Positions 1 to 64,000 of a stretch of 64,000 nucleotides of DNA are shown here, piece by piece; within the stretch, counting starts at the first letter, position 1; the number at the start of each line of letters is the position of its first letter. The stretch spans positions 895,835-959,834 of the forward strand of contig BOKX01000001.1 in the NCBI GenBank assembly GCA_016861205.1. Reading direction: 5' to 3'. The position numbers were made by a program, and so were the translations under genes. The DNA comes from Patescibacteria group bacterium. Lineage in GTDB: Bacteria; Patescibacteriota; Microgenomatia; UBA1400; PJMF01. The notes below the pieces were generated by a model that made no database searches, had not been told where the DNA came from, and was given only the letters and a program-made list of their open reading frames with translations.

Positions 1-2
1 TT

Positions 3-70
3 CAGCATGTTCCCCGCGCCGAAAACAAGCGCGCCGACGAGTTAGTCAACCAAGCTCTTGACGCGGCCTA
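3..70 (+). CDS. 3' end of an upstream gene (partial); C-terminus resembles RNase HI
   Basis: Frame 3 reads ...QHVPRAENKRADELVNQALDAA* with the stop at 68-70. This resembles the RNase HI C-terminus (E. coli ...GHAGHPENERCDELARAAA). Only 22 codons are visible. Confidence 0.4.
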
Positions 71-126
71 GAGGGTTGTCACCCAGCTACTGTACTTCGG
101 ACCCGCTTTTCTCCTAGAATAGCAAA

Positions 127-3105
127 GTGTCAGAGTTATTTATTACTCAAGTTGCAACAGATGAACCCACCGTTCTGCTTATTGGCGAGGGGTCTCTGGT
201 GGACGTGGTGAGTGATGTCACAGCGGCCATGGGCTTGCAAGTGGTGGTTGTCCCGCCCGCCAGCGACGCAGTACAGGCAGCTTTTCACCAAACCAGCGAG
301 TGGTACAAGATTTTTTTAATTCAAGACACAACTACCTTACAGCCAATCGATGACACGATTCTTGCAGATCTTTGGTCGAGACAAACACAAGTCACAGTGA
401 TTCTGGGTCAGCTTACCCCGATTTCAAGCACTCCCAATCAATGGGCCAGTTGGCAAGCAATTAGCTCCAGAGCTTTACAAACACTAGCGGCCGTGGAGGC
501 GAAGTTACCTAAAGCCAAAATTGTCGTAGTTCGCGACTGGATTGATCTGAGCGGCTGGCACGATGTTTTGGTTAGCTGGGGTGAGGCGACCGCAAACTTC
601 GCTTTTATAGATCCTCAGATAGATATATTTCCACTTCAAACAGAGTATTTGAGCGAGGCCCTATCAGAAAACATTTTCCGTCCGACTAGTCCAGCCAAGA
701 TGCTTATTCAAGGCCATGCGCTTTCGAGTCATCAGTTGTTGCATCAGTGTCAGACCGCCTATCACCGGCTTCATGGTATGACCCCAAGTATCCAGGCGCG
801 ACCCGTGGTTGGTCTGGAGCCTAGCGAAGCATATCTGCAACTGAGTGCTAAAAAACTACTCGATCTAAACCCCACCATTCAAAAAGTGAGTCGGCGCTGG
901 CCAAGTCCTAGCCAACTGAAGGCAGCTCGAACTGCCCCGGCGACCCTGGTGCCACCGACCTTGCCGCCCAAGCTGAACCGAGCCACCGACACTCTGGTAG
1001 TTACCAGTCCTGCCCCATCCGTGACTCCGACTGCACCTACTGAATCGGTCGCACCAACCATCACCAGGGAAAGCGCTCGGGTGACTATGCCGAGGCCAGT
1101 TCCTATTTCCAAATCAGATGCCAATCGAGCTAGTTCCCGACTCCGACCAAACCTCAGAACAGTTCCCCCGCGCAAATCTGAGTCGCTTGTTACCCAGCCC
1201 GAGGCAGAACTTGAGCAAGCCGTGGTATCCCTCTTTAGCACGTACCGAACTGATCACAAACGGTCTCAGACCGAAAAAATGGTCAAAGAAACGCGAAACA
1301 TCACCACTAGGAGTAAACGTCGTAAAAAGGTCTTTTTTCTAGGTTTGGCAGGCTTTGGCAGCCTAATACTCGTGACTGGGATGGCTGTTAGTTTTGTATT
1401 CGGTGGCTGGTTGTTGAAACACAACCTACAACACATTTTGGACACCTCAAGTGCGTCACAAGCTTGGGTCCCACTGGCAACGTGGCTGCAGTGGGAAAAC
1501 CAGCTGATCAGTGCGATCACACCACCCGGGTTTGGTGTGCAAGCTCGAGTCTTCAGTGAAGTTGTGTTCCGGAGCTTGAAGCTTCGGCCGCAGTTAATGA
1601 TTTGGCAACAACAACAGCTAAAACTGGTGAGCACCTTGCTAGGTGCTCCCGCCCTCACCAACAACGCACCCACCGTTTCGACAGAAAATCTCTATCAAGA
1701 ACTTTCGCAGTTGCAAGCCGCGCTCAAAGAAGTTCCGTTGGAAAGTCTGACAGCAAGTAATCAAGCGGCAGCTAGTGAGTTTCAAGCCTGGCTTGAGGCT
1801 GAACGTCAAGCCATGGCGGCATACCAACAGCTCCAGCCTTGGTGGCCAACTTTCTTCGGTCAGAATCAGCGGCGTGTGTATGCGATCGTGGTGCAAAATG
1901 AGCAAGAGTTGCGGCCAACTGGTGGTTTCATCCAGGCTTTAGCACTTCTAACTGTCGACAAAGGCACCATTGTTAACGTTCAGGTTTTTAGCAGCTATGA
2001 GCTAGATTCAAAGCAGACTGGCGAAGTGAAACCACCTGCCGACCTGCAAGCACAACTTGGCGAAAACCGATGGTTTTTGCGAGACGCCAACTGGAATCCC
2101 GACTTTCCCGCCACCGCCACCCAAATTAGCTGGTTTGTAGAACACAGTGGCGGTCAAAAACCAGACGGAGTAATTGGTTTAACCATTGAAGGCTGGCAAC
2201 AGCTAATTAAGGCCACTGGCCCAGTGGAGCTGACCCAGTTTAACGAAACAATTACAGACAGGAATCTCAACGAACGACTCGAGTTTCACTCAGAGATTCA
2301 GTTTGCAAACGCCAGTGATAAACCAGACTACACCTCGACGCTGCTCAAAACATTCTTAGGGCAGCTGGGTAGCCTCAGTGCTGAAAAACAGGGTGCGTTG
2401 GTCTCGGCTCTCGTCACAGGTTTAAAGCAACAAAACATCCTGTTTTCGATGGTAGACCCGGTTGAGAACCAGCCGTTGGCTGCGTTGGGTTGGGACGGAG
2501 CCCTGCTTAGTCCGGACTGTCCAACCCGACTGGCCGACAAAGAGTGTTTAGTTGATAGCATTGCTCAAGTTGAAACAAATGTCGGCATCAATAAAGCCAA
2601 CTACTATCTGGATCGACGGGTTACACATGAGGTGACGATTGAGGCCGACTCGGTCCGGCATCAACGTACATTGGTGCTCAAGAACACCGCTCAAACGAAC
2701 GCTTGGCCCAAAGGTGCCTACAAAACGTACCTACGATGGTACGTACCGGCTGATGCACAACTCGATGGGGTGACCATTAACGGCACTCCCCTCTCCCCTG
2801 CACACATCGGCCTGCAGCAGCAAAGTGGTAAAACAGTTTGGTCAATCGTGAGCGAAGTGCCTATCTTGTCAGAGTCAACTATTGTCGTGCAGTACCATCG
2901 CCCCCTCCCCCACTCCCGAGCGTTTGCCTATGCTTTCTTCGACCAAAAACAACCAGGAACGCAAGAATCTGCCCAAATCCAAATAAAGTATCCAAAAGAG
3001 TTGGTGCCACAGCTTGTTGCTCCTCAAGCAACGCTATCCCCCAGTGCGATTACTTTCACCGAGCCGAGCCTCACGCACCAAGTTGTAGGGGTCTCGTTTA
3101 AATAA
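127..3105 (+). CDS. Large hypothetical membrane-anchored protein (992 aa): cytoplasmic N-domain, Pro/Thr-rich linker, one TM helix, ~570-aa extracytoplasmic C-domain
   Basis: Long intact ORF. Pro-rich segment (PATLVPPTLPPKLN...PAPSVTPTAPTESVAPT). Basic stretch KRRKK followed by a hydrophobic helix VFFLGLAGFGSLILVTGMAVSFVFGGWLL. No recognisable catalytic motif. Confidence 0.65.
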   Translation: MSELFITQVATDEPTVLLIGEGSLVDVVSDVTAAMGLQVVVVPPASDAVQAAFHQTSEWYKIFLIQDTTTLQPIDDTILADLWSRQTQVTVILGQLTPISSTPNQWASWQAISSRALQTLAAVEAKLPKAKIVVVRDWIDLSGWHDVLVSWGEATANFAFIDPQIDIFPLQTEYLSEALSENIFRPTSPAKMLIQGHALSSHQLLHQCQTAYHRLHGMTPSIQARPVVGLEPSEAYLQLSAKKLLDLNPTIQKVSRRWPSPSQLKAARTAPATLVPPTLPPKLNRATDTLVVTSPAPSVTPTAPTESVAPTITRESARVTMPRPVPISKSDANRASSRLRPNLRTVPPRKSESLVTQPEAELEQAVVSLFSTYRTDHKRSQTEKMVKETRNITTRSKRRKKVFFLGLAGFGSLILVTGMAVSFVFGGWLLKHNLQHILDTSSASQAWVPLATWLQWENQLISAITPPGFGVQARVFSEVVFRSLKLRPQLMIWQQQQLKLVSTLLGAPALTNNAPTVSTENLYQELSQLQAALKEVPLESLTASNQAAASEFQAWLEAERQAMAAYQQLQPWWPTFFGQNQRRVYAIVVQNEQELRPTGGFIQALALLTVDKGTIVNVQVFSSYELDSKQTGEVKPPADLQAQLGENRWFLRDANWNPDFPATATQISWFVEHSGGQKPDGVIGLTIEGWQQLIKATGPVELTQFNETITDRNLNERLEFHSEIQFANASDKPDYTSTLLKTFLGQLGSLSAEKQGALVSALVTGLKQQNILFSMVDPVENQPLAALGWDGALLSPDCPTRLADKECLVDSIAQVETNVGINKANYYLDRRVTHEVTIEADSVRHQRTLVLKNTAQTNAWPKGAYKTYLRWYVPADAQLDGVTINGTPLSPAHIGLQQQSGKTVWSIVSEVPILSESTIVVQYHRPLPHSRAFAYAFFDQKQPGTQESAQIQIKYPKELVPQLVAPQATLSPSAITFTEPSLTHQVVGVSFK

Positions 3106-3311
3106 AGATTGCTACATGGCGCCAAATAGCCGACAACGACCGTGAAAACAACACTCAAAAATTGCTTTCAGGCAGAAAAGCCGATTTTGATTGATACAGC
3201 AACCGTGAAAACTTTTCCAAAAAAAGCTACCTGGCACGTGACCTGGCTTGCCAATTAAGATTTTATTATATTTTTTTTAGTCGCTCTTGGCGGGAAATAT
3301 GCCGGTAGATC

Positions 3312-3340
3312 TTGCCAAAAAACCAGTCATCAAGTATACT
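3312..3340 (+). promoter_or_regulatory. Sigma70-type promoter for rplY (TTGCCA-N17-TATACT)
   Basis: -35 TTGCCA at 3312-3317, a 17-nt spacer, and -10 TATACT at 3335-3340. This lies about 38 nt upstream of the 3378 ATG, which has an AGGA ribosome-binding site. Confidence 0.5.
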
Positions 3341-3377
3341 TGCTTCCTTGTTTGCAAGTCTTTAGTTAGGACAATCT

Positions 3378-4040
3378 ATGGTTAACACGACATTTAACGT
3401 CAAACCTCGTCAAGAAGTAGGGAAGGCTGTCAAGAAATTGCGCCAAGCCCGTCAAGTTCCAGCCCAGATTATGGGTGCCATGGAACAGCCCATCTCAGTG
3501 GTGTTTGGTGAATCAGCTTTCATCAAGTTGTACGAGTCAGTTGGTGACACTGGTCTGGTGTATGTGTCTGTGGAAGGGGAGAGTAAACCCCACCCAGTTC
3601 TGATTGAGGAAGTGCAAGTTGACCCATTAACAGGTCAAGTTATGCACGTTTTGCTCAAGCAAGTGAACCTAAATGAAAAGATCGAGGCCGAAGTGCCAGT
3701 TGAACTGGTGAACGGCAAAGAAATCCCAGGTGCTGTTGTGATCACCGTCCGCGACGTGATCGAGGTGCAAGCCTTGCCAGCCGACCTGCCAGAGAAATTC
3801 GAGATCGACATCTCCGGTTTGACTGAAATTGGTCAAGATATCAAGTTTTCACAACTCAACTACGACAAGAGCAAAGTTAAGCTCATGCTTTCCGACGAAG
3901 AGCTCGACACCCCAGTGGTGCTGCTCCAGGCTGTGAAAGAAGAGGTCGAGGAAGCTCCAGTCGAGGCGCCAGCTGAAGGTGCCGAAGCCGGTGAGGCCGC
4001 GGCTGCCCCAGCTTCTGAAGCCGAAGCCAAGTCAGAGTAA
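3378..4040 (+). CDS. rplY: 50S ribosomal protein L25 / general stress protein Ctc
   Basis: N-terminus MVNTTFNVKPRQEVGKAVKKLRQARQVPAQIMG... and the overall L25/Ctc beta-barrel pattern. Acidic Ala/Glu-rich C-terminal tail typical of the Ctc form. Confidence 0.85.
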   Translation: MVNTTFNVKPRQEVGKAVKKLRQARQVPAQIMGAMEQPISVVFGESAFIKLYESVGDTGLVYVSVEGESKPHPVLIEEVQVDPLTGQVMHVLLKQVNLNEKIEAEVPVELVNGKEIPGAVVITVRDVIEVQALPADLPEKFEIDISGLTEIGQDIKFSQLNYDKSKVKLMLSDEELDTPVVLLQAVKEEVEEAPVEAPAEGAEAGEAAAAPASEAEAKSE

Positions 4041-4060
4041 ACATTTTTAGTGTAAAGTAA

Positions 4061-4086
4061 ACCCCCACCTCGAGTGGGGGTTTTTG
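4061..4086 (+). terminator. Rho-independent terminator after rplY
   Basis: Stem CCCCCAC / GTGGGGG with loop CTCGA, followed by TTTTT. Confidence 0.7.
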
Positions 4087-4199
4087 GTTCCAGCGTGTTT
4101 TTTTTCAAAGTACAGGCAGTGCTCTGGCGGGCTCGACAGCCCTAACATGCTGACACGGAACCAGAAGGACGTAAGTTAACTACTGGGGTTGATACCGGC

Positions 4200-4646
4200 T
4201 TAGTTGGCCTTAAAAACAGGGAAGTTGGGATCGATTGCCTTGGCTTGGAGCCACCATTGTGTAGCAGCCTGAGAGTCACCAAGTGCATTGGCTAAAATGG
4301 CCAGGTTAATGAGCACATCTCGATCGGTTGGTTGTTGCTGATGGAGGTCAAGATACTGAACATATGTGGTTTGGAGCTCAACAGGGGAGAGGCGACGAGT
4401 TTGGGTCAAAACACCAGATTGGGCAGTGATGGTAAGTGGCAGTTCAGTTTGGACAGAGTCAACTTGGGGAGAGCGGTATTGTGCCAAGCTGACTAACGCT
4501 AAGCCTAAAATGGCCAGCCAGCCAACCACGGCGGGACGCCACCAGTAACAGCCCCAGAACCAAATGGTCGACCACGCCACAGTCCAACCGAGGCGGAGAG
4601 CAAACCAGGCTTTGTGCAGTTGTGACATGACGTTATTGTGCCGCAA
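4200..4646 (-). CDS. Small hypothetical membrane protein, translationally coupled downstream of valS
   Basis: Its start overlaps the valS stop by 14 nt. Trp-rich TM region (WTVAWSTIWFWGCYWWRPAVVGWLAILGLALV). TPR-like C-terminal helix pair. Confidence 0.5.
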   Translation of the reverse strand: MRHNNVMSQLHKAWFALRLGWTVAWSTIWFWGCYWWRPAVVGWLAILGLALVSLAQYRSPQVDSVQTELPLTITAQSGVLTQTRRLSPVELQTTYVQYLDLHQQQPTDRDVLINLAILANALGDSQAATQWWLQAKAIDPNFPVFKAN

Positions 4647-6888
4647 TTGGCCAGGGTGTGGCTACCAGGAGTTCTGATGTCTGGGGGTGAAGCTCCGCCC
4701 AGATAGCTTCAGTTACAAATGGGGCAAAAGGATGTAGTAGCTTCAAGAAAACATCTAGACCTGCCACCAAGACAGTGGGGGAGAGCTGGCCTTGTTTGGC
4801 ACTTTCGATGCACTCGTCGCAGTACCAGTGCCAAAACTCGGTATAGAGTGTATCAGCAGCTAGGCCCATCTTGAGGTCGTGCAGTTGCTGTGTCACTGTG
4901 GTGATGATTTCATCCAGATGCTGAGTGAAGGCTTCATCTTGGGGTAGGGTAGAGGTAGCTGCTGGGGCGGTTTCAGCTAGATTTTTGACAAATCGGGCGC
5001 CGTTCCATAGTTTGTTGGTGAAGTTTCTCATGGCCTTAAAATCGGCTTCTCCCACTGATTTATCTAGACCTGCCGTACTCCGAATAACTAAGGCCATTCT
5101 GAGGGCATCAGCGCCGTAGGACTCGATAATTGCCAGTGGGTTAATGACGTTGCCCTTGCTCTTGCTCATTTTCTGACCCTTTTGGTCGCGAACGAGACCA
5201 TGAAGATACACGTCGGTGAAGGGAACTTGATCAGTTAAAAACACCCCCATCATCAGCATGCGCATCACCCAGAAAGGCAAGATATCGTACCCAGTTTCCA
5301 TGACTGAGGTGGGGTAGAAGCGGTCGAAATCACCAGGTTTGTTAGTCTTGAGAGTGACGACTGGCCACTGCGCAGAGGAAAACCAGGTGTCAAAAGTGTC
5401 AGTTTCTTGAATGTAGTCGTCGCCTGGAGCCTCGACGCTGACAACATACTCGGCCTCGATGGGTGCCGACAGCTGCTGCAAGTTTTTAAGTGCAGTCTCG
5501 AGCTCACCAGGGTGTTGTTTGTCTTGCTCAAGCACGCCTTCCAGGCTTCGAGTTGCCCGATTTTGTTCGCGATCGATGTACGTCAGAGTCAGGCTTTTGT
5601 TTTTTTTGTTGGAAAGTTGATACCACACTGGCAAGCGGATTCCCCAGACAATTTGACGACTGATGTTCCAGTCTTTGAGATTGGCGAGCCAATGGTCCAA
5701 GATTTTGTCATGGCCTGCCCCGTGAATGGTGGTTTTGCCTTCTGACAGAGCAGCCTGGACAGGTTCAACGAGAGGTCTTACCTTGATGAAAAACTGTGCC
5801 AAGGGGATTTTTTCAATAACGGTACCACAGCGGTAACACACTCCGACGCGATTCACGTATTTGGAGTTGGTTTTTTCGGTGTCAATGTGCCCGCTGGCAG
5901 TCAAGTCGTCAATGATTTGCTGTCGCGCCGCGGCCAACTTCAAACCAGCATATTTGTCACCACCCAGAGCGGTGATCTTGCCAGTCGTATCGAGTGCAAG
6001 GCGGATTTCCAAGTGGTGGCGTTGACCAACTTCCCAGTCAGTGGCGTCGTGTGCTGGCGTGATTTTCACAACTCCAGTGCCAAACTCTGGATCGACAAAA
6101 CTGTCCTCGAGAATCGACATGGTTTCACCGGTTAGTGGATTGAGGACTTGCCGTCCAGCGTAGTTCTTGGTTTTGGGGTTGTCAGGATGAATGGCTAAAT
6201 GAGTGTCGGCAAAAATTGTCTCTGGTCGAGTGGTGGCCACAGTTAAGAACTCATCGGGCTTATCGATGAAAAAGTACTTCACGTACACAAGCGAGGTGAC
6301 TTGCTCGGTGTGGTTTACTTCTAGATCAGAATAACTAGTGCCACAGCGAGTGCAGTAATTCACCTGTCGCCATTGGCGGTAAACAAGTTCACGTTGGTGG
6401 AGTTTCTCGAAAGTCTGGAGCACAAACGCCACAACCTGAGGATCAAGTGTAAAGCGAAAACGGCTCCAATCGGCGCTTGCCCCGAGCTTCTTGAGTTGGT
6501 TAACGGCCACATCAGAGTTCTCTTGAACGTAGTCCCAGATCATCTGGTACAACGTGTTGCGGTCGAACTGGAACCGAGATTTGCCATCTTTCTTGAGTTT
6601 TTTTTCAAAGACAAACTGTGTTTCGATGCCGGCGTGGTCGGTGCCAGGAATCCAGACGGCGTCGTCACCCAGCATGCGATGAAATCGAACGAGAATGTCC
6701 TCAAGGGCCACAAACATGGCGTGACCAATATGCAGGGGGTCGTTGGCGTTGGGTGGCGGCATGATGACACTAAATGACTTGGCCCCGGTTCGCGTGGCGA
6801 GATAAGTGTCGGGATTAAATGCCTGAGTTTCGGTCCATTTGGCCGAGATGCGGTCTTCATGTTGTTGGTGATCGTAGCGAGAGTCCAT
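4633..6888 (-). CDS. valS: Valine--tRNA ligase (compact, 751 aa)
   Basis: Class I aminoacyl-tRNA synthetase HIGH motif PPPNANDPLHIGHAMF and KMSKS motif KMSKSKGNVI. N-terminus ISAKWTETQAFNPD is typical of ValRS. It is shorter than typical ValRS (~860-950 aa), so the C-terminal coiled-coil is probably absent. Confidence 0.88.
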   Translation of the reverse strand: MDSRYDHQQHEDRISAKWTETQAFNPDTYLATRTGAKSFSVIMPPPNANDPLHIGHAMFVALEDILVRFHRMLGDDAVWIPGTDHAGIETQFVFEKKLKKDGKSRFQFDRNTLYQMIWDYVQENSDVAVNQLKKLGASADWSRFRFTLDPQVVAFVLQTFEKLHQRELVYRQWRQVNYCTRCGTSYSDLEVNHTEQVTSLVYVKYFFIDKPDEFLTVATTRPETIFADTHLAIHPDNPKTKNYAGRQVLNPLTGETMSILEDSFVDPEFGTGVVKITPAHDATDWEVGQRHHLEIRLALDTTGKITALGGDKYAGLKLAAARQQIIDDLTASGHIDTEKTNSKYVNRVGVCYRCGTVIEKIPLAQFFIKVRPLVEPVQAALSEGKTTIHGAGHDKILDHWLANLKDWNISRQIVWGIRLPVWYQLSNKKNKSLTLTYIDREQNRATRSLEGVLEQDKQHPGELETALKNLQQLSAPIEAEYVVSVEAPGDDYIQETDTFDTWFSSAQWPVVTLKTNKPGDFDRFYPTSVMETGYDILPFWVMRMLMMGVFLTDQVPFTDVYLHGLVRDQKGQKMSKSKGNVINPLAIIESYGADALRMALVIRSTAGLDKSVGEADFKAMRNFTNKLWNGARFVKNLAETAPAATSTLPQDEAFTQHLDEIITTVTQQLHDLKMGLAADTLYTEFWHWYCDECIESAKQGQLSPTVLVAGLDVFLKLLHPFAPFVTEAIWAELHPQTSELLVATPWPIAAQ

Positions 6889-6918
6889 GAGGGGAATTAT
6901 ACCTCAGTGAGAGCAAAA

Positions 6919-8709
6919 TTACTGACCGACCCCTTGCAGGTACTTGGCTGACCAAGGAATGTAGTTTGATGTGTAAACTTCCTCGCGGAGCACTTGGCCG
7001 GTTTTGTCTTTGACAACATTTTTGAAGCTGGCTCGAATACCGCTGGCTGCCCAGTCAACTTGTTTGACGGTGCCGGCTGGCAGAGAAGGGTCGGGAATGT
7101 ACACGGCTGGTGGGGCCGGTCTGGCATCCCAAGTCTTGTGGTCAACGATTTCTGTAGTTCGGCCATCAGAAGTGCCGTAAAGTTCAACGCGCATGTACAG
7201 TTTTTTGCTGTCGGTTTGGGTGTGAATCAAGATGTGGTGGCCAGTATCGTTCTTAAATCGCAAGTCAACATCACCGCTGTACACGGTAGCGTCGACACCT
7301 GGCTTGCTGTCGAGTTCATAGTAACTAACGCGGTAACTATGCGCGCGACGCTTGGTGACTGGAAGACCGGCGTTGAGCACCGCTCGGAAAGTGGTGGTGC
7401 TGACTTGGCAAACGCCACCGCCGTCGCCAAGAACGGTTTGGCCACTGCGGATCACGTAGGCCGGTTGGAAACCAGTTTCTTTTGACACGTCACCTAAGGC
7501 TTTGTTAAACGAAAACTCTTCGCCAGGCTTGACCAGGTAGTTGTTGATTCTGGATGAGGCTAAAGCCACGTTGTGGATACGACTGGGGATTGAGTGGGCG
7601 TACTCACTTTCGCCAAGACCAATTCGTTCCTGAATACCCAACTTGTTGGTTTCCCCGAGTGATCGAGTTGGAGAGCTGGTGCTGAGTGGTAGTTCTTTCT
7701 CGAGTTGCTTAGTTTTAGAGGTTGGATCTAATGCCTCAAACTCAGCCAGTGACTGCTCGAGGGTGGTTTGAAAAGTGGCTGCATCAAGCTGAAGCCCATC
7801 ACGCGGCGGTGTGAAAGCGGTGACTTGCAGTGTGTCAGGATTGTAAGTGAACTCTGGTTCTTGAGGTTGCCGATCAATTTGTTTGGCAATCGATTGGGTT
7901 GTTTCTTCAAGTTTGTCTTGGTTGGTGCCTGTTGGAAAGGCGAGCCACCCAATCATGTCGCGGTCGCTTACGGCCGTTCGATACTCCCCATTCTTAAAAA
8001 AGATTGATTTACCAATTAATTTTAACGATCTATCCCTGGCTTGTTGCTGTTCGGTCTCGCTGAGCGGGGGTTGGGTAGCTTTAATAACGGCGGACCAGGT
8101 TTGGTTTTCTGGGCCAATGTTTTGAGCCAAGTTTGTCAAGGTGGCGGCTTCGTCAACCAAGAGACCTTGTTTGCCTGGCCGGATTTCTAAGCTACTAGCC
8201 ACACCGCTAGTCTTGAGGATTGCTGCAGGAAGTTCTCCAGGATCTTCAACCTGGGCGGCGAGAGTTTTGACGAACTCGGCCAATTTATCGGGATCAGCTT
8301 GGTACTTCGGTTGGTACCGAACGCCCTGATACCAGGTTTGAGCAATGATGAAGGGGCGGAATCGCCACTTGCCTTGGCGACCGTGTTGGTATGCCTGGCC
8401 AAGAGTGGTTTCAAAGTCATAACTAAACCCGAGTTGTGCGGAACTGGATGACAGGCTGGTGGTGTTGGCTGTGAGTGTGAGAACAGTGTCGGGAAGTGGG
8501 GAGAGGTTGTCAGCAATTTTGGCTCGCGCTTGCGAAAGTGTTAGACCACCAACGGGGACTGAATCGATCATGACACCTGGGTAGAAGCGGTTTTGAAAGT
8601 ACCAGAAAAAACTGACGGTGCTCACCAAGCCCAGGCTTAAACCCAACAAAATGGCCCAGCCCAGTTTTGGCATAATTTCTGTCTTCACCTTTGGTTTTGT
8701 TTTCGCCAT
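6919..8709 (-). CDS. VanW-domain protein with N-terminal membrane anchor
   Basis: VanW signature ...GDGGGVCQVSTTTFRAVLNAGLPV.... The ORF track extends to 8826, but the likely true start is the ATG at 8709 (MAKTKPKVK...), followed by the TM helix LGWAILLGLSLGLVSTVSFFWYF. The longer extension would overlap the divergent neighbouring gene. Confidence 0.75.
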   Translation of the reverse strand: MAKTKPKVKTEIMPKLGWAILLGLSLGLVSTVSFFWYFQNRFYPGVMIDSVPVGGLTLSQARAKIADNLSPLPDTVLTLTANTTSLSSSSAQLGFSYDFETTLGQAYQHGRQGKWRFRPFIIAQTWYQGVRYQPKYQADPDKLAEFVKTLAAQVEDPGELPAAILKTSGVASSLEIRPGKQGLLVDEAATLTNLAQNIGPENQTWSAVIKATQPPLSETEQQQARDRSLKLIGKSIFFKNGEYRTAVSDRDMIGWLAFPTGTNQDKLEETTQSIAKQIDRQPQEPEFTYNPDTLQVTAFTPPRDGLQLDAATFQTTLEQSLAEFEALDPTSKTKQLEKELPLSTSSPTRSLGETNKLGIQERIGLGESEYAHSIPSRIHNVALASSRINNYLVKPGEEFSFNKALGDVSKETGFQPAYVIRSGQTVLGDGGGVCQVSTTTFRAVLNAGLPVTKRRAHSYRVSYYELDSKPGVDATVYSGDVDLRFKNDTGHHILIHTQTDSKKLYMRVELYGTSDGRTTEIVDHKTWDARPAPPAVYIPDPSLPAGTVKQVDWAASGIRASFKNVVKDKTGQVLREEVYTSNYIPWSAKYLQGVGQ

Positions 8710-8782
8710 AATAACCACATACACTCTACCTTGAAGTAGGTAAAGTGTGGTACTATTGTGCCGAACTATCGGTCTTTCGTCC

Positions 8783-10654
8783 ATGACTAATGCGCCACTG
8801 CCCACCCCGTCCCAACCTCCTGTCAAGACACCCCTGCCGCCCAGCGGGTTGGTACCTCAAGTTCAACCCGGAATGAAGCCGCCCACTCCGCCCGTGTCGC
8901 CAGCTCCAACTGCTCCAGCCAGTTTGCCTCCATTGCCAGTTAAGCCAGTTGCTGAAGCTGTCCCGCCAGTTGCTCCAGCCCCAGTGGCACCAACCGCACC
9001 GCTCCCACCTGTTGCGTCTGTTCCACCAGTTTCAGCTGCTCCGAGCATGCCGGCTGCCGTTGGTCAGACTCCAACTGGTTTGCCCCAAGCTGCCAGACCA
9101 ACTATGCCCCCTCCAGCCGCTGGTGCCCCGCCAGCCGGTTTGCCACCAGTTGCTGTGCCGGGAAAACCTGGCCCAGCCACACCGCCTCCGCCAAAGAATC
9201 CACCAACTGCCTCAGCTGGTGGAGCAGCTGGTAAGTCACCGATCGCGGCCGGACCCAAAAAATCAATTTTGCGCTTTTTGCCGTTTGTGGTGATTGCCCT
9301 ACTTATCATCGGAGTGGTTGGCTTTTTAGCGATGCGATTCCTGAATGGCGGTAGTAACACTCCCAGCACTTCTGGAACAAAAACGCCCAACCAAGGTGGG
9401 GCAGCAGCTAGTGCGAAACCTACCAACAAGCAGGTTACCCTGACCTATTGGGGTTTATGGGAACCGAGTGAAGTCATGACGCAAGTTTTGAAAGACTTCG
9501 AAACAGCCAACCCGGGCATCACCGTTCAGTATGTTAAACAATCTCCCAAGGACTACCGAGAGCGGTTACAAACCGCCATTGTCTCGGGCAATGGTCCAGA
9601 TTTGTTCCGTTTTCATGCCAGCTGGGTGCCAATGTTGAAAGCTGAGTTATCACCCATGCCGGGTAGTGTCATGTCTTCAGCTGAGTACCAGAAAACGTTC
9701 TATCCAGTGGCTGCCAAACAGCTCCAGCTGAATGGCCAGTTTGTGGGTATTCCGTTGATGTATGACGGGTTAGCTTTGTACTACAACAAGGACGTCTTGC
9801 AGACAGCTGGTGTGGAACCACCGACCACCTGGAGTGGATTGCGAACGTTAGCTACTCAGCTGACGGTGCGGACCAGTGGTGGCAGTATTGAACGAGCGGG
9901 ATTAGCAATTGGGACTGCTAGCAATGTTGATCACTTTTCAGACATTATTGGTTTGTTAATGCTCCAAAACGGCGCTGACTTAACCAATCCAACCACGGTT
10001 GAGGCGCGTGACGCTTTGACGTTCTACACCAACTTTGCCAAAGTTGACAAAGTTTGGGACAGTACCTTGCCAAACTCGACCACGGCTTTCGCGCGTGGCG
10101 ATGTGGCCATGATGTTTGCCCCAACTTGGCGTGTTCACGAGATTAAAGCTATGAATCCAAATCTAAACTTTGGGATCGCGCCGTTACCCAAACTGGCTGA
10201 GACCCAACTGGCTTGGGCTAGTTACTGGGCCGAAGGCGTCAGCGCCCAAAGTAAAAACAAGGACGATTCTTGGAAGTTGCTTAAGTACTTGAGTTCGCCA
10301 GAGATTATGCAGAAGCTGTATTCTTCCCAAAGCCAAGTGCGCAGTTTTGGTGAGCCCTACTCTCGAGTGGATTTAGCAACGCAGCTGGCTGATGATCCAT
10401 ACGTAGCTCCATATCTGAGCGATGCGCCAGCGGCCCAAGGTTGGTACCTGAGTTCCAACACGTTTGATAACGGTATCAACGACCAGATCATCAAGTACTA
10501 CGAAGATGCCATTACGGCAGTCGCAGTGAACAGTCGAACGGTTTCTGATGTGGTGACCACTCTTGATCAAGGGGTGAAACAAGTTCTGCGTCAATTTGGG
10601 GTGCCGGTTACTTCGACTGGATCGACAACCACTGGTGGAACCACCGGCCGTTAG
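8783..10654 (+). CDS. Extracellular solute-binding protein (family 1-like ABC substrate-binding protein) with a Pro-rich N-terminal linker and a TM anchor; orphan (no permease or ATPase nearby)
   Basis: Body pattern ...TLTYWGLWEPSEVMTQVLKDFETANPGITVQYVKQ...GPDLFRFHASWVPML...VGIPLMYDGLALYYNKDVL... is typical of SBP_bac_1. Roughly 150 aa of PPxP repeats, then the hydrophobic helix FLPFVVIALLIIGVVGFLAM. The ATG at 8783 (MTNAPLP...) is preferred over the GTG at 8747. Confidence 0.7.
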   Translation: MTNAPLPTPSQPPVKTPLPPSGLVPQVQPGMKPPTPPVSPAPTAPASLPPLPVKPVAEAVPPVAPAPVAPTAPLPPVASVPPVSAAPSMPAAVGQTPTGLPQAARPTMPPPAAGAPPAGLPPVAVPGKPGPATPPPPKNPPTASAGGAAGKSPIAAGPKKSILRFLPFVVIALLIIGVVGFLAMRFLNGGSNTPSTSGTKTPNQGGAAASAKPTNKQVTLTYWGLWEPSEVMTQVLKDFETANPGITVQYVKQSPKDYRERLQTAIVSGNGPDLFRFHASWVPMLKAELSPMPGSVMSSAEYQKTFYPVAAKQLQLNGQFVGIPLMYDGLALYYNKDVLQTAGVEPPTTWSGLRTLATQLTVRTSGGSIERAGLAIGTASNVDHFSDIIGLLMLQNGADLTNPTTVEARDALTFYTNFAKVDKVWDSTLPNSTTAFARGDVAMMFAPTWRVHEIKAMNPNLNFGIAPLPKLAETQLAWASYWAEGVSAQSKNKDDSWKLLKYLSSPEIMQKLYSSQSQVRSFGEPYSRVDLATQLADDPYVAPYLSDAPAAQGWYLSSNTFDNGINDQIIKYYEDAITAVAVNSRTVSDVVTTLDQGVKQVLRQFGVPVTSTGSTTTGGTTGR

Positions 10655-10718
10655 ATCCGGTTTTGCATCAACTTCATGTGCAAGTTTGGTTTGCGGTTAG
10701 AGCGGCTATAATAGGCCG

Positions 10719-11618
10719 ATGGCATCGTTATCGACCCAAGTTTTAGCGACCGTGGCCTACTGCGATCAGTTTCAGTTTCCTTTGACGCTCAAAGAAATTC
10801 ATTGGCGGTTGGTGTGGCAACCAGCGTCATCCAAGTCAAAGCCAGAGCAAGTTCCATCGTTAGCCATGGTGCGAACAGCGGTGGAGAGCCTAGTCAAACA
10901 TGGCCAGCTGGCTCGACAAGGCTTGTACTTTCAGTTGGCCAGCTCGCCAAACTGGCAACTGACTCGAGACAGACGTACCAAGGAGAGTGAGCGTAAGTGG
11001 AGTTCTGCTCTGGAGTTAGTGGCTCAAGCCAAGCGGATTCCTTGGATACAAGGAATAGCGGTGACTGGTTCACTGGCGATGAACAATGCCCAGCCAGACG
11101 CTGATATCGATTTTATGATCGTGACCGAGCCAGGCCGTTTGTGGCTGACTCGCTTGTGGGTTACCCTGTTAGCCGTTCGAGCTGGTCGGCGCCGATCTTG
11201 GCACGCTGAAGAGCCCGAGAGTTGGTGTTTTAATCTATGGCTCGACAGCGATCACTTGGCCATGCCCAAAACCCTACAGTCTGTGTATGGCGCGTACGAA
11301 GTAGTGCAGGCAGAGTGGGTGTTTGATCGAGCTCAGATAGCAGCTCGTTTTTACGCGGCGAACAGTTGGATTAAAAACTGGTTGCCAGCCGCGAGTGCTG
11401 ATTTGTTGGGGGAGAAAGAACCTGTGCCGGTGAGGCCACCTGCCGCAAATCCAATCTTAAACTGGTTGGAAAAAGTTGTTTTTAGCTGGCAATTCCACTA
11501 CATGAAACCCCACATGACTCGAGAAAGAGTGGGGGAGAGTTGGGCATTTTTTCATCCGCGTGACACCAAAAAACAAGTTGAGGCGGCTTGGCGAAGAGCT
11601 TGGAAGGATACACCATGA
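10719..11618 (+). CDS. Pol-beta-superfamily nucleotidyltransferase domain protein
   Basis: Minimal nucleotidyltransferase motif GS-x9-DxD (VTGSLAMNNAQPDADIDFMIV). No other recognisable domains. Confidence 0.55.
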   Translation: MASLSTQVLATVAYCDQFQFPLTLKEIHWRLVWQPASSKSKPEQVPSLAMVRTAVESLVKHGQLARQGLYFQLASSPNWQLTRDRRTKESERKWSSALELVAQAKRIPWIQGIAVTGSLAMNNAQPDADIDFMIVTEPGRLWLTRLWVTLLAVRAGRRRSWHAEEPESWCFNLWLDSDHLAMPKTLQSVYGAYEVVQAEWVFDRAQIAARFYAANSWIKNWLPAASADLLGEKEPVPVRPPAANPILNWLEKVVFSWQFHYMKPHMTRERVGESWAFFHPRDTKKQVEAAWRRAWKDTP

Positions 11619-12094
11619 CGACTGAATACCATTTTTTAACACCAGATTTAACCCAAGCTCTACAAGCAGCAAGGAGTAGGGGAGAGGTTGTGGTGCTAGT
11701 GACAGGAGTTTTTGATGTCCTTCATGAGGAGCATGTGGCTTTTTTGCGAAAAGCCAAAGCGTTGGGTTGGTTGTTGGTTGGGGTTGAGTCTGATGTGCGA
11801 GTTGCTGAAATGAAAGGGCCATCCCGGCCTGTTAACCCAGCCCAGAGACGGGTATCGACACTTGAAGAACTGCAGATTGCTGATGCTGTGTTTGTATTGC
11901 CAGATCACTTCAACACGCCAGCAGCTCATGAAGCGTTAATCGCCGAAGTTCGCCCGCGTTACTTGGCAGTGTCTGCTCATACGGCTCACCTCGATAAAAA
12001 ACAGGCGATTTTAGCGAAACATGGTGGAGAAGTTAAAGTTGTGCATGAGCACAACCCTGCTGTTTCCAGCACAATTTTGTTGGCTCAAGGTTGA
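11615..12094 (+). CDS. RfaE domain II-like heptose-1-phosphate adenylyltransferase/cytidylyltransferase-fold protein
   Basis: HxGH-type motif VTGVFDVLHEEHVAFL. Strong resemblance to the HldE/RfaE C-terminal domain (KGPSRPVNPAQRRVSTLEELQIADAVFVL...GGEVKVV...SSTIL versus [29 protein letters not shown]...GGEVLVL...STTNI). The ATG at 11615 overlaps the upstream stop as ATGA, indicating translational coupling; the ORF track start at 11588 is the alternative. Confidence 0.7.
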   Translation: MTTEYHFLTPDLTQALQAARSRGEVVVLVTGVFDVLHEEHVAFLRKAKALGWLLVGVESDVRVAEMKGPSRPVNPAQRRVSTLEELQIADAVFVLPDHFNTPAAHEALIAEVRPRYLAVSAHTAHLDKKQAILAKHGGEVKVVHEHNPAVSSTILLAQG

Positions 12095-12139
12095 CCGCAC
12101 GTTCTTGCTATACTGAGGTAACACAATACGGGAGGTGGT

Positions 12140-12466
12140 ATGCAACTCACACGACACGCGAGCTTAGTTGTTTTGGCAGTAGCGATGAGTGGCGCGCTCT
12201 TGACTGGTTGTGGTTTGACAAAAACAACGACACCGGCTGCTCAGCCAGCGACAGGTGGGGCCCCTGCCGCCGAACAAAAAGTGGGAGATACCACTAAAGT
12301 TGGCATTGTGTCAGAAAGTAGTGGCCGCTTTTACCTCAATGTGACTGGACAACCACCCCAAGAAATCGATAGTTACAGCGTCGACCTATCTGGGTATGTG
12401 GGACAGTCGGTGACTGTGACTGGTCAGTTTAGTGGCAATACCTTATTTGTTGGGAGTATCAAATAA
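12140..12466 (+). CDS. Small lipoprotein (lipobox LLTGC)
   Basis: Signal peptide MQLTRHASLVVLAVAMSGALLTGCGL with a lipobox Cys. 108 aa. Confidence 0.6.
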   Translation: MQLTRHASLVVLAVAMSGALLTGCGLTKTTTPAAQPATGGAPAAEQKVGDTTKVGIVSESSGRFYLNVTGQPPQEIDSYSVDLSGYVGQSVTVTGQFSGNTLFVGSIK

Positions 12467-12467
12467 T

Positions 12468-13559
12468 ATGGCCCAGCCGCAGTGGCAATTTGGCATTGGG
12501 ACAGTGGTGACCACCATCGGCCTGTTGGTAACGGGGTGGTGGTTGATGCTGGTGGTGACACCCGGCCAAGCGGCTGGTTGGCAGCAACGGCTGGAGCTGA
12601 CCATTCGTGAGTGGCGGCTCAGTTTGCCAGGGGATAAATTGGGTGCCGAAGTGCTGCAGGTTGCCGGACATCACCTGGCTGAGTACCCGATTGAAGACCT
12701 TTCGTTTGAACTGTCAGCTACCATAATTGATGCTGATACTCAGTCAGTTGTCACAACCGAATCGAGTGCACACGGAATGGTGATGTGGCCAGTTGGTGGG
12801 CAGCCATTTCAGTTGGACTTAATGGGCCAGTCAAAGTGGGAGTTGCAAGGTTTGACCTTTGAGCCACAAGGCCAATTTAAAGCTGATCATCATAATCTGT
12901 ATCTCAAGTTGAAGGAGCCAATTTGGCCTGTTAAGGGTTTTTATGTTCTGGCAGAGGATTGGGTGGCGTGGCCGTTGCCAGTGGCTGGGCTGGGTAAGAT
13001 GAGTAGTTTTGACTGGACCCAACTTGTGACCCAGTTGGCGTGGTCGCCAGCAGAGAGTGTGGTGGTGGGACCAGAACGACTGTTGCGAACAACAGCCACG
13101 GTATCAGCTGAACAGCTTCAAGCTTGGCTTGGTGACACTCAATCAATTCGATTTCAACCCACGACCGTGACCATTTGGGTTCAGCCAGGAACCTGGGCTG
13201 TCCGCCAAGTTGAGGTGCCCTTTCAGGTAGCTTTTGTACTACCGCCTGTTGGGGTAGGTCAGTCGGACCAGCCGTTTATTCAAACCGACACCTGGCAAAC
13301 TGCCAAGGGCACTTTGAGAGTCATGATTAAACCGACGGCCAACTTTACCCCGATTTCTTTTCCGACTGCCCCACAACGGATCGGTGACTTTTGGCAGCCG
13401 CTGGAGCCGCCGGTGGAAAGTTCTGATAGTGGTGCTGTGTTGGGGGTTGAGCTGCGAGCGCCGGGTCAACCGAACTCACGTCCAACTGAGTTGCCGTTTC
13501 TGTCCACTTGGCAGAAAAACCTGTTGCGCGTCCATGGTTTTGTGGTCGACGAGCGCTAG
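12468..13559 (+). CDS. Hypothetical membrane-anchored protein
   Basis: Start ATG at 12468 (MAQPQWQ...), 1 nt after the upstream stop. N-terminal TM helix IGTVVTTIGLLVTGWWLMLVV. The remainder is Trp/Gln-rich and unrecognised. Confidence 0.5.
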   Translation: MAQPQWQFGIGTVVTTIGLLVTGWWLMLVVTPGQAAGWQQRLELTIREWRLSLPGDKLGAEVLQVAGHHLAEYPIEDLSFELSATIIDADTQSVVTTESSAHGMVMWPVGGQPFQLDLMGQSKWELQGLTFEPQGQFKADHHNLYLKLKEPIWPVKGFYVLAEDWVAWPLPVAGLGKMSSFDWTQLVTQLAWSPAESVVVGPERLLRTTATVSAEQLQAWLGDTQSIRFQPTTVTIWVQPGTWAVRQVEVPFQVAFVLPPVGVGQSDQPFIQTDTWQTAKGTLRVMIKPTANFTPISFPTAPQRIGDFWQPLEPPVESSDSGAVLGVELRAPGQPNSRPTELPFLSTWQKNLLRVHGFVVDER

Positions 13560-13580
13560 GCCCTGATCTATACTTGATGC

Positions 13581-14276
13581 ATGGCTGATATTTTCTCAGT
13601 TCGAGAGTTTGAGTTCCCGTATCGCTATAAATTTCCCGGTCAGGCGAGTAATGAGCACATATTGTTTGTGATTCGTGAAAACCCAGTTATGCTGACTGCC
13701 AGGAGAACAGCAGTGGTCATCGCAGCGATAGCGGTGCTGGTGGTGGGGTATTTGCTGGAACAGTTGCTGCTGAACTTGACTGGTCCAGTGGTGGCCAACT
13801 TGGTGATGGTCGTGAGCTTGGTGCTGGCACTTGGTTTCGGGGTGATTGGTTGGTGGTGGGTGAGCGTCCTGTGGCAGCGAAGCTTAGCGTTGGTCACGAC
13901 CATGCGGTTGATTAAGTTTATTTATACAACTCCGGCTAATCGGCACAGCCTGGCTTTACCGCTGGATATGATTGTCGACACGGGTGCCTACAGCAAGGGT
14001 TTCTTGCAGGCGTTTTTTAAACTGGGAACGTTCACAGCTCGATCGAGCGCCGCTAGTTCAGGGGCAGCCACCGACGATCCAGAGCGTGTAAACAAAAAGT
14101 ACTTTTACATTGAGAACATTGCCATTGCTGAAGATTTGCAACACTACGTATCCAAAGTTCTATATGCATTTCGCCACCATCATGACCAGCTGGCTACTTT
14201 CCGACCCTTCATTCCCCATCTTAAAGGCGACGCCCGCAAAGAATTCATGCGGCAGTATCCAGAGTACTGGAGCTAA
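13581..14276 (+). CDS. YdbS/YdbT-like membrane protein with a bacterial PH (bPH_2) domain
   Basis: Two TM helices (VVIAAIAVLVVGYLL; VVANLVMVVSLVLALGFGVIGWWWV), followed by the segment LVTTMRLIKF...LALPLDMIVDTGAYSKGFLQAFFKLGTF, which matches the bPH_2 fold pattern. Confidence 0.5.
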   Translation: MADIFSVREFEFPYRYKFPGQASNEHILFVIRENPVMLTARRTAVVIAAIAVLVVGYLLEQLLLNLTGPVVANLVMVVSLVLALGFGVIGWWWVSVLWQRSLALVTTMRLIKFIYTTPANRHSLALPLDMIVDTGAYSKGFLQAFFKLGTFTARSSAASSGAATDDPERVNKKYFYIENIAIAEDLQHYVSKVLYAFRHHHDQLATFRPFIPHLKGDARKEFMRQYPEYWS

Positions 14277-14281
14277 GTAAC

Positions 14282-17200
14282 ATGGTGACTGAACTATCTG
14301 CCAGCCCCCAGCCAAGTGAGTCAGTTGCAGCAACCAAGGTAGTGAAAGTTGAGTCACCTGTCGTTGTGCAGAGTACTGGCAAGCCCAGCGAGAGCCAACC
14401 TCAGACAGACTCCGATCCTGAGCTGAAGGAAGCCATCAGGGCATGGGCAGCTTGGGGAGATTTCGAGGCAAAAAAAGAAGTGATCTTCGGACTGACACAG
14501 AAGCTACTAACCACGCTTCGATACCACCGGCGCCATTTATCTGAAGATGAGTATCGAGAAAAGGTGAAAAAAGACGTTGTTCCACTTTTGCTGTTTCCCG
14601 ACAGGCAGCCCCTGCGCAGTTGGGCGGATGTGTTTGGAAGTGAAGATGCGGGCCGGTTGTTTCCTTCCTCGACCGATCGGGAAGATAGAAATTACCGGTT
14701 GGTGCAGGCTGTTTTTTCAGACCCTGAAGTGCAAGCTTTGATTCCCCCCGATTTGCTGGTTGAGTCAATCAATCAGGAACTTGATCTCGGTGGTGACAAG
14801 CCCTGGCGAATGATGATGTTGCTGGTAGCAGAGTCGATGATGGCGACTCAGTTCTTTTTCTCGCCAGAACAGATCAATCAACCAGGCGGAGCCAAGCCGG
14901 TGCTGATGAGGGAACAACTGAATCCGCTCACGTACGCGTTAACAAAATGGTTCATGCAGAATGACGAACAAGCATTTTTTAAGTTGCAGTATGACTCTGA
15001 TGCTTTGCGGGTGGTGACGGCTTACGCTGATATCTACGGTTTTTTGGACCCTAGCACACCTGATGGTCGTGAGCGCCTCATGCGTCTCGACTATGCGGCC
15101 TTAAACATGCCCTGGTATCGTGATCACCGGGTGCAGCCCAAAATAACGTTTGAGTCAGGTGCCTTTCAAAAGACACAGTCACATTACCTTAAATCGCTCA
15201 AGAGAGTGCCTCAAAAAGTTGATGAGTACTTACGAGCCAAAAAGACAGAAGCTGAGCTTGTTTCACCAGGCTACTCCGCCGACTACGAAGCAAGAGTGAA
15301 ACACCAAGCAGAGTTGGGTAGGTCTAACTTAGAGTCGTTCCGAACTCGACGCAACCTTCGTCAAACACTCACTATGCTGTGGCAGCACTATCTTGGTCAA
15401 GAATGGGGTTTGGTTGAACGGGCTTTGAAGCCCCAGCCGAAGACGGGCGAGAAGTCTGCCACTCAACCAGCGATGCTGGCTATGCTCGAAATCGAGAAGT
15501 GCCTGCAACGAGAGCGCGACTCTTTTCACTCGATTTTTTTGCGCTTAGAACGCATCTTAGCTGAGCAGAGCAAACTAACATTTTCACACAAAATTGAAAA
15601 CAGAACCCACAGGGTAGCTGTGACCATGCTGCTAGTGGAGAGTTGTTACTTGATCGCTGTTGAAAACGCTCGAGCGGGGGACGCTGGGCGGCTCAATAGA
15701 ATTTACGGCCAATTTTTGGAGCGGTATGGGGGAAAAATTGACAAGCTGTGTGACATTGACCCTTTTGCCAATAGCCAAGTTGAGCCAAAGAAGCTTGGTG
15801 CGTTTGATACTGCCGATTACGAACGCCGCTTAGCACATGCAAACCAAGTTCTAAGAGCTTCTCCCAATGCTGGGTTTATTGATGCCGAGATGATGGAAAA
15901 CTATGCAGTTTATGAAACTCGAGTGAGAGCCATTCAGCAAATCATGAACCAGATGAGGCAACTGACTGCGGATAGCTACCAGGAGGAACGTTTTCAGAAA
16001 ACCGGCGACTACCTTGATTACTATCACTGGAAGCAACTGCCCGAGTTTAGTCGATTTGCATCTTGGCCATTTTTGAGATTACTCTTGCCGGCCATGATTA
16101 TCACTCTCAGTTCACCAATCGTTATTGGAGATGAGTACAGTGAAAGTTTGAGTAAACCGGTGCCAAACATGTTATTTGGCATTTCATTAGCGGTTGTTAT
16201 TACTTCAGGCTACTTTCTTTTTCTTGAGAGAAAACGCAAAGAACGGTTCATGAACTTAGACGTCTCGATGGTTGATGAGTTACGTCGGGTAAAAATTGAG
16301 GATGCTGACGCAGACGAAATGCTAGCTCGGGTTGCGCAAGCTGCTGAGACCGCGCAGGAAACTTTGATTGCAGGCGGTGATCGGCGAGACTTTCTGCGAT
16401 TTTTTAGCGAACAGTTAGTCGCGATCACAGCTATCATTGCGGTCATCACGGCTCTGTACTGGATGGGAACACAAGACAATTTGTTTGAGCTTGAAGACGC
16501 TCCGAAGCTGGCTAACGTACTCGGTGTTGGCGAATCAGAGGCGAAAGAAGTTAAACCCGAACAAGAAGAGGGTAGTTTTGGCGACGAGACTTTGGATGAG
16601 AGCGGATCTACAAACATAGAATCTTTGTCTGCGACGCTCAACATTGAGAATAAAGATTTTGTATCGCCACCACCCAGTATTCTTCTCAATTACCGCGGGT
16701 CAGAGCGACCGCGGTTTGCCGGTGGCAATGTTTGCACGGTACGGCCAGACCAGCCCAGACTTGAGTGTTCAGTCGGAGAGCAGTTGCCACCTGAGTTAGC
16801 AGCGATGCGAGTGGTTGAAGCTGATGACATGACCGAGTTCTCTTCAAGAGTCGAGAGTTATGTAAGCCAAGGGTTTTTAGTGCAGCAAGTAGGGCAGAAG
16901 AACACGTTCTTTGAACCCATAGCCCAAACCGTTCCTTATCAGTTGGTTGTTTTTCGAGGTGATGGCGCCAGTGGAAGCTTGGGTGTGCAGGTTTGGGAAT
17001 CTGGCTTGGTAGTAATTGAGGGTGAGTTTTATCGAGCGGCTTTAGTATCTCAAGTAACAGATGAGCAATCGAGCGTTTTGCCAATGACAGTTCCGGCTAG
17101 TGAGTCACCGAACTTGGATTGGGAGACCATTGCTACCGATCCCGAACTGCAGAACTTCAATGAACTGGTGGCTTTTGTACGTGGCCTGCTGGAGATGCGT

Positions 17201-18622
17201 GCCTCATATTTAGCAGAACGTAACCCGGAAGATATTCAAGAAGAGCTTCGTGCTGCATCTGGATCGCGGTCGTGGCTGAGTAACCGAGAAATCTTAGACC
17301 AAGTCACACTGTGGTTATCGAGTCGAGGTTATAGCTATGGGTTTGGGACGTTTAATCTGAATGAACACGCTACCTATGATTCCGCGCTGCGAGACTTGCT
17401 GGCCCAGTCCCATCTGGATTGTGACTCATGGTCGTTGCTGAGTATGTTGGCTGTTCGTGGTGCACAAACAGGCCAGCTTAACCCAAGTTTTCCGGTGTAT
17501 CTAAGATCTGGATTTGCTATTGATAGAACAACTTACCCGAGTGGCTGGATAGGCAATCAAGGGCACGTAGTTCAGTTGTATCAGGAGGTTGATGGTGAGT
17601 GGTATGTGTACGAGACTACACTGCCTGAAGCTGAGAACCAAGCTGAGGTGGTCGCAAATGATCACAACGTAGAGTTGTTGCTTGGGGCACTGGTTTCAGC
17701 CGGTTTGTCAGGCTCAGCGTTGCTTGGTGTTTTTGGGTATGTTGCCAGAGAACGGTTTAAACGTGGAAAACGGCAGCCATCTCGGCGCCGCAAGCCACCA
17801 ATTATTGATGCCCGGGCCCGGTCAGTTGTTCGGGTGACTGGCGAGGATTGGCCAGACGATCACGATCCCAAGGTGACGCCGCAGGAGGCCGAGCTGGTTT
17901 ATGGTGAAACACCAGTGGAACAGGAAGCTCCTCCAGTCCAACTGCCCGACGAAGTCAGCAAGCAGATTTTGCGCTTAGCCAACTTAGTTGAGAGTGTCAG
18001 CTTAGAGACGAAACCCGTAGTCGCCAGAACTCTTGAAGAACTATCGTCTTGGCTTCACCTCAATCACGCCGACTGGCAAACAATGCGTACCATCAGTGGT
18101 CAGCCGGACCTAACAAAAATTGTGGGAGTAGCCTACTCGAGTATTATGGAATCAGTGCGCCGAGTTGACCCACATAACTTCAAGATGCGTGACCACGGAC
18201 TGAGAGATCACTATCAATCACTTACTCGTCGGTACTTGGTTGAGCCTAGTCGGCCATGGGCTGACGTAATCGCTCGAGTAGCTCCCAAGGTAGAGCAAAG
18301 CAAAACCGTGCTGAACGATCCAGAGTGGTTGCAACTAGTTGGCCAGGCAGTGTGGGAACTAGAGCAACAACTACGCCAAACCGAAGAACAGCTGGTGGCT
18401 GAGCTCAACCTCGGCGCAGTTGATGCAACAGCGCAAACCGGTGTGGCTACCGAGAATGTTACCGAACAGCTGAAACTTGCCTTGGTCACTGCCCAACATG
18501 ACGCCCGTGAGGTACCTACTAAGGCATTAATGGCGCTCAAAGTTCGGGCGGCAGCTGATCTATGTCAAGCTCTCCTCGACTGGCTCGAAGCAGAGTGGAC
18601 AGCCAGGGGCTTTACTCAGTAG
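14282..18622 (+). CDS. Giant polytopic membrane protein (1446 aa) with a transglutaminase-like (papain-fold) Cys/His core in a predicted extracytoplasmic loop
   Basis: Intact 4.3-kb ORF. Hydrophobic helices near aa 590-640, ~720 and ~1115. Putative catalytic Cys at 17420-17422 (HLDCDSWSLLSMLAVRG) and His at 17564-17566 (GNQGHVVQLYQEVDGEWYVYETT). These resemble the transglutaminase-like core C...H...D pattern. Confidence 0.65.
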   Translation: MVTELSASPQPSESVAATKVVKVESPVVVQSTGKPSESQPQTDSDPELKEAIRAWAAWGDFEAKKEVIFGLTQKLLTTLRYHRRHLSEDEYREKVKKDVVPLLLFPDRQPLRSWADVFGSEDAGRLFPSSTDREDRNYRLVQAVFSDPEVQALIPPDLLVESINQELDLGGDKPWRMMMLLVAESMMATQFFFSPEQINQPGGAKPVLMREQLNPLTYALTKWFMQNDEQAFFKLQYDSDALRVVTAYADIYGFLDPSTPDGRERLMRLDYAALNMPWYRDHRVQPKITFESGAFQKTQSHYLKSLKRVPQKVDEYLRAKKTEAELVSPGYSADYEARVKHQAELGRSNLESFRTRRNLRQTLTMLWQHYLGQEWGLVERALKPQPKTGEKSATQPAMLAMLEIEKCLQRERDSFHSIFLRLERILAEQSKLTFSHKIENRTHRVAVTMLLVESCYLIAVENARAGDAGRLNRIYGQFLERYGGKIDKLCDIDPFANSQVEPKKLGAFDTADYERRLAHANQVLRASPNAGFIDAEMMENYAVYETRVRAIQQIMNQMRQLTADSYQEERFQKTGDYLDYYHWKQLPEFSRFASWPFLRLLLPAMIITLSSPIVIGDEYSESLSKPVPNMLFGISLAVVITSGYFLFLERKRKERFMNLDVSMVDELRRVKIEDADADEMLARVAQAAETAQETLIAGGDRRDFLRFFSEQLVAITAIIAVITALYWMGTQDNLFELEDAPKLANVLGVGESEAKEVKPEQEEGSFGDETLDESGSTNIESLSATLNIENKDFVSPPPSILLNYRGSERPRFAGGNVCTVRPDQPRLECSVGEQLPPELAAMRVVEADDMTEFSSRVESYVSQGFLVQQVGQKNTFFEPIAQTVPYQLVVFRGDGASGSLGVQVWESGLVVIEGEFYRAALVSQVTDEQSSVLPMTVPASESPNLDWETIATDPELQNFNELVAFVRGLLEMRASYLAERNPEDIQEELRAASGSRSWLSNREILDQVTLWLSSRGYSYGFGTFNLNEHATYDSALRDLLAQSHLDCDSWSLLSMLAVRGAQTGQLNPSFPVYLRSGFAIDRTTYPSGWIGNQGHVVQLYQEVDGEWYVYETTLPEAENQAEVVANDHNVELLLGALVSAGLSGSALLGVFGYVARERFKRGKRQPSRRRKPPIIDARARSVVRVTGEDWPDDHDPKVTPQEAELVYGETPVEQEAPPVQLPDEVSKQILRLANLVESVSLETKPVVARTLEELSSWLHLNHADWQTMRTISGQPDLTKIVGVAYSSIMESVRRVDPHNFKMRDHGLRDHYQSLTRRYLVEPSRPWADVIARVAPKVEQSKTVLNDPEWLQLVGQAVWELEQQLRQTEEQLVAELNLGAVDATAQTGVATENVTEQLKLALVTAQHDAREVPTKALMALKVRAAADLCQALLDWLEAEWTARGFTQ

Positions 18623-18631
18623 AATGGAGCT

Positions 18632-19042
18632 ATGGCCCGTTCTACCTCCTCCCAACAAGCGACAACCTGGCTAACCCAGTTATACTTTGTTTTGGCCAGC
18701 CTTCTGGGCTTGCTGTGTCTGGTGATTGGGGTGGCGTCTCTTGTTAACACGCTCCTGATGACCTATGTCGTCAAAGTCAAAGCCCCTCGCTACAGTATGC
18801 CGCCACAACCCTATGTGGAAGTTGCTAAGTTGGAAAAAACCACCGCGCTCACGCCAGATGAAAAAGAGGCCCTGACTCGGTGGCAACAGGACTACGAACT
18901 CTGGGAAAAAGAACAACGTGACTATGACTACGAAGCTGAAAATCGGCGTCGCTCACTAGCATGGTCAATTGCCTTGGTTATCACCGGGGCGCCCGTTTTT
19001 GCTCTGCATGCACCACGCGTGTTTGGTCGCCGCAAAGCGTAG
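18632..19042 (+). CDS. Small two-TM hypothetical membrane protein, last gene of the 12140-19042 operon
   Basis: Two TM helices (LYFVLASLLGLLCLVIGVASLV; LAWSIALVITGAPVFAL). A terminator follows. Confidence 0.5.
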   Translation: MARSTSSQQATTWLTQLYFVLASLLGLLCLVIGVASLVNTLLMTYVVKVKAPRYSMPPQPYVEVAKLEKTTALTPDEKEALTRWQQDYELWEKEQRDYDYEAENRRRSLAWSIALVITGAPVFALHAPRVFGRRKA

Positions 19043-19230
19043 CTAACATGGCTATCAGCTTTCCACTCACTTACACATTCGTCTCACATTGAAGGTTGGC
19101 CTGGTATAGCGTAAAGTTAATCCCAACATGCGACAGTACTTTTCTACCACCGCCATGCAGTGCCAAATCCAAAAACCCGGTGGTGGAGGGGGTCCGTAGT
19201 CGTTAAGTAGTAGTACATAACACAACACAA

Positions 19231-19254
19231 ACCCTCCACACAGGAGGGTTTTTT
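19231..19254 (+). terminator. Rho-independent terminator
   Basis: Stem CCCTCC / GGAGGG with loop ACACA, then TTTTTT. Confidence 0.7.
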
Positions 19255-19298
19255 AGTATCTGCTGGCCGAACAAGTACAGCAGACAGAAAGGAGAGTC

Positions 19299-19478
19299 AT
19301 GACAGACTCTGATCACGTGCCCTATTCTAGGCGAGGCTTAGAAAACCTGGCTGCTGCTCTCAACATTAACACCGCCTACCTCTGGGTTAACCCCGGACGT
19401 GGGAGCCTGGAGCTGCGCGAAGTTGATGATGGTGTCCCAGCCACCGCCGAGCCGACGGCTGGTAGCGAAAAGGAATAG
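19299..19478 (+). CDS. Small hypothetical protein (59 aa) with a strong ribosome-binding site
   Basis: AAAGGAGAG lies 7 nt upstream of the ATG. Product: MTDSDHVPYSRRGLENLAAALNINTAYLWVNPGRGSLELREVDDGVPATAEPTAGSEKE. It is below the 60-aa cutoff of the ORF track. Confidence 0.35.
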   Translation: MTDSDHVPYSRRGLENLAAALNINTAYLWVNPGRGSLELREVDDGVPATAEPTAGSEKE

Positions 19479-19498
19479 GCTGGTGTACATTACTCCTA

Positions 19499-20023
19499 AT
19501 GGAGATTACTGTTGGAACCGATCTCGTACAGTTGCCCTCATCCGAGATTCAAAAATGGCGCCGTCAGCAGCGACTGCAGCTGGGCCAAAACTTCGGTTTG
19601 TCGCCGTCTCCAGGAGAACCAGTCGTAACGTGTAATGCCAAACTTTCCACAGCCGACGAGGCGTCTTTAGATAGCCGAATCAGATCACACTTAGCCACCT
19701 TGCTTCGAGAGAGTGGTGTCGCGCTCTCAGAAATTTGTGAAACAGATCCTCAGTTTCAAATCGCTGTCTACTTGCAGGTGGGGGCCTATATTCATAAGTT
19801 GCAGGTAGAAGCTGATGTCCAGTACTTGCTTATGACTCACCCGCCACTGGTGATAGTTCAAGGTATCGCTCAGCAAGCCGGTGCCGAACCGTATCGGAGT
19901 CCAATTCTTCGGGCGGAGGTAGGCAAGGAGATGGTAGTGGCTTTGATACGGAGTACGTTTACTATTCCTTGGCAGTTTCCAGTCTTTTTACAGTCGTTTG
20001 TTAATAAGCAGTTGCCGATTTAG
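19499..20023 (+). CDS. Hypothetical protein (174 aa)
   Basis: ORF of normal composition lying between the operon terminator and the rRNA promoter. Weak ribosome-binding site. No recognisable motif. Confidence 0.35.
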   Translation: MEITVGTDLVQLPSSEIQKWRRQQRLQLGQNFGLSPSPGEPVVTCNAKLSTADEASLDSRIRSHLATLLRESGVALSEICETDPQFQIAVYLQVGAYIHKLQVEADVQYLLMTHPPLVIVQGIAQQAGAEPYRSPILRAEVGKEMVVALIRSTFTIPWQFPVFLQSFVNKQLPI

Positions 20024-20066
20024 TGGCCAACTTCGGGGGAGGCGGCATTTTCGTTGGTTCAATCTC

Positions 20067-20094
20067 TTGCAATCATCTGCTAAAGTGCTATAAT
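20067..20094 (+). promoter_or_regulatory. Near-consensus sigma70 promoter for the tRNA-Ala-23S-5S unit (TTGCAA-N16-TATAAT)
   Basis: -35 TTGCAA at 20067-20072, a 16-nt spacer, and -10 TATAAT at 20089-20094. This lies about 100 nt upstream of tRNA-Ala. Confidence 0.5.
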
Positions 20095-20195
20095 TCCTTT
20101 CGTTCGGGAAAACTCTACACGCGACATTATGTGCCGTTTGGTCCATAATCCCTCCGCACCGTTTTCGATTTTGACAAGTGAAGATACCTTAAATC

Positions 20196-20269
20196 GGGCC
20201 CTTAGCTCAGTTGGCTAGAGCGCCACATTTGCAATGTGGAGGCCAAGGGTTCGAGCCCCTTAGGGTCCA
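20196..20269 (+). tRNA. tRNA-Ala (anticodon UGC)
   Basis: Cloverleaf folds by eye. Acceptor stem GGGCCCU/AGGGUCC with discriminator A. D-arm GCTCAGTTGGCTAGAGC. Anticodon stem CCACA/TGTGG with loop TTTGCAA (anticodon TGC). T-arm GGTTCGAGCCC. No encoded CCA. Confidence 0.88.
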
Positions 20270-20480
20270 CAACTAACACAAGTCAAACACCGCTGACTGA
20301 ATTTCAGTTATCGCTGTTTGCTTTGTGCTCTACGGAGTGTCAAAGCAAAGTACCTGATTTTCAGGTGCTCCTTAACAAGTGAAGAAGAAGTCAGATCCAT
20401 GTGATTAGCATCACATGGATTAATAAACATACTTTGTTTATCTCAATTAATTTTATTTTTTGACTTAAGTAAAGTAGGTT

Positions 20481-23440
<2,960 letters not shown>

Positions 23441-23540
23441 TCAAGACTTGTTTGCTGCAAAAGTAACAAGTTTGACTTTTTCTTCACTGTTTTAGGAGCA
23501 GCTGCTCGGAATTCTTTCCGAGATCAGGTACTCAACTAAA

Positions 23541-23674
23541 GCGTTTGGTGCTGGTCTCTAGAGCGAGGTGGAACCAACTCTTCCCTTCCCGAACAGAGTC
23601 TTGAAACGCCTCAGCGGTGACAATAATTCCCGGGCAACTGGGTGTGAAGATAGCTCGAGGCCGGCACCAAGCGC
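23541..23674 (+). rRNA. rrf: 5S ribosomal RNA
   Basis: 5' GCGTTTGGTGCTGG pairs with 3' CCGGCACCAAGCGC. Internal CCCTTCCCGAACAGAG and AAACGCCTCAGCGGTGACAATAAT match conserved 5S loop C and helix IV regions. A T7 run (terminator) follows immediately. Confidence 0.75.
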
Positions 23675-23713
23675 TTTTTTTATGCCTTTTGACCTATGTG
23701 GTAGGATGAAGGC

Positions 23714-24019
23714 ATGTCATCTTCTTCACTCTCTCCAGATCAAGAACAGGGTGTCCGACAAGCGCCGACCCCAGAGGAAAATGAACTGAGTTTTCTCGAA
23801 GTAGTGGTGGGCAGCGAAATTGTCGGTATTTTTGGGCTGCTGTTGGCCGACATCATTATTCGTGAACGACGGGGTTGGGAAGTCGTGGGGGAAACCTTCA
23901 TTGCATTATGTTTAGCGTTATGGCTGATATCAGTCTCGGGATCGCCACGAGAGGCAGATCGTGGGACCACCAGACCAGCTGTGGAACCACCCCAAGTTGT
24001 ACCCGACGAAGAGAGATAA
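23714..24019 (+). CDS. Small hypothetical membrane protein (101 aa)
   Basis: ORF downstream of 5S with the hydrophobic segments IVGIFGLLLADIII and FIALCLALWLISV. It is convergent with the giant gene. No further support. Confidence 0.3.
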   Translation: MSSSSLSPDQEQGVRQAPTPEENELSFLEVVVGSEIVGIFGLLLADIIIRERRGWEVVGETFIALCLALWLISVSGSPREADRGTTRPAVEPPQVVPDEER

Positions 24020-24023
24020 GTAG

Positions 24024-27000
24024 CTAGATACCTAGATTTGCACCAGCCGGCATAGCCATGGGCTTTTCCATGACCAGAGACTGTTCTTGCGGCTTCTGGC
24101 GGGTGTCGAGTTGATCAAAACTCATGCCGGCGCCTTTTTGGACATAATCCGGATGTGTGACACTGAGCTGGTAAAGGCCTTTTGGTGCAAACAGTTGGTA
24201 TTTACCCCAGGAGTCAGTGATCGCGATAGCTGCGAGCTGATTAGCCTCGGCTCGTCCCAACCGGACCACCGCGCCTTTAATTGGTTGGCCAGCGGCAGTG
24301 GTAATCTTACCGCTGACAGCGGGAGGGGTCAGCCAGGTGCGTGCTTTCCAAGCTACTACAAGCGCGTTAGCAGCTGCAATTCCGATGTTAATTAATGATG
24401 GTGAAACTACGGCCATAACGATCGTAAAGGCGGATAATGGCAAGGCTACTTTGCCGAAGCTGAGACGAGTTGCCCAGCGTTGCCACCAGGGTAGGCGAGC
24501 TTCACTCTTCTGGCCAGGTTGGCGAGGGTCAACTGGTACCACAAACAACTGTTCTTCTCGAGCTGACTTAACACTGAACGGTTCACCCCGATAGAAATCG
24601 CGCAGGGTTTGGTAAGGTTGACGTGGGTGGCGACTGGGGAAACTATACTGCTGGTGGGCGGCCGCTAAGTTGTACGTGCCAGCCGGCAGTTTCACACCCT
24701 GGTACACACCTTTAGTGTCCGATACCACTGTCTCGGTGACGGGAGCTTCACCGGTTTTTGTTTCTTTGGTAACAGTCAGCAATGCAAATGGCACAGCCTC
24801 AAACTGTTGGCTGCCAAGGACCACTCCTTGAGGTGCATGGTGGGCTAAGAAGCCCATGGCTTGTAAGAAGCGAGTGAAAACGGTCCACCAAGATGGTTGG
24901 ACCACGGCCGCAGTGCTGGTGGCGGCTCCTACCGCCGAGCCAGCGGCAGCGCTGGCCCCACTTGCTACGGCTCCTCCTACCGCGCTTCCCACCGCTCCTG
25001 CGGCGGCAGTTACTGATCCAGCTGCGGCTACACTTGAGGCTATGACCGCCGTGGTCAAAGCCACAGAGGCAGCCACCGCGGTGGTGACAACAGCAGTGAT
25101 GACTATGAGTTCGGCTACAAGGGCGCTGACCGGGGCAACTGCTTTGGCTGCTTCAGTGACTGTTGCCACGATAGCTGCGACTTGGTTTGCGAGCGACTCG
25201 GTGGTGTCTTCAGTGGTTTCGCGAATGTCTTCAAGACTGGGCAAAGTCGGTGTAGGTGAGGGATCAACTGCGCCAATGTTGCCACCCTCACTGTCGAGTG
25301 GTTCTGTCGGTCCAGAGACGATGGGTGGGATTTCTCCTGGGGTGAGTACAGAGCCAAACGCGTTGTAAGAAAGATAGACAGTCTGGGTAGTGGTCTCATT
25401 ACCTGCATTGTCTCGAGAAATGATATTTACTCGATACCAACCATCAGTTAGTGGGAAGGGGGCGGCGACTGAGAAAGAGGCTGTCTTGGCGACGCCGTTC
25501 TCATCAGTCACGGACAGGTTATCAACATATGATGAGGCGTAGTCGGTGTAGACCGCACTGGGGCCCTGAGGGTCGACAGCATTCACCAGTTGTTGAATGA
25601 CCAAGCGAACTTTGTTCGGGCCGGCGGACACCTTGTCAAAGGTGTCTTGGCTACCGTTTGAGTTGTTGCGCGTGCTGCCTTCATATGGATCTCTGATTTG
25701 ACCCGAGAAGACCGGAATCCGGTTGAGCAAACTCATGGTGTACTCGCCACCGTTGGTGACTGAGCCAATGGTGTTGAGGCTGAGTCCATTGATGCTTGGC
25801 GCGGTGGTGTCGAGCTGAAACTCTGCCTGGACCGTCTTGAGGTTACCGGAGGTATCAAAAATATCAACTGTCCACTTGTGTTTACCCTGGGTGAGGCCAC
25901 CTTCGGTACCTAATTTTTTGAAGTAGACAGAGATCTCGTCGTTATTGGGGTCGCTGTCATTCTCATTGCGGAAAACAACTCGAACATTGTCATCGTCGCG
26001 CCAAACGTACTCGGCTGAGCCATTGCCATTGGCCGGGATATCACTGACCGAAAAGTTCCGGTTTTTGTCACCATCAAGTGTCACGGTGTAAGAGCCAACT
26101 CCACCCGTGGTGGTCGTTGATTTTGAGAAGGTGAGTGTTGGGGTGGTGTTGTTAATGGTTCCTGTTGCTGACTTGAAGTCAACACTGCCAGTGCCTTCCG
26201 CAGCGGGGGTCTCGCTGTCGCCAACTTGACTGATACCACCGGTGCCGGTCATGCCAGTAATGGCCCAGACCTGGAAGCCGTTAACAGTGGTGATGCTGGT
26301 ATCGGCATCTGCCTCAACTTTGGTGATGGCGCCAGCACAGTCTGCAGTCACTTGAGCCAGACTAGTGGCATTCGGACAGATGATGACTGACGTGTCACCA
26401 GCGGAGTAGGGAACATACAGCGTGTGGGTAGCGGCGGCACCGGGAGCTGAGGTCACATTTTCGATCACTGCTTTGCGATTGGTGGTGTCGACGTCACCAG
26501 CCACCGTTGACCAGTCTCGGTCGGTAGTTAGGTTGACCTCGATACTTGAGATGGGATAGCTATTGCCTGTATCAATAACTTGGACAGTTTCGGCACTATT
26601 GTTAACACCATTGCCGCTGCCGTAGGTGATGTTTGTGCCACTGGTAGTTTGAGCCTGGATTCCTGACAAATTGCGAATCTGATACAAACTCGCCAAGCGC
26701 TGAAAGAAGAAGAGGTTGGTTTCACCACTGCGGGTTTCTTCCCAGACTGCTCCCACGCTGCCAGTGCTGAGTCGAGCCATGGATGGTCGGCCAGTACCGC
26801 TATCCAGATCGAGGGTGGTGGTGGAGTCCCAGAGAAGTGTGCCATCGGTGCGGACGCCCTGTACAAAGTGGTGTTCAGCCACACTATCTGAAGCAATGAC
26901 AAAGATCCCGTTGTCACCATCTTCTTCCATCTCAATCAGACTGTTATGACCGAGCAGACTGATGGCACTCACGTCAGCTCCCCACACTGAAGTGAAAGAG

Positions 27001-28904
27001 TCGAAGTTATAGCGTTGGACCAAAACTTGTGTTTCGCCTTGAAACCAGGCCATGTACCAGGTATTGGCAGCGGTGCTACTGGTGTCCCGCTTAATGATGG
27101 CGCGATCGCCACTACTTGTAAAGTCATCTTCAACTTGAATAGCGGCACTCACGTCGCCAGGAGCGTAGATGCGGCGGGCCAGCAACTCGCTGGGGGTGGA
27201 GCTTTTGTGATACAGCACTGTCATGCCGCCGCCGTCATCAGGGACGTTGATCATGAATGGGAAAGAAGTGTCAACCTGAGCGCCGCTGTCAATGGAGACC
27301 CCATTTATAAAGCCTTGACTGATAGGATCATTGGGGTTGCCATCCTCACCCAAGCGGTAACCACGCAGGACATAGTCACTCGCCTCACCACGCTCGGCAA
27401 TGATGAAATAACCCATCGAGTCTGAGGCTGCTGACCAGAAGCCTCGCACATTGGAGATGAGAGAGAGCGGTGTGCCACCTGAACCCCATTGTTTTTGACC
27501 GTTGGTATTGAGGCGTTGACCCTCAATACTATCAGTATCAATATTGTGGGCAAAAACAGCAGCGCCATAGCCATCCATACCCAGAGTCAAGGTCATGTTG
27601 TCAGCATTATTTGAGTTCAGAGGGTTAAAAACCTGAACACCTTCGGTCAATGGTCCGGGCGTCGACAAGTTGAAAACAACCGTTCCCATCGACCAATCTC
27701 GAGCAGCAGCATAATCAGTACCTATGCCCCAACTGAAGGTTGTCGAGCCATCCGCATCGGTTGGCACGGTGTAGGTTGTGCTCACATGATCATAGTTTAG
27801 CCACAAGAAGTACAGTTCTGTGGCAGGTCGGGGAGAGTAGTTATTTACAAGTATGTCGTGCCAGGTGTTAATTTCATTTTCCGTGGTGAACTCACCCCAG
27901 GAAAGTGTCGACACAATAGCTTGATCGTTGAGTGTACTGTTGTCTGCAACAGTCGTAATGCCCGTTCCTGAAGGTCCACCACCTGTGCCACCATTAATAC
28001 AACTGGAAGAAGCAATAGGATCGGCAGCATCAACGTTGGTGAAGACATCAGCGGAAACATTGATGTCGGTTTCGCCAGTGACGCTATAGGTCACTGTTGA
28101 AGACACGACATCAGGGTTTGCTATGCCATAGAGCGAGACATGGGTGTAGTGGTCATTGGCAGCGTTGCTCCCAACATTACTACAGATTTCGGTTAACGGT
28201 GTGCCGTCCCAGAGCACATTATCAACCGAAGCCAAGCCATCGGTTGATTCGTAGGTAAGGGTGACATAAATGTATTGATCTACCGCTGTAACTTCGAGTG
28301 GAAGCGGATCAGAGTCGAAATAAGTGTGTGCATGTGAGCTGGTGACTACTCGACTATTTGACCACAGGAGGTCTCCAGTATTAAAGTCCAGCTTCTGAGC
28401 ATAGAACTCAGTATTATTGATTTGACCGTCGCGATTGGCCGACCAGGCAACGATCAAGTTGTTATCAGCATCTTTGACCGAGTCGGGGTCCCAGTCAGGA
28501 TACATGATGCCACCTGACCAACCGCCGGTAAAGAGAGTGGTGACCAAGACGCCACCTTCAGTCCAGAGAGCAGCGCCATCACTGTTGAAATGTTGAGCAT
28601 AAATATTGACGTCGGTGTTTATGCCATCGCGTTGCTCTTTCCAGACCATGTAGGCGCCACCATTGCCATCGGCAATCATCTTGGCAGGAGCGGAGTTGGC
28701 ATTGTAGGCTAGCGAGCCCCGAACATTAACGCCACCGTCCGGAGAAACCGGCACGCGAGTCACGACGGCCGCTGTCGCAGTGTTGACACTTGGCCCAATC
28801 AAAAGCCAAACCAGGCTAGCAAAAATAGCGAAGCGACGCCAAAGCTGATACCGAACTTTCCGCATAACTTTTTTACTATAACGCCTGGGTGTGGTGATAT
28901 ACAA
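24024..28904 (-). CDS. Giant cell-surface protein (1626 aa): N-terminal signal/anchor, large extracytoplasmic region, Ala/Val-rich TM cluster, two C-terminal carboxypeptidase-regulatory-like (CarboxypepD_reg) beta-sandwich domains
   Basis: N-terminus MRKVRYQLWRRFAIFASLVWLLIGPSVNTATAAV. Hydrophobic cluster AIVATVTEAAKAVAPVSALVAELIVITAVVTTAVAASVALTTAVIASSVAAAG. C-terminal ...KITTAAGQPIKGAVVRLG...ITDSWGKYQLFAPKGLYQLSVTHPDYV and ...TVVSDTKGVYQGVKLPAGTYNLAAAHQQY match the CarboxypepD_reg pattern. Confidence 0.75.
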   Translation of the reverse strand: MYITTPRRYSKKVMRKVRYQLWRRFAIFASLVWLLIGPSVNTATAAVVTRVPVSPDGGVNVRGSLAYNANSAPAKMIADGNGGAYMVWKEQRDGINTDVNIYAQHFNSDGAALWTEGGVLVTTLFTGGWSGGIMYPDWDPDSVKDADNNLIVAWSANRDGQINNTEFYAQKLDFNTGDLLWSNSRVVTSSHAHTYFDSDPLPLEVTAVDQYIYVTLTYESTDGLASVDNVLWDGTPLTEICSNVGSNAANDHYTHVSLYGIANPDVVSSTVTYSVTGETDINVSADVFTNVDAADPIASSSCINGGTGGGPSGTGITTVADNSTLNDQAIVSTLSWGEFTTENEINTWHDILVNNYSPRPATELYFLWLNYDHVSTTYTVPTDADGSTTFSWGIGTDYAAARDWSMGTVVFNLSTPGPLTEGVQVFNPLNSNNADNMTLTLGMDGYGAAVFAHNIDTDSIEGQRLNTNGQKQWGSGGTPLSLISNVRGFWSAASDSMGYFIIAERGEASDYVLRGYRLGEDGNPNDPISQGFINGVSIDSGAQVDTSFPFMINVPDDGGGMTVLYHKSSTPSELLARRIYAPGDVSAAIQVEDDFTSSGDRAIIKRDTSSTAANTWYMAWFQGETQVLVQRYNFDSFTSVWGADVSAISLLGHNSLIEMEEDGDNGIFVIASDSVAEHHFVQGVRTDGTLLWDSTTTLDLDSGTGRPSMARLSTGSVGAVWEETRSGETNLFFFQRLASLYQIRNLSGIQAQTTSGTNITYGSGNGVNNSAETVQVIDTGNSYPISSIEVNLTTDRDWSTVAGDVDTTNRKAVIENVTSAPGAAATHTLYVPYSAGDTSVIICPNATSLAQVTADCAGAITKVEADADTSITTVNGFQVWAITGMTGTGGISQVGDSETPAAEGTGSVDFKSATGTINNTTPTLTFSKSTTTTGGVGSYTVTLDGDKNRNFSVSDIPANGNGSAEYVWRDDDNVRVVFRNENDSDPNNDEISVYFKKLGTEGGLTQGKHKWTVDIFDTSGNLKTVQAEFQLDTTAPSINGLSLNTIGSVTNGGEYTMSLLNRIPVFSGQIRDPYEGSTRNNSNGSQDTFDKVSAGPNKVRLVIQQLVNAVDPQGPSAVYTDYASSYVDNLSVTDENGVAKTASFSVAAPFPLTDGWYRVNIISRDNAGNETTTQTVYLSYNAFGSVLTPGEIPPIVSGPTEPLDSEGGNIGAVDPSPTPTLPSLEDIRETTEDTTESLANQVAAIVATVTEAAKAVAPVSALVAELIVITAVVTTAVAASVALTTAVIASSVAAAGSVTAAAGAVGSAVGGAVASGASAAAGSAVGAATSTAAVVQPSWWTVFTRFLQAMGFLAHHAPQGVVLGSQQFEAVPFALLTVTKETKTGEAPVTETVVSDTKGVYQGVKLPAGTYNLAAAHQQYSFPSRHPRQPYQTLRDFYRGEPFSVKSAREEQLFVVPVDPRQPGQKSEARLPWWQRWATRLSFGKVALPLSAFTIVMAVVSPSLINIGIAAANALVVAWKARTWLTPPAVSGKITTAAGQPIKGAVVRLGRAEANQLAAIAITDSWGKYQLFAPKGLYQLSVTHPDYVQKGAGMSFDQLDTRQKPQEQSLVMEKPMAMPAGANLGI

Positions 28905-28945
28905 CCCAAAAATAGTTTTGTGCTTTTTATTACCAAAAGGTATCG

Positions 28946-30004
28946 TTATGGGATCGTAATTTCGTCGTCCAGGTAAACGTCTTGGATTGCCTGTAGTAGC
29001 GAGATCCCATCAGCAAGTGAACGATTAAAGGCTTTGCGACCGGCAATGACACCGCTACCGCCAGCGCGCTTGTTGATGACCGCAGTCTTTACAGCCTCGG
29101 CTAGATCGCCCTCACCTCGACTTTCACCTCCAGAATTAATCATGCCGATTTGACCTGAGTAACAATTGGCTACCTGGTAGCGGGTCATGTCGATGGGGTG
29201 GGGAGACATCAGCCGCTCGTACATCTCATCTGAGTACTTACTAAAGCCCAGCTGACGAAAGCCATCCATCACGGTCGGTGGCTTTTGCTTGATGATGTCG
29301 GCTTCGATGGTGACGCCGAGGTGATTGGCTTGACCGGTGATGTCGGCAGCTGTTTCGTAGCTCACCCCGTCTTTGATGTAACCAGGATTGCGAGGGTAGC
29401 ACCAGAGTATGGTAAACAAGCCGAGTTCATGAGCGCGGGCGAACAGCTCGCTAACTTCCTGAAGCTGGCGAGTTGATTCTGGAGCGCCAAAATAAATTGT
29501 GGCCCCGACTCCAACCGCGCCAAGATCATATGCTTGTTGGGCGGTGCCAAACATAATCTGGTCGTGCTTGGTGGGGTAGGTCAGAAGCTCGTTGTGGTTG
29601 AGTTTGACCACAAATGGAATCTGGTCGGCATACTTTTGACTCATCAGCCCCAACACCCCCAAACTCGAGGCCACGGCATTACAGCCACCTTCCATAGCTA
29701 GTTTGATGATGTTTTCTGGGTCGAAGTAGTCAGGATTGGGAGCGAATGAGAAGCCAGCTGTGTGTTCGAGGCCTTGATCCACCGGCAAAATTGACAAGTA
29801 GCCAGTGCCACCGAGTCGGCCGTGATTGTACAGGCGTTTCAGGTTGTGGAGAACGCTGGTAGACCGATCTGAGCTGCCGAAGACCTGTTCGACAGTTTCC
29901 AAGCTGGGTAAATGGAGCTGGGTGCGGGCAATTTTAGGACTGTTAAACTCTAGGAGTTCAGTTGCTTCAGACCCGAGTAGTGAGACTATTTCTTGGTGTT
30001 CCAT
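28946..30004 (-). CDS. fbaB: Class I fructose-bisphosphate aldolase (DhnA/FbaB type)
   Basis: Extensive identity to E. coli FbaB: LYNHGRLGGTGYLSILPVDQGLEHTAGFSFAPNPDYFDPENIIKLAMEGGCNAVASSLGVLG...IPFVVKLNHNELLTYP, and further along ...RYQVANCYSGQIGMINSGGES...VINKRAGGSGVIAGRKAF. Confidence 0.9.
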   Translation of the reverse strand: MEHQEIVSLLGSEATELLEFNSPKIARTQLHLPSLETVEQVFGSSDRSTSVLHNLKRLYNHGRLGGTGYLSILPVDQGLEHTAGFSFAPNPDYFDPENIIKLAMEGGCNAVASSLGVLGLMSQKYADQIPFVVKLNHNELLTYPTKHDQIMFGTAQQAYDLGAVGVGATIYFGAPESTRQLQEVSELFARAHELGLFTILWCYPRNPGYIKDGVSYETAADITGQANHLGVTIEADIIKQKPPTVMDGFRQLGFSKYSDEMYERLMSPHPIDMTRYQVANCYSGQIGMINSGGESRGEGDLAEAVKTAVINKRAGGSGVIAGRKAFNRSLADGISLLQAIQDVYLDDEITIP

Positions 30005-30044
30005 ACTATTAATAATAGTATGGTTGCGGGCTAATCGCTAGCAG

Positions 30045-31316
30045 CTACTTTTCCAGCAGCGGTTCTACGCCTGGTAACATTTTGCCAGCTAGAAACTCAA
30101 GTGAGGCCCCACCAGCGGTGGAGATGTAGTCATACTCGGTGGTGAGTCCAAACTGTTCGATAGCAGCCATGGTATCACCCCCACCCAGAACCGAAGTGGC
30201 TTTGGTTTTGGCAATGGCTTTGGCAATTTGTCGCGTGCCGGCGGCAAAGCTGGGGTTTTCAAACACGCCCATCGGGCCGTTCCAGAACACTGTCCCAGCT
30301 TGGCTGATCAGCTCTTGGTACAGTTTAATGGTGCGCGGTCCAATATCTAGGAACATCCAATTTGGCTTAACACGGTCCAACTCAGCCTTCCCATCAGTTG
30401 CCAGGTCGATGACTTGACTAGCTTTGGCTTCTAGGCTAGTTCCCACCACCACATCGGTGGGGTAGATGATTTTTGGGAGGGGAACATAGCCGTCTTTGAG
30501 CATGCGCTCGGGTTTGGTTTCTTCAATCAAGTGTTCAGCCACGGCCACGTAGTCAACCCCTTTTTTCTTGAGGTCAGCTGGGGTGTCTTGGACGTAGGAC
30601 TGGCCGATGGCAAATCCTTCCGCTTTCAGAAAATTGTTGGCCACCCCACCGCCCACCAAAACCAAGTCGGCCAGGTGGGTCAGGTTGACCACAGCTTCCA
30701 CCTTATCAGAAATCTTGGCGCCACCGATAACCATGACAAACGGTCGTTTGGGTTTGGTCAGTAGTCGGTGCAAGGTCGAAACCTCTGTCGCAAAAGCAGT
30801 ACCCATGAAGGATGGCAAAAAGTGAGTCACCCCTTCGGTTGAGGCATGAGCGCGGTGGGCGGTTGAGAAAGCTTCGTTAATAAACACTTCGGCGTGACCG
30901 GCCAATTCCTTGGCAAAGTCAGCGTCGTTGGCTTCTTCCTGTGCATAAAAACGCAGGTTTTCCAACATGACAACTTGACCAGGTTTAAGAGCTGAGACAG
31001 CGGTGGCCACTTGTTCTCCGCGACAGTCGGGCACGAACTGAATCGGTTGACGGAGCAGTTTTCCCAGGTGTTTGGCGGTGGGTTGGAGTGAGAATTCGGG
31101 TTGGGCCTTGCCTTCCGGTCTCCCGAGATGGGATATCAAGATGACCTTGGCGCGGTGGTCAATGAGAAATCGAAGGGTGTCTAGGGAAGCCTGAATCCGG
31201 TTATCGTTGGTAACTTGCGTGCGATCGCTGCTGAGGGGGACGTTGTAGTCAACCCGGACCAAAACCACTTTGTCTTTGATGTCACTGACCTTTGGTAACC
31301 GTGGTGTGAACTGCAT
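30045..31316 (-). CDS. pgk: Phosphoglycerate kinase
   Basis: N-terminus ...VLVRVDYNVPL.... PGK-typical blocks ILISHLGRPEG and FVMVIGGAKISDKVEAV...GGGVANNF...NGPMGVFE...GGGDT. Confidence 0.9.
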   Translation of the reverse strand: MQFTPRLPKVSDIKDKVVLVRVDYNVPLSSDRTQVTNDNRIQASLDTLRFLIDHRAKVILISHLGRPEGKAQPEFSLQPTAKHLGKLLRQPIQFVPDCRGEQVATAVSALKPGQVVMLENLRFYAQEEANDADFAKELAGHAEVFINEAFSTAHRAHASTEGVTHFLPSFMGTAFATEVSTLHRLLTKPKRPFVMVIGGAKISDKVEAVVNLTHLADLVLVGGGVANNFLKAEGFAIGQSYVQDTPADLKKKGVDYVAVAEHLIEETKPERMLKDGYVPLPKIIYPTDVVVGTSLEAKASQVIDLATDGKAELDRVKPNWMFLDIGPRTIKLYQELISQAGTVFWNGPMGVFENPSFAAGTRQIAKAIAKTKATSVLGGGDTMAAIEQFGLTTEYDYISTAGGASLEFLAGKMLPGVEPLLEK

Positions 31317-31406
31317 ATCTGGAACAATCGCTACTAGAAGTGGTGTTTAGCCAGGTAAGTATGATATACTTCACTCCGCTTTGCAAGAAAGGGGATAGTT
31401 TCAGCT

Positions 31407-32504
31407 ATGGCAACAGCTAAAGCCATGACTATGGCCGATTTATTGGCCAATAATCAACAACAAGTGGTCGTACCCAAGAAGGGTGCTACCGTGTCCGGAG
31501 TCATTACCGGCAAACAAAAGAAAACCTTACTCGTCGACATCGGCGCTAAGACCGAAGGAGTCGTCTCTGACAAAGAGTACGAACTCGCGACCGAGTACAT
31601 TGAAAATCTCAACGAAGGTGACAAAGTCGAAGCCGTGGTGCTCTCAACCGAGAGTGAGCGCGGTCAAGTTTTGTTGTCACTCAAACAAGCCGCTCTCGAT
31701 GCTAAATGGCAGTTCTTCACCGAGGCTATGACCAAGGATGAAGTGCTCGATGCCAAAGGTATCGATGTTAACAAGGGTGGTCTGATTGTGGTCGTCAACG
31801 GCGTGCGAGGCTTCGTGCCTTCTAGCCAGTTTGGCAAACACTACATGGGCAACATCAACCAGCTCAAAGGTCAAAGTATCAAAGTTAAAGCAATTGAAGT
31901 TGACCGTGAGAAGAATCGTTTGATCTTCTCAGAGCGACACGTCTCAGAGGCCAAAGAGTTGGCTCAGCGAGCCAAGGCTCTCGAGTCAGTCAAAGTTGGC
32001 GAAGCTTACACAGGAACTGTTTCTGGAGTGATGCCGTTCGGTCTGTTTGTAACAGTCGAAGTTCCAGTCGAAGGTAGTGAAGATGTTGGCCACGTCGAAG
32101 GTTTGGTGCACATCTCAGAAATCAGCTGGGAAAAAGTCAACAACCCTAAGGATTACCACAAGGTGGGCGACCATATCCAAGTCAAAGTCTTGGGTATCGA
32201 CGAACACAGTGGCAAGCTGAACTTATCCGTTAAGCAACTGAGCGACGACCCTTGGAAAGGTATCACAGCTCGTTACTCACCAGGAACCACGTTCACTGGA
32301 ACCGTGTCTCGTATTGAGGCTTTCGGTGTCTTCGTGAATGTCGAACCAGGTGTTGATGGTTTGATTCACTCAAGTAAGTTGTCTCCGGACGCTACCCTCC
32401 AAAAAGGCGAGGAAGTCACCGTGACTGTGGAAAGTGTTGACGAAGATCAACGTCGCATGAGTCTGAGCATGGTGTTAACCGAGCTGCCAATGGGGTATAA
32501 ATAA
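31407..32504 (+). CDS. rpsA: 30S ribosomal protein S1 (short form with four S1 domains)
   Basis: Four repeated S1 OB-fold units (G.V.G.V..I...G.FV.....EGL.H.SE pattern, e.g. GTVSGVMPFGLFVTVEV...GHVEGLVHISEISW). Lies between pgk and downstream genes. Confidence 0.82.
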   Translation: MATAKAMTMADLLANNQQQVVVPKKGATVSGVITGKQKKTLLVDIGAKTEGVVSDKEYELATEYIENLNEGDKVEAVVLSTESERGQVLLSLKQAALDAKWQFFTEAMTKDEVLDAKGIDVNKGGLIVVVNGVRGFVPSSQFGKHYMGNINQLKGQSIKVKAIEVDREKNRLIFSERHVSEAKELAQRAKALESVKVGEAYTGTVSGVMPFGLFVTVEVPVEGSEDVGHVEGLVHISEISWEKVNNPKDYHKVGDHIQVKVLGIDEHSGKLNLSVKQLSDDPWKGITARYSPGTTFTGTVSRIEAFGVFVNVEPGVDGLIHSSKLSPDATLQKGEEVTVTVESVDEDQRRMSLSMVLTELPMGYK

Positions 32505-32558
32505 GGATAAACCCAGCTTTCCGTGGGCGAGAGAAATTGAGCTACGAAAGGACAACTT

Positions 32559-32720
32559 ATGGCTAAACAACGCATGATCGTCACCGACGACCAAGTTCTG
32601 ATTGATAAAGATTTACTTTTCAACGCCATCCGCGAAGCGAATGGTGACTGGCAAAAAGTTGAGCAGGATATGAATGCTTACTTGCAGTCAGTTCAGGCCA
32701 TGGTTGGCGACCAAGACTAG
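32559..32720 (+). CDS. Small hypothetical protein (53 aa)
   Basis: A GAAAGGA ribosome-binding site lies 7 nt upstream of the ATG. Product: MAKQRMIVTDDQVLIDKDLLFNAIREANGDWQKVEQDMNAYLQSVQAMVGDQD. Below the ORF-track length cutoff. Confidence 0.35.
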   Translation: MAKQRMIVTDDQVLIDKDLLFNAIREANGDWQKVEQDMNAYLQSVQAMVGDQD

Positions 32721-32831
32721 TTTTTCCTCGAGAAAAGTGTTGATTACAGCAGTTTTCTGTGGTGATGTGTCGACTCGAATATTTGCCGAAAACCTGGCGA
32801 AAAGCCTTGATGTATGGTACAATATATCCAT

Positions 32832-33434
32832 ATGAAGTACGTGGTGGCCTGTGGTGATGAGGGTGTGCAACTGAATGAGGGTATCAGGTTGGGTTTTGCG
32901 GGGTCAGGTTTCCGATTGAGTGAGTTTAGTCAAGTCGTTCCCATTTTGAAGCAATTGTTTGGCAAAAAAATCGCCATCGTTTCTCACGAAGAGAGCGATT
33001 GGGTGAAGCAACAGCTGAGCCTCAGCAACTGGGAACAGGTCAATGCCAGCAGTCAACAACATATTCAAGCTGTCGCTGACAAAGAAAAACTGCAGTACGC
33101 TGGTTTCTTGCCATTTGCTGATCCCAAACAACTCGAGCATGATGTCAAAGGTCACATGGTTCGGCCGCATGGTATTCACATTGCCAATAAGCTGTGTTTC
33201 ACTTTGGCTGGTGGTGAACAGAAGTTTAACCTTGGTTGCTATGTTATTTCAGCTGACTGGGTAGCGGAAGCCGACACGAAGTTGGTCAAAGCCGTTATTC
33301 AACCCCAAGTTGAGTTTTATACTAAACTTAATCGCGGTGAGAAACTCGAGGTGATCTTCGAAGAAGAAGGTGCTTTAGGGGCTGAAGCAGCTGCTAAAAA
33401 CAAAGCTGCTCTCAAAAAAGCTGGCTTAATCTAA
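32832..33434 (+). CDS. Hypothetical protein (probably leaderless; ORF track starts at 32814)
   Basis: Extended -10 TGGTACAAT at 32813-32821 lies inside the longer ORF. ATG at 32832 (MKYVVACGDEGV...). No recognised domain. Confidence 0.45.
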   Translation: MKYVVACGDEGVQLNEGIRLGFAGSGFRLSEFSQVVPILKQLFGKKIAIVSHEESDWVKQQLSLSNWEQVNASSQQHIQAVADKEKLQYAGFLPFADPKQLEHDVKGHMVRPHGIHIANKLCFTLAGGEQKFNLGCYVISADWVAEADTKLVKAVIQPQVEFYTKLNRGEKLEVIFEEEGALGAEAAAKNKAALKKAGLI

Positions 33435-33577
33435 GTATTTCTGCCTTTTTTTCTCAAACATATTTGATCCACACTGAATACACTTCTAGTGTGTATTTTG
33501 CCGGTTGCAGCCTATAAGCGGCTGAGTATAATCAGCTCCGTTGGAGCCACTCTAGAGCAACTTACAATTACCCGGGA

Positions 33578-34048
33578 GTGGAAAAGACTATGGTGATGTA
33601 CGGCGAGCAAGACACAAAGATGTACCTTGATGGTCAGGCAAAAGCTGCACAAGTCCCGACCACCCCGTTTGACAGTGATGGTTCAGAACTGGGAAAAATT
33701 TTCAAGCAATTGTATCTCGCTCGACGTGGGATTACTGAAAAAAGTAGCTCCAAAAATGGCGCCAATGGCTCCAGTCATGACTTGGTTGCAACTCAACGTT
33801 TAGCTGAAATTAGTAAGCAGAAAGCAGAGGCTGCAGCAGCCGCTGAGGCTGAACGACGTCAATTGCTGGACTGGCCAGAAATGAGAGACCTTTTAGGTTG
33901 GACACAAGCAGCGGAAGTAGTCACCACTGCTGAAGCAACAGAAGCTGCTCCTGCGACTGTTCCAACTGAACCAGCTCAAACCGAGTCGGCTAACAGGACC
34001 GTTGTGGCCCGGTACCCATATGGGGTGCTGTACGAAGGCGGTCTTTAA
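33578..34048 (+). CDS. Hypothetical protein (156 aa) with an Ala/Glu-rich central helix
   Basis: Intact ORF of ordinary composition. No motif recognised. Confidence 0.4.
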   Translation: MEKTMVMYGEQDTKMYLDGQAKAAQVPTTPFDSDGSELGKIFKQLYLARRGITEKSSSKNGANGSSHDLVATQRLAEISKQKAEAAAAAEAERRQLLDWPEMRDLLGWTQAAEVVTTAEATEAAPATVPTEPAQTESANRTVVARYPYGVLYEGGL

Positions 34049-34054
34049 ACCAAA

Positions 34055-34726
34055 ATGGCAGAACGAAAGCGGTACCATGAGTACCGAGCTCTACTAGCGT
34101 TTTCAGTTTTGAGCCTGATTCTGATGCTTTCTGGTTGTGGTGATGACGATAATAAGTCAACATCTCAATCTGGTCCTGAGGTAACCTCAACCCCGGTCGT
34201 GATTGGCGGTGGGGGGATGGCTAGTGGACAAGAACAATCAAGTGCTCAGAACAACCAAGCACACACTGCCGATCGAGTTGCCCCTGAGAGTTTTCGCCAA
34301 TATGTAGTGCAACGAGGTGATAACCTGACAAGGATTGCCTTGGCATTTGGAACGACCGTCGCCGCTATCGCTACCGCGAACGGTATCACTAATCCAGACT
34401 TCATTCGCGAAGGGACAACACTGAGCATTCCGATTGTGCCACCCGCCGATCAGGCTTCAGCCACTTCGTCACCACCTACCCCTGAACCGCTAACAGGTGG
34501 TCCCGCCGGTGGGGGTGAAAAGAGTGGTGAGGCAGGTTTTAGCCGGGAGCAGTACGAAGCCTCAATGTTGATTTTAAGTACTTTTGACCAGAATTTTGTT
34601 AACTGGTTGTTAGCAACGAAAACCGAAGTTGAGTTGAATGCCAACTTGGGTAGTGCAGCTGACATGGGTCCTTTTTTAACGGCTGCTTTTGTTGAGTGGG
34701 TGCACACCACTGGTAGTGCCCAATAA
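34055..34726 (+). CDS. LysM-domain lipoprotein
   Basis: Lipoprotein signal LSLILMLSGCGDD. LysM motif YVVQRGDNLTRIALAFGTTVAAIATANGITNPDFIREGTTLSIP. Pro/Ser-rich linker. Confidence 0.7.
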   Translation: MAERKRYHEYRALLAFSVLSLILMLSGCGDDDNKSTSQSGPEVTSTPVVIGGGGMASGQEQSSAQNNQAHTADRVAPESFRQYVVQRGDNLTRIALAFGTTVAAIATANGITNPDFIREGTTLSIPIVPPADQASATSSPPTPEPLTGGPAGGGEKSGEAGFSREQYEASMLILSTFDQNFVNWLLATKTEVELNANLGSAADMGPFLTAAFVEWVHTTGSAQ

Positions 34727-34796
34727 GCCTGCCCACGCATTTCGCTAACGCAATCTACCACTCTTTCGTGCAAGCTTTGGCTGCTATACTCGAGTC

Positions 34797-36230
34797 ATGG
34801 CCAAAAGTAGTACCAATTTTGTCTGTCAAAACTGTGGTGCTGCCCAACCTAAGTGGTCTGGGCAATGTCCAAGCTGTGGCGAGTGGAATACCCTGGTGGA
34901 AACACTGGTTCAACCAGCCATGACAGCTAGTGGGGGAGGCGGACATCGTCAAAAGCCTATCGACCCCCAAAATATAGTTAGTCTCTCTCAAGTCGACCTC
35001 ACTAAACGCCCAAAATCGCGGGTTTCGAGCGGCATTGGGGAGTTGGACCGCGTTTTGGGTGGTGGCATAGTACCCGGTGCAGTTATGTTGTTGGGTGGTG
35101 AACCAGGGATCGGTAAGTCTACCTTGTTGACGCAGCTAGTTGTGAAGCAACTTCAAGTCCAATCGGAGTCATTGAACCGCCCCGAATCTGACCCCAAGTC
35201 AGTGGCGCCGATAATGTACATCGCTGGCGAAGAAAGCCCATCTCAAATTGCGCTAAGAATCAATCGGTTATTAGAAAATGACGACAAAAAAACCTCAAAA
35301 AAATCAAGCTCAAAATCGGGACAAACCTGGGCGGAGCAGCTGGTTTTTGTGACCACGACAGATGTCGATGAAATAGCGACAGCCGTTAGAGAAGTCCAGC
35401 CCAGCCTCCTAATTGTTGATAGTATCCAAACCCTCCAGACTACAGACCTGACTGGAAGTGAGGGATCGGTGGGGCAACTGAGAGAATCAACCCAACGGAT
35501 CACCGAACTAGCCAAATCACTCCACACCCCTGTTTTTCTGGTGGGTCATGTTACCAAAGAAGGCACCATAGCGGGGCCAAAAGTACTTGAACACATTGTC
35601 GACTCAGTTTTGGAATTAAATGGCGAAAGAACAGGCCAATTAAGACTGCTAAGAGCAATTAAAAATCGGTTTGGGGCGACTGATGAAGTAGGGGTGTTCA
35701 GCTTGATGGAAGTTGGTTTGATGGAGGTCACCAACCCCAGCGAACTCTTTCTTGAGCACACCAATCAACCGGTGCCAGGATCAGCAACCGTCGGCGTGAT
35801 GGAAGGAACTCGGCCGCTGCTAGCAGAAGTTCAGGCTTTGGTGGTTTCTTCACAGCTAGCAATGCCCAGACGGGTGGGTAGAGGGATTGAGTTAAACAGG
35901 ATTCAGGTTCTGACGGCTGTACTGCAGAAGCACTGCCGACTGCCACTTGGATCAGCTGACGTGTTTCTTTCTGCAGCAGGTGGCTTCACCATTCGTGAAC
36001 CGGCCGTAGATCTGGGTTTAGCTGTGGCGATTGCTAGTTCACAAGCCAACAAAGCGTTACCGAAAGGTTGTGTTTTTATTGGAGAAGTAGGCTTGCTTGG
36101 CGAAATCAGATCGGTTTCCTACCTAGATAGGCGGGTCAAAGAAGCAAAGCGGTTGGGTTTTACTCGGATTTACTCGAGACAGAGTCACACTAAGGTTAGG
36201 GATGTGCTCAAGGAGCTCCAGCTCATTTAG
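34797..36230 (+). CDS. radA: DNA repair protein RadA (Sms)
   Basis: N-terminal C4 zinc finger FVCQNCGAAQPKWSGQCPSCGEWNT. Walker A GGEPGIGKSTLL. RadA KNRFG motif (AIKNRFGATDEVGVF). Lon-protease-like C-terminal domain. Confidence 0.9.
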   Translation: MAKSSTNFVCQNCGAAQPKWSGQCPSCGEWNTLVETLVQPAMTASGGGGHRQKPIDPQNIVSLSQVDLTKRPKSRVSSGIGELDRVLGGGIVPGAVMLLGGEPGIGKSTLLTQLVVKQLQVQSESLNRPESDPKSVAPIMYIAGEESPSQIALRINRLLENDDKKTSKKSSSKSGQTWAEQLVFVTTTDVDEIATAVREVQPSLLIVDSIQTLQTTDLTGSEGSVGQLRESTQRITELAKSLHTPVFLVGHVTKEGTIAGPKVLEHIVDSVLELNGERTGQLRLLRAIKNRFGATDEVGVFSLMEVGLMEVTNPSELFLEHTNQPVPGSATVGVMEGTRPLLAEVQALVVSSQLAMPRRVGRGIELNRIQVLTAVLQKHCRLPLGSADVFLSAAGGFTIREPAVDLGLAVAIASSQANKALPKGCVFIGEVGLLGEIRSVSYLDRRVKEAKRLGFTRIYSRQSHTKVRDVLKELQLI

Positions 36231-36305
36231 CTTTTGCCTCGAGTTTGGAGATTCTAGAATTGTCCAGTATAATTCCCCTCTGAAAGAAAACAGTGAAAGG
36301 ATTAT

Positions 36306-36671
36306 ATGGTTACCCCAGAAGCAATGAAATTTGAAATCACAGGTGTGTTATCACCTAAAACCCCTGAGGCGCTACCTCAGACCCCAGAAAATCTTGATGT
36401 TGCATGGGAAACTATCTACAAACCCCAGCGTCGAGTAGAGGTCATCAACTTAGTTCGTCAAAAACTGAGCCAGGCCCAGGCTAGTTTTGAACCAGTTAAG
36501 GGTTATGCCGCCGCCTACGGGGCAGCTAATCGCTTTCAACAAGATCAAGAGGTGCGGGTAATGGCTGCGTTACGTGACAACAAACTGTTTGCTCCCAACA
36601 ACGCTGGTTTACTGCGTTGGGCAGAGAGTTATTGTGGTGACTTGACCCAGTACAAGCCCTTGTTTGTTTAG
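36306..36671 (+). CDS. Hypothetical protein (121 aa)
   Basis: Intact ORF immediately downstream of radA. No motif recognised. Confidence 0.45.
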   Translation: MVTPEAMKFEITGVLSPKTPEALPQTPENLDVAWETIYKPQRRVEVINLVRQKLSQAQASFEPVKGYAAAYGAANRFQQDQEVRVMAALRDNKLFAPNNAGLLRWAESYCGDLTQYKPLFV

Positions 36672-36727
36672 TCTTTTGCTGACGGCCGACAATTTTTGTC
36701 AGTCAGGTGTCAGAAAGATGTTTCCGG

Positions 36728-36755
36728 TTGACCAGGGGATACACCCTCCTATAAT
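36728..36755 (+). promoter_or_regulatory. Consensus-like promoter (TTGACC-N16-TATAAT) for the small acidic ORF
   Basis: -35 TTGACC at 36728-36733, a 16-nt spacer, and -10 TATAAT at 36750-36755. An AAGGAG ribosome-binding site at 36803-36808 precedes the ATG at 36815. Confidence 0.45.
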
Positions 36756-36814
36756 GCGTAGCTAATACACACTTGTGGCATTTATTACAAAATGGGCCAC
36801 AGGAAGGAGCAACT

Positions 36815-36985
36815 ATGGTGGAAGTTTTAAACCCAGGTCTGGAAGTTAAGGTACAGCCAGATATTGACGACTTAAACTACCTCGCTGAGTTAATCGTAAC
36901 TGCTCACCCGGCTGTTGAAAGTATCCGCGAAACTGGCACGCATCCAGTCATGCAAGCCGAAGCTGAAGTTGCGGAAGCAGAGTAG
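36815..36985 (+). CDS. Small acidic hypothetical protein (56 aa). The ORF track's 36773 start is a TTG; the ATG at 36815 has a near-perfect ribosome-binding site.
   Basis: The sequence AAGGAGCAACTATG places the ATG at 36815. Product: MVEVLNPGLEVKVQPDIDDLNYLAELIVTAHPAVESIRETGTHPVMQAEAEVAEAE. Confidence 0.4.
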   Translation: MVEVLNPGLEVKVQPDIDDLNYLAELIVTAHPAVESIRETGTHPVMQAEAEVAEAE

Positions 36986-37007
36986 TTTTTTACTTGCAAC
37001 AAACTCA

Positions 37008-37036
37008 AGAAAAGTGAGGCTCCGGCCTCACTTTTT
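37008..37036. terminator. Bidirectional intrinsic terminator between convergent genes
   Basis: Stem GTGAGGC / GCCTCAC with loop TCCG, flanked by an A-run (GAAAAG) on the left and a T-run (TTTTT) on the right. It overlaps the stop codon of the minus-strand ATPase gene. Confidence 0.65.
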
Positions 37037-39112
37037 GGTAGCATAGCGTTCGCGACTGACTCGCAGGACTTTGTCACGGTTTGAGTTACGGTTCTTGGCC
37101 AGGGCGAGGGTCATAGCTGGGAAGGGATTTGAGATGATGTTGTCAATCGAGATCTTGTTCAAGATTTGATAACGACTCAGCGATACCAAGTCTTCTTGCG
37201 TGTATTTATCCCCATACTCCTTAGCGAACGCTTGTGCATCGTCAGCACCCATCACAAAGCTCACAATGCTGCCGCAGTTACCAAAAATGGCCTTCTGAAC
37301 TGTTTCTGGAATCTGGGCAATGTATTGATTGGCCAATGTTAAATTGAGCCGGTATTTGCGGGCTTCCGATAGGATTTTGATGAATGAGTCGGTAGCAAAG
37401 TTTTGGAACTCATCAACATAAAGGTAGAAGTCTTTGCGTTGGTCCTCGGGAATATTCACTCTGGCCATGGCAGCTAACTGAATTTTGGTGATTAACATCG
37501 CGCCCAGCAAAGTTGCATTATCTTCACCGAGTCGGCCTTGAGACAGGTTGACCAAAATGATTTTGCCCTGATTCATAGCATCCTCGATGCTGAAAGAACT
37601 CTTGGGGGCGTTGACGACGTTGCGAATCAGAGGGGAGGACACAAACTGACCAACTTTGTTCAAAATTGGGGCAATGGCCTCAGTGCGCTGCTTGTCCTGT
37701 AGCTTGTCGTACTCATTCACCCAGAAGTTTTTGAGAATGGGATCGTCTAGAGTAGAGACGATAGTATCGCGAAATTTTGGATCATTGAGTAAATCTAAAA
37801 TATCTGACAAACGGGCGCTCGGAGTTTTGAGCAATGTCAGCAGCGCATTTCGCAAAATGTACTCAAGCCTTGGTCCCCAGGAATAAGCATACAATTTTTG
37901 AAAGATCGACACGATGCCGGAGGCAATTAGCTCTCGATGGGCGACATTTTCGCCTTCAAAGAGATTAATCTTGACCGTCCGGTCAGGATCGGCCGGGTCA
38001 AAGTAGATAACGTCATTGATGCGGCGTGCTGGGATGTAGTCCAAGAGAGTCTCGACCAGGTCGCCGTGAGGGTCGATGACACACATGCCTTCGTCGTTCT
38101 TGAGGTCGTTAATGGCCATGTTGGCGAGGAGGGTGGATTTACCGGTACCAGTTTTACCAATCACATAGAGATGTCGGCGCCGATCGGCGCGCTGCAGACC
38201 ATACGCGGTCATCTGGCCCTTAAAGAGGGTGCGTGCGAAAGGATTAATTTCTCTTTTGGCCTCGGCCGACAGTTCTGAAGTCACAATTGGTAGTGTCTCG
38301 GGTGGTTCACCTAAGAGGTTTTTGCCCCAAGTTAAGTTGGGCAGATGTGCAAATCGCTTATCTGGGAAATGGTACAGCTTTGCCAAATCGAGTGCTGGTA
38401 GTGCGCGCCACTGCCACCAGTGCCCACGGCGTTCCACCACTCGGTGGCTTAGCCAGGTTTGGCCTGGGTTCCAGGCGTGCGCAACTTTGATACCAGGTGA
38501 ACCATTGGGGGTTAAACCTTCCAGAGATGCTTTGAGGTTTTCTAGTAAGAGCTTGGCTTGTTTGCCGTCTGGAGCACTGACCAACAGACGGCCTTGTGCT
38601 CGAGATTGCGTGGTGTGAGGACTGACCAGAAACTGGACAACAGCCTGATGAGTAGCGGGAATCTGACTCAAGGTGCCGACCAAGTTCAGGAGTGGATCAC
38701 TGGTGGCGGTGGGGGCTAGCTTGACGAGCCAGTCAGCCACTTGCGGCCAAGTGAAGTGGGCTGATCTGACTGCAGGTGACGATTCTTGCCCAAGTGGGGA
38801 TTCAAAAACCTGTACGATCGGATCGTACTCGAGCTCAGTAATCAAGGCTTCTGGAAAGCTGGTAGCAATCAGACCTTGAATGTAGTTTTTTAATCGAGTC
38901 GGTACCAACACCCCAAAACTAACCATTTGCCGGCTGGCGTAGATCTCCAAACTCAGTCGTTCATCTTGACCAAGCCACTCACGCCAAAACTGGTTTTTAA
39001 GGCGAGGGAGGCCAGATAGCCATTGGGTAGCTTGTTCTAAAGTATGCTCAGCAGATCTGGATGTTTTAACCTCAAGCAAGGCATGTGGCGCGCTCATACT
39101 ACTAGTATACAA
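37028..39112 (-). CDS. TrwB/TraD/VirD4-family (type IV coupling protein-like) P-loop ATPase, 694 aa, with no N-terminal TM segment
   Basis: Walker A VIGKTGTGKSTLLANM. The block that follows, GMCVIDPHGDLVETLLDYIPARRINDVIYFDPADPDRTVKINLFEG, parallels the TrwB VDPNGD...ILNPYD...WN.F arrangement. Confidence 0.65.
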   Translation of the reverse strand: MYTSSMSAPHALLEVKTSRSAEHTLEQATQWLSGLPRLKNQFWREWLGQDERLSLEIYASRQMVSFGVLVPTRLKNYIQGLIATSFPEALITELEYDPIVQVFESPLGQESSPAVRSAHFTWPQVADWLVKLAPTATSDPLLNLVGTLSQIPATHQAVVQFLVSPHTTQSRAQGRLLVSAPDGKQAKLLLENLKASLEGLTPNGSPGIKVAHAWNPGQTWLSHRVVERRGHWWQWRALPALDLAKLYHFPDKRFAHLPNLTWGKNLLGEPPETLPIVTSELSAEAKREINPFARTLFKGQMTAYGLQRADRRRHLYVIGKTGTGKSTLLANMAINDLKNDEGMCVIDPHGDLVETLLDYIPARRINDVIYFDPADPDRTVKINLFEGENVAHRELIASGIVSIFQKLYAYSWGPRLEYILRNALLTLLKTPSARLSDILDLLNDPKFRDTIVSTLDDPILKNFWVNEYDKLQDKQRTEAIAPILNKVGQFVSSPLIRNVVNAPKSSFSIEDAMNQGKIILVNLSQGRLGEDNATLLGAMLITKIQLAAMARVNIPEDQRKDFYLYVDEFQNFATDSFIKILSEARKYRLNLTLANQYIAQIPETVQKAIFGNCGSIVSFVMGADDAQAFAKEYGDKYTQEDLVSLSRYQILNKISIDNIISNPFPAMTLALAKNRNSNRDKVLRVSRERYATKK

Positions 39113-39279
39113 GAACTTCGATCGGCCGGATATGGACTAGAGGTTAGGGATTTGCAACGTTATTCACAATTCAAAACCGCGCAAATTACAATGTGGATAA
39201 TTTTACTTTAACTTGGGTGAAAGATACACATGTTTTATATATAGGACATATAAAAAATTAGATTACAATACGTTATAGG

Positions 39280-39308
39280 TTGACGAAGCCAAAACAGCTC
39301 GTTATACT
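39280..39308 (+). promoter_or_regulatory. Near-consensus sigma70 promoter (TTGACG-N17-TATACT) inside the AT-rich intergenic island
   Basis: -35 TTGACG at 39280-39285, a 17-nt spacer, and -10 TATACT at 39303-39308. It points toward a stable hairpin and a terminator, not toward a protein-coding gene. Confidence 0.45.
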
Positions 39309-39314
39309 TGATAA

Positions 39315-39433
39315 ACAAAACAACCCCGCCGTGGCGGGGTAGAGAGTAAGCCACTGGTTGATAGCCAGTAGCTTGAGACATAAAAAAAAGCATTATTATC
39401 GCTGGACAAACCACGAATAACAATGCTTTTTTT
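39315..39433 (+). ncRNA. Candidate small RNA (~120 nt), defined by promoter + internal GC hairpin + intrinsic terminator
   Basis: Downstream of the promoter are the hairpin CCCCGCCGTGGCGGGG at ~39324-39339 and a second imperfect hairpin GCCACTGG..CCAGTAGC. The terminator stem is AAGCATTATTAT / ATAACAATGCTT, followed by TTTTTTT ending at 39433. There is no ORF with a ribosome-binding site on this strand. Confidence 0.3.
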
Positions 39434-39542
39434 AGACAGTATCCATCATGTGTTAGCGAACGATGGACACTTAATGATTAGTAAGATTACAGATTAAGAA
39501 GCCGTTTGTAAACGACATCTTAATAGCTGTTCTTGATCTAAT

Positions 39543-39628
39543 CTGGATCAAAAAGGGCGTTGAGTGGAGGTTCGGCCGTTGGGCAGGCAGCCGAGCTTCC
39601 ATCCAGCGCCCCTTTTTTGGCAGATATG
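39543..39628. other. Long imperfect hairpin (~75 nt) flanked by A5 and T6 runs; a bidirectional terminator or structured RNA element
   Basis: Sequence AAAAAGGGCGTTGAGTGGAGGTTCGGCCGTTGGGCAGGCAGCCGAGCTTCCATCCAGCGCCCCTTTTTT. The inner arm TGGAGGTTCGGC pairs with GCCGAGCTTCCA (with G-U wobbles) and the outer arm GGGCG pairs with CGCCC. Confidence 0.4.
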
Positions 39629-39667
39629 AATCCTATAATATTGAAATTTGTCCGTTTATAGGGTATA

Positions 39668-40537
39668 ATGAGCACCCTAATGTCACATTTTGCCGTTTAC
39701 TCGGCTCAAATCATCCGGATTCGCTTTCCAAACCTGCGCCAACGATTATTGGGTGAGGTAGTACTTAGAGTGGTAACTGAGCCGATGTGGCCAGTTTTGC
39801 CACCTGTCCAGGCTACCAAACCAGCTGCCGTAGCAGCTTTGCCACGTTCAGTCAGCACAACCTGGCTGTCTGGCCTAGCTACATGGAAGCGGCGAGTGGG
39901 CCTGTTCCTATCTGGAATTCTCATTGTGATTGCCTTGGTTACAACCAGTTTTTGGGCAATTCCTGCCGTTTATTATCATTTTTTTCCAGCTGAGTCGGTG
40001 GCGATTGTGCCAACTGAGAGTAGTACCCCATTGGGAGGTGACTTCACGGCTGGTGCACAATCTGAACAGGTTTTAGCGAGTTACTTACCACCTCAAGATG
40101 AAACTCTGCCAGAGGGGCAGTGGATTGTGATTCCCAGAATCGGAGTTCGCACTGAGTTGCAGGCTGACGCTCAACCAGAAGAAGCCTTGGCTACCGGAGT
40201 CTGGATGGTGCCGGGATATGGCTCACCAGGCGACAAGACCCAGCCAATGATTGTGGCGGCCCACCGGTTTGGTTGGAAGTGGTGGTGGGAGAGTGACTAC
40301 TGGAAGTACCATTCTTTCTACTTGCTGCCGGATCTAGAACCAGGTGACACAGTCGAGATCATCGCAGATCAGCGCAAGTGGGTTTACGAGATTTATGCAG
40401 GCGAAGAGGGTGAGGAAATCACTGATTATCAAGCTGACTTGATTATGTATACCTGTAAGTTTTTGAACTCTCCGTTGCGACACTTCCGTTATGCCCGGCT
40501 ACTCGATCCGACCCAAGACTCCCAGAGCTTGAATTGA
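39668..40537 (+). CDS. Sortase-family transpeptidase (class E-like) with an N-terminal TM anchor
   Basis: TM helix VGLFLSGILIVIALVTTSFWAI. Catalytic-His region MIVAAHRFG. TLxTC-like Cys motif DLIMYTCKF. Conserved Arg downstream (RHFRYARL). Confidence 0.65.
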   Translation: MSTLMSHFAVYSAQIIRIRFPNLRQRLLGEVVLRVVTEPMWPVLPPVQATKPAAVAALPRSVSTTWLSGLATWKRRVGLFLSGILIVIALVTTSFWAIPAVYYHFFPAESVAIVPTESSTPLGGDFTAGAQSEQVLASYLPPQDETLPEGQWIVIPRIGVRTELQADAQPEEALATGVWMVPGYGSPGDKTQPMIVAAHRFGWKWWWESDYWKYHSFYLLPDLEPGDTVEIIADQRKWVYEIYAGEEGEEITDYQADLIMYTCKFLNSPLRHFRYARLLDPTQDSQSLN

Positions 40538-40662
40538 CGTTTGGGGGGAAGTGGGGTATACTACCCGTATCTTCAGTGTTTTTCAATTAAGTGTGAAGCA
40601 CCAATCTATATTTTCCACCTAGGCCTGTTGTAAAGAAAACACATCTGCACAGCTTTAGCTAA

Positions 40663-42180
40663 GTGGCTAGTACAAAAACAGGAGTTCGTAGGCACGTTAT
40701 GCCAACAAAATCTTCCAAACAAGCAGCCGACTTTATCGGCGAACCTCAAGTCGAGGCTGAGTTAACTGAAACCAGTCCCGCTCCAGTAACAACTTCAGAA
40801 TCCGTCCCAGAAGTCATCGTGACCGATGCTCCGGCGAACGAGGGAACAGAGCAACTGTCGGAGACCAGTCCTAAGGCTGTCAAAGACATCCCAGTTGAAC
40901 CGTTGCGACCTCGCGGCCAACGCAGTTTTCAAGGTAATGATCGACGTGGTCGGAATGGTTACCACAATGGCAATGGTCGTCGTGGCAACCATAACAATCA
41001 TGCCAATTCTTCAGCTCAAGTTGAAGAGATGGACCTGACTATAAATCGCGACACCCCCACTGTTACCATTAAAGGTATCTTAGATACCTCTCGAGATGGC
41101 CATGGTGTGTTACGAGTCTCAATGGCTGAAGATGACCGAGATGCCTACATCTCAACCTCTCAAATTCGTCGCTTTAAGTTACGTCCTGGCGACATTGTCG
41201 AAGGCCCAGGCCGCGAACCAAAAGAGAACGAACGTTATTGGGGTTTGCTCAAAGTTGACCGCATCAATGGTCAACCTGCTGAGGAAGTAATGAACAGTGA
41301 GCGAGTCAGGTTCCATCGTCTAACACCTGTTTACCCAGACTCTCAAATCAAGCTTGAGATTGGGGAAGAACCACTGTCACTGCGGATCATCGACTTAATT
41401 GCCCCAATTGGTAAAGGTCAACGAAGTTTGATCGTGTCTCCACCTAAGGCTGGTAAAACCACCTTACTGAAAGACATCGCCACTGGTATTGCAGCCAATC
41501 ACCCTGAAATTCATTTGATGGCTGTGTTAGTTGGTGAGCGGCCAGAAGAGGTGACCGACATCCGTCGACATATCGAGAAAATTACCAACGGTAAGGGTGA
41601 AACAGCTGCCAGTAACTTTGATGAGCAGCCAGAAGACCAGTGCCGAGTGGCTGAAGTTGCACTCGAGCGTGCTAAGCGCCTCGTTGAAGTTGGTCAAGAT
41701 GTGGTGATTCTGTTGGACTCAATTACTCGGTTAGCCCGAGCTTACAACTTGTCGATTCCTACCTCTGGTCGGACTCTGTCAGGTGGTTTTGATCCGGCTG
41801 CTATTCATCCAACCAAGCAGTTTTTCGGCGCCGCTCGTAACTTTGAAGTCAGTGGTTCACTGACCATCATTGGGACAGCTCTGATCGAGACTGGATCGCG
41901 AATGGACGATGTGATTTTCGAAGAGTTTAAAGGTACCGGTAACCAAGAAGTGATTCTGGATCGCCGTCTGGCTGAACGCCGTGTCTATCCAGCGATCGAT
42001 GTTCGCTCGGGAACACGTCGAGATGACCTGCTGATTGATGCTATGACCTACCAGGCGATTAGCACTTTGCACCGCATGCTTGATACCCTGGATAAGGATG
42101 AACGGAGTATCACCTTGATCAACCAACTCAAACGGACTAAGTCCAATAAAGAGTTCCTTGCCTCACTCAAAGCGGGGTAA
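40663..42180 (+). CDS. rho: Transcription termination factor Rho with an N-terminal Arg/Gly/Asn-rich insertion domain
   Basis: RNA-binding OB region ...[36 protein letters not shown]. Walker [28 protein letters not shown]. Rho-typical C-terminus. The N-terminal insertion is [34 protein letters not shown]. Confidence 0.9.
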
Positions 42181-42200
42181 CTTCAAGGTATACTAGTACC

Positions 42201-43328
42201 ATGGCCAAGATCTCATTCCAGCTGAGTGTCCCAGGCGTGCTGGCTGATGTACCAGCGTTCGCCGGTTTTCTGCGGCACTATGTCCGGATGCGCGGTTATC
42301 GCTGGTTTTCCAAATTTGAGGTGTTTAAAGATGTGATCGTGGACTTGTTGTACAAGCAGCGCGGTCGCTATTCTCGACCATTTCTGCACTTTGGCACCAT
42401 TGGACTGGTCTTTTTTGTGATTACCTTTGGTCCATTGATCGTGTCGCAAACGAACGACGAGAAGCGGGCTGAAACACAGCGAACGATCGTAGCTGCCGCG
42501 AATGCCTACAACGAAAGCTTCACTACTACGCAAGCTGAAGGTGTTCGACAGTATCGTGGGGGTGAGATCATCACTCATGTGGTGAAAGAGGGGGAAACCT
42601 TGTCTTCAATCGCGCAACTTTACGGTTTGCAAGTGAGTACCATTGAGTGGGAGAACAACTTGACTAAGAACGCGAAGCTCAAGCCAGGCCAAGAGCTGCG
42701 TATTTTGCCGCTTGATGGTGTTCGTCACAAAGTAGCGCGAGGCGAAACTATTTACAGTATCGGTAAACGATACGGTTTGGATGAAACCCAAGTTCAGGTG
42801 ATCGTCGACTATCCTTTTAACGAGTTTTTGAATGACGAAACGTTCGAATTGGCCACTGGCCAGTATCTGATGGTGCCTGATGGTGTGAAGCCTGACGAAG
42901 CCACCACGCGACCTGTGGCTCGAGGTAACCTGAAGTTGACGCCTGATGCTGGTACCGTGACTGCGACTGGTTCATTTGTCTGGCCAGCGGCAGGGCGCAT
43001 TACTCAGGGCTATCGGTTCTATCATAAGGCTTTTGACATTGCCAACAGTGCCGGTGGTCCGATTTTGGCAGCTGACAGTGGTACGGTGATGGTAGCGGGT
43101 TGGCCAGATAACTCAGGTTATGCAAATCGGGTGGTCATCGACCACGGGAACGGTTACCAAACTCTGTACGCGCACTTGAGTGCCGTTCAAGTTACTGCGG
43201 GCCAACGCGTCAGCCGCGGATCAGTGATTGGCCAGATGGGCTGTACCGGTCGATGTACTGGTACACATTTACATTTTGAAGTTCGCCAGGGTGGGGTATT
43301 ACTTGATCCAGGATTGTTCTTGAAGTAA
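42201..43328 (+). CDS. Peptidoglycan hydrolase: TM anchor + two LysM domains + M23 (LytM-type) metallopeptidase
   Basis: LysM motifs HVVKEGETLSSIAQLYG... and HKVARGETIYSIGKRYG.... M23 motifs HxxxD (IDHGNGYQTLYAHLS) and HLHFEV. Confidence 0.85.
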   Translation: MAKISFQLSVPGVLADVPAFAGFLRHYVRMRGYRWFSKFEVFKDVIVDLLYKQRGRYSRPFLHFGTIGLVFFVITFGPLIVSQTNDEKRAETQRTIVAAANAYNESFTTTQAEGVRQYRGGEIITHVVKEGETLSSIAQLYGLQVSTIEWENNLTKNAKLKPGQELRILPLDGVRHKVARGETIYSIGKRYGLDETQVQVIVDYPFNEFLNDETFELATGQYLMVPDGVKPDEATTRPVARGNLKLTPDAGTVTATGSFVWPAAGRITQGYRFYHKAFDIANSAGGPILAADSGTVMVAGWPDNSGYANRVVIDHGNGYQTLYAHLSAVQVTAGQRVSRGSVIGQMGCTGRCTGTHLHFEVRQGGVLLDPGLFLK

Positions 43329-43335
43329 GGAAAGT

Positions 43336-44508
43336 ATGTTGGATATTGTGAAGTTACTTATCAAAGCAGGTGCGGGTGGCGATGGCCGTGTTTCGTTCCG
43401 TCGTGAGAAGTTCGTACCCAAGGGTGGGCCAGATGGTGGACACGGTGGTGACGGTGGTTCGGTTTTCATTCGTGCTAAAACTGGTTTAACCACACTCGGT
43501 GAGTACATGGGTAAAAAGGAAATTGTGGCGCGAGCCGGCCAAATGGGTGGCAAGCGTCAGCGGACAGGTGCCCAGGCCGAGTCAATCACCATGGAAGTGC
43601 CTATTGGGACCACAGTCTGGTTGTTAGCCCAAAATCAGCCGCAACCGGCCCGCAAGTACCAAGTAATCAAGGCTGGTGAGCCCTATGAGGCTGCTGAACC
43701 CAGTCAATGGCTTGATGCCAATGGTGAGTTGCTTGAAGATGTAAACGAGGTTTTATTCCAACCACTCAAGAATACTAATGTTCGCGATATACCGAAACGC
43801 GAGCTAGTGCGATTGACCGAGGATGGTCAGACTATTGAGCTAGTCCATGGTGGTAAAGGTGGGCGAGGCAACGAATCGTTTAAAGGTCCAGCTTTGACCA
43901 CCCCGTTTATTGCCGAGTACGGAGTAGAGGGTGAAGCTAAGTGTGTCATTTTGGAGTTAAAGCTGCTCGCTGATGTTGGTTTGGTTGGTTTGCCGAACGC
44001 TGGCAAGAGTACATTACTGTCAGTTTTGACTAAAGCTCGGCCAAAGATTGCCGAGTACCCATTCACCACTTTAGAGCCGCATTTGGGCGTGTTGCGCCTG
44101 GGTCAGCAGGACGAAGTGCGTGAGTTAGTTTTGGCAGATATCCCGGGTTTGATTGAAGGGGCGAGTCAGGGTAAAGGGTTGGGGTTAGAGTTTTTGCGGC
44201 ACGTTGAAAACTGTCGGACCTTACTGATGGTGCTGTATGTCCCAGATACCTTTTTGACCGATCCCGATGGGGCTGCGGCCGCGGTCTGGGAGCAGTACCA
44301 AACGGTATCTCGAGAGTTGGCAGAGTACAGTCCTGAATTGGCTGAAAAGCGACGATTTTTGATCCTCAACAAGACAGATTTATACCAAAAGACCGTTTTG
44401 GATAGTGTAGTTTCACTTTTTAAACACAAAGGTGAGACTTTGATGCCACTCAGTGGGGCCACGCAACAAGGACTGGACGAACTGAAGGTGGTGCTGAGTC
44501 AGCCGTAG
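43336..44508 (+). CDS. obg: GTPase Obg/CgtA
   Basis: Obg fold N-terminus MLDIVKLLIKAGAGGDGRVSFRREKFVPKGGPDGGHGGDGGSVF. G-domain motifs GLPNAGKSTLL, DIPGLIEGA and NKTD. Confidence 0.9.
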   Translation: MLDIVKLLIKAGAGGDGRVSFRREKFVPKGGPDGGHGGDGGSVFIRAKTGLTTLGEYMGKKEIVARAGQMGGKRQRTGAQAESITMEVPIGTTVWLLAQNQPQPARKYQVIKAGEPYEAAEPSQWLDANGELLEDVNEVLFQPLKNTNVRDIPKRELVRLTEDGQTIELVHGGKGGRGNESFKGPALTTPFIAEYGVEGEAKCVILELKLLADVGLVGLPNAGKSTLLSVLTKARPKIAEYPFTTLEPHLGVLRLGQQDEVRELVLADIPGLIEGASQGKGLGLEFLRHVENCRTLLMVLYVPDTFLTDPDGAAAAVWEQYQTVSRELAEYSPELAEKRRFLILNKTDLYQKTVLDSVVSLFKHKGETLMPLSGATQQGLDELKVVLSQP

Positions 44509-44518
44509 CAAAGATCTC

Positions 44519-46624
44519 TTAGCGAAGGTCAGAGTTTTGAAGTGGGGTGGTTTGGTCGACTGGAACTTGGTTGTTTCCTGGGTTGACGGTATCTTGCTGA
44601 TCAGCGTTAACAGTTTCATTCAAAATAGATAGATCATCAGTCAGGGCTGAACGACTTGCTTCTTGGTTGACTGGGTTGGGGGAAGCTGCCGGTCGAGTAC
44701 TGCTTGGCTTGGCAGATGCTGTAGCTTCAATAGCTGCAGTCAAACTTTGGATTTCAGCCATAATTTTTTCTCTATCGGGTGAGTCAGCTGGCATGATAGT
44801 CAACAGTTGCTCATAGACAGATTTAGCGTCAGCCAGTAGGTTCAGTTTTTGCAGCACGTTGCCTAGGTTGTAGTACGCGTTGGCATAGTCTGGCTTCAAC
44901 TGGATTGCCTGTTGGAAGAGGTTAACAGCTTGATTGTCCTGGTTTTGACTGTAAAACACGCCACCCAGTTCAAATCGCAGGTAAGGGTCGGTGGGGGCTA
45001 CTACAATGGCTTGAGTGTAGGCACTCACGGTCCATTGTTCGGCATCGTTAGCGACCCCGATCAACTGGCGGTAGATTTGAGCCAATACTTGCCAGTTCAC
45101 ACTGTCACCAGGATTAATGAAGGTCGCTGCCCGAGCTTCTCGGATGGCCTGTTGGATCAGTTGTGAGACTTGGGTTCGCTCATTTTCGGTGATGTCGGAC
45201 TTGTTAGCCAGCGCAGCAGCGATCTGGATATTGGTCTGAGCGTAGCGAGACCGATAGGAATCCATGTACGGGTTAAATTGGGTGGCTTTCTGCTGGTAGG
45301 TGTATGTCCGAACGGCATCGTTTTGTTGAGCAGCAATCAAGGCCTGCAAACTATAGTATGAGGCGATAGCTGCTCGAGTTATGCCGAAACCGCTGATGGC
45401 AACGATTAGAAGTCCAATACCGACCAAAACAGCTAAGCTGATCTGGTTTTGTCGGTGATGAGACTGCAAAGCTTGGTGATGATCAACAATACTAACGGTG
45501 AGAGCGTGAATCCGAGCTTCTCGCTCACGGCTGTTCGCGATGAAGGCAGCCAGCGCAACCGCCAACAGAGTAATGATGAGTGGGCTGGAAGGCCACAGGA
45601 TCAAACAGCCAATAGCCACCAAAGCTGCTGCCATGAATGGCCAGTGTTGGGGTGAGCTCTTGCGGCTGGTGCGAAACACCTGAACAGCGAACCAAACCCA
45701 AGTAGCTAAACCAAGTAAGCCGGTGGTGATCCACAAGGTTAGTGGGGTGTTGGTTCCTTGAATGAAGCGAACACCAGCCAAGGTTCCGGAGTTTAAGCTG
45801 GCTGGTTTGAACTGATTGAAAGCGACCTCAAAACTATCGGTGCCAACACCAATCAAAGCAGCTCGGGGGTTACGAAGAACATCAATGGCAATCGACCAGT
45901 TGGCGGCTAGTGGCAGGGTGACTGGTTGACCAGCTTGACCGGGCATGATTTGCCAGCCAGTGACCGCTAACCCCAAGATCATGACTACAGTACTGAGCAC
46001 TACCCACCAAGCAGTTGATTTGCGGGTGACGGCCCAAGTGACGACTGTTGCTAAGAAAACCAGTAAAGCTTCAAATGCGATCAAGGTAGAGCCAGCTAAG
46101 TTGAGCGCGGGATTGGACTCCAACTGGATTGGTAGGAAAAGGCTGAGGAACCGAGCTGGCAGACCCAAGCTAACTTGCGCTAACGTTGTGGCTGCCAAGA
46201 TGGTGCCGGCAGCTGCGAACGCCCACACTAATGACTGTGTCGATTTGGTTGAGAGCAGGGAGCCACCTAGTACTACTACTATTATGGCTGCTAAGTACAT
46301 ACCACCCATACCGAGTAAATTTTCCACTGGATAGACGCCGGTGAAGAAAATGGAGAGAATGACACTCACCCCAAACGCGAGTACCGCGGGAATGAGGGAG
46401 TTCAAGGTCAGGGAAATATACTTGCGATACCAGCTGGCTACCCAGAATAAAGCCATGATGATCAAGGCAGCAACACTCAAGAATATATTTTTGCTAGTCA
46501 GAAAAAAGTTGTCAAAAGCCGGTATGACGAGCACCGGCATAACGATGACGATTGCCATCATGATCGAGAGGGCAACTTGGCTAATCCAAGCAGAAGATTT
46601 AGACTCAGGAAGCATAGAAACCAT
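44519..46624 (-). CDS. O-antigen ligase (Wzy_C)/PglL-like polytopic membrane protein with C-terminal TPR repeats
   Basis: About 12 hydrophobic helices in the N-terminal 400 aa. C-terminal TPR units, e.g. AIQLKPDYANAYYNLGNVLQKLNLLADAKSVYEQLL. This architecture is common in Gram-positive and CPR genomes. Confidence 0.7.
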   Translation of the reverse strand: MVSMLPESKSSAWISQVALSIMMAIVIVMPVLVIPAFDNFFLTSKNIFLSVAALIIMALFWVASWYRKYISLTLNSLIPAVLAFGVSVILSIFFTGVYPVENLLGMGGMYLAAIIVVVLGGSLLSTKSTQSLVWAFAAAGTILAATTLAQVSLGLPARFLSLFLPIQLESNPALNLAGSTLIAFEALLVFLATVVTWAVTRKSTAWWVVLSTVVMILGLAVTGWQIMPGQAGQPVTLPLAANWSIAIDVLRNPRAALIGVGTDSFEVAFNQFKPASLNSGTLAGVRFIQGTNTPLTLWITTGLLGLATWVWFAVQVFRTSRKSSPQHWPFMAAALVAIGCLILWPSSPLIITLLAVALAAFIANSREREARIHALTVSIVDHHQALQSHHRQNQISLAVLVGIGLLIVAISGFGITRAAIASYYSLQALIAAQQNDAVRTYTYQQKATQFNPYMDSYRSRYAQTNIQIAAALANKSDITENERTQVSQLIQQAIREARAATFINPGDSVNWQVLAQIYRQLIGVANDAEQWTVSAYTQAIVVAPTDPYLRFELGGVFYSQNQDNQAVNLFQQAIQLKPDYANAYYNLGNVLQKLNLLADAKSVYEQLLTIMPADSPDREKIMAEIQSLTAAIEATASAKPSSTRPAASPNPVNQEASRSALTDDLSILNETVNADQQDTVNPGNNQVPVDQTTPLQNSDLR

Positions 46625-46679
46625 TAAACAACCTCAATGGGTTGTTGTAAAGCCATGAGTTCTTGTATAGCATAGTAGT

Positions 46680-47378
46680 ATGCAACCTCGTAAGGCAGTT
46701 AATCAAGCCGGTTTGACTATGATTGAACTGCTACTGGCTCTGGGAATTGTCTCAATTTTGCTCATCGCCGCTTATTTCCTGATGCAAACTCAGATGTCGC
46801 GTTCCCGCGACGCCCGACGCAAAGCTGATTTAGAGAAGATCAAAGTAGTTTTTGAAGACTACTACAATGACAACACGTGTTATCCACCTGCCGATGTTTT
46901 GTTGAACTGCAATGCCAACACCTTAAACCCGTATTTAGATAAAGTGCCTTGTGATCCAACGGGGGAGCCGTATCTCTACCAACCAGAGGCAGATCGTTGT
47001 GCCGGCTATCGTATTTACGCGCGAATTGAAGAACCAGATGATGAAAATGTCGTTGATCTAGGCTGTGATGGAGCAAATGGCTGCGGAATTGGGGCGGGCT
47101 TTGAAGCCTACAACTACGGAGTTTCTTCGGGTGTTCCGGTGACTACACAGGCAGCTGGTGGGTCCAATCCCACCCCTTCGCCAAGTGGCGGTGGCGCTTC
47201 ACCTTCGCCGACCTCTGGGGTCTATGTCTGTGTTCCTGTGTGTAACGTCGCTACTCAAGATTATGCAGATAACTGTGAAGTCACGTTTACCAACTCAAAT
47301 TGTGACAATGCCTGTGGCTCATCTGCCAACTGGTGTGAGTACGCGATCAGCGGCGGAGCCGGGGGCGGGGGTGGCTGA
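46680..47378 (+). CDS. Type IV pilin-like protein 1 (prepilin leader, Cys-rich, S/T/P-rich segment)
   Basis: Class III signal MQPRKAVNQAG|LTMIELLLALGIVSILLIAAYF with Glu at +5. Ser/Pro/Thr-rich tract GSNPTPSPSGGGASPSPTSG. Eight Cys residues near the C-terminus. Confidence 0.8.
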   Translation: MQPRKAVNQAGLTMIELLLALGIVSILLIAAYFLMQTQMSRSRDARRKADLEKIKVVFEDYYNDNTCYPPADVLLNCNANTLNPYLDKVPCDPTGEPYLYQPEADRCAGYRIYARIEEPDDENVVDLGCDGANGCGIGAGFEAYNYGVSSGVPVTTQAAGGSNPTPSPSGGGASPSPTSGVYVCVPVCNVATQDYADNCEVTFTNSNCDNACGSSANWCEYAISGGAGGGGG

Positions 47379-47950
47379 TGAAAATCGCAGGCAAAAAATA
47401 CTCTTATCGCACCTTAGATACAACTTACTCAAGACAAAGTGGTTTCACTTTGATCGAAATTCTAGTGGTGATGGTGATCATTGGTATTCTGGCTACCCTG
47501 GGGGTAGGGAGCTTCCAAACTTCACAGCAGAAATCGCGCGATGCGCGGAGAAAATCTGATTTGCGACAAATTGGTTTGGCCCTCGAGGCCTACTACAATG
47601 ATTACGGACAGTATCCGCTGAGTACCGCTGACAATCGCATCAACGGGTGTGCGGGTGGGGCTTGTACTTGGGGAGAGCAGTTTGCTGATGCTAATGGTAC
47701 GGTGTATATGGTCCAGTTGCCTGAGGATCCCAAAACCACCTTTACCTACTATTACTATGCCCCAAGTCCAACTGAGTATCAGCTCTACGCTCGGCTAGAG
47801 AACAACTTGGATCAGAGTGTTCCGACCGATGCTCAAAACAATCCGCAAGTCTATCAGAACCTCGACTGTGGGGCGTATACTTGTAACTACGGGACTTCCA
47901 GTGTTAATACTACCCCCGCCACTGGCCAGACCTTAGTGGACGATACGTAA
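47378..47950 (+). CDS. Type IV pilin-like protein 2
   Basis: Prepilin signal ...SRQSG|FTLIEILVVMVIIGILATLGVGSF, then ...QKSRDARRKSDLRQIGLALEAYYNDYGQYP (pilin alpha1-beta loop pattern). Its start overlaps the previous stop as ATGA. Confidence 0.8.
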   Translation: MKIAGKKYSYRTLDTTYSRQSGFTLIEILVVMVIIGILATLGVGSFQTSQQKSRDARRKSDLRQIGLALEAYYNDYGQYPLSTADNRINGCAGGACTWGEQFADANGTVYMVQLPEDPKTTFTYYYYAPSPTEYQLYARLENNLDQSVPTDAQNNPQVYQNLDCGAYTCNYGTSSVNTTPATGQTLVDDT

Positions 47951-47951
47951 T

Positions 47952-48455
47952 ATGATCAAGTCCTACCTACCTCAACCCAGTTTAGTTCGTCGCCAGGCGG
48001 GTTTTACCCTGATCGAGATCTTGGTGGTTATTTCAGTGATCGGTATTTTGGCAGGTTTGTTGTTGACGAACTTTGTCGGTGTTCGCGAGCGGGCAGCAGA
48101 TACCAGCCATAAGAATGACTTGCGTCAGCTCAAAACCGCGCTGCGTCTCTACTACAATGACGTAGGAAGTTATCCTGATGCCGGAGCTGGAGCCACCATT
48201 CAAGGTTGTGGTAGCCCTGCCGGCACATCTGTATGTGCTGATGCTTTCTCATCAGGTACAACTGTTTACATGAATGAGTTGCCGGCTGACTTTGCTTACT
48301 ACAGTGATGGCATTGATAGCTTTTTGCTAGTGACTACTCTGGCGAACGCATCTGATGAAGACATTACTGCCAGCGTGAACCGCTGCGACCCAGCTAGTCG
48401 CGGATATTTCGGTCAGACGATTGGTCCGACGGACTACTTTGTGTGTGAAGACTAG
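47952..48455 (+). CDS. Type IV pilin-like protein 3
   Basis: Prepilin signal ...RRQAG|FTLIEILVVISVIGILAGLLLTNF, then ...HKNDLRQLKTALRLYYND. Confidence 0.8.
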   Translation: MIKSYLPQPSLVRRQAGFTLIEILVVISVIGILAGLLLTNFVGVRERAADTSHKNDLRQLKTALRLYYNDVGSYPDAGAGATIQGCGSPAGTSVCADAFSSGTTVYMNELPADFAYYSDGIDSFLLVTTLANASDEDITASVNRCDPASRGYFGQTIGPTDYFVCED

Positions 48456-49320
48456 GTTCAGGTGAGTTGGCATTCGCAAATGCGGCTTGCAGTGCTTCGA
48501 TATTCGGTCGGTAGACAGCAATTCGCCCGCCTCCAATTTGCTCTATCTCATCATACTCGCCACCCAGTTCATATCGTCTGGCCACATCGCCAATAGTGCC
48601 TGCCATCAGTTGTGAGCGACCGAACTTGTTGGCTGTGATTGGTTGGAGTTGGCCTGTTTCCTCATCCGTAGCAATTTCTCGCACCGTGGCTGAATGAATG
48701 AGTTGTCCAGAGCCGTCATAAAAAAGCACGACATCGCCAACAGCTATGTGTGTGGGGTCGACCACATTTTCGCCAAAACCCGCTTCAAATGAATCAGTTT
48801 CTGTTACCAACTCAGAAAATTGGATAACTAGTGAGTCGACACCAGCCTCGAGCCAAGAATTGCGATCGCCCCCGAAAGAAACTCCGGCGCGTTTTTCCAA
48901 CAGCTGGAGGGTGTAGCTGTGGCAGTTAAAGTTCGGGTTGGCCAGGTCTGACAAATACTGCATTGTTTCGGCTGGCGGATTGTTGATTTGTTCGTCAGCG
49001 TAACGGCGGACATCCATGTTGTAGACGTAAAAGCTGAGGTCGATCTCGATGGTCTCACCATCGGTGGTGTGACAGGTGATCGTTGTGTTCTTGGAGGCTG
49101 CATCGAAAGACATGGCGATATCACACACCAGTTGGTCGAGATCTTGAGCGTCGGTGACCCCGTGGGGGAAGAGGAGGCCCAAGGCCACTAGAATGGTGAG
49201 TAGAGCTTGCTTGCGGTAGGCGAGAAACTCAGTGGTTTTTTGAGTTAGCTCAGACCAGTTGATCTGCACCAAAGCTTGCGACTCAGTTGGCTGAAGTTCG
49301 GGGACTGGTTTTTCAGACAT
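48394..49320 (-). CDS. Hypothetical membrane-anchored protein (308 aa)
   Basis: N-terminal TM helix ALLTILVALGLLFPHG. Its 3' end overlaps the 3' end of pilin gene 3 by 62 bp (convergent overlap). Confidence 0.5.
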   Translation of the reverse strand: MSEKPVPELQPTESQALVQINWSELTQKTTEFLAYRKQALLTILVALGLLFPHGVTDAQDLDQLVCDIAMSFDAASKNTTITCHTTDGETIEIDLSFYVYNMDVRRYADEQINNPPAETMQYLSDLANPNFNCHSYTLQLLEKRAGVSFGGDRNSWLEAGVDSLVIQFSELVTETDSFEAGFGENVVDPTHIAVGDVVLFYDGSGQLIHSATVREIATDEETGQLQPITANKFGRSQLMAGTIGDVARRYELGGEYDEIEQIGGGRIAVYRPNIEALQAAFANANSPEPSLHTQSSPSDQSSDRNIRD

Positions 49321-49394
49321 CGCTTGATTGTAGCAAAAACAAGATCAGGTGTGTCCCGTACTCAGTCGCTTGACCTCATCAAAGGCAGAAGCTC

Positions 49395-50132
49395 TTAAGG
49401 AATCAGGTGGCCTTCGCAAGTGTTGCCGTTTGCATCAGAGTTAGTGCCATCAGGGCAAGTGGTATTTGACCAAATGGGGTTCTCACGATTGGCTGTATTG
49501 ACATTGAGAGCCCCCGTTAAATTGGCGTTCGTAAAGTTGGTTTCAATTAAGGCGGTGTTGAAAAGGTTGGTGCCCTGTAAGTTTGCGCCGGTGAAGTTGA
49601 CTTGCTGAAGTCCCGAGTTTCTGAAACTGGCGCCAGCCACGTTTGCTCCGGTGAAGTTTGAGCCACTAAGGCCGCTATTTTTTAGTCTGGCCTCTGTCAA
49701 GTTGGCCCCGGAAAAGTTGACATTGTCCATATTATTGCTATTGATAACAGCTTTGATCAGACTCGCTCCACTAAAATCAGCATTCCTCAAGTCACTAGTT
49801 GCAACGTGGAGTGAGTCCAGGTTTACTCCAACAAATGAGCTAACATTGGCACGGCTTAACAAATCTTCCACCTCACAAGCAACGCAAATGAGAGTGCTCG
49901 TGCCAGAACTGGGGAAGTCTTTTGGCCAGCTCAAGAGAGTTTCTTGGTGCCGGCACTCTGTATCTGGTGGCACAATCCGAATGTTGGGTGCGTTAAAAAT
50001 GGTGGGGCGAACACAGGCGTAGATCCGATTTGACTCAACACCCTGAGCGTGGACAACAGCGACGGCAGCTGGTAACAAAAGCCCGCCTAAAAAAGCGGCG
50101 CTGGTGAGGAAGAGAGTTTTGGGAGTGAACAT
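49395..50132 (-). CDS. Secreted pentapeptide-repeat protein
   Basis: Signal peptide MFTPKTLFLTSAAFLGGLLLPAAVAVVHAQG. About 20 consecutive A(D/N)LxG-type pentapeptide units (NADFSGASLIKAVINSNNMDNVNFSGANLTEARLKNSGLSGSNFTGANVAGASF...). Confidence 0.8.
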   Translation of the reverse strand: MFTPKTLFLTSAAFLGGLLLPAAVAVVHAQGVESNRIYACVRPTIFNAPNIRIVPPDTECRHQETLLSWPKDFPSSGTSTLICVACEVEDLLSRANVSSFVGVNLDSLHVATSDLRNADFSGASLIKAVINSNNMDNVNFSGANLTEARLKNSGLSGSNFTGANVAGASFRNSGLQQVNFTGANLQGTNLFNTALIETNFTNANLTGALNVNTANRENPIWSNTTCPDGTNSDANGNTCEGHLIP

Positions 50133-50202
50133 GGATTAAGTATCACACTTACCGAGGCTTTATCCAATGAACATGCGATATGCAACAACTCACTTTTTGA
50201 GT

Positions 50203-53200
50203 TTAGTTCAGTAGCCACCAGGTGAACTGGACGTCTCGGTCGGGCAGGGCGGTGTCAAAGCCGACCACGAACTGACCTTCTTTTTCAGAGGTGCTTGGGT
50301 TTTCAGGAGTGATTGACTTGACGTACAGGACTTGGTTGTTGGTTGAGCCGAGTGGGGTGACCTGGACGACTGTTTCACTGGTGATTTGCTCAGACTTGAT
50401 GACCATTTCGGTCTGGCCTTGTTTGACGACAGCCTTACCTGAGGTCTTGGTGGTTTCGGCTTGGTTCTCGTTACCACTCAAGTCTTGGGCGCCGACCCCG
50501 ATACCGCCAGCGAAGTTGGCGCGGCCGTCGGCTGAGATGGTGGCGACTGGGGTGCCAAGCTCGTCGACGATCTCGAAGCGTGACTCACGGACTTCGCCAG
50601 ACTCGGTGGCTACGCCAGCGACTTTGACTTGCAATGGGTTGGTGAAGTCAGTGGGTTGGATCAGATCAGTTAGGAGGCTGTCCTCAACAGTCACGGTACC
50701 AGCCACGGTTAGGTCACCCGTCACGATGACTTGGCCGTTTGACTTCAAGCTAAGTAAGCCAGCCATCATCGACAGCGTACCTTGGCCATGAGGTTGAATT
50801 TCAAACACGGTCTCGGCTGGGTTAGCAGAGTCTAAGTAGCTCAAGACACCATCGCTCAGCTGGGTACCTTCACCGATCAGCAGTTGGTTGGCAATGCCCA
50901 CTGAGTCACCGAAGTAGGCAGAGCCGTTGACCTCGAAGTAGCGGTTGATGAAGGCAGCATCGGCACCGATTGAGACGTCAGTGCTGGCTAAGTTGAGGTC
51001 GCTGAGTGACTTGTTCATGATGGCAGAGCCAGTGGCCGAGTAGCCAGCTTGGTCGATGACTGAGAATAGGGAGGCGACTGAGGCAGCGGTGGAAGCGTTA
51101 TCAGGTTCGCCGAGCAGTTGAGCCAACAGAGACGGTTTCTGAATGGCGGTGGCCACTTTGTCGTCAAAGCCGTCAATGTTGTCGGCGTACAAAGTGCCAG
51201 AGATGGTGGCGGTGATCAACTCAGCGGTGTCCGCCTTGATCTGTTCGAACTCAGCCACTTTGCCCTCAAGTGCAGCGATACGAGCTGAGGTGGCGTCGAG
51301 TTGACCGGAGATAGTAGCGGTACCACTGATACTGGCATTGTCACTCAAGAGTGAGCCTAGGCGAGAGGTGCCGTTGACAGTCAAGTCGCCCGCCAGCTGG
51401 GTGTTGCCTTGGTCGTCGATGCTGGCCACTGGTTGGTTGTTTTGGTTAGTGACCTGGAAGCGGTCATTGTTGTCACTCAGTTTGACGTTAACAGTGTCGC
51501 CAACTGGAGTGATGAGGTCAGTTTTAACCTCTGGAGTTTGGATGCGGACCTCAGCCAAGAGCTGGCGAGTGCGAATCACGCCGGCTTTTAGGTTGGCCAC
51601 GGCTAGTTCAGCAAAAGCATCAACTTTCTCGAGCAGATTGCCGTTGTAGCTGGCATTGTAGGTGGCGGTGGCCACAGGAGCGGAGTCATTGCCAGCGATA
51701 GTTACGTCACCGCTCGAAGTAATCCGGATGCTTGGGTCGAAGTAGGAGGTGTTAACAAACACCATGACTTTTCCGGTGCCGGCCTGTGGTTCGGGCAGAG
51801 GTTGACGCTCTGATGAACCAGCTAACCGATCCTGCTCAACTTTAAGTGTTCCAGCTGAGAGTTTATGGGTGCCATCATAAGCTTCAAGGGCATAGCCGAT
51901 AATTCGGCCGGCCTTGGTAGCTTTCATGGCCACACCTGGTTGACTGGCAGAGGTTAATGGATCGCCAACGGCAATTGGGCCATTTTCTAGACTGACCTTG
52001 ACTGGCACGCGTCCAACCAAGGCCACTGGTTGAGTATCAACCACTTCGCCGCCCTCAGTATCGCCCCATCCCGCTACTAATCCTGGGTCAGTGGAAATGA
52101 CGCCTACTACCATGCTGTCATAACTGACGCCTGAGCTCTTGCTTAGGGTTTTTCCAGGTTCAGCAACAGGTGCTGTGGTAATGGCTACCAAGTCACCCTC
52201 TTCAGCGTTGCCCAAAACTTTGTACATTTCGGCTACGTCAGCACCGCCACCGTTCCAGGCTCCATCAGCGTAAGCCTGACCATTGGTTTCAAGACGATAT
52301 TCATTGTCTGGGGTGCCGTCTTCGTCAGTTCGCAGTAGCATAAAGTACTCGTTCGCGGTGCCCACATCGTTGGTTGACCAAGCTGACATAACCTCAAATG
52401 TGCTAAGCAAGTGCGATCCAACACTGGTGCCCGTCGCCCCGAACGGTGTGCCACCTTCACTGGTTACCCACAATCGTGTTCCACCACCTTGAGTGGTGCC
52501 GATAGCCACCGAGCCATTGTTCCTGACTGACATGACGTGGCGGCCACTAACGCCTGCCCGGAAGATATCGCCACTACCATTGTTTTCAACTCGCAAGCCG
52601 ACACCACTGGTTGAGCCTGAGAAGGTGGCAATTGGTAGTGATGAGGAGTAACCACGAACATCAACAGCTCCCAGCAGATTAGCATTTGGGGTGTTAACAC
52701 CCATGCCACCACTGTTGGTGAGGACAAAGCGGGTGGTACCTGAGGCTGAGGCAGTAAACAGGTCACCATTAGACTCGGTTTGGTTAATGGTCAAGACAGC
52801 CTTGCCGAAGGCAGGGGTGTCGCCACCAGTTTGGAGGTGGAGTAAACCTAAGTATGATCGACTGTCACCGAGGATAGTCCGATTTGTGACCCCATCAATA
52901 TGGAGAGCGTAGGAACCGTTGGAGCCGGGGTCACTCAGGTAGTAGTTATTGAGGATAAACTCATCAGCGCCACTATCAGCTGAAATTTGCCATAAGTTAC
53001 CTAGCTCAGTTGCTCCATCATTGTGACTAAAGATGATGTTTGAGGCACCACCGTCAACTGAACTCATCTGGAACTCAGCGTACGGATCGCCACCAGCGAA
53101 GGATCGGAACATCATGGTGGCTCGAGTAGAAGCTCTCTCAAAGTGGAGTCCGTAGGCAGGGGCGGTAGTGCCGATACCCAGGTCACCGTTACCGAGCAAA

Positions 53201-56200
53201 GTCAGATCGGCCGCGTTGTCATTGTTGCGAACTTGGAAGACAGTTTCGGCGGCGGCCAAATCAACTACCCCGGTGCCCGATCGGCGGGCGCCAGTTAGCA
53301 TAATCATCGGTACAGTGTCTGTGGGGTTGGTAGAGCCAGAGTAGCCGCGCAGTTCGAGTGCCTGTGCGCCAGAGACTTGGTCAGCAAACCCAGTTAACAT
53401 GGCTCCACCGTTGGTGCCAGAGATTGCCCCGATGTGGAAGATGGTGTTCGTGGTGGTCACGCCAGTGATGCCGTGCGCCACATCAGCATCACCCATGGCA
53501 AAGGTGGTGTCACCCGAAGTGGTGACCAAGTGCAAGTTGTAGGTCGGGGCAGTAGTGTTGATGCCAACTCGACCGACGCCGTTAAGCGGGTTGAGATAGA
53601 TGTTGCCGGTAGTGGCGCCGCCAATGGTTATAGGTCGGCTACTTGTCGATCGAATGGTACCCCCAGATCCACCTAGAGTGATGTCACCAGAAATAGAAGC
53701 TGTTGGAAAACCACCACTGACGTTATTTAGGAAGGCAAAGTTAGCACTGTCAGTGGCTAAGCCACCAACTAGGAGGTCGAGCGTGTTGTTGGTGGGACTC
53801 AGTGCGCCCTGATACAGTCGCCAGTAGGCACCCAGCGAAGTTTCTGGGTTGGCCCAGGTGAGGGTGCCTGAACCGTTCGTCTGGAGAATGTAGCCAGCTG
53901 TTTGTGATGTTGGCCAGGTGTAGGCTAAGTTGCCAAAGACCGTCGTGCCATCTACTTCCAAGTCACCTTGAATGTAGAGATCATTGTCAGTGCTCATACT
54001 GCCGGAGGCACCAGCCGTTGAATCAGCCATCAGGTTGTAGTTCACCGTACTGCCATTACCGCCGATGTTCAAAATCGCATCAGCACCGAAGATGGCATCG
54101 CCAGCAATGTTAAGAGCGGTGCCAGTAGCAGCTGGGTCGAGATAGAAGGCTTCGTTAGCCATATCAGAAAAGCGCTGAGCGATGGCGTACCCATTAGTGT
54201 CAACTCGGAAGCGTGTCACGCCAGAAACTGAGGCTGACAGAATGTCGCCTGAGTTGAGCTGGTCGATGACCAGGGCCGCATTGGAGCTGTAGTTGCCAAC
54301 CACATGGAGATCTGCGTGGGGAGCGGTGGTGCCGATCCCGACGTTGCCATCTGAGTTAATATGAAGTCGGTCAATCCCACTAGTCATGAGGGCAACATCT
54401 GTCCATGAACCATGAGCTGCAAAACGGGCAGTGGTTCCCGAGAAATCAACTGTTTGTGCACCGCCGAGTCGGAAATCGGTGGAAGCGTTGACATATCCAT
54501 TGCCAGTAATGTTGCCGACGACTTGCAGCGCCTGGCTTGGACTCGTCGTCCCAATCCCGACGTTGCCACTGGGGAGAATGGTCATCGCGGTCGTCCCATC
54601 AGACACAAAACTCAGATTACCGGTGTTGGCGTCACCGAGTGTCAGAGTGCGCTGGTTGGTGGTGGCAATCACCCCAGCTGAGTTGAGCGTAATATTGCCC
54701 GAGATACTGGCAGTAGGTGTACCTGAGTTGACATTGATGAAGGCAAAGTCAGCGCTGCTCGAGGCGCTCCCGCCGATGAGCAGATCAGTGGTGTCGTTAG
54801 CGGGAGAGAAGGCACCATCAATGATTCGCCAGTAGTTAACAGCTTGAGAGGTGGAAGCGATGCCCACCCAGGTACTGCCATTATAGTAGTAGGGAATGTT
54901 GTCACCCGTGTTGTAGTACATCGAGCCGGCACCAAGTGCAGTCGGGTTTGAGCCAAAGTTGCCGATGCGTGTCTGGCCTGCAATCGAGACGTTTTGACTA
55001 AAGTTAAAGTAATCACTGGTCGTGTTGTAGCTCATGATGCCCTCATCACCGCTTGAGCCGATGTGGAGGCTACTGGGGCCAAGGTACAGATCTTGCCAGC
55101 GTAAGGTGTCGCTGCCCAAGTCGCGAGTGTCATTCCCATCGGGCAAGAGGTTGCCCACAATTTCCACGGTGCCAGCGGTCAGGCTAAGGGTGCCATCGAC
55201 ATCGTTGTCGATAGTTTCGCCGTTTTGGAATGAGATGTCGGTAGTGACGTCAGCGTCGGCGATGTTGATAGCGTTGACGATGCCACCGGAGATGTTACCG
55301 CTGTTGGTAATGTATATGGCATTTTGCACGACCGTTGAGCCTGTGCCTGAGGTATCTTGGTTGTCGAGTCGGAGAAGCGCAGTGACGTTGTTGTCGGTGG
55401 TGTTAGAAGTACCCATGTTTCTGACTTGAAGAGCGTACTCGGTGTTTCCAGAAGTTGATGGATTGTTGGTTAATCGGACATCAACCCCGGCCAGGTCCGT
55501 CGTGCCGCTACTGTTGCTGTTGGTAACGTTGAAAATGTTGGCAGTTATGCCGCCAGTCCCAGCTGGGTTATAGGTGGATGAAAAGTACGAGGCAATTCCG
55601 GTGGTCATAGTGTTGGAAATTACAGAGTAGCCAATTCCAGCTGTACCTGTGTACTCCTGTTGCCAGGGGTAACTTCCTTGACTCAGCAAGAATTGATTAT
55701 CAAGCGTGGGACTGTCAACGAACTCGGTGAAATCAATACAGTCGGTACAGCTGAAGTCGCTGGCGGTGACGGTAGCATTGGTAAAGTTGACCACAGTGCC
55801 ATCAGCTTCGAGGTTGCCCTCGATGTACAGGTCGTCGTCACTGTCCATACTGGCCGAAGCGCCGGCAGTTGAGTCGCCGATCACGTTGTAAGCCACGTCT
55901 GAGCCTGAGCCACCGACGTTGAAGGTGTTGGTATCGGTAAAGATCAGGTCGCCGCCACCGATATTGAGGGTCAGGTCACCAGTGGTGGTTTGGAGGGTGC
56001 TGGCTTGATAGAGAACTAGATTGCCGGCGTTACTTAAGCTCAGTCGTCGTGTGCCAGAAGCAGAAGCAGCCAGGATATCGTCAGAGCCAGTTTGATTGAA
56101 CATGGCTAGGGCGTTGCCAGCGGCATTTGCCGTGCCAGTGACGACAAATCTGCCCAGAGGTGCAGTGGTACCAAAACCAACGTTACCACCTCTAGTCATA

Positions 56201-59200
56201 GCCATGTAGTTGCCGGCGGTGGTGCCAGTATTCAAAAATGTACCAAACGTGACGTAGGCGTTACCGCCCCCAGAGTTGTTACCGCCTTGAATGCCAGCAG
56301 ACAACATATTCCCTTGACCGTCGCCGCCGCCAGCCCTGATTAAGAATGGACTACTTGGACCGCCACTGTTGGCCCAGATGCCGCCATTGACGGTCAAAGT
56401 GTCATTGATATTGCCGGAGGTAGTGTTGATACCGACCCGACCACCAGTTGGGTTGAGGACCAGTGTCCGGTTGAGGCTGGTCGTAATTACACCATCTCCA
56501 GTCAGTGACAAGGCGTTGCCCGCCGTGGTGCCAGACATACTGGCGGTGACGTTGCCAGAGCCGTTGATGTTGGTCACGGCAAACCGGGCGCTGGCAGTGG
56601 ACTGGCCCCCGATTAACAGATCCACAGTCGAGTTAGCCGGGTAGAGGGCGCCGTTGCCTTGGTACCAGAACACATTGGCTAGAGTGGCCACTGTGGTCCA
56701 GCTTAGGACACCTGAGCCATCGGTGCTCAACACCTGGCCAGTGCTACCAGCGGTGTCTGGTAAGGTCAGTGTGACATCTGACCCGACCGTCGCGGGAGCC
56801 TGCAGTGCCACGTAGTTGGTGGAGTCGGAGTCAGCTAGGCGGAGGTCGCTCTGAGCTGGCAAGAAAACGTTGTCGTTTAGGTCAATCTGAGTTGAGTTGG
56901 AGCTCAAGCGCAAGTTACCACTCACATCTTCAATGACGTGGGCGACGCTGTCGATAACTGAAATAATTCCGCTGCTGTTGATCTGGAACTGTGAAGTGCT
57001 ACCCACTGAGAAAAGTGAGTCTGGAGTGGTATCTCCACCCACGCCCACGTTGCCAGCACCAGTGATGGTCATGCGGTTGTTAGCGCCGTTGGTGTAGAAG
57101 TTGATAGCCGCGTTCTGGCGGTTGGCAAAACCGATTTCTGAACCGTTAGAAGTTCCAAAGTCAGCAGTAGGTGTTCCAGAAGTATCAGTAAACTGAATGG
57201 CGCCACCAGCGCTACCTGCGATTACAAGTGACGTATAGTCACTGCCACCGGTAGAACGCAGCCACAGCCGACTCACTTGACTTGCACCACCCCAACCCGT
57301 TGCAACGTTGGTTGGAGCAGTGGTGCCGATACCGACGTTATTCAAGTTGCGGTCAAAGGTCATGATGTTACTCTCAGAACCACCAGTTACCCCTTGAACG
57401 TACAAGCGGCCAGATGAAGCATCTTCTAAGTTGAAAGAGTAGCCAGCATCACTATTTTGCTGTTTTAGGTACAAAAGCTGTGTGTTGCTGCTGACGCCAT
57501 CAGCATCCACAATGGTCAGCACTCGGTTAGAAGAGGTAGTTCCAATGCCGATGTTGCCATCTGGACGCATGGTCATCAAATGGGTGCCATCTGAGTAGAA
57601 GTTAATGTTTCCGGTGTTGCTATCACCAATATTGAGTGGTTGCTGATTAGTAGTAGCAATGACACCGGCAGAGTTAAGGGTGAGATTACCAGAGATACTG
57701 GCGGTGGGAGTGCCACTATTCAGATTGATAAAGGCAATATCTGCGCTGGCACTGGACTGACCACCAAAGAGGACATCGACAGTTGAGTTGGCTGGGTAGA
57801 GAGCACCATTGCCTTGGTACCAGAAGATGCTGGATAGCGTGGCAGCGCTGGTCCAGCTCAGGACACCTGATCCATCAGTGGACAACACTTGGCCACTGTC
57901 GCCATCAGTATCTGGCAAGGTGAGGGTGTAGTTGGTGCCGATGGTGGCGGGGGCTTGAATCGCGGCGTAGTTGGAAGAGTCGCTATCGCCAAAGCGCATG
58001 TTACCTTGAGTGTTGATGAAGATGTTTCCACCAGCAATCTGCAATCGTTCGTTAATAGTAGTAGTACCAATACCGATGTTCTGCGAACTGTTAATGCGCA
58101 TGGCGGTGGTGCCGTTGGTGGCAAAGCCCATGGCGTCGATGTCGTGCATGTAGCTGATGACACCCATGTCTTCGCTATCTTGGTCTGAAAAGCTTAGGAT
58201 TTGGTGAGCGGTGTTGCCACTGACCCACTTGAGGCGATTGGTGCTAAAGGCCTCGAGTACCAACATGTCGTTGCCATCCAGTGAGTAGCCGCGGGTGCTG
58301 CTGCTGCGGTAGAGGTGGGCAAAGCCCTCTGGGGCGGTGGTCCCGACCGCGATCCGGCCACCTGAGCCGTTGTTGGGCATCATGATGATGTTACCGGTGG
58401 TGGAGCCGCCGAGGGTGAGAGAGCGATTGTTGGTGGACTGGATGGCGCCACTGGTGTGGTTGAGCGTCAGGCTACCGGCGATCGAAGCGGTGGGGGTGCC
58501 TGAGTTGTTATTCAAGAAAGCAAAGTTGGCACTAGCCGAAGCCTGACCACCGAAGAAGACGTCCACGGTTGAGTTCAGTGGGAAGAGCGAACCATTGGTT
58601 TGGTTCCAGTAGTTGGTGCCGGCGGCTACCCACGAGAGGACGCCAGAGCCGTCGGTAGACAGAACTTGCCCACTGTCACCGTCATTGTCAGGCAACGTGA
58701 GGGTGTAGTTGGTTCCGATCGTGGCCGGAGCCTGGATAGCAGCGTAGTTGGTAGAGTCGGAGTCGGCTAGGCGGAGGTCGCCCTGGGCGTTGATCTGGAA
58801 GTTACCGGTAGCAAGTTCGAGGGCGTTGGTAGGAGTAATAGTGCCGATTCCGAGATAGCCATTTTCATCAAAGGCGCTTAAACCAGTGCCACTCGAGTTT
58901 TGCAGTTCAAGTAAGTTATTAGTCTGTGACGTAGCAGCTCTGATTTTTACCGCAATTTCATTGGCTGTTTGGTTAAAAACTGCAAAAAGATGATCTGTTT
59001 CAGTACTGATGGTACCGACATTGACGGAGTCTCGTGCGTTACCGTAAATCGTGAAGAGATTGTCGGTTGATCCGCCATCAGCACGGAGAATGGTGAAAGT
59101 GTCAGAAGCTCCGATGTTGTCTGGGTTCAGCCAGATTCCTGGTGCTCCAGCACCACCTAATGCAACCAAGCGTGCGTTAACACCACTGGTTCTGTTTCCA

Positions 59201-62200
59201 TATAGGCTGGTTGTTTGATTACTAATTGACAGTTTATCGGTCACACCCGCATCACCACCTGGACTCGTCCGAATCACAAATGATTCTCCGTTCAAAATAT
59301 TGATTGTTGGGTCAGTTGTCCCTCGGAAGGAAAGTGTGCCCGAGAGTGATGCTGAGCCAGCTACGTCAAGTGTGGCCGTGGCATTGGTACTATCAAATCC
59401 TGGCCCGATGCCCCAGTTACCAGCCGAACTCACAGCACCAATCACACTGTTGTTCAGAGCAAAGAAAATCTGACGGCCACTAGCAGCATTGAGGTACGTG
59501 CTCCCGACATTCGATTGCAGCAGGGCGTAATTACCAGTGGCTGAGTGATCTAGTGCCTGGTTGCCAAAGTAGGCATAGTCAGTGTTGGCTGGCCAGGCAC
59601 CGGTTTCGGCAGCTCCAATTCGACCGGTGGTAGTGATGCTGCCAACGGCAAAGTCAAAGTCAGGGCTGGAGGTGCCGATACCCACTCGGCCACCGGTGGC
59701 ATTCAGGGTGAGTGTTCGGTTAAGGCTGGTTTGAATGGCGCCGTCGCCATTGAGTGACAGAGCATACCCGGCGGTGGTCCCAGACATAGTGGCAGTGACT
59801 GCGCCAGAGTTGACGTTAGTCACCGCGAACCGGGCGCTGGCGGTAGATTGACCACCGATGAGCAGATCCAGAGTTGAGTTCACCGGGTAGAGCGCACCAT
59901 TACCAGTGGACCACAAGCTGTTACCGATGGTAGTGCCGTAGATTTCATTAATGGCATCTACGAGGCCTTGGGGCAAACCGGCATCCAGAGCGGTGTCAGC
60001 TACAGTCAGAGCGATGTTGCCGGTGCGGGTGTCGCTCAGATACAGCTCTCCGTTGCTGCTCAAAACCAAGTTGCCAGAGGAGTTAGCTAAGGCGTGGGCC
60101 ACGCCACCAATGGCGGCGATGTTTCCAGAGGAGTTAACCTGGAACAGATCGCCATTGCCGACGGTCAGCATGGCTGCAGGTGAAGTGTCTCCGATACCGA
60201 AGTTGTTGTTGAAGAGTGTAGCCAGTGTGGCATTTCCAACTTGGAAACCAATTGAGCTGGCAGCGGCTGTATCAAGCACGAGTGAACCAGAACTGAGCAA
60301 CTCAACAGAACCGGAACCTGTATTCTGGATAGTCAGTTCACCAGCTGAAGTGTCAAAGTAGGCGTTGCCCACGACGTGGAGTGTTTGCCCAGGCACGGTG
60401 GTACCCAAACCCAACAGACCAGCGTTGGTCAAGACCATTCGGTTTGTACCAGAGGCAGAGGCGGCGATGATGTTGCCAGAATTGGTCTGGTCAACCACCA
60501 GGGCAGCGTTGGAACCGTAGTTACCGACTACATGGAGATCTGCGATGGGTGAAGTGGTACCGATGCCAAGATTTCCGTTACTATCGAGAGTCATGAAGGC
60601 AGTACTTGATTGTCGGAAGACAAGCCTTCCGCCACCGTATGAGCTAGCATTACCAGTTGAGTACAAATTAAAACTAGTTCCGCCGGCGCCAGTATTTGAA
60701 AGGCCAACCATCGGTAGAATAGATGAAATCTCCAGCTGATAAGCTGGAGTCGTGCTGCCAATTCCGACATTACCTGTTGGCAAAAGTGACATGACCTCAG
60801 TTGCAGGGAAACCTTGGTTGTATCGATTAGCATAGCTGTATGAGCCAATAGCTAATCGTGAAGCCGTATCGGTGAAACCTAGTACAGCTCCGCTGGTGCC
60901 TGTCCAAAGATTCACAAACCTACTGGCGTCGGTTCTTTCAAAAACGAAACCTGGTGTGCCAGTCCCGGCAGTGACTCTGACTGGGAAGGCAGGAGAGCCG
61001 GAAGGTGCTGCTGATGGACCAACAACATCAAAAAGAGTGGCAGGAATCGAAGTCCCAATCCCCACATTCCCATTCTGGGTAATCACAAACCGGTTTAAGC
61101 CTGAGCTGGAGGCGGTGAAGATGTCACCCACACCTGAGTTATCGGCTACCAAGGTGGCAAAGGCGGTAGCACCAGAGACAGAAGCAACCGGCAGCGTCCC
61201 AGACATGGCCCTCAGGTCTAAGGTGCCTCTGGGACTAGTTACGCCATTTTCACCAATTCCTACCAATCCAGCTCCAGTAATGGTTACTCGTGAGAGCGCG
61301 TTGGTAGCCAAAGTTAGGGGAGTGTTTTCTCGGTTATAAACCAAGGCACCACCATTGTATCCGAGAGTCAGCCCATCGTTTTCGCTATGTCCAGTGGCGC
61401 TTGAAGTGATACTGATGTACGCCAAAGCACTATTTTGTGCAGAAACTTGAAGTTTCGAGCGAGGACTAGTTGTGCCAATTCCCACATTGCCATCGTTTGG
61501 ATTAAGGAGCAACGAGCGACTTAAGCTTGTGGCGATAGTACCATCACCAGTCAGGTATAAGCTGTTCCCAGCTGTTGAACCCGAAAAACTAGCCGTTGGG
61601 GTGCCGCTATTTACATTCAAGAACTTGAAGATGGCACTGGCACTCGACTGGCCGCCAATCAAGACATCCATGGTTGAGTTCTTGGGATAAATGACACCGT
61701 CACTGGCTGACCAGTGCACGCTGCCAGCACCAGCCAAAGCTGGATCTACCCAGCTTAAGGTGCCACTGCCATTTGTAGACAAAATATACCCAGAGGCTTG
61801 GGAGCCGGGCCAAGTGTAGGTGATGCCATTGAAAGCGGTGGTCCCAGTGGCAAAGTCAAAGTTGCCGCTAGATGAGATGGTCAGCCGATTGTTGCTGCCG
61901 CCGGTTCGGAAGATTAAGGAGCCAGTGGCGTTGGTAGCAGAAACGTAGTTCTCAGCGTTTCGTGAGAAGGCCAGGGTATTGGCTTGGAGCGTGGAGTTGT
62001 AAGCAGCTGCCTGAGTGACAGTCAGAGCCCCGTCACTGCCAAAGTAGGCCAGGTTGGTACCACTGCTGTTGTTGATGTCAGCGATGTGGGCAGTGCCACT
62101 CGGGCCACCCTGAACAGTCAGTGGCACGCCGCCGGCGTAGGTGGCTGAGATGGTGGCACCTGGAGAATAGACGTAATCTCGAGAGATCACCCCACCGATA

Positions 62201-63636
62201 CCGTCGGCATCTAAAACTATGTCGCCATTGCTACCACTAGCAGTTTGGAAGAGGAGGCTACGACCTTCCAGAGTAAAAGTCCCAGAAAGAGACCGAATCT
62301 CCGGGTTAACTTCGCCTAAAACGACACTCCCACCACCGTCCATAAACAGGATGGTGTTCACTGTGGCTGCCCCGGTGGCAGAGATGGGGTACCCCTGCAA
62401 AGTTTCGGCGTTCAGAGCGTAAGCTACCGTGCGAATTGGTTGGCGAGGGGTCAAGGTCTCGCTGCCGACTCGGACTTCTAGGTAGGTGCTGGCGTTTTCC
62501 GAAAAGACAAACTCGTTGATTTCAGCGCCACAGGTACCGTCACCCAGATTAGTGTTGAAAATGCCATCCTGATCGGGAGTCACACTACAGCTGCCTTGCC
62601 AGAGAAGTGGGCCGGCATCACCTGGGGTGTCAGTGTAGGCGCCGTTACTGGGGTGGTTGTAGATACTGAACACCATCGAGGTGCTGCTCGTGATGGGGTT
62701 CTGGTTGGTATCAGTCAGACGACCTTGGAAGGACAATATCCGATTCGGCTCGACAGGTGTGCTGGGATAAGCGAGTGGAGTGTTGGCTGTCTTGAAGAAC
62801 TGTTGGTATCCAAACACACCTAATCCCAAGATAAATAACACCAAGATAGCCAAGTTAAGGTAGGTCACCCAACCTTGACTGGCTTTGAAGACGGAATTAA
62901 GGCGTTCAATGCCTTGTCTCCAATTTTGTCGAGTTGAGACTTTTTTGACTCGAGGTCGAGGCGGAATAATTTCTACTTGAGGTTTTTTTGGTTCCAGAGC
63001 TGGCTGGCTGACTTTTGGCTCAGCTGGTTTGATTGGAGCTGGTTCTGGATTCGGCTTGATGACAGGCATCTCAGCAACTGCTTGTACAGCCTGGACAGTT
63101 ACTGGGACCTCGAGCTGGAGTAACCCGTGTTCCTCACACCACTGCCAGAAATGCTGCAAACTCGAGGTTTTACGCTTGATACTAGAGGGTTGTAAGCCGT
63201 TTTGATCTTGGAATCGCTCAAAAGCGGCGATTTGGTTTTTGGTAAGGCCAACGCTGACCACTGAGGTCCGACAAAAAGTAAAGAATTGGCTGATATCATT
63301 GCGGTAATTTCGAACAGTGGAGTTTGAGCACTTGTTAAGCTTGAGTGCTAAAACAAACTTTGGTAAAGCGACTTCGATCTGGGAAGCTGGAAACTGGTTC
63401 AGAAACTGAGTAGCCAGTTGGTAGTGAGTGTCCGTTGGCTGTCGGTCGGCCGGTAGCTGACCGATGAAGGTGGCCCAGCCCTCAGCAGACCAGCTGCTGG
63501 GGTCAGCTTGCCAGCTACAAAACTCTGTCAAGAGGTGAGCTAGCTGACTGGCTTCTGCCGGCAGCACACCAGAGCCTTGAAAGAATGTCACGGCGGCGGC
63601 AAGTGGGGAAATCGTGCGCGGAGGTTGGGCAAGCAT
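50203..63636 (-). CDS. Giant surface protein (4477 aa): cytoplasmic tyrosine-recombinase-like N-terminal SAM/core-binding domain (no catalytic domain), Pro-rich linker, single TM helix, ~4200-aa repetitive extracellular region with phage-tail-fibre-like repeats
   Basis: Intact 13.4-kb ORF. N-terminal aa ~85-175, LKLNKCSNSTVRNYRNDISQFF...QPSSIKRKTSSLQHFWQWCEEHGLL, parallels XerD LEKNLAENTLNAYRRDLSMM...KATSSARLLSAVRRLFQYLYREKF. TM helix WVTYLNLAILVLFILGLGVFGY at aa 256-277. Repeated modules ...SDSTNYAAIQAPATIGTNYTLTLPDNDGDSGQVLSTDGSGVLSW... (x3) and ...YTWPGSQASGYILSTNGSGTLSW.... Highly Gly/Ser/Thr/Asn-rich beta-repeat composition. Confidence 0.85.
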   Translation of the reverse strand: MLAQPPRTISPLAAAVTFFQGSGVLPAEASQLAHLLTEFCSWQADPSSWSAEGWATFIGQLPADRQPTDTHYQLATQFLNQFPASQIEVALPKFVLALKLNKCSNSTVRNYRNDISQFFTFCRTSVVSVGLTKNQIAAFERFQDQNGLQPSSIKRKTSSLQHFWQWCEEHGLLQLEVPVTVQAVQAVAEMPVIKPNPEPAPIKPAEPKVSQPALEPKKPQVEIIPPRPRVKKVSTRQNWRQGIERLNSVFKASQGWVTYLNLAILVLFILGLGVFGYQQFFKTANTPLAYPSTPVEPNRILSFQGRLTDTNQNPITSSTSMVFSIYNHPSNGAYTDTPGDAGPLLWQGSCSVTPDQDGIFNTNLGDGTCGAEINEFVFSENASTYLEVRVGSETLTPRQPIRTVAYALNAETLQGYPISATGAATVNTILFMDGGGSVVLGEVNPEIRSLSGTFTLEGRSLLFQTASGSNGDIVLDADGIGGVISRDYVYSPGATISATYAGGVPLTVQGGPSGTAHIADINNSSGTNLAYFGSDGALTVTQAAAYNSTLQANTLAFSRNAENYVSATNATGSLIFRTGGSNNRLTISSSGNFDFATGTTAFNGITYTWPGSQASGYILSTNGSGTLSWVDPALAGAGSVHWSASDGVIYPKNSTMDVLIGGQSSASAIFKFLNVNSGTPTASFSGSTAGNSLYLTGDGTIATSLSRSLLLNPNDGNVGIGTTSPRSKLQVSAQNSALAYISITSSATGHSENDGLTLGYNGGALVYNRENTPLTLATNALSRVTITGAGLVGIGENGVTSPRGTLDLRAMSGTLPVASVSGATAFATLVADNSGVGDIFTASSSGLNRFVITQNGNVGIGTSIPATLFDVVGPSAAPSGSPAFPVRVTAGTGTPGFVFERTDASRFVNLWTGTSGAVLGFTDTASRLAIGSYSYANRYNQGFPATEVMSLLPTGNVGIGSTTPAYQLEISSILPMVGLSNTGAGGTSFNLYSTGNASSYGGGRLVFRQSSTAFMTLDSNGNLGIGTTSPIADLHVVGNYGSNAALVVDQTNSGNIIAASASGTNRMVLTNAGLLGLGTTVPGQTLHVVGNAYFDTSAGELTIQNTGSGSVELLSSGSLVLDTAAASSIGFQVGNATLATLFNNNFGIGDTSPAAMLTVGNGDLFQVNSSGNIAAIGGVAHALANSSGNLVLSSNGELYLSDTRTGNIALTVADTALDAGLPQGLVDAINEIYGTTIGNSLWSTGNGALYPVNSTLDLLIGGQSTASARFAVTNVNSGAVTATMSGTTAGYALSLNGDGAIQTSLNRTLTLNATGGRVGIGTSSPDFDFAVGSITTTGRIGAAETGAWPANTDYAYFGNQALDHSATGNYALLQSNVGSTYLNAASGRQIFFALNNSVIGAVSSAGNWGIGPGFDSTNATATLDVAGSASLSGTLSFRGTTDPTINILNGESFVIRTSPGGDAGVTDKLSISNQTTSLYGNRTSGVNARLVALGGAGAPGIWLNPDNIGASDTFTILRADGGSTDNLFTIYGNARDSVNVGTISTETDHLFAVFNQTANEIAVKIRAATSQTNNLLELQNSSGTGLSAFDENGYLGIGTITPTNALELATGNFQINAQGDLRLADSDSTNYAAIQAPATIGTNYTLTLPDNDGDSGQVLSTDGSGVLSWVAAGTNYWNQTNGSLFPLNSTVDVFFGGQASASANFAFLNNNSGTPTASIAGSLTLNHTSGAIQSTNNRSLTLGGSTTGNIIMMPNNGSGGRIAVGTTAPEGFAHLYRSSSTRGYSLDGNDMLVLEAFSTNRLKWVSGNTAHQILSFSDQDSEDMGVISYMHDIDAMGFATNGTTAMRINSSQNIGIGTTTINERLQIAGGNIFINTQGNMRFGDSDSSNYAAIQAPATIGTNYTLTLPDTDGDSGQVLSTDGSGVLSWTSAATLSSIFWYQGNGALYPANSTVDVLFGGQSSASADIAFINLNSGTPTASISGNLTLNSAGVIATTNQQPLNIGDSNTGNINFYSDGTHLMTMRPDGNIGIGTTSSNRVLTIVDADGVSSNTQLLYLKQQNSDAGYSFNLEDASSGRLYVQGVTGGSESNIMTFDRNLNNVGIGTTAPTNVATGWGGASQVSRLWLRSTGGSDYTSLVIAGSAGGAIQFTDTSGTPTADFGTSNGSEIGFANRQNAAINFYTNGANNRMTITGAGNVGVGGDTTPDSLFSVGSTSQFQINSSGIISVIDSVAHVIEDVSGNLRLSSNSTQIDLNDNVFLPAQSDLRLADSDSTNYVALQAPATVGSDVTLTLPDTAGSTGQVLSTDGSGVLSWTTVATLANVFWYQGNGALYPANSTVDLLIGGQSTASARFAVTNINGSGNVTASMSGTTAGNALSLTGDGVITTSLNRTLVLNPTGGRVGINTTSGNINDTLTVNGGIWANSGGPSSPFLIRAGGGDGQGNMLSAGIQGGNNSGGGNAYVTFGTFLNTGTTAGNYMAMTRGGNVGFGTTAPLGRFVVTGTANAAGNALAMFNQTGSDDILAASASGTRRLSLSNAGNLVLYQASTLQTTTGDLTLNIGGGDLIFTDTNTFNVGGSGSDVAYNVIGDSTAGASASMDSDDDLYIEGNLEADGTVVNFTNATVTASDFSCTDCIDFTEFVDSPTLDNQFLLSQGSYPWQQEYTGTAGIGYSVISNTMTTGIASYFSSTYNPAGTGGITANIFNVTNSNSSGTTDLAGVDVRLTNNPSTSGNTEYALQVRNMGTSNTTDNNVTALLRLDNQDTSGTGSTVVQNAIYITNSGNISGGIVNAINIADADVTTDISFQNGETIDNDVDGTLSLTAGTVEIVGNLLPDGNDTRDLGSDTLRWQDLYLGPSSLHIGSSGDEGIMSYNTTSDYFNFSQNVSIAGQTRIGNFGSNPTALGAGSMYYNTGDNIPYYYNGSTWVGIASTSQAVNYWRIIDGAFSPANDTTDLLIGGSASSSADFAFINVNSGTPTASISGNITLNSAGVIATTNQRTLTLGDANTGNLSFVSDGTTAMTILPSGNVGIGTTSPSQALQVVGNITGNGYVNASTDFRLGGAQTVDFSGTTARFAAHGSWTDVALMTSGIDRLHINSDGNVGIGTTAPHADLHVVGNYSSNAALVIDQLNSGDILSASVSGVTRFRVDTNGYAIAQRFSDMANEAFYLDPAATGTALNIAGDAIFGADAILNIGGNGSTVNYNLMADSTAGASGSMSTDNDLYIQGDLEVDGTTVFGNLAYTWPTSQTAGYILQTNGSGTLTWANPETSLGAYWRLYQGALSPTNNTLDLLVGGLATDSANFAFLNNVSGGFPTASISGDITLGGSGGTIRSTSSRPITIGGATTGNIYLNPLNGVGRVGINTTAPTYNLHLVTTSGDTTFAMGDADVAHGITGVTTTNTIFHIGAISGTNGGAMLTGFADQVSGAQALELRGYSGSTNPTDTVPMIMLTGARRSGTGVVDLAAAETVFQVRNNDNAADLTLLGNGDLGIGTTAPAYGLHFERASTRATMMFRSFAGGDPYAEFQMSSVDGGASNIIFSHNDGATELGNLWQISADSGADEFILNNYYLSDPGSNGSYALHIDGVTNRTILGDSRSYLGLLHLQTGGDTPAFGKAVLTINQTESNGDLFTASASGTTRFVLTNSGGMGVNTPNANLLGAVDVRGYSSSLPIATFSGSTSGVGLRVENNGSGDIFRAGVSGRHVMSVRNNGSVAIGTTQGGGTRLWVTSEGGTPFGATGTSVGSHLLSTFEVMSAWSTNDVGTANEYFMLLRTDEDGTPDNEYRLETNGQAYADGAWNGGGADVAEMYKVLGNAEEGDLVAITTAPVAEPGKTLSKSSGVSYDSMVVGVISTDPGLVAGWGDTEGGEVVDTQPVALVGRVPVKVSLENGPIAVGDPLTSASQPGVAMKATKAGRIIGYALEAYDGTHKLSAGTLKVEQDRLAGSSERQPLPEPQAGTGKVMVFVNTSYFDPSIRITSSGDVTIAGNDSAPVATATYNASYNGNLLEKVDAFAELAVANLKAGVIRTRQLLAEVRIQTPEVKTDLITPVGDTVNVKLSDNNDRFQVTNQNNQPVASIDDQGNTQLAGDLTVNGTSRLGSLLSDNASISGTATISGQLDATSARIAALEGKVAEFEQIKADTAELITATISGTLYADNIDGFDDKVATAIQKPSLLAQLLGEPDNASTAASVASLFSVIDQAGYSATGSAIMNKSLSDLNLASTDVSIGADAAFINRYFEVNGSAYFGDSVGIANQLLIGEGTQLSDGVLSYLDSANPAETVFEIQPHGQGTLSMMAGLLSLKSNGQVIVTGDLTVAGTVTVEDSLLTDLIQPTDFTNPLQVKVAGVATESGEVRESRFEIVDELGTPVATISADGRANFAGGIGVGAQDLSGNENQAETTKTSGKAVVKQGQTEMVIKSEQITSETVVQVTPLGSTNNQVLYVKSITPENPSTSEKEGQFVVGFDTALPDRDVQFTWWLLN
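53600..61900. repeat. Family of diverged intragenic tandem-like DNA repeats (units of ~0.3-0.8 kb, ~70-85% identical) inside the giant gene
   Basis: Clearly related blocks by eye at ~56560-56880, ~57700-58020 and ~58490-58800 (e.g. ...gacacctga.ccatc.gtg...cttggcca.tg...ggtgtagttgg...ggagtcggagtc.gctaggcggaggtcgc...). More diverged copies lie near 53730, 54700, 59830 and 61620. Confidence 0.7.
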
Positions 63637-64000
63637 ATACTCAAACTAGATCATTAGACGTCGGTGGGTTTTTAGTAATCTGGCCAGATGTATTAGACAC
63701 TTTAGACACCACTTCAATCAGTTTAGTTTTCTCGAGAAGCCCAGTCAATCATCGAGTTCCAGGCTAAGTTAAAAAGGCGACCAAATCTGAGTTGAGAAGG
63801 GTCAAGTTGGCCAAAAACAGAGTTTGTTTTCACGCGTTTTCATGAATATCAAACCGACTCAAAGAGTGGGGTTTCCAGGTGGTTGTGGGCAGACTTCTAT
63901 ATATGCCCAATTAGTTTTCCACAGAAACCAGGTGTGGTGTGACGCTTGAAAGTGAGGTGGTGAATGTAGTAAAAATGAAACAGGCCGATTGTGGAGTACT

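Follow-up and report, generated by a model that had tools for sequence, protein, structure and literature searches.

Patescibacteria (CPR) have small genomes made up in large part of unannotated membrane proteins, and how they construct their envelopes and make contact with their hosts is an open question. The stretch of 64,000 nucleotides analyzed here, called the window, brings this question down to a single locus, in which five closely packed genes, g1 to g5, encode membrane or secreted proteins. Do they form one dedicated system? Tight spacing of membrane genes in compact genomes is not by itself evidence for this. The reading preferred here, held with slightly better than even confidence, is that the five genes make up an evolutionary mosaic, not a dedicated machine of five parts. 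Genes g1 to g3 form the end of a gene block common to a group of ultra-small CPR/Patescibacteria, and the mosaic possibly contains a surface module made of g1, g2 and the giant protein g4. Two of the products matter in their own right: g3, a protein of bacterial PH (bPH) fold that is invisible to Pfam and mostly 54–73% identical in Pacebacteria/Woesebacteria-type genomes, is a candidate core function, and g4 belongs to a very rare giant family conserved only in its extracellular domain, where Cys, His and Asp residues form a candidate catalytic site.

Organization of the locus

The five open reading frames (ORFs) are co-directional and lie on the forward strand, as the first-pass annotation had reported from the ORF list. 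They encode a 108-aa lipoprotein with a strong Shine-Dalgarno site (g1, 12140–12466), a 363-aa signal-anchored protein (g2, 12468–13559), a 231-aa bPH-domain membrane protein (g3, 13581–14276), a 1446-aa giant with four transmembrane (TM) segments (g4, 14282–18622) and a 136-aa protein with two TM segments and a DUF5671 match in Pfam (g5, 18632–19042). Hydropathy bears out that every product is membrane-bound or secreted. The intergenic gaps, announced as 1–10 nt, do measure 1, 5 and 9 nt, but that between g2 and g3 (13559/13581) is 21 nt. Shine-Dalgarno-like sequences (GGAG/GGGAGG) precede g1, g2, g4 and g5, and none is clear for g3.

The set is indeed tight and co-directional, but it is not confined to five genes, as the run starts upstream of 12140 and reaches back to 8747. 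It opens with genes, all on the forward strand and recognized by Pfam and NCBIfam, for an ABC solute-binding protein (8747–10654), a nucleotidyltransferase-like protein (10719–11618) and a cytidylyl/adenylyltransferase-like protein (11615–12094). The first is separated from the second by 64 nt, the second and third overlap by 4 nt, and 45 nt separate the third from g1. Ahead of g1, a TTGACC and a TATACT only 12 nt apart make an unconvincing sigma-70-like promoter, and the promoter scan lists none there. Given the close spacing and the absence of strong internal terminators, g1 to g5 are probably co-transcribed, possibly together with the three upstream genes. On the downstream side, tRNA-Ala, 23S rRNA and 5S rRNA (20196–23666, forward strand; Rfam, ARAGORN) form the edge of a variable slot.

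The set had been described as matching no recognized system, and this holds for all libraries searched (Pfam, NCBIfam, PADLOC and PHROGs). Pfam and NCBIfam return neither a bPH nor a transglutaminase match for the five products, among which only g5 passes a curated Pfam threshold, that of DUF5671. PADLOC gives zero matches among these five products, and PHROGs only weak ones to families of unknown function, the best being with the N-terminal part of g1 (residues 10–76, E 1.6e-4). No paralogue of the five proteins occurs elsewhere in the window, the ORFs of 1626 and 4477 aa included.

Conservation of gene order

Gene order was surveyed in about 100 related loci, with frequencies drawn from 40 non-redundant g1 loci; denominators differ from gene to gene, and the count for g2 was corrected for three ORF-start artefacts. 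The survey upholds a narrow link between g1, g2 and the giant, but does not show all five genes moving as one set. Downstream of g1, g2 is found in 15 of the 34 non-redundant g1-bearing loci, while g3 is present in 11/25, the giant in 4/24 and g5 in 2/24. All five genes occur together solely in the near-identical contigs L001–L003, which represent the window's own lineage. A tRNA-Ala lies 3′ of g1 in 18 of the 24 non-redundant loci with enough sequence.

Besides the window, giants with a readable context are found in L051, L053 and L054. All three come after g1-g2 and end about 250 nt before tRNA-Ala-23S; L053 and L054 have g1-g2-giant without g3, and L051 has the order g1-g2-g3-X-giant. The chance of finding g2 in all three independent giant relatives is about (15/34)^3 = 0.09, and the association of the giant with g2 is thus far seen in four lineages only. 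On a rough neighbor-joining tree of the nucleotidyltransferase, which is star-like and weak, the giant-bearing lineages are scattered, which suggests that the giant has long occupied this position and has been lost several times. Two properties of the region weigh on these counts. Synteny extends over the entire region between ValRS and 23S throughout the clade, so that adjacency alone cannot tell functional coupling from inherited order; and many contigs end at the rRNA operon, right behind g3, which could leave giants under-sampled.

The g1 lipoprotein and its g2 companion

The description of g1 as a lipoprotein is well founded. Its signal peptide carries the lipobox LLTG-C24, followed by a Pro/Ala/Thr linker and a conserved domain about 60 aa long. 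All 16 homologues share Cys24 without exception and have G or A at position −1 of the lipobox. The mature domain of the family repeatedly matches DUF5818 (12 of the 16 members at E ≤ 0.1, the best at 5.5e-5), with the window protein itself staying below threshold (15.1 bits for a cutoff of 27). A sequence/profile search of the PDB with the g1-family alignment gave nothing significant.

Directly 5′ of g1, the nucleotidyltransferase and cytidylyltransferase genes are found in 24 of 31 non-redundant loci, and in several lineages the two are fused into one ORF. The lipoprotein is the 3′ member of a block solute-binding protein-nucleotidyltransferase-cytidylyltransferase-g1, conserved within one Patescibacteria clade (Pacebacteria/Woesebacteria-type genomes). 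In another subclade, g1 is followed by RadA and not by g2: the ORF of about 460 aa found there is RadA/Sms-like by its motifs (zinc finger, Walker A), and its candidacy as a divergent g2 was rejected (hhalign probability 0.14%).

Hydropathy gives g2 a single N-terminal TM segment or signal anchor and an extracytoplasmic body. Its family evolves fast, with phmmer links ranging from 1e-5 to 1e-52, and conserves a C-terminal tail, ELPxLSxxQxxxLxxYG, in the family alignment. DUF6612 is matched by 4 of 15 family members, exceeding the curated cutoff of 23.7 in the homologues of L004 (24.7 bits) and L005 (26.2 bits); the window g2 has no DUF6612 match of its own and is connected to these relatives via phmmer chains. 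Like DUF5818, DUF6612 is an uncharacterized Pfam family of secreted proteins or lipoproteins. A literature search found no mention of DUF6612, and a PDB sequence/profile search with the g2-family alignment returned nothing significant. The g2 protein is DUF6612-related and a frequent yet dispensable companion of g1.

A conserved bacterial PH-domain protein

The g3 protein had been called a YdbS/YdbT-like bPH protein. Its fold and YdbS-like two-TM topology agree with this designation, as shown by the AF2 model and by Foldseek, but the Pfam profiles are silent (no family from bPH_1 to bPH_6 at E ≤ 0.1) and no YdbT-like partner adjoins. The AF2 model, built from 31 sequences (pLDDT 87.2), has a TM hairpin with helices at 35–100 (residues 45–89 by hydropathy) and, beneath the membrane, a PH-like β-sandwich followed by a helix (102–199, with strands across 102–180 and the helix at 183–199), before a conserved C-terminal tail. 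Among PDB structures, Foldseek ranks 3dcx first (E 6.8e-4), 3hsa second and 3b77 sixteenth (E 0.12), all three being bPH structures and the first two founding crystal structures of the family, and also returns eukaryotic PH/GLUE domains. The PDB profile search with the g3-family alignment found nothing significant.

The hairpin is flanked on both sides by Arg-rich sequence and has a short acidic loop, which puts both termini of the protein in the cytoplasm. This topology agrees with that of the two-TM families with an intracellular PHb domain, for which oligomeric rings were described by Xu et al. 2010 (PMC2817789). The analogy with YdbS-type proteins suggests that g3 may assemble into such a ring at the membrane.

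With the YdbS-type proteins (PHb/bPH_2, DUF304; for example B. subtilis YdbS and E. faecalis DdE), g3 shares the two N-terminal TM helices and the cytoplasmic, helix-capped PH-like β-sandwich. It differs from them in its length (231 aa instead of about 140–160 aa), in a strongly conserved FPYxYKFPGQ, part of the N-terminal family motif FxFPYxYKFPGQ, with a strand predicted at 27–32 just ahead of the hairpin, in the sequence of its conserved tail (FRPFxPxLKGxxRKxFMxQYPEYWS) and in the lack of an adjacent YdbT-like partner gene. Its identity of mostly 54–73% across the whole lineage is also unusual for bPH proteins. There are 342 homologues at E ≤ 0.01, of which the best 120 are 58–73% identical, except for one near-identical copy. 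In other clades g3 is surrounded by housekeeping genes of varied kinds, its neighbors including an RluB-like pseudouridine synthase with RarA, an ABC exporter pair, a UvrD-type helicase, BipA and others. It is thus a very strongly conserved Patescibacteria bPH membrane protein, probably with its own, independent role.

The giant protein and its ectodomain

Hydropathy locates the four TM segments of g4 near residues 597, 630, 707 and 1132. They delimit a cytoplasmic N-terminal region of about 596 aa, the TM1-TM2 pair, a cytoplasmic loop, TM3, an ectodomain, TM4 and a cytoplasmic C-terminal region of about 290 aa. This orientation follows the positive-inside rule, with ERKRKERF after TM2 and RERFKRGKRQPSRRRKPP after TM4. 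An exhaustive HMMER search of 1.84 billion cluster representatives yielded four distant relatives only (P0122–P0125), and a word-index protein search with the full-length sequence found just a 96%-identical copy. The four relatives, of which three occupy the same place in their genomes, overturn the view of g4 as a pure orphan. The architecture is collinear in the alignment of g4 and its relatives, and only the ectodomain (residues 731–1131, nucleotides 16472–17674, forward strand; phmmer, alignment and AF2) matches them in phmmer, at 24–32% identity. The ectodomain alignment matched nothing in scans of metagenome contigs and of the viral contigs of IMG/VR.

The ectodomain is composed of a β-rich half with two conserved cysteines (C818 and C829), followed by an α/β half. 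In the alignment of the five family sequences, D1046-C1047 (17417–17422), H1095 (17564–17566) and E1102-V-D1104 (17585–17593, all on the forward strand) are invariant. In the AF2 model (pLDDT 66; model numbering), the Cys begins helix 257–272, the His stands one residue ahead of strand 306–311 and the Asp lies in a turn ahead of strand 317–322. The first-pass annotation had called this protein transglutaminase-like. This assignment finds no profile, PDB or fold support, and what remains of it is the conserved D-C...H...E-V-D pattern. Pfam gives no match to g4, whole or in segments, at E ≤ 1, nor to the five ectodomains of the family even at E ≤ 10; NCBIfam gives nothing, and PDB sequence/profile searches with g4 and with the giant-family and ectodomain alignments gave nothing significant or relevant. 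With the ectodomain model, which is mediocre (pLDDT 66), Foldseek returns no match.

The order Cys...His...Asp is one that we take to be shared with transglutaminase-like and papain-like enzymes (Transglut_core, BTLCP/LapG-type Peptidase_C93, TgpA-type). The Cys follows an Asp (D-C-E/D), presumably recalling BTLCP-type motifs, and stands at a predicted helix start. Like theirs, the g4 domain is extracytoplasmic and membrane-anchored. With 9 residues from the His to the invariant D1104, its His-Asp distance in sequence is presumably shorter than in those families, and to our knowledge the architecture with cytoplasmic arms of about 600 and 290 aa has no counterpart. The candidate Cys/His/Asp site is plausibly that of a thiol-dependent hydrolase or transferase, a catalytic reading that rests on the motif and the pLDDT-66 model.

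Such a protein would expose an extracellular domain of 400 aa and link it across the membrane to cytoplasmic sequence of about 950 aa that evolves fast. A role at the cell surface, in remodelling or in contact with a partner or host, would follow from this tie between an exposed Cys/His/Asp ectodomain and cytoplasmic sequence, and g4 would most likely work with the extracytoplasmic g1-g2 pair.

A variable slot before the rRNA operon

L001, a 96%-identical contig, was used for strain comparison. Its identity to the window is about 100% up to 14500, varies between 90 and 100% per 100 nt within g4, falls to 62–87% over g5 and the ORF behind it, and is again about 100% in the rRNA. The g4-g5 region is thus a divergence hot spot. 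The dN/dS values of 0.18 for g4 and 0.014 for g5 indicate that both are real genes. In eight other lineages, the ORFs after g3 are unrelated to each other and to g4. That these variable ORFs are degraded giants was rejected with the giant HMM, as was the same proposal for a 772-aa ORF in L051 (giant HMM and Pfam). The giant is a rare, rapidly evolving four-TM protein in what would be a recombination-prone slot between the block and the tRNA-Ala-23S-5S operon, and g5 is a lineage-specific small membrane protein of the same slot.

The two TM segments expected in g5 are found by hydropathy. The protein passes the curated Pfam threshold of DUF5671 (34.2 bits for a cutoff of 28.4, E 2.6e-8) and has the same two-TM layout, with an alignment that covers the second TM region only (residues 99–129). 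DUF5671 is a family without known function, and a literature search found no mention of it. Among the loci surveyed, a g5 homologue is found in one other lineage (L004, 1e-42), where there is no giant.

Competing readings of the locus

The first-pass annotation had proposed a five-component trans-envelope complex for surface remodelling or attachment. Close spacing with one strong terminator, the membrane or secreted nature of every product, the failure of any known system to match and the order g1-g2-g3-X-giant retained in L051 speak for such a machine, which is nonetheless improbable: co-occurrence is limited to the L001–L003 lineage, of the three other giant loci two lack g3 and all lack g5, g5 occurs in L004 without a giant, g3 is spread across Patescibacteria in unrelated contexts, and RadA replaces g2 after g1 in another subclade. 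Quite another origin, for which the probability is very low, would make the giant, g5 and the two small ORFs that follow an imported, strain-variable cargo (defence, phage-derived or mobile element) foreign to the envelope. The divergence hot spot with its mosaic identity to L001, the unrelated ORFs filling the same slot in other lineages and the extreme rarity of the giant family would fit an import, but PADLOC and PHROGs give no match to a cargo of this kind, IMG/VR holds no relative, the GC content is not atypical, no integrase, repeat or tRNA-disruption signature is seen, and the four TM segments and the conservation of the ectodomain suit a resident protein of the cell surface.

Narrower is the proposal that g1, g2 and the ectodomain of the giant form a three-part extracytoplasmic module to which g3 and g5 are bystanders, the lipoprotein and the DUF6612-like protein acting as partners or substrate handlers of the Cys/His/Asp domain. 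It is compatible with, and nested inside, the mosaic explanation, and is advanced tentatively. All its parts face outside, the ectodomain is the sole conserved part of the giant, and g1 and g2 stand directly 5′ in 4/4 giant loci (window, L051, L053 and L054), compared with 15/34 for g2 overall. This sample of giants is tiny, however, and shared descent in a syntenic block could explain the pattern; moreover, most lineages with g1-g2, at least 11 of them, lack a giant, so that the pair cannot depend on it. A bolder version, equally doubtful, holds that g1, g2 and the giant constitute an undescribed Patescibacteria-specific surface module and that, separately, g3 founds a new near-universal, possibly essential bPH family. 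The lipoprotein and g2 would then act with extracellular Cys/His/Asp enzymes that form a new family, from a recombination hot spot beside the rRNA operon, and the module could serve host or partner contact of episymbiotic cells.

The 3′ end of the locus

The clean intrinsic terminator said to close the set is real and strong, but it lies 187 nt beyond the g5 stop codon. It consists of a 9-bp stem (19229–19251) and a U-tract, with a folding energy of −14.3 kcal/mol and a z-score of −4.9; none of 200 shuffled sequences folds as well. The spacer between g5 and the terminator has no Rfam family. The non-coding stretch that ends in this terminator (19136–19262, forward strand; terminator scan and L001 comparison) is conserved: it keeps about 98% identity to L001 between genes whose synonymous sites are saturated, and it may be a 3′UTR element or a small RNA.

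Gene string and signals

The five co-directional ORFs of the locus lie on the + strand exactly at the positions given by the first-pass annotation: g1 (12140-12466, 108 aa), g2 (12468-13559, 363 aa), g3 (13581-14276, 231 aa), g4 (14282-18622, 1446 aa) and g5 (18632-19042, 136 aa). Its description of tightly packed, real genes with membrane-bound or secreted products is borne out by the ORFs, their dN/dS, their hydropathy and intergenic gaps of 1, 21, 5 and 9 nt. Ribosome-binding sites of the GGAG type precede g1, g2, g4 and g5. Hydropathy and lipobox analysis places a lipobox (LLTG-C24) in g1, one N-terminal transmembrane (TM) segment in g2, a TM hairpin in g3 (residues 45-89), TM segments near residues 597, 630, 707 and 1132 of the giant g4, and two TM segments in g5. 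The top terminator candidate of a 10-kb scan is a hairpin with a U-tract at 19229-19251, 187 nt after the g5 stop; at -14.3 kcal/mol it folds much more stably than shuffled sequences do (z = -4.9).

The close-packed, co-directional run reaches further upstream than 12140. It includes genes for an ABC solute-binding protein (8747-10654), a nucleotidyltransferase-like protein (10719-11618) and a cytidylyl/adenylyltransferase-like protein (11615-12094), the last overlapping its predecessor by 4 nt and ending 45 nt before g1. Judged from this layout, the g1-g5 string is probably co-transcribed, possibly from a start upstream of g1. Downstream of g5, two small ORFs are followed by tRNA-Ala, 23S and 5S rRNA genes (20196-23666). 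The 16S rRNA gene appears to be unlinked to this operon, since none is found anywhere in the 64-kb window. The 23S genes of relatives carry insertions, with a LAGLIDADG ORF in locus L004 and a 23S spanning about 5.5 kb in L074. Two more huge ORFs occur on the - strand of the window, at 50203-63636 (4477 aa) and 24024-28904 (1626 aa, with several hydrophobic stretches in its C-terminal region); neither shows any relationship to g4.

Conservation of gene order

As the check that the first-pass annotation had set for its own proposal, gene neighbourhoods were compared across 44 loci from GTDB genomes, collected with the g3 alignment, and 48 from JGI metagenomes, collected with the g1 alignment. 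Extra contigs were added for individual proteins, and all ORFs were classified by HMMs and phmmer. The counts, which rest on fragmentary MAG contigs and simple ORF calling, refer to 40 non-redundant g1-bearing loci, the denominators being those with enough flanking sequence. Conservation is graded. The nucleotidyltransferase/cytidylyltransferase genes lie immediately upstream of g1 in 24 of 31 loci and tRNA-Ala lies downstream in 18 of 24; g2 follows g1 in 15 of 34 (corrected for three ORF-start artefacts) and g3 comes after in 11 of 25. The giant is present in 4/24 and g5 in 2/24, giants being few and contigs often ending at the adjacent rRNA operon. The slot between the upstream block and the rRNA genes is variable: in eight other lineages g3 is followed by ORFs of 192-400 aa that show no relationship either among themselves or with g4. 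In the L060-L080 subclade (e.g. L060 10299-11675), the gene that comes next after g1, at a distance of about 10-20 nt, is RadA/Sms-like and not g2 or g3, so tight spacing in these genomes is no proof of shared function. Many of the contigs compared (L008, L012, L016 and others) are titled 'uncultured Pseudomonadales bacterium'; their gene content and synteny are typical of Patescibacteria, and the titles look like mislabels.

Given the graded counts, the presence of g3 elsewhere and the unrelated ORFs in the slot, the five genes are not a unit. The proposal of a previously undescribed envelope machine is thus unsupported as a five-gene entity, and a machine of five parts is improbable. We lean towards reading the string as a mosaic. 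Nested within that reading would be a genuine module of g1, g2 and the giant, which is rather unlikely overall; in its favour, each of the three distant giants whose context can be read comes after g1-g2, with about 250 nt between it and tRNA-Ala. One of these loci (L051) has g3 and a 772-aa ORF between g1-g2 and the giant, the other two (L053, L054) are without g3, and g5 is absent from all three. On a rough NJ tree built from the nucleotidyltransferase, lineages that carry a giant are interspersed with sisters that do not, a placement consistent with a long-standing occupant of the slot that was lost repeatedly. That the giant is mobile or defence cargo is very improbable; PADLOC gives zero matches for the locus proteins, and PHROGs gives weak matches only, all to families of unknown function. 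Under the mosaic reading, g1 and in many cases g2 would be part of the upstream group of genes for the solute-binding protein, the nucleotidyltransferase and the cytidylyltransferase, and g3 would be an independent core membrane protein. Two protein families brought to light by the locus are uncharacterised and of some interest to the biology of CPR bacteria.

A bacterial PH fold in g3

The bPH label assigned to g3 is correct at the level of fold. The AlphaFold2 model built from the family alignment is confident (pLDDT 87.2) and runs from an N-terminal strand through the TM hairpin to a beta-sandwich and a capping helix. Its top Foldseek matches in the PDB are 3dcx and 3hsa, the founding bacterial PH structures, followed lower down by 3b77 (E 0.12) and eukaryotic PH/GLUE domains. 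The layout agrees with the two TM segments and intracellular PHb domain described for such proteins (Xu et al. 2010, PMC2817789). Although g3 is like YdbS-type bPH proteins in fold and working, it differs from them in its extra conserved termini and in having no match to the bPH models of Pfam, nor to those of NCBIfam. The family falls outside current Pfam models and, on account of this failed sequence test and the extra termini, counts as a new variant, at family level, of a fold already known. By analogy with other bPH proteins, g3 may form a cytoplasmic ring.

Homologues of g3 number 342; the best 120 share 58-73% identity with it, apart from one near-identical copy, and carry source names of Patescibacteria or Pacebacteria. 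Relatives from genome contigs also include Woesebacteria and Paceibacterota. The TM helices vary across the alignment, whereas the N-terminal FxFPYxYKFPGQ motif and the C-terminal domain along its full length are near-invariant. The gene is present well outside this clade with other neighbours: at 10 loci it lies between an RluB-like pseudouridine synthase and RarA, and elsewhere it follows an ABC exporter pair or adjoins a UvrD-type helicase, BipA, a GT87-like glycosyltransferase or a LytR_C protein. The most divergent homologues (L045-L047, e.g. L046 6371-10705; about 40% identity, goat-gut MAGs among them) lie directly 3' of the exporter pair (ABC_membrane + ABC_tran), an arrangement that recalls bPH proteins with a link to peptide export.

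The giant protein

Under the positive-inside rule, the sequences behind TM2 (ERKRKERF) and TM4 (RERFKRGKRQPSRRRKPP) assign residues 1-596, 649-706 and 1155-1446 of g4, about two thirds of the protein, to the cytoplasm, which leaves residues 731-1131 outside as an ectodomain. A word-index search with g4 returns only a 96% copy, while running HMMER exhaustively over 1.84 billion cluster representatives yields four distant relatives: P0122 (1471 aa), P0123 (1554 aa), P0124 (1660 aa) and the fragment P0125. The last is split into two adjacent ORFs (L055 60-2098) by either a frameshift or an assembly error, on a 2.1-kb contig that leaves its context unreadable. The full-length giants are collinear, with detectable similarity limited to the ectodomain (24-32% identity), their one conserved extracellular domain.

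Conserved ectodomain cysteines are C818 and C829, and D1046-C1047, H1095, E1102-V-D1104 and a T-L-P motif are invariant across the family. A cysteine at a helix N-terminus and a histidine by a beta-strand form the arrangement of papain/transglutaminase-type enzymes. The ectodomain model from five sequences, which is mediocre (pLDDT 66), starts a helix with the Cys and has the His positioned one residue ahead of a beta-strand. The label 'transglutaminase-like' remains an unconfirmed, motif-level idea, since transglutaminase models in Pfam and NCBIfam give no match, the five ectodomains have zero Pfam family matches even at E<=10, a PDB profile search is empty, and Foldseek with this pLDDT 66 model returns nothing of the papain/transglutaminase class. 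The giant belongs to no described family. It would be an accessory protein, exposed at the surface and evolving fast, that is perhaps a thiol enzyme and may work with g1-g2.

Products of g1, g2, g5 and the upstream block

The g1 family combines an invariant lipobox Cys with a conserved 60-aa mature domain; for 12 of 16 members this domain matches DUF5818, in every case under the gathering score. The g2 family is fast-evolving, and two homologues reach the DUF6612 threshold; g1 and g2 are thus borderline relatives of two uncharacterised DUFs. All g2-family proteins, otherwise very divergent, end in a conserved tail, ELPxL(S/T)xxQxxxLxxYG (window 13480-13556), which may be an interaction or sorting motif. 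Among g1-g5, only g5 passes a curated threshold (DUF5671 in Pfam, 34.2 bits vs 28.4). Mention of DUF5671 or DUF6612 was not found in the literature searched.

The two transferase genes, separate in the window (10719-12094), are fused into one ORF of 440-540 aa in L053 (295-1905), L054 (6585-8210), L060, L061, L066 and L071. This is a Rosetta-stone hint that the two may act together, and the recurrence of the fusion in several lineages points to putative nucleotide-activated envelope precursor chemistry.

Selection and strain divergence

The same locus is present on three Logan contigs, and source samples such as DRR258781/DRR258782 and SRR27901409 carry this contig. Comparison with L001, a contig of a sister strain that is 96% identical to the locus, gives dN/dS of 0.18 for g4, similar in all four of its regions, and 0.014 for g5, values that indicate purifying selection on both genes. 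Divergence is markedly uneven: identity is about 100% over 8000-14500, 90-100% per 100 nt inside g4 (14600-18600), 62-87% with dS > 1 over g5 and the next ORFs (18600-20100), and again about 100% in tRNA-Ala and 23S. This makes the g4-g5 region, which precedes the rRNA operon, a hot spot of recombination or divergence.

The non-coding stretch 19136-19262, lying 3' of the g5 stop and reaching the terminator, matches L001 at about 98% identity; synonymous substitutions in the genes on either side of it are saturated (dS 3.3 and 1.4). Rfam offers no match for the stretch, and no counterpart turned up in the other loci. Made up of a long stem (CUACCACCGCC...GGUGGUGGAG) and then the terminator hairpin, it could represent a small RNA or else a structured 3'UTR.

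Follow-up and report, generated by a model that had tools for sequence, protein, structure and literature searches.

The window, the 64,000-nucleotide stretch of DNA analysed here, encodes a giant membrane protein with a Cys/His domain immediately ahead of its last transmembrane (TM) helix. The analysis shows its sequence, its conservation, its predicted topology and the conserved operon around its gene. We regard the domain as real, conserved and predicted to face outward; that it is a thiol enzyme, laid out like a transglutaminase core, is plausible. The gene (14282..18622, forward strand, from the ORF list) specifies 1446 residues and four TM helices. The exact protein sequence is present in NCBI, on a 1,149,156-bp contig; Logan contigs carry copies at 96% identity. 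Comparison of the ORF with a 96% copy revealed 101 synonymous and 65 non-synonymous codon differences, which indicates that it is a real coding gene.

Kyte-Doolittle hydropathy peaks place the TM helices, all encoded on the forward strand, at aa 597-615 (TM1, 16070..16126, peak 1.98), aa 630-648 (TM2, 16169..16225, peak 2.12), aa 712-730 (TM3, 16415..16471, peak 2.02) and aa 1132-1152 (TM4, 17675..17737, peak 1.92). The flanking charges assign the basic ERKRKERF segment after TM2 and the ARERFKRGKRQPSRRRKPP segment directly C-terminal of TM4 to the cytoplasmic side. The loop-side flanks are almost devoid of Lys and Arg: TM3 is followed on the outer side by an acidic linker, with a single Lys/Arg in the 15 residues after the helix. 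Charge counts in four distant homologues (P0002-P0005) gave 6-8 Lys/Arg within 15 residues past TM4, versus 0-2 on the side of the loop. The positive-inside rule predicts that the loop of about 400 residues between TM3 and TM4 (aa 731-1131; 16472..17674, forward strand) is extracytoplasmic, both in the window protein and in each of these homologues, and that the helical regions at the N and C termini of the window protein (about 590 and 290 residues, about 880 in total) are cytoplasmic. A prior reading made from the sequence only had placed the Cys/His segment in an extracytoplasmic loop, which this prediction supports. It had also set the segment between TM helices near aa 720 and aa 1115; the second position falls about 17 residues short of TM4, and the interval given for the feature corresponds to aa 1034-1160 and thus spans TM4 as well.

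Two parts can be distinguished in the loop. The N-terminal alpha/beta part (aa 800-944; 16679..17113, forward strand) was delimited from alignment A1, its invariant columns and the secondary structure of model 1. The same columns contain an invariant cysteine pair, C818 (16733-16735) and C829 (16766-16768), which probably forms a disulfide. The C-terminal part (aa 945-1121; 17114..17644, forward strand), delimited from alignment A2 and the structural models, comprises a helical region followed by a Cys-helix and a three-strand core, and constitutes the signature of the family.

The extent of the family was determined by an exhaustive phmmer search of 1.8 billion representatives, clustered at 50% identity. 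The search returned four real distant clusters (P0002-P0005) and one spurious repeat protein (P0006), so that the family, with the window protein's own cluster, consists of five clusters at 25-31% identity. A word-indexed search with the window protein found nothing beyond a 96% copy, and a search with P0004 as query returned P0004 alone. No more members were found in GTDB genomes and JGI metagenomes using a back-translated peptide pattern and the DNA pattern WDCEM...H.V.V[YF].EVD. Alignment A2 of the C-terminal loop domain contains 21 invariant columns; among the residues invariant in all five clusters are D1046, C1047, R1059, Y1073, G1077, G1088 and H1095, as well as V1097, E1102, V1103, D1104, L1114 and P1115, and a Gly-[FY] strand is likewise invariant across the family. 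Residues 1040-1115 form the conservation peak of the protein, with a mean identity of 33% versus 13-17% in the cytoplasmic parts. The remaining protein has diverged past BLAST detection, whereas the operon neighbours hold 41-69% identity. The protein is a fast-evolving member of a small family of giant, polytopic membrane proteins that is restricted to one lineage and has no annotation.

The Cys/His gene lies in a conserved operon of seven genes. Upstream, a block on the forward strand (10719..14276 as a whole), examined with Pfam and NCBIfam, contains genes for five proteins: one of 299 aa that is nucleotidyltransferase-like, an adenylyltransferase of 168 aa that resembles RfaE domain II, a 108-aa lipoprotein, an N-anchored 375-aa protein and a 231-aa protein with two TM helices. 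Downstream, 10 nt past the stop codon, is a gene for a small DUF5671-like membrane protein (136 aa; 18632..19042, forward strand; PF18920, E=2.6e-8), which is syntenic in L001-L003. The same gene order occurs beside the distant homologues P0002 and P0004, with neighbours in the identity range given above. Alongside the lipoprotein and the anchored extracellular protein, the operon encodes a sugar-nucleotide transferase of envelope type, and we counted this content in favor of the thiol-enzyme reading given below. PADLOC returned no match for the target protein or its operon neighbours, and on that ground a phage or defence-system origin was rejected. Besides a 23S rRNA gene (20499-23423), the gene content of the window also includes VanW, LysM-M23, sortase, DUF4012, DUF5671 and pilin genes; taken with the 1.15-Mb contig, the DUF4012, DUF5671, VanW, sortase and pilin genes suggest a CPR/Patescibacteria-like lineage.

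Within the core, HLDCDSWSLLSMLAVRG begins at aa 1044 and GNQGHVV begins at aa 1091. The candidate nucleophile, Cys1047 (17420..17422, forward strand), is the sole cysteine of the domain; it does not vary within the family and occupies the first position of a predicted helix. The candidate general base, His1095 (17564..17566, forward strand), follows at Cys+48 and is invariant too, with a predicted beta-strand starting at it. These two residues bear out the Cys/His segment described in the sequence-only reading, and an acid that may serve as the third residue of a triad, Glu1111, is found at His+16 (17612..17614, forward strand). The equivalent spacing is 16 in TgpA and 15 in 3ISR. Alignment A2 shows that this acid varies within the family: it is Glu at His+16 in the window protein and Asp at His+15 in P0003, P0004 and P0005, and P0002 has none. 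Arg1059 (17456..17458, forward strand), at Cys+12, is invariant, pairs with Arg in hhalign, and matches in offset the conserved arginine of 'LRxxGIPAR' in real transglutaminase-like cores. Model 1 (strand at 274-280), alignment A2 and hhalign identify the strand PVYLRSG (aa 1073-1079; 17498..17518, forward strand), with the invariant Y1073 and G1077, as the positional equivalent of 'PARxvxGY'. The invariant E1102-V1103-D1104 motif (17585..17593, forward strand; alignment A2 and model 1) occupies the hairpin turn between strands 1095-1101 and 1107-1113 and is probably structural or ion-binding. Because this turn is remote from the histidine, E1102 and D1104 were rejected as the third residue of a triad.

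Shuffling experiments were used to gauge how much weight such a motif can carry. A loose pattern (C, 35-60 aa, H, 14-16 aa, D/E) occurred in 61% of protein shuffles and 23% of loop shuffles; by itself it is at chance level and has no meaning. A fuller pattern (C-x11-R ... G[FYW] ... H-x14-15-[DE]) turned up in 0.46% of the shuffled proteins and 0.19% of the shuffled loops, figures that are optimistic since the pattern was defined post hoc with the sequence already known. It is the conservation seen in the alignments, and not the motif alone, that raises the Cys/His pattern above chance.

Two AlphaFold models, one of the whole loop and one of the C-domain, had pLDDT values of only 63-64, with low confidence at the Cys/His site. 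In both, at that low confidence, a helix opens at Cys1047 and a strand opens at His1095, followed by its hairpin partner strand, in agreement with the earlier description of a cysteine at the N-terminus of a helix and a histidine in a beta-hairpin. Papain-like sites place the cysteine at a helix N-terminus, the histidine on beta2 and a polar residue on beta3 of a 4-5-stranded antiparallel sheet, and Cys-His dyads lacking the third residue are common (PMC10318531). The order in the low-confidence model (helix, beta1, beta2 with the histidine, beta3) fits this layout, with just three strands ahead of TM4. Foldseek searches with both models against the PDB and BFVD returned no papain-like or transglutaminase structure. 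The best E-values, 0.04-0.6, were all to unrelated folds, and the match to LapG (E=3.5, TM 0.22) is noise.

HMM searches for Transglut_core and its relatives gave the transglutaminase assignment no support. With a cutoff as loose as E<=10, neither Pfam nor NCBIfam matched the whole protein or any one of the family's five members, and Pfam also returned nothing for a 267-aa fragment. A custom HMM of the transglutaminase core, for which PDB chains and plasmid genes supplied 18 real members, was run with all filters off and scored about 0 bits (-0.2 to -1.4). In each member, its best local alignments landed on either the Cys helix or the His strand. Profile comparison with hhalign gave a score of 12.2 (P=0.23); column-shuffled controls formed a null of 10.8±2.0, and 36 of the 150 reached or exceeded 12.2, while true transglutaminase members omitted from the profile scored 56-122. 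The hhalign alignment, at this shuffle-level score, was collinear over 95 of 97 core columns and paired C with C, R with R and H with H. Searching PDB sequences with the protein and two profiles returned only noise, such as FabG. With no support from Pfam, the custom HMM, hhalign or Foldseek, we rejected family-level membership in Transglut_core (PF01841). The profile, PDB and Foldseek searches were thus empty of any transglutaminase-like or papain-like match or fold, an outcome that formally counts against the sequence-only reading on its own terms. A distant relation at the level of the papain clan, together with enzymatic activity, is possible but unproven.

What parallels the transglutaminase-like core is the order of its elements. 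The PF01841 core, represented by 3ISR and the plasmid-borne 'transglutaminase family proteins' L007-L022, runs as helix, conserved Tyr, helix, Cys-helix, strand, His-strand and acid-strand, and the window domain follows it collinearly through C, R+12, G[YF], H and D/E. Shared with both 3ISR and TgpA (6G49) are C-x11-R, P-x-[RY]-x-x-x-G-[YF], the histidine and an acid at His+15/+16. The contexts differ, however: the cysteine lies in G-x-C-x-x-[FY] in the PF01841 core but in an acid-flanked [LW]-D-C, D-C-[DE] context in the window family, and transglutaminases rarely show such acidic flanks. After the Cys helix, a canonical core continues with four or five strands, whereas the window domain has three before TM4; the strands found after 'DPT' in bacterial transglutaminase-like proteins have no counterpart because TM4 comes 18 residues on. 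The order and spacing of the motifs and of the predicted elements, which parallel 3ISR and TgpA, support the earlier claim of a transglutaminase-like pattern; the flanks of the cysteine (D-C-[DE] rather than G-x-C) and the variable third residue weigh against it.

Among named systems, TgpA (PA2873, Pseudomonas aeruginosa, PDB 6G49) offers a precedent for the location, since its transglutaminase domain occupies a periplasmic loop flanked by TM helices (PMC3507681). Like the window protein, this inner-membrane protein is polytopic and has a large outward loop between TM helices; the TgpA loop bears a Cys/His/Asp core. The two also share an Arg at Cys+12, a 'PARxvxGY'-type strand between Cys and His, and a His-to-acid spacing of 16. 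TgpA has a clear PF01841 domain, a DUF3488 N-terminal module of five TM helices and about 77 residues from the core to the last TM helix; the window protein matches neither PF01841 nor DUF3488, has four TM helices in all, and has 18 residues from the last core strand to TM4. A TgpA-type membrane transglutaminase (DUF3488 plus Transglut_core) was accordingly rejected, the common feature being an outside domain between TM helices. LapG (PDB 4FGQ; PMC3032545), one of the bacterial transglutaminase-like cysteine proteinases, exemplifies the type of role proposed here: outside the cytoplasm, this Cys-His-Asp enzyme processes a protein of the cell surface. Unlike the window domain, it is soluble in the periplasm and is recruited by the receptor LapD, and the noise-level Foldseek match is its only link to the present case.

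These observations leave several explanations to be weighed. We tentatively favor, at somewhat less than an even chance, the reading of aa 945-1121 as a conserved outward-facing core domain that is a thiol enzyme of papain-like type, with a layout closest to the transglutaminase-like core. The invariant Cys and His and the predicted outside location speak for the general proposal of a transglutaminase or cysteine protease activity; no significant similarity to a known family or fold was found. A more specific version, that the domain is an extremely divergent true homologue of the transglutaminase-like superfamily with a Cys-His-Asp/Glu triad, acting as a protease or cross-linker, seems rather unlikely. 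In its favor are motifs collinear with 3ISR, TgpA and the 16 plasmid-borne proteins, including the upstream helix and conserved Tyr, the placement of the best custom-HMM alignments, and the architecture analogous to that of TgpA; 3ISR and TgpA themselves barely detect each other by phmmer (E=0.36). The scores nevertheless equal those of shuffled controls and fall far from those of true members, none of the five family members matches Pfam, no fold match to PDB transglutaminase-like structures was obtained, and the beta-strands after 'DPT' are missing. Another papain-clan family, such as a wall amidase or endopeptidase of the NlpC/P60 or CHAP type that would trim peptidoglycan beside the membrane, is very unlikely. 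The NlpC/P60 (C40) peptidoglycan endopeptidases do have the papain-clan layout of Cys-helix and His-strand; 'D-C-x' ahead of the helix and 'G-H-V-x-[VL]-[YF]' at the His strand of the window domain recall 'DCSG' and 'HVGIY' of a reference alignment, the Cys-His spacing of 48 is typical of these enzymes, and the wall-related VanW, LysM-M23 and sortase genes lie in the window. However, hhalign against eight real domains scored 13.6, a value that 17 of 100 shuffles reached or exceeded (null 11.4±2.6), and left the His residues unpaired, no matches to Pfam NLPC_P60 (PF00877) or CHAP (PF05257) were found, and the 'GD[LI]' strand before the histidine and the polar third residue at His+11/12 are absent or unconserved.

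Non-enzymatic explanations draw on the same residues. Cys1047 and His1095 could, with D1046, E1102 and D1104, serve as ligands of a metal ion or hold together a sensor or ligand-binding domain that signals across the membrane to the cytoplasmic regions. We consider this doubtful. The invariant D-C-[DE] ... H ... E-V-D residues are rich in classical metal ligands, no enzyme family was detected by any method used, and an outside domain between TM helices joined to some 880 cytoplasmic residues is more reminiscent of a receptor or scaffold than of a secreted enzyme; the His hairpin also resembles a generic repeated beta-hairpin, as the P0006 match illustrates. Against it, a lone unpaired cysteine that is invariant outside the cell is typical of nucleophiles, and the models place the cysteine at a helix N-terminus and the histidine at a strand start, the geometry of a thiol enzyme. 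In these models E1102 and D1104 lie at the end of the hairpin opposite the histidine, which would keep them from forming one site with it. That there is no special site at all, and that a conserved structural domain resembles one by chance, is the least probable explanation: the frequency of the loose motif among shuffles and the uniformly negative homology and fold tests would fit, but both rare residues, Cys and His, are invariant at about 27% identity and lie at the conservation peak of the protein. We regard as quite improbable, too, a new extracytoplasmic Cys-His catalytic module, non-homologous to papain-like or transglutaminase families, that would modify the cell's own or a host's surface in giant fast-evolving proteins of one lineage, with the cytoplasmic residues coupling its activity to the cell interior.

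Under the favored thiol-enzyme reading, Cys1047 would act as the nucleophile from the N-terminus of its helix, and the general base would be His1095, where the next strand but one begins. The histidine would be oriented by an acid of the strand after that, which is Glu1111 in the window protein and Asp in most relatives. The fold, this catalytic role, the substrate and any kinship with transglutaminases are inferred; the enzyme would act at the cell surface, where it would cut or cross-link wall polymers or proteins.

If the domain is non-enzymatic, the finding is that of a conserved orphan domain only. The practical yield is modest: a 177-aa construct, the point mutants C1047A and H1095A and the conserved seven-gene operon provide material for testing. 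Should it prove to be an active thiol enzyme, the transglutaminase/papain-like world would gain a family missed by current profile libraries. The host lineage, with its small genome, is probably episymbiotic, and in small-genome bacteria surface proteins are thought to control attachment to other cells. An active thiol enzyme would give a bacterium with a very small genome (about 1.15 Mb) a catalytic site exposed at its surface, in a giant protein that otherwise has no annotation.

The giant gene occupies 14282..18622 (+) of the window as an intact ORF encoding 1446 aa. Both stretches quoted in the sequence-only reading were found in this ORF: HLDCDSWSLLSMLAVRG (aa 1044 onward) contains Cys1047 (codon 17420-17422, +) and GNQGHVVQLYQEVDGEWYVYETT (aa 1091 onward) contains His1095 (codon 17564-17566, +). 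The Glu1111 codon lies at 17612-17614 (+). NCBI holds a record of the identical protein from a 1,149,156-bp contig, Logan contigs encode it as well, and codon differences to the gene of a 96%-identical copy, P0001, comprise 101 synonymous and 65 non-synonymous changes. On both grounds we consider the giant gene to be real.

Hydropathy places four TM helices at aa 597-615, 630-648, 712-730 and 1132-1152 of the + strand product. TM4 had been set slightly early, at ~1115, and the coordinates first assigned to the Cys/His segment take in this helix. Basic clusters follow TM2 (ERKRKERF) and TM4 (ARERFKRGKRQPSRRRKPP), and acidic stretches with nearly no Lys or Arg follow TM3 and precede TM4. Given these flanking charges, the positive-inside rule predicts that the loop at aa 731-1131 is outside and that both long termini (~590 and ~290 aa) are cytoplasmic. 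In four of four distant homologue clusters (P0002-P0005) a TM segment lies right behind the Cys/His domain, and the 15 residues after it include 6-8 Lys/Arg, so that the extracytoplasmic location originally proposed is supported by prediction in these as well. A Cys pair in the loop, C818/C829, is invariant across the family and fits an oxidising compartment.

A Cys...His...acid motif is by itself no more than chance. A loose pattern (Cys, His 35-60 residues on, Asp/Glu 14-16 after His) occurs in 61% of whole-protein shuffles and 23% of loop shuffles; a stricter one, devised after the sequence had been seen, also demands R at Cys+12 together with a G[FYW] strand and turns up in 0.2-0.5% of shuffles. 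It is conservation that marks the site as real, and that strengthens the initial Cys/His observation, which is confirmed, across five clusters. Over the C-domain (aa 945-1121), 21 of the 177 alignment columns are invariant, including D1046, C1047, R1059, Y1073, G1077, H1095, E1102-V-D1104 and L1114-P1115, and C1047 is the only Cys of the domain. Conservation of the whole protein peaks at aa 1040-1115 (mean identity 33% vs 13-17% in the cytoplasmic regions).

The family is very small. A word-indexed search with the giant protein returned the 96% copy as its sole match, phmmer, run exhaustively against 1.84 billion representatives, added P0002-P0005 (27-32% identity) and one spurious repeat protein, and no further members came to light when GTDB genomes and JGI metagenomes were scanned. 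A search with the loop alignment as query returned nothing at E<=10 and missed even P0001, which the single-sequence query did recover; this result is not evidence against relatives. The spurious match, P0006, is a 564-aa secreted protein that matched solely via six repeated hairpins, 'GHLVSVYDDASGAWHVFDLT', and the His hairpin of the giant protein therefore resembles a generic beta-hairpin repeat. The N-terminus of P0006 is NlpC/P60-like in look ('YRMDCSG ... DHVVIFY').

Seven closely packed + strand genes (10719-19042) include the giant gene in sixth place, where it follows genes for a nucleotidyltransferase-like protein, an RfaE-domain-II-like sugar-phosphate adenylyltransferase, a 108-aa lipoprotein, a 375-aa N-anchored protein and a 231-aa 2-TM protein, and precedes one for a DUF5671 membrane protein. 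This gene order recurs beside P0002 and P0004, and the conserved operon spans L005 3900-14416 and L004 295-8797 on two other contigs. In L005 an additional 772-aa gene is inserted ahead of the giant gene, and in L004 a single fused gene, encoding a 536-aa protein, stands in place of the two transferase genes. The neighbours of P0002 share 69% (231-aa protein), 48% (lipoprotein) and 55% (adenylyltransferase) identity with those in the window; between the giant protein and P0002, BLAST detects the loop only, at 27%. By this comparison the giant protein diverges much faster than its operon neighbours.

The window also encodes LeuRS, L25, PGK, Obg and Rho, a 992-aa DUF4012 protein (127-3105, +) and a VanW protein with PG_binding_4 (6919-8826, -); the VanW-SBP-LeuRS arrangement is syntenic in L002 and L005 too. 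A tRNA-Ala(tgc) gene (20196-20270, +) precedes a complete 23S rRNA (20499-23423, +) and a 5S rRNA (23550-23666, +). Upstream of this unit no 16S rRNA was found, a 174-aa ORF ending at 20023, and the 16S gene is apparently not linked to it. Two further giant ORFs are present. One, of 1626 aa (24024-28904, -), has a CarboxypepD_reg match and a weak Big_13 match and is probably a large surface protein; the other, of 4477 aa (50203-63636, -), has a phage-integrase SAM-like N-terminal domain (aa 92-168) as its sole Pfam match, the remainder being unannotated. A VirD4/TraG-like coupling ATPase (37028-39112, -), a sortase (39668-40537, +), a LysM-M23 peptidase (42201-43328, +) and two type IV pilin-like genes (46680-47950, +) make up a gene set for surface functions and DNA transfer of the kind typically seen in small-genome episymbiont-like bacteria. 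Taken with the 1.15-Mb contig, the gene content of the window hints at a CPR-like (candidate phyla radiation) bacterium with a small genome.

Pfam, NCBIfam and PADLOC gave no match even at E<=10 for the whole giant protein, a fragment of it or any of the five family members, and PDB sequence searches with the giant protein and two profiles returned noise only. As a transglutaminase reference we aligned 18 cores: 3ISR and TgpA (6G49), from PDB alignments, and 16 plasmid genes found by tblastn, the majority of which carry a transglutaminase family or domain annotation. With all filters off, an HMM of these cores gave the domains of the family scores of -0.2 to -1.4 bits, its local alignments landing on the Cys helix or the His strand. 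Profile-profile alignment with hhalign was collinear over 95 of 97 core columns and paired C-C, R-R, G[YF] and H-H. Its score was 12.2 (P=0.23), a value reached by 36 of 150 column-shuffled family alignments (10.8±2.0), whereas true members held out of the profile scored 56-122. Family-level membership in Transglut_core (PF01841) is therefore rejected. The same set-up scores the transglutaminase core against NlpC/P60 at 10.5 and is thus blind to clan-level relations, and 3ISR and TgpA barely detect each other by phmmer (E=0.36); a distant relation may accordingly exist.

Individual motifs of the C-domain do parallel a transglutaminase core. Upstream, a helix and the invariant Tyr after it (ILDQVTLWLSSRGYSYG) recall 'aiydwv..i.Y'; a helix starts at the Cys with an invariant Arg at exactly Cys+12, as in 'C....f..l.RalGIPAR'; the strand P-V-Y-L-R-S-G-F resembles P-A-R-x-V-x-G-Y; and the next strand starts at the His. 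An acid follows at His+16 in the giant protein as in TgpA, and at His+15 in three homologue clusters as in 3ISR. In contrast, P0002 lacks an acid at either position, the Cys context is D-C-[DE] rather than G-x-C, and transglutaminases have nothing equivalent to the invariant E-V-D turn. TM4 starts 18 residues past the last strand, so the strands found after 'DPT' in bacterial transglutaminase-like proteins are absent here.

AlphaFold2 was run twice, both times on shallow family alignments, and gave models of low confidence for the whole loop (aa 800-1128; pLDDT 62.7, pTM 0.49) and the C-domain (pLDDT 64.1, pTM 0.63). In both models Cys1047 is residue 1 of a helix and His1095 is residue 1 of a strand hairpin-paired with aa 1107-1113; the whole-loop model adds a strand at aa 1073-1079. 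The predicted order of helix, beta1, beta2 (His) and beta3 (polar) is a papain-like core signature, although the segment linking the Cys helix to the His strand is precisely where confidence is low. Papain-like cores often make do with a Cys-His dyad and no third residue (PMC10318531). Of the transglutaminase or papain assignment in the sequence-only reading, the location and a thiol-enzyme-like layout are supported; membership in either family is not demonstrated.

Three other explanations were weighed. The main rival, which we regard as unlikely, is that the C-domain catalyses nothing and instead binds a metal or ligand as part of a transmembrane receptor or scaffold. An NlpC/P60-type amidase is quite improbable: the family scored 13.6 against eight real NlpC/P60 domains (null 11.4±2.6), but the His residues were misaligned. 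A chance motif, which the shuffle frequencies of the loose pattern would allow, is highly improbable for a site conserved in this way.

The most likely reading, a tentative one, is that the C-domain acts as a thiol enzyme that is tethered to the membrane and faces outward. The helix dipole and His1095 would together activate Cys1047, with His1095 itself oriented by Glu1111 or, in relatives, by an Asp at +15. The nearest functional analogues are TgpA (PMC3507681) and LapG (PMC3032545). Sequence, conservation, predicted topology and synteny are direct results; the fold, the catalysis, the substrate and any homology are inferred. The targets that such an enzyme cleaves or cross-links would belong to the envelope or surface and might be what the co-transcribed lipoprotein or anchored-protein genes encode, and the Cys/His domains would represent, at most, an unannotated family in a new architecture.

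Follow-up and report, generated by a model that had tools for sequence, protein, structure and literature searches.

A conserved chromosomal spacer upstream of rho in Patescibacteria with a predicted pair of opposed non-coding RNAs

The spacer described here lies in a window of 64,000 nucleotides (the whole stretch of Patescibacteria DNA that was analysed), between a T4CP-like ATPase ORF on the minus strand (37028-39112) and a sortase ORF on the plus strand (39668-40537). The original prediction had pictured an AT-rich intergenic island with a near-consensus promoter, a candidate small RNA of about 120 nt and a separate imperfect hairpin, and each of the sequence elements described lies where it had been placed, to within 1-2 nt. 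The spacer is indeed AT-rich, with a GC content of 0.34-0.39 at 39100-39500 versus about 0.50 across the window. The folding and covariation checks proposed at that time also came out positive: compared with shuffled sequence, the fold z-scores are -7.3 for 39313-39440 on the plus strand, -9.5 for 39310-39490 on the minus strand and -6.9 for 39540-39630 on the plus strand, and covariation was found in the two hairpins that we term modules A and C. The elements of the locus are as follows, where RNA-A and RNA-C are the predicted minus- and plus-strand transcripts; all promoters, RNA ends and strands in this list are predictions from sequence.

39160-39168, plus strand: DnaA-box-like 9-mer TTATTCACA, by sequence match.
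39192-39200, minus strand: DnaA-box-like 9-mer TTATCCACA, by sequence match, forming an inverted pair with the former.
39280-39308, plus strand: P(+), TTGACG-N17-TATACT, a sigma-70 type promoter with a predicted start site at about 39315.
39315-39547, plus strand: presumed leader of the RNA started by P(+), complementary to RNA-A in its first part (39315-39478) and continuing to module C.
39324-39339: perfect GC hairpin CCCCGCCGTGGCGGGG.
39323-39340 with a U-rich tail to 39314, minus strand: the same GC hairpin as a second, lineage-specific intrinsic terminator predicted for RNA-A.
39348-39374, minus strand: hairpin H3, lineage-specific, with 10 contiguous minus-strand pairs.
39383-39433, minus strand: module A, a conserved hairpin flanked by A8 and T7, the predicted conserved body of RNA-A.
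39390-39426: module A stem, GCATTATTAT/ATAACAATGC, with the T-run ending at 39433.
39438-39471, minus strand: hairpin P2 (H1), the predicted 5' hairpin of RNA-A, variable in sequence.
39512-39484, minus strand: P(-), with -35 TTTACA at 39512-39507, a 17-nt spacer and -10 TAATCT at 39489-39484; predicted start site at about 39478.
39548-39622, plus strand: module C, the predicted RNA-C core, a 75-nt hairpin of about 25 bp with loop GUUGGGCAGGC, then U6.
39578-39588, plus strand: module C loop GUUGGGCAGGC, 11 nt, G-rich and invariant.
39613-39618, plus strand: U6 run 3' of the module C hairpin.

The RNA element is found at approximately 95 related Patescibacteria loci, and in every relative for which the flanking sequence was covered the gene order is radA-[T4CP]-RNA-[sortase]-rho. 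The T4CP and sortase genes are optional at these loci; rho lies directly downstream of the element in the same orientation, with the sortase gene in between at some loci. A search anchored on the T4CP protein recovered 80 loci, 35 of which carry the element, and a metagenome search with a DNA pattern of module C recovered it at 64 of 67 loci; L068 is a chance match in GC-rich coding DNA, as are L086, L108 and L111 among the 67 metagenome matches. Because the metagenome pattern included the module C loop, invariance of the loop in that set is by construction. In the T4CP-anchored set, which was found without using the RNA sequence, the loop is exactly GUUGGGCAGGC in 35 of 35 RNA-bearing loci (leaving aside the chance match L068). 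Viral contigs gave no matches to the element, and a phage or viral source was rejected. We rejected the reading that it is tied to the T4CP gene, as an oriT or a T4CP leader, because many RNA-bearing loci have no such gene and the element does not accompany T4CP copies in other genomic contexts.

Both module A and module C show strong conservation between genera, and identity in module A, over 50 nt, stays at about 96% in loci whose T4CP proteins share only about 57%. The earlier view that the spacer is non-coding rather than protein-coding is supported. Only mechanical ORFs occur in it; their spans vary among relatives both in length (15-176 nt) and in sequence, and a toxin ORF, as in type I toxin-antitoxin systems, was not found among them. 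Altogether, we lean modestly towards the spacer being a chromosomal locus for non-coding RNA, conserved in a Patescibacteria lineage of the Microgenomatia type and read on both strands.

The plus-strand promoter P(+) is directly preceded by TATAGG (39274-39279). Its pattern occurs twice in the 64 kb, where 0.04 occurrences would be expected by chance, and it is kept as (T)TATAGGTTGAC-N17-GTTATACT in most related loci, 50 of 72 of which match a strict regular expression. From these figures, the near-consensus promoter of the original prediction appears to be real and conserved. Its distance from module A in relatives ranges from 15 to 176 nt. Upstream of its -35 element, at 120 and 88 bp, lie the two DnaA-like boxes, one perfect and one near-perfect, and about half of the 48 distinct loci compared have the same two boxes at constant offsets (-117 to -120, and -87).

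Such boxes in an AT-rich spacer, together with the terminator-like appearance of both conserved hairpins, could be taken to mean that there is no dedicated RNA at all, and that the spacer holds either terminators of the flanking genes and promoter repeats or a DNA element, for example, a replication origin or a DnaA-binding region. However, both flanking genes point away from the spacer and leave no incoming transcript to terminate; the stems covary with strand-specific G.U pairs, and the loops are invariant across genera. We give this explanation virtually no credence, as it is already contradicted by covariation and gene orientation. An oriC or DnaA-driven origin in particular was rejected because the GC skew has no inflection anywhere in the window: the cumulative skew rises monotonically across it, and only two DnaA boxes are present.

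The core of the family is module C, its most conserved element and the one with the best covariation support. This is the imperfect hairpin of about 75 nt that the original prediction had set beside the candidate small RNA; it is present, bracketed by A5 and T6 in the window, and it is no side curiosity. Its apex, G-UU-GGGCA-GG-C, sits on a nearly perfect 25-bp stem. In alignment A2 (82 distinct sequences), 96% of the stem cells are paired and 18 of the 25 pairs show compensatory changes, a level of pairing and covariation that was reached by 0 of 500 shuffles, with slid controls at 36-52%; in the GTDB-only alignment A1, 21 of 37 pairs covary. The G.U pairs occur on the plus strand only, the hairpin is more stable on that strand in 73 of 73 loci, and in the window it folds at -49.4 kcal/mol on the plus strand versus -39.1 kcal/mol on the minus strand. 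Many relatives have a U-run 3' of the hairpin, and in the window, with U6 on the plus strand, module C has the features of an intrinsic terminator, which does not explain the invariant loops. In our model, module C would form the 3' end and terminator of a plus-strand transcript, and its loop GUUGGGCAGGC is best modelled as the functional centre of the family.

Module A shows the opposite polarity. On the minus strand it reads A7-GCAUUGUUAU-U-CGUGGUUUGUCCAGCG-AUAAUAAUGC-U8, and it is the more stable on this strand in 72 of 73 loci. Its stem cells comprise 529 Watson-Crick pairs, 81 G.U pairs possible on the minus strand only, 11 possible on the plus strand only and 9 others, a strand signal that rests largely on a few conserved positions in sequences that are related to each other; at pair 10, 10 cells favour the plus strand. 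Covariation was found at four outer and three inner pairs. An unbroken minus-strand U-run of 5-9 nt, as required of an intrinsic terminator, follows the hairpin in 42 of 42 type 1 loci, and type 2 loci instead carry an extra hairpin with a minus-strand U4-7 run, which folds better on the minus strand in 13 of 15. Module A is therefore best modelled as the body of RNA-A and, in type 1 loci, as its putative terminator. A hairpin stands at the P2 position in all relatives that were folded, with an ambiguous strand preference across loci, and H3 acquires one C.A mismatch when read on the plus strand. The region 39314-39478 as a whole folds at -66.1 kcal/mol on the minus strand versus -54.3 kcal/mol on the plus strand.

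These polarities bear on the plus-strand small RNA of about 120 nt that had been proposed to contain the GC hairpin and to end in a terminator at 39433. A terminator scan called the GC hairpin, with its U-run, on the minus strand only, and by its sequence it is a minus-strand terminator; it is absent from most relatives. The bounds proposed for the small RNA are not supported as they stood, and that RNA is probably the mirror image of a minus-strand one. The terminator at 39433 may stand in part: its plus-strand hairpin and U7 are present, so that P(+) may yield some RNA stopping there in this genome, whereas the conserved module has its G.U cells on the minus strand (81 versus 11, as above).

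Between modules A and C, and pointing into module A, lies the conserved element TTTAC-N17-(TGn)TAnnnT that we designate P(-). Among 69 distinct loci, TTTAC is present in 69, the spacer is always exactly 17 nt with variable sequence, a TG at -15/-14 occurs in 53-58, and T1, A2 and T6 of the -10 hexamer are each kept in 62-63. These are the sequence features of a sigma-70 promoter (a -35 element, a free spacer of 17±1 bp, TAnnnT and an optional TGn), and we regard P(-) as a putative promoter. The same positions, seen on the plus strand as a central UA...GUAAA motif, were also considered as an RNA tertiary motif or a plus-strand promoter; these candidates were rejected, given the poor fit of a plus-strand -35 element and the unstructured spacer, and the minus-strand extended -10 reading was preferred because every invariant position fits it.

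One could still suppose that the locus makes a single structured plus-strand RNA of about 310 nt, from P(+) to module C, whose GGNCAGRC loops, one each in modules A and C and in the extra hairpin of type 2 loci, bind a protein, as a sponge of the CsrB/RsmZ type or as an RNP scaffold, the minus-strand 'promoter' then being an RNA motif or irrelevant. We consider this possible but unlikely. The retention of P(+) upstream of the whole unit would be expected of such an RNA, type 1 loci lack a conserved promoter near module C, the spacings are fixed (GTAAA-N4-ATCTT-N25-ATCA), and the loops of module A (GCUGGACAGAC) and module C (GUUGGGCAGGC) are similar on the same strand, with a third loop, GGCAGGC, in type 2 loci. 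However, module A and the extra type 2 hairpin are systematically weaker on the plus strand, where A.C and tandem C.A/A.C mismatches are kept across lineages, and the A-run 5' of both hairpins, which has no role on the plus strand, becomes the U-run of a terminator on the minus strand. In addition, what stays invariant between the modules coincides exactly with TTTAC, N17 and (TG)n-T1/A2/T6 of the minus strand; as these positions flank an unstructured, variable spacer, they constitute a promoter signature at the DNA level rather than an RNA fold.

The original prediction can also be extended: a plus-strand RNA (39315-39433) and a minus-strand RNA (39478-39383) would share module A as a bidirectional terminator, and module C would be promoted separately. 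P(+) and P(-) do converge on module A, whose flanks are A8 and T7 in the window and A/T runs at the type 1 loci. An extended -10 element of the TGTATAAT type precedes module C by approximately 35 nt at some type 2 loci and at a few of type 1, which suggests a separate RNA-C promoter in the loci that carry it. In the window, however, no promoter-like site is present at 39513-39547, and offset statistics revealed no conserved plus-strand promoter close to module C in type 1 loci. The plus-strand run after module A (4-8 U in type 1 loci) is degenerate in many loci, such as GCCTTTATCA in L087; in L007, L009 and L048 only 15-37 nt separate the -10 element from module A, which would leave a plus-strand RNA of hardly more than the hairpin. 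Moreover, three mini loci (L081, L101 and L116) lack module A and have P(+) directly upstream of module C, so that P(+) would serve module C there and RNA-C would be a single long hairpin of about 85-110 nt; these loci predict that RNA-A can disappear from a locus that retains RNA-C. Considering these points, we judge the shared-terminator arrangement distinctly improbable. In type 1 loci, since no nearby promoter was found, RNA-C would depend on read-through of module A.

The constant position of the element upstream of, and co-oriented with, rho, sometimes with the sortase gene in between, raises the question of whether it is a cis-regulatory leader or attenuator of a sortase/rho operon, with module C as a regulated terminator in the manner of pT181/pIP501 or of Rho autoregulation. 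The layout of a sense promoter, an internal antisense promoter and a terminator is that of attenuation systems, and the U-run after module C often overlaps the rho -35 element. We nevertheless hold this to be very unlikely, as both rho and the sortase gene have their own near-consensus promoters immediately 3' of module C, a simple attenuator would not be expected to keep an invariant 11-nt loop in its terminator, and several loci lack a U-run after module C. Pairing between the leader and the arms of module C, as an antiterminator would show, was not found across 69 loci (z = -0.28 and 0.15 versus shuffled sequence).

The arrangement that we judge somewhat likelier to be right than wrong is one in which a minus-strand RNA-A of about 96-165 nt is antisense to the leader of a plus-strand RNA-C of about 310 nt, the two being linked by RNA-RNA control. 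P(+) would start the plus-strand transcript near 39315, and this would end with the module C hairpin and U6. The existence of its leader is suggested by the conservation of P(+), by the mini loci in which P(+) precedes module C and by the lack, in type 1 loci, of a conserved plus-strand promoter in the interval from P(-) to module C. P(-) would start RNA-A near 39478. With P2 and module A inside it, RNA-A would measure about 96 nt if it stops at the U8 that follows module A; termination at the GC hairpin, in this genome, would lengthen it to about 165 nt. The promoter signatures and strand-specific structures on opposite strands would thus give an overlap of 96-165 nt. As RNA-A would overlap the plus-strand leader from the opposite strand with full complementarity, it can be described as a candidate countertranscript.

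The loops of the two RNAs provide a possible point of contact, as the module A loop GUUUGUCCAGC of RNA-A would be able to pair with all 11 nt of the module C loop. The best site for the RNA-C loop within RNA-A is the module A loop in about 40 of 73 loci (11 bp, -19.4 kcal/mol), and L113, L122 and L137 allow a longer duplex of 14-15 bp (-25 to -28 kcal/mol). In type 2a loci, the loop of the extra hairpin contains GCCUGCC. The complementarity is weaker in L084, L098 and L121 and is missing in type 2b loci (z of about 0), the complementary 11-mer is partly buried in a 3-bp inner helix of module A, and the relationship is described equally well as a same-strand repeat of the motif GYUGGRCAGRC. RNA-A would pair with the plus-strand transcript, in cis along the stretch of DNA that they share or in trans through kissing loops, and this would set the level of free RNA-C loop or the processing or termination of the plus-strand transcript just upstream of the rho promoter. 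RNA-RNA control is the most likely mode of action. The sequence comparisons establish the conservation, the two structures with their opposite polarity, both promoter signatures and the complementarity, whereas the synthesis of both RNAs, their interaction and its regulatory output are inferred.

No known RNA family was recognized at the locus. The window was searched with the 4227 covariance models of Rfam 15 in both gathering-threshold and E-value modes. At gathering thresholds the whole window yielded 23S, 5S and tRNA-Ala only, none of them inside the spacer, and twelve related loci gave no match; the E-value mode returned only chance-level matches on the window, one type 2 and one type 2b locus. 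ARAGORN found tRNA-Ala at 20196-20270 and no tmRNA in the window. The SRP models gave no match even at E<=10 in searches of 0.6-1 kb, and neither did the 6S and RNase P models, the spacer having the architecture of a series of independent hairpins; 6S RNA is a rod with a central bubble in which the two ends pair, and RNase P RNA is marked by the P4 pseudoknot with its CR-I/CR-V sequences. The earlier judgement by eye that nothing here matches SRP, 6S, tmRNA or RNase P is borne out by the Rfam and ARAGORN scans. SRP-like, RNase P-like, tRNA D-loop-like and hammerhead-like resemblances seen by eye were rejected, as the defining structures are lacking. The best sub-threshold matches, at 20-29 bits versus gathering thresholds of 42-75, were MicX (RF01808), IstR (RF01400) and GcvB (RF00022), all on the minus strand at 39314-39484. 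Like the spacer, those families show a row of hairpins with a GC hairpin and a U-run at the end, but the likeness is one of shape and terminator only, and they are proteobacterial.

Among known systems, the plasmid countertranscript modules (ColE1 RNA I/RNA II, R1 CopA/CopT and pT181/pIP501 RNAIII) share with the proposed RNA pair a short structured RNA from an internal promoter on the opposite strand that covers the 5' portion of a longer transcript and stops near the start of the latter, complementary loops suited to kissing, and a sense terminator hairpin downstream. In contrast to them, the locus is chromosomal and syntenic (radA...rho) and involves neither a rep gene nor an origin. An antiterminator was not found, the overlap does not include the target loop in module C, the genes downstream are served by promoters of their own, and no Rfam countertranscript family matched. 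In pAD1 par, RNA I and RNA II are convergent RNAs that share a bidirectional terminator, and here too a single hairpin between A- and T-runs is faced by a promoter on either side, but there is no toxin ORF and the interval between P(+) and module A is variable, down to 15 nt. The predicted RNA-C of the mini loci resembles 4.5S RNA (RF00169) in being one long hairpin with an invariant apex, its own promoter and a terminator, present in one copy per locus in a housekeeping neighbourhood; it differs in having neither a GNRA tetraloop nor symmetric or asymmetric internal loops, and its stem is almost perfectly paired. As in CsrB, RsmY and RsmZ, a similar loop motif (GGNCAGRC) recurs, on one strand, in two or three hairpins, but the motif is not GGA and the hairpins are of opposite strand polarity; the sole Rsm-related match was an 18-nt terminator at 12 bits.

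In summary, the spacer is a previously undescribed non-coding RNA locus of CPR bacteria that belongs to no Rfam family, and our literature search found no description of lineage-specific non-coding RNAs in CPR/Patescibacteria or of such an RNA. It combines two covariation-supported structures of opposite polarity, two promoter signatures, a fixed place beside rho and DnaA boxes at fixed offsets. As CPR genomes are tiny, non-coding sequence that is so strongly conserved is likely to be important. The locus also illustrates that, between divergent genes, hairpins with the look of terminators can form the functional core of an RNA gene. Should both RNAs be made and interact, they would represent a conserved chromosomal pair of small RNA and anti-small RNA in bacteria whose RNA regulators are essentially uncharted, and their defined sequences, loops and predicted ends would offer a handle for metatranscriptomic and biochemical tests. 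A more far-reaching reading, which we regard as a long shot, is that RNA-C, with its invariant loop, is a lineage-wide and possibly essential RNA of a new RNP or riboregulatory circuit in Microgenomatia-type CPR bacteria, titrated by RNA-A, wired to DnaA by the two boxes at constant offsets from P(+) and placed next to the rho promoter; if true, it would tie the termination of transcription to the state of replication in these ultra-small bacteria by a new RNA-based route.

The spacer between the divergent T4CP/VirD4-like and sortase genes is AT-rich (GC 0.34-0.39 versus ~0.50 for the window), lies among housekeeping genes (RadA, Rho, M23 peptidase and Obg) and folds with a stability far above that of shuffled sequence (z-scores -6.9 to -9.5). 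The elements listed in the original prediction are all present, namely a promoter, a GC hairpin (39324-39339), an A8/T7-flanked hairpin (39383-39433) and a long hairpin (39548-39622), so the observation is confirmed; its interpretation is partly supported. The spacer very probably does encode small RNA, as had been claimed.

Features of the spacer and its flanks (positions in the window)
37028-39112, minus strand: T4CP/VirD4-like gene, divergent, left of the spacer
39113-39667: spacer between the T4CP/VirD4-like gene and the sortase gene
39160-39168, plus strand: DnaA-box-like 9-mer TTATNCACA, inverted pair with the second box
39192-39200, minus strand: DnaA-box-like 9-mer TGTGNATAA, inverted pair with the first box
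39383-39433: module A
39512-39507 (-35) and 39489-39484 (-10), minus strand: predicted promoter P(-), pointing into hairpin P2 (39438-39471) and module A
39548-39622: module C
39668-40537, plus strand: sortase gene, right of the spacer

A search by T4CP protein led to related loci in Patescibacteria (CPR) genomes, which carry the labels Pacebacteria, Woesebacteria or Microgenomates and share the gene order radA-[T4CP]-spacer-[sortase]-rho-M23-obg. When the spacer was compared by blastn with 80 T4CP-anchored loci, module A was ~96% identical and module C (39559-39607) ~88% identical where T4CP was only 55-60% identical. The 11-mer GTTGGGCAGGC occurs in exactly one copy in each of 35 of these 80 loci; a 36th match, in locus L068, was attributed to chance in GC-rich DNA. 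When metagenome contigs were searched with a DNA pattern derived from module C, 67 matched, three of them by chance; viral contigs gave no match. Metagenome loci with enough flank have the same context as the T4CP-anchored relatives; many lack T4CP (radA-RNA-rho), and the sortase gene is optional. Because T4CP is often missing and its copies in other contexts have no RNA element, the element belongs to the radA...rho interval and not to T4CP. The original prediction had proposed an Rfam scan together with folding and covariation checks: no Rfam family matches any structural type of locus, the folds are stable, and compensatory changes occur in both modules. The family itself is missing from Rfam, and no description of the locus was found in the literature searched; its kind, a structured small RNA with a countertranscript, is known. 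Taken together, we consider it very probable that this is a conserved RNA locus on which selection acts at the RNA level.

The long hairpin, module C, proves to be the central element of the locus and not an accessory. Its 25-pair hairpin is 96% paired, with compensatory changes at 18 pairs among 82 distinct sequences; none of 500 shuffles reached these values, slid controls were only 36-52% paired, and a GTDB-only alignment showed compensatory change at 21 of 37 pairs. The plus-strand fold is the more stable in 73/73 loci (mean -36.0 versus -24.3 kcal/mol), because G.U pairs are frequent. The loop, G-UU-GGGCA-GG-C, is invariant; this counts as independent evidence in the T4CP-anchored set alone, as the metagenome loci were retrieved by a pattern containing the loop. 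A covarying Y-R pair and a mismatch, usually N.A, flank it, and a U-run follows the hairpin in many loci.

Structural variants of the RNA locus (L numbers denote related loci)
Mini loci (L081, L101, L116): P(+) and module C only
Type 2a loci (L010, L011, L016, L018, L022, L026, L041): extra minus-strand terminator hairpin with loop GCCUGCC
Type 2b loci (L012, L014, L015, L017, L025, L035, L043, L046, L076): extra minus-strand terminator hairpin with loop GACUGCC

In the mini loci, the plus-strand promoter P(+) is followed by 36-60 nt and then by module C with its U-run, without module A and P(-); this makes module C the family's core, with P(+) as its predicted promoter at least in these loci. 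The call of P(+) as TTGACG-N17-TATACT at 39280-39308 was right: the pattern has 2 matches in 64 kb against 0.04 expected, and it is conserved upstream of the unit in related loci as (T)TATAGGTTGAC-N17-GTTATACT. Type 2b loci carry the variant TTGAAA-N16-TATAAT and a conserved plus-strand TSS-proximal AGUUCUUUAA. Module A lies 15 to 176 nt from P(+), depending on the locus, and the GC hairpin and hairpin H3 (39348-39374) of the window are therefore lineage-specific. No conserved plus-strand promoter was found near module C in type 1 loci; TGTATAAT lies ~35 nt upstream of module C in type 2 and a few type 1 loci. A TATAGG(AC) box (39240-39247) also lies 34 bp upstream of a TATAGG (39274-39279) abutting the P(+) -35, and such paired boxes recur in many related loci (TATAAGAC / TATAGGAC ... 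TATAGGTTGAC); a regulator may bind them, or they may serve as -10 elements for the leftward (T4CP) promoter.

The GC hairpin and the 'terminator', module A, had been assigned to the plus strand, which is most likely the reverse of their true polarity. Terminator prediction picks out the GC hairpin on the minus strand only, and the whole block 39314-39478 prefers that strand (-66.1 versus -54.3 kcal/mol). Across 63 distinct sequences, the cells of the 10-bp module A stem comprise 529 Watson-Crick pairs, 81 minus-only G.U, 11 plus-only and 9 others; four outer and three inner pairs covary. In 72/73 loci the minus strand gives module A its more stable fold, and an unbroken U5-9 run follows it 3' on that strand in all 42 type 1 loci. 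Type 2 loci differ: module A has no A/U runs there, and next along the minus strand comes an additional long hairpin (AUCCAYC...GRUGGAU) and its U4-7 run; this hairpin has its better fold on the minus strand in 13 of 15 loci.

Between modules A and C, the only invariant plus-strand positions are A-N3-TA and GTAAA, at constant distance, separated by sequence that varies and often lacks structure. On the minus strand these positions read TTTAC (69/69), a spacer 17 nt long in every case, then TG (53-58/69), one nucleotide and T-A-N3-T (62-63/69), which makes a putative extended -10 sigma-70 promoter. The positions of this promoter, P(-), in the window predict a start near 39478. The three best sub-threshold Rfam matches, MicX, IstR and GcvB (20-29 bits), map without exception to the minus strand at 39314-39484, exactly the interval predicted for the minus-strand RNA; these scores are chance-level and reflect a shared multi-hairpin-plus-terminator shape.

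We lean modestly towards a model, drawn from sequence, in which two RNAs are made. P(+) would drive a plus-strand transcript from ~39315 to ~39618 ending in module C (RNA-C), and P(-) would drive a minus-strand RNA from ~39478 to ~39383 and/or 39314 (RNA-A); these boundaries differ from those of the ~120-nt plus-strand transcript of the original prediction. RNA-A would be antisense to the leader of the plus-strand transcript, and its loop would match that of RNA-C. On the minus strand, the loop of module A (consensus GUCUGUCCAGC; GUUUGUCCAGC in the window) is complementary to GUUGGGCAGGC over its full 11 nt, with 8 Watson-Crick and 3 G.U pairs for the consensus sequence and 7 and 4 for that of the window, and is the best site for the RNA-C loop within RNA-A in ~40/73 loci (-19.4 kcal/mol). 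A U-to-C change in L008 improves the complementarity, and the duplex reaches 14-15 bp in L113, L122 and L137. The extra hairpin loop of type 2a loci carries GCCUGCC in place of the module A match. The complementarity is weakened in L084, L098 and L121, and type 2b loci have none of significance to the RNA-C loop. Because the complementarity may also be described as one loop motif repeated on the same strand, we infer a functional RNA-A/RNA-C interaction only tentatively.

A near-consensus promoter lies directly after module C for each of sortase and rho, and in rho-adjacent loci its -35 TTGACA overlaps the U-run. The plus-strand leader has no excess complementarity to either module C arm relative to shuffled sequence (z about 0); a classical attenuator is therefore unlikely. 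The best promoter-like site of the spacer, TTGAAA-N17-TATAAT (11/12, 39641-39669), has a -10 overlapping the called sortase ATG at 39668, and in L027 the -10 is similarly close to the ATG; the sortase mRNA may be leaderless from an in-frame ATG at 39680, or its start may be mis-called. In the window, at 40534-40662, the rho gene has its own TTGACG-N17-TATACT promoter and a ~100-200 nt leader; in several relatives this leader is pyrimidine-rich, for example CAUUCCCUUCGGACU (downstream of module C in L087, L099, L103 and L135), recalling the leaders of Rho autoregulation. At its N terminus the Rho ORF as called (505 aa) carries an extension of ~90 aa, which may be an over-call. Elsewhere in the window, tRNA-Ala, 23S and 5S rRNA lie at 20196-23666 with protein ORFs directly upstream and no 16S rRNA anywhere in the 64 kb, and the rRNA operon appears unlinked; two very large ORFs occupy the minus strand (50203-63636, 4477 aa; 24024-28904, 1626 aa).

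A replication origin in the spacer was excluded, as cumulative GC skew climbs steadily from one end of the window to the other. DnaA-like boxes lie at fixed offsets (-117 to -120 and -87) from the P(+) -35 in about half of 48 distinct loci (L002, L005-L009, L048, L085, L099, L102, L127 and others), some of them without T4CP, and a perfect TTATCCACA occurs in nine loci. This pattern suggests that DnaA, or a factor of similar specificity, regulates the RNA locus. With ColE1 RNA I/II and pT181/pIP501, the proposed two-RNA layout shares the arrangement of a countertranscript system; it differs in lying on the chromosome among housekeeping genes, with neither a rep gene nor an antiterminator.

Follow-up and report, generated by a model that had tools for sequence, protein, structure and literature searches.

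The O-antigen ligase WaaL (CAZy GT121; PDB 7TPG) and the PglL-type protein O-oligosaccharyltransferases (O-OTases) have conserved residues in common: R215, R288 and H338 of E. coli WaaL, reported to be important in that enzyme, correspond to R224, R298 and H349 of PglL (PMC3643930, PMC10920833), and the same WaaL triad is R191, R265 and H313 in 7TPG numbering (PMC10920833). Residues Q178, N180, H400, E404 and P406 have been described as specific to PglL (PMC3643930). The pglL genes adjoin pilin genes in 21 of 31 cases, and this adjacency is a recognized signature of pglL-type O-OTases (PMC3643930). The families GT119 and GT122-135, comprising Wzy-type polymerases and SEDS, are extremely divergent, with His, Asp or Glu at a catalytic position that is relocated in GT127; the polymerase families keep one or two Arg, some of them aligned with those of O-Lig, and have an acid at the His position except in GT127 (PMC10920833). 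In every sugar-diphospholipid GT family, conserved residues are reported to lie on the outer face (PMC10920833). In CPR bacteria, pilin glycosylation has been predicted but in no case demonstrated (PMC11623550).

Here we analyzed a 64-kb stretch of Patescibacteria DNA, referred to as the window, for which the original prediction proposed a pilin O-glycosylation module. Superfamily homology, the prepilins and their recurrent pairing with the ligase-like gene held up on analysis; the signature residues, the consistency of a Ser/Pro/Thr tract and the link to a heptose gene did not.

A membrane-TPR protein of the ligase superfamily

The 701-aa open reading frame predicted at the left edge of the interval displayed was confirmed at 44519-46624 (minus strand). 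According to the reading frame, AF2 models and homologues, it encodes a ligase-superfamily-like membrane domain followed by a TPR domain (TM-TPR protein), and the AF2 model of the full-length protein has a pLDDT of 90.4 and a pTM of 0.88. Confident models (pLDDT 90 for the full-length protein and 87 for the TM-only model) contain 11 TM helices, in agreement with its description as polytopic; these lie in the membrane domain (residues 1-420; 45365-46624, minus strand). Helices and charge distribution together predict a topology with the N terminus inside and the C terminus outside. A long outer loop (residues 226-292; 45749-45949, minus strand) is the equivalent of the periplasmic loop of WaaL. 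The predicted C-terminal TPR repeats were recovered as PF13414 (TPR_11; E 1e-14), and other TPR models and TPR matches in the PDB likewise support a TPR domain at residues ~435-640 (44705-45322, minus strand), which is placed outside the membrane on the basis of the WaaL-homology topology and the 11th helix. The Ser/Pro/Asn/Gln-rich C-terminal tail (residues ~650-701; 44522-44677, minus strand) is probably disordered, with a pLDDT below 50 at residues 652-700.

The original prediction assigned this protein to the O-antigen-ligase family. In the HMM check against Wzy_C, it reached the threshold of no curated Wzy_C or ligase model: PF04932 (Wzy_C) gave no match in Pfam with the full 701-aa protein at E<=0.01, nor with the membrane domain alone even at E<=10, and the NCBIfam search returned sub-threshold TPR matches only and no O-antigen ligase model. 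Precomputed PF04932 annotation was present in none of ~40 TM-TPR homologues, and for 41 distant members PF04932 did not rank in the top 25 families. The assignment does stand at the superfamily level, by profile-profile comparison and by fold. A family profile from which the TPR domain was left out reached 17 proteins outside the family, all of which carry PF04932, with E values of 2.7e-13 to 8e-4 against 5.8 billion sequences. Alignment of the family profile with Wzy_C proteins in hhalign gave a probability of 99.0 and an E value of 4.8e-18 over 346 columns. In a Foldseek search with the TM-only model, the sole significant PDB match was WaaL (7tpg_B; E 1.7e-4), a moderate match (TM-score 0.47/0.51, rmsd 7.6 A); the next match had an E value of 0.08. 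Profile and model comparisons thus show the membrane domain as a remote branch of the O-antigen-ligase/Wzy_C superfamily (GT-C-B fold).

About 40 full-length homologues share 27-41% identity with the TM-TPR protein, and the family has 4,430 cluster representatives at E<=1e-3. Its database label is 'TPR repeat protein' only, and named relatives are labelled Patescibacteria, Woesebacteria, Paceibacterota or Zambryskibacteria only, none of them Saccharibacteria, the group invoked in the original prediction. Our best reading of the family is a large branch of the ligase superfamily that spans CPR bacteria and lacks annotation. Canonical fusions of Wzy_C and TPR from Bipolaricaulota (P0222/P0223, ~706 aa, 'O-antigen ligase family protein') have the same architecture and length, but they retain the Arg/Arg/His residues and pass Pfam Wzy_C, and they lie at about E 1e-3 from the TM-TPR family profile. 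With WaaL, the TM-TPR protein shares helix order and the long outer loop across the 346 aligned columns, as well as G-x-G, (H)N and G..G motifs. WaaL differs in having 12 helices and no TPR domain, against 11 helices and a TPR domain here, and its R191/R265/H313 (7TPG numbering) are without counterparts. The acceptor of WaaL is lipid A-core, the synthesis of which would be unexpected in CPR bacteria.

Signature residues and a candidate site

In the Wzy_C relatives, invariant R235, R296 and H340 align exactly with WaaL R215, R288 and H338. The R288 equivalent is position 239 of the TM-TPR protein, which is Arg in none of 43 family members; position 291, equivalent to H338, is His, Asp or Glu in none of the 43 and is occupied by Ser, Thr, Ala, Phe or Ile instead; and the position of R215, the Arg of the SRG motif, falls in an alignment gap. 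A lack of O-OTase signature residues had been named beforehand as evidence against the original prediction, and in the missing equivalents of R215, R288 and H338 we found part of this. We reject the TM-TPR protein as a canonical PglL/PilO-type O-OTase, as the Arg/Arg/His of WaaL and PglL are not present.

Resemblance to PglL, PilO (TfpO), PglS and TfpM nevertheless extends to the polytopic membrane domain, membership of the same superfamily, an outer face with conserved residues and a gene adjoining type IV pilins, a common but non-obligatory trait of PglL/PilO-type O-OTases. Low-complexity Ser/Thr/Pro stretches or Ser-rich C termini in the neighboring pilins are also of the kind of site that such enzymes modify (PMC3643930). 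The differences are that the TM-TPR protein is under the Pfam Wzy_C threshold, lacks the Arg/Arg/His common to WaaL and PglL, and has an additional 11th helix and an extracytoplasmic TPR domain of ~200 residues; its hosts are monoderm CPR bacteria. The Wzy-type polymerases and SEDS belong to the same GT-C-B-type clan, but the TM-TPR family has Ser, Thr or Ala at the His position and no aligned Arg, and it is not among the GT119 and GT122-135 families described.

The polar residues conserved in the family all fall in outer loops. Within loop 226-292, these and other conserved positions are W243, D248, R/K251, R/K254, G259, G261, N278, W283, F287, Q289 and N292. Near-invariance of K45, D248 and N278 across the family argues that the TM-TPR protein keeps a functional site and is not a bare scaffold. 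The conserved residues K45, R/K251, R/K254, D248 and E101 are on the outer face, away from the WaaL-aligned positions, and could be stand-ins for the Arg and acid residues of the polymerase type.

The three-pilin cassette and other neighbors

A divergent intergenic region of 55 bp (46625-46679) separates the TM-TPR gene from pilin 1. We found no sigma-70-like site in these 55 bp, which contain a 7-bp inverted repeat (46627-46633/46640-46646). The predicted three tandem class III prepilins all pass the gathering score of PF07963 (N_methyl) and the cutoff of TIGR02532; the closest equivalog model for them is GspG, with a score under its cutoff. Pilin 1 (232 aa; 46680-47378, plus strand) has a G|LTMIE signal at residue 11, a GspG-like head, a Ser/Pro/Thr linker and a Cys-rich C-terminal module with 12 Cys, and 79 homologues were found. 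Its predicted Ser/Pro/Thr tract is present as GSNPTPSPSGGGASPSPTSG at residues 161-180 (nt 47160-47219) but is inconsistent across homologues: in eight of the 19 pilin 1 sequences scored, at least 13 of 20 residues of the tract are Ser, Thr or Pro. Pilin 2 (190 aa; 47378-47950, plus strand), the start of which overlaps the stop of pilin 1, has a G|FTLIE signal at residue 22 and a conserved C-terminal motif CNYGTSSVNTT (nt 47882-47914), the Ser-Ser of which is conserved in 18 of 20 pilin 2 sequences. Pilin 3 (167 aa; 47952-48455, plus strand) has a G|FTLIE signal at residue 17 and a conserved C terminus ending in YFVCED. The pilin HMMs matched three proteins in the 64-kb window, all of them cassette pilins. 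The suggested check for the pilus-assembly genes pilB, pilC, pilD and pilM, run on the 64-kb window and on the flanks of related loci, recovered none; other parts of the genome may encode this machinery.

The predicted adjacency of the 701-aa protein and the pilins, here across the 55-bp divergent gap, recurs across Patescibacteria in three arrangements. The cassette lies beside the TM-TPR gene in 12 of 24 non-redundant loci with at least 2.5 kb of flanks, and the other 12 have no pilins. Nineteen loci in all have the pilins, always as a triplet and in the fixed order 1, 2, 3, with eight cassettes divergent, seven co-directional upstream and four convergent downstream. In the co-directional loci, the cassette is immediately upstream of the TM-TPR gene on the same strand, compatible with an operon. 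The pairing persists between named lineages where protein identity is 28-30%, including a Paceibacterota locus with a 29% identical TM-TPR protein. In total, related loci have 50 prepilin ORFs, forming 19 cassettes, no more than 3.5 kb from the TM-TPR gene, and none in 171 kb of distal flank (P ~2e-4 for proximity with cassettes treated as independent, an over-optimistic assumption). In a reverse test starting from pilin 1, the TM-TPR gene was the neighbor in four of four homologues sampled (37-51% identity); these four loci share the arrangement of the window and are not phylogenetically independent. Pilins and TM-TPR gene are neighbors by more than chance, and the link is real but partial.

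The TM-TPR gene has other recurrent neighbors. Obg (43336-44508) lies between the TM-TPR gene and a convergent LysM and M23 peptidoglycan peptidase (42201-43328, plus strand), which is the commonest neighbor (31 of 65 loci overall, 12 of 16 with at least 4 kb of flanks). M23/LysM, Rho and Obg are as frequent near the TM-TPR gene as the pilins or more so, and part of the pilin adjacency is thus plain lineage synteny. On the other side, a giant surface protein of 4,477 aa (50203-63636, minus strand) is encoded in the orientation of the TM-TPR gene; 10 of 16 loci with at least 4 kb of flanks have a giant ORF, in most cases of the Laminin_G_3/DUF2341 lectin type. These comparisons show coupling of the TM-TPR gene to a three-prepilin operon and usually also to a giant lectin-domain surface protein.

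Possible functions of the TM-TPR protein

Glycan transfer to the pilins and the giant adhesin is a plausible hypothesis. We tentatively favor the TM-TPR protein as a ligase-superfamily enzyme, coupled to the pilins and the giant adhesin, that may transfer glycan to the pilins, with other surface proteins as probable further acceptors. [quoted passage not shown] M23/LysM is its most constant neighbor, adjacent even where the orientation differs (L047, L056), a Paceibacterota member adjoins MurJ, no pilins are found at half of the loci, and the near-universal family of 4,430 cluster representatives suggests a housekeeping envelope role. Two to three Lys/Arg with aromatics and no His loosely resemble retaining polymerase families (PMC10920833), and the TPR domain weakly matches the polysaccharide-export TPR proteins PgaA and PrsT, under cutoffs. 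However, a glycopolymer enzyme would leave unexplained both the cassette adjacency through three rearrangements, the rest of the flanks being free of pilins, and the result of the reverse test (4/4). Moreover, Obg and Rho in the block point to housekeeping synteny on that side and not necessarily to function, and the Arg expected to align with O-Lig Arg in same-clan polymerases is also missing.

With all three canonical catalytic residues lost, the protein might alternatively be an inactive former ligase serving as a membrane platform, its TPR domain a hub that chaperones, docks or stabilizes three minor-pilin-like proteins and the giant adhesin in a complex at the tip or for priming, comparable to that of minor pilins with PilY1. 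TPR domains mediate protein-protein interactions, and pilus biogenesis is known to involve TPR proteins, although the matches here to PilW and Tgl are far under cutoff. The fixed TM-TPR arrangement in the full-length model (pTM 0.88) and the orphan trio of non-identical pilins beside a giant adhesin-like protein, with neither an assembly ATPase nor a platform gene close by, are in line with a platform. We regard it as unlikely, given that near-invariant K45, D248, N278 and N292 in outer loops and the kept Gly motifs suggest upkeep of a ligand or active site, that a shift of catalytic residues is possible within the clan, as seen in GT127 (PMC10920833), and that half of the loci are without pilins. 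Inheritance of the gene order of one CPR lineage, with no functional relation between TM-TPR protein and pilins, would account for the block Rho-M23-Obg-TMTPR-pilins-giant shared by most pilin-bearing loci, in a sample of interrelated loci found by clade-specific peptide patterns. This appears quite improbable, as the cassette is kept in divergent, co-directional and convergent arrangements at 28-30% identity across named lineages and, where co-directional, is immediately upstream on the same strand in an operon-compatible position.

The additional 11th helix carries the TPR domain to the cell exterior. If the TM-TPR protein does glycosylate pilins, the TPR domain would hold the protein acceptor, and the pilins of the cassette would receive the glycan en bloc. 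In pilin 1 the Ser/Pro/Thr linker, and in pilin 2 the conserved CNYG-x-SS-x-N tail at the C terminus, are candidate acceptor sites. Other surface proteins, for example the giant adhesin, would probably also be acceptors, and the TM-TPR protein would be a general O-glycosylation enzyme if these are modified. As WaaL and PglL bind phosphate through two Arg and use a catalytic His, all of which are missing here, catalysis would need a rebuilt site, in which we can speculate that K45, R/K251 and R/K254 bind the diphosphate and D248 or E101 acts as the base, analogous to the proposed relocated Glu of GT127. Eukaryotic TMTC1-4 and other GT-C enzymes likewise combine a polytopic lipid-linked-sugar transferase with a lumenal TPR domain that selects protein acceptors. 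TMTC1-4 resemble the TM-TPR protein in the fusion of a polytopic domain to TPR on the non-cytoplasmic side, but they belong to the GT-C-A subclass, use Dol-P-Man as donor and showed neither a sequence nor a fold match here.

No glycan-donor pathway (initiating phosphoglycosyltransferase, flippase) was found in the 64-kb window. The RfaE-II-like gene (11588-12094) predicted to supply an activated sugar is a weak link: it lies 33 kb from the TM-TPR gene, and its best named match, TIGR02199, reaches 85.6 bits where the cutoff is 181.5, on a generic cytidylyl/adenylyltransferase fold (PF01467, E 1.8e-7). At related loci, GT2, acyltransferase and PMT_2 genes lie directly downstream in one clade, and GT4 and sulfotransferase genes are found nearby at another locus.

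Gene layout and membrane domain of the TM-TPR protein

The TM-TPR gene (44519-46624, minus strand) encodes a protein of 701 aa that combines a membrane domain with a TPR domain. A gap of 55 bp separates it from a divergent cassette of three prepilin genes on the plus strand, which according to the ORF list encode pilin 1 (46680-47378, 232 aa), pilin 2 (47378-47950, 190 aa), and pilin 3 (47952-48455, 167 aa). Because the genes of pilin 1 and pilin 2 overlap via an ATGA stop/start and pilin 3 starts 1 nt after pilin 2, the three look like a single operon transcribed divergently from the TM-TPR gene. All three pilins match Pfam N_methyl (PF07963) above the gathering score as well as NCBIfam TIGR02532, carry class III signals (G|LTMIE in pilin 1, G|FTLIE in pilins 2 and 3), and have their best equivalog resemblance, which is sub-threshold, to GspG. 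The 701-aa ORF, the three adjacent class III prepilins and the Ser/Pro/Thr tract of pilin 1 (residues 161-180, nt 47160-47219) named in the original prediction are all present. Scanning the module for promoters and terminators gave no signal exceeding shuffled expectation. The divergent intergenic region contains a perfect 7-bp inverted repeat, AACAACC-N6-GGTTGTT (46627-46646), which lies 3 nt ahead of the start codon of the TM-TPR gene and is short enough to have arisen by chance.

Pfam identifies clear TPR repeats at residues ~435-640 of the TM-TPR protein. AlphaFold models of the full-length protein (pLDDT 90.4, pTM 0.88) and of residues 1-445 alone (pLDDT 87.3) are both confident and both contain 11 transmembrane helices. 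The eleventh helix carries the TPR domain outside the membrane as well; the placement of loops on the outer side derives from WaaL homology and charge distribution. With clusters counted at 50% identity, an exhaustive profile search reached 4,430 representatives when the cutoff was E<=1e-3 and 451 when it was E<=1e-30, and nearly all members among the matches listed are ~700 aa long. About 40 full-length homologues with 27-41% identity bear the public label "tetratricopeptide repeat protein". The family is very large, CPR-wide and annotated only as a TPR repeat protein. Weak NCBIfam matches of the TPR region to PilW, Tgl and TadD-like names were taken as generic TPR similarity and not as a sign of a pilus function.

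Standard domain searches did not connect the membrane domain with any ligase. Pfam Wzy_C matched neither the TM-TPR protein nor, even at E<=10, its membrane domain, and NCBIfam gave TPR matches alone, all sub-threshold, and no ligase family. PF04932 was precomputed in none of the approximately 40 full-length homologues, and 41 more distant members, scanned with Pfam for a bridge to Wzy_C, yielded TPR families only. Among PDB sequences, a TM-only profile had no matches, and a full-alignment profile was swamped by TPR. Foldseek with the full-length model likewise recovered TPR proteins only. When the membrane domain was re-modelled alone, the WaaL O-antigen ligase 7TPG emerged as the single significant PDB match (E 1.7e-4, probability 1.0, TM-score 0.47/0.51, 13% identity; next-best E 0.08). 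A search of 5.8 billion proteins with A4, a TPR-free profile built from divergent members, reached 17 further proteins beyond the family at E 2.7e-13 to 8e-4. All 17 contain PF04932, and two of them are Wzy_C+TPR fusions of ~706 aa. Aligning the family with these Wzy_C proteins by hhalign gave 99.0% probability and E 4.8e-18 over 346 columns (residues 12-362 of the TM-TPR protein), a value that is somewhat circular because the template was picked by the family profile itself; the database-wide A4 E-values and the Foldseek result do not depend on that choice. Foldseek, the A4 profile search and hhalign agree in making the membrane domain a remote relative of the O-antigen-ligase superfamily.

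Conserved residues and the canonical active site

Residues R235, R296, G314, G316, H340 and G351 are invariant in the Wzy_C relatives, and addition of E. coli K-12 WaaL to the alignment equates R235, R296 and H340 with WaaL R215, R288 and H338. These three residues are important for WaaL and conserved in PglL as R224, R298 and H349 (PMC3643930). In 7TPG the two Arg bind the Und-PP phosphate and the His activates the acceptor (PMC10920833). According to a profile-profile alignment, the TM-TPR family has kept the Gly-x-Gly (G259/G261), N292 beside the His column, and G..G (G302/G305). The His column itself corresponds to residue 291, which is Thr in the window protein and, among 43 members, S19/T8/A6/F3/I3/R1/P1/N1, with no His, Asp or Glu. 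Arg is found in 0 of 43 members at residue 239, the R288 column, and the R215 "SRG" motif falls opposite an alignment gap. In other families of the clan, an Asp or Glu occupies the His position, and GT127 appears to have moved it (PMC10920833). The missing triad thus speaks against placing the family in the WaaL/PglL group, without proving inactivity.

The family has conserved residues of its own, namely K45 (42/43), D248 (37 Asp and 3 Glu, n=43), N278 (43/43), the basic positions R/K251 (40/43) and R/K254 (35/43), and the aromatics W243, W283 and F287. All of these lie in loops placed outside the membrane by WaaL homology and charge distribution, and in the enzyme clan every conserved residue faces outward (PMC10920833). 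The "Wzy_C/PglL-like" label of the original prediction is correct as to ancestry; the protein nevertheless lacks the defining residues of PglL/WaaL, a lack that the original prediction itself had listed as refuting. The case warns against passing on the labels "O-antigen ligase" or "PglL-like" from fold alone, and the loss of Arg/Arg/His makes it a useful example of catalytic-site drift in this clan.

Association with pilins and candidate functions

Homologues at 35-41% identity lie in the same block, comprising the giant protein (a putative surface protein), the three pilins, the divergent TM-TPR gene, Obg, M23/LysM and Rho. At L008, whose homologue has 30% identity, the cassette lies downstream of the TM-TPR gene in convergent orientation. 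For a wider survey, 4 genome and 60 metagenome loci were scanned by one rule, a regular expression plus an HMM built from its matches. Loci were retrieved with the tighter sub-alignment A6, so that the sample is biased towards one clade; the TM alignment A2 had diverged too far to yield patterns, and a genome-contig scan with the single TM-TPR protein retrieved no loci. Of 65 non-redundant loci, 24 are flanked by at least 2.5 kb on either side, and the cassette is present in 12 of the 24. It occurs in 19 loci overall, lying upstream and divergent in 8, immediately upstream and co-directional in 7, and downstream and convergent in 4. Wherever the flank is long enough, it comprises all three genes, ordered pilin 1-2-3. 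The 299 kb scanned within 3.5 kb of the TM-TPR gene contain fifty prepilin ORFs, and the 171 kb of distal flank contain none, corresponding to P about 2e-4 if the 19 cassettes were independent, which is optimistic given that the loci are related. Within the 64-kb window, the three ORFs of the cassette are the only matches to the pilin HMM. In a reverse test starting from pilin-1 homologues, 4 of 4 loci had a divergent TPR protein of 674-712 aa together with Obg, M23/LysM, Rho and a giant protein; these loci all share the arrangement of the window and are not independent of it. The original prediction was right to attach significance to the pilin adjacency, and the association of TM-TPR gene, three-pilin operon and giant lectin-type protein is shown to be conserved and non-obligatory.

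The pilins offer candidate acceptor sites. Orthologues of pilin 1 (~190-250 aa) combine a GspG-like head with a C-terminal module rich in Cys, typically 12-14 of them. A Ser/Thr/Pro tract of at least 13/20 between the two is frequent, not universal (8 of 19 pilin-1 sequences scored); in L004 it is in pilin 2, not pilin 1. In 18 of 20 pilin 2 orthologues, the strongly conserved C-terminal motif CNY[GC]-x-[SA]-S-x-N directly follows the last Cys and precedes a short tail. It lies at nt 47882-47914 in the window and is also present in L002, L014, L023, L042, L043 and L075-L077, often trailed by an N-x-S/T-like triplet, with the tail ending in ...LV(T/A/D)E. The motif may serve for modification or for interaction. 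Enzymes of the PilO/TfpO and TfpM types glycosylate pilins at a C-terminal Ser or Thr adjacent to the disulphide loop. By analogy, the C-terminal Ser of pilin 2 is a candidate glycosylation site; the motif may just as well have a structural role.

To attach to host cells, CPR/Patescibacteria rely on pili and on large surface proteins. Our tentative proposal is that the TM-TPR protein, with a rebuilt active site, would transfer a lipid-linked glycan to the pilins and giant proteins. In a bolder and somewhat doubtful reading, the family would be a new, CPR-specific family of the GT-C-B type with a rebuilt active site, separate from CAZy GT119-135 as these are described in PMC10920833. By means of its outward TPR domain it would serve as the general O-glycosylation enzyme for the pili and giant adhesins with which ultra-small episymbionts hold their hosts; alternatively, it would be a pseudo-enzyme derived from a ligase that assembles a three-pilin/giant-adhesin tip complex. 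A catalytically dead TPR platform for assembly of a pilin/adhesin complex would accord with the absent triad and, set beside the near-invariant outer-loop positions, seems unlikely.

It is rather unlikely that the protein is an envelope glycopolymer polymerase or ligase beside which the pilins are incidental. A Paceibacterota member located beside MurJ without pilins fits such a role; the cassette, which recurs in three arrangements, speaks against it. The flanks of a Woesebacteria member consist of giant Laminin_G_3/DUF2341 proteins only. Pure synteny, with the TM-TPR gene and the pilins adjacent by gene order only, is improbable, the cassette occurring in three different arrangements. Part of the neighbourhood is nevertheless housekeeping synteny, because M23/LysM, Rho and Obg are such frequent neighbours: in an unbiased clustering of adjoining ORFs, the LysM+M23 peptidase was commonest (31 loci), ahead of Rho (19), pilins (19) and Obg (15). 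In loci with flanks of at least 4 kb, M23 was present in 12/16, the giant ORF in 10/16 and pilins in 9/16. In L047 and L056, M23 is upstream in the same orientation, yet still adjoins the TM-TPR gene.

The one experimental study of Saccharibacteria pili predicts pilin glycosylation computationally and does not name the enzyme (PMC11623550), and TPR fusions go unmentioned in the expansion of this enzyme class in CAZy (PMC10920833). No publication in the library searched combines CPR, O-antigen ligase and pili. New here is a large, unannotated CPR-wide family within a known superfamily, with altered conserved residues, a TPR fusion and a pilin/adhesin context. This hidden branch, tied to a three-pilin cassette and giant lectin-type proteins, supplies a concrete candidate gene together with candidate acceptor sites.

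Further neighbours and other genes of the window

Neither PilB/C/D/M nor glycan-donor pathway genes were found in the 64-kb window. The "RfaE-II-like" gene, originally put forward as a possible supplier of the sugar, scores 85.6 vs 181.5 bits, which is sub-threshold, and lies 33 kb off; we rejected it as evidence. Identity of the cassette with TM7x "locus one" was rejected: the descriptions of TM7x pilin loci include assembly machinery and mention no TPR or ligase gene. In one clade, GT2, hexapeptide acyltransferase and PMT_2-type GT-C transferase genes lie directly downstream of the TM-TPR gene. In L068 (8895-15061) and L058 (9158-14692), this set follows the module and includes two unannotated proteins of ~480-510 aa; it might form a lipid-monophosphate-sugar glycosylation system of its own beside the TM-TPR gene. 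At another locus, genes for GT4 and a sulfotransferase are close by.

An extra ORF of ~300-450 aa lies between the giant and TM-TPR genes in L018 (6776-7909), where it encodes a stand-alone TPR protein, and in L008 (4806-5936), where it has no Pfam match; similar ORFs are present in L013, L029, L032 and L036. An IS200-like (Y1_Tnp) transposase of cluster c233 adjoins the TM-TPR gene in 7 loci (L039, 8888-9766, and six others) and might contribute to rearrangements around the module.

The giant ORF of the window (50203-63636, minus strand, 4,477 aa) has as its sole Pfam match an N-terminal phage-integrase SAM-like domain at residues ~94-167. Precomputed Pfam for its counterpart in L004/L005 adds a weak C-terminal Peptidase_S74 (tail-spike chaperone), an odd combination of domains for a surface protein, and other lineages have a Laminin_G_3/DUF2341 lectin-type protein as the giant ORF here instead. 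On the minus strand, the interval from the pilins to the giant ORF encodes a 308-aa protein without family match (48394-49320), whose ORF shares 62 nt with the end of pilin 3, and a 245-aa pentapeptide-repeat protein whose N terminus is hydrophobic and resembles a signal peptide (49395-50132); neither belongs to a recurrent neighbour cluster of the related loci. Giant putative surface proteins are unusually numerous in the window; its very large ORFs also include one of 1,446 aa without Pfam match (14282-18622, plus strand) and one of 1,626 aa with CarboxypepD_reg as the only domain (24024-28904, minus strand).

The rRNA operon appears unlinked, since a tRNA, the 23S rRNA (20499-23423) and the 5S rRNA (23550-23666) occupy 20196-23666 (plus strand) and there is no 16S rRNA in the window. 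A 992-aa DUF4012 protein is encoded at 127-3105 (plus strand). A TrwB/TraG-D type IV secretion coupling-protein-like ATPase (37028-39112, minus strand) and a sortase (39668-40537, plus strand) recur beyond Rho in L002, L010, L011 and L014.
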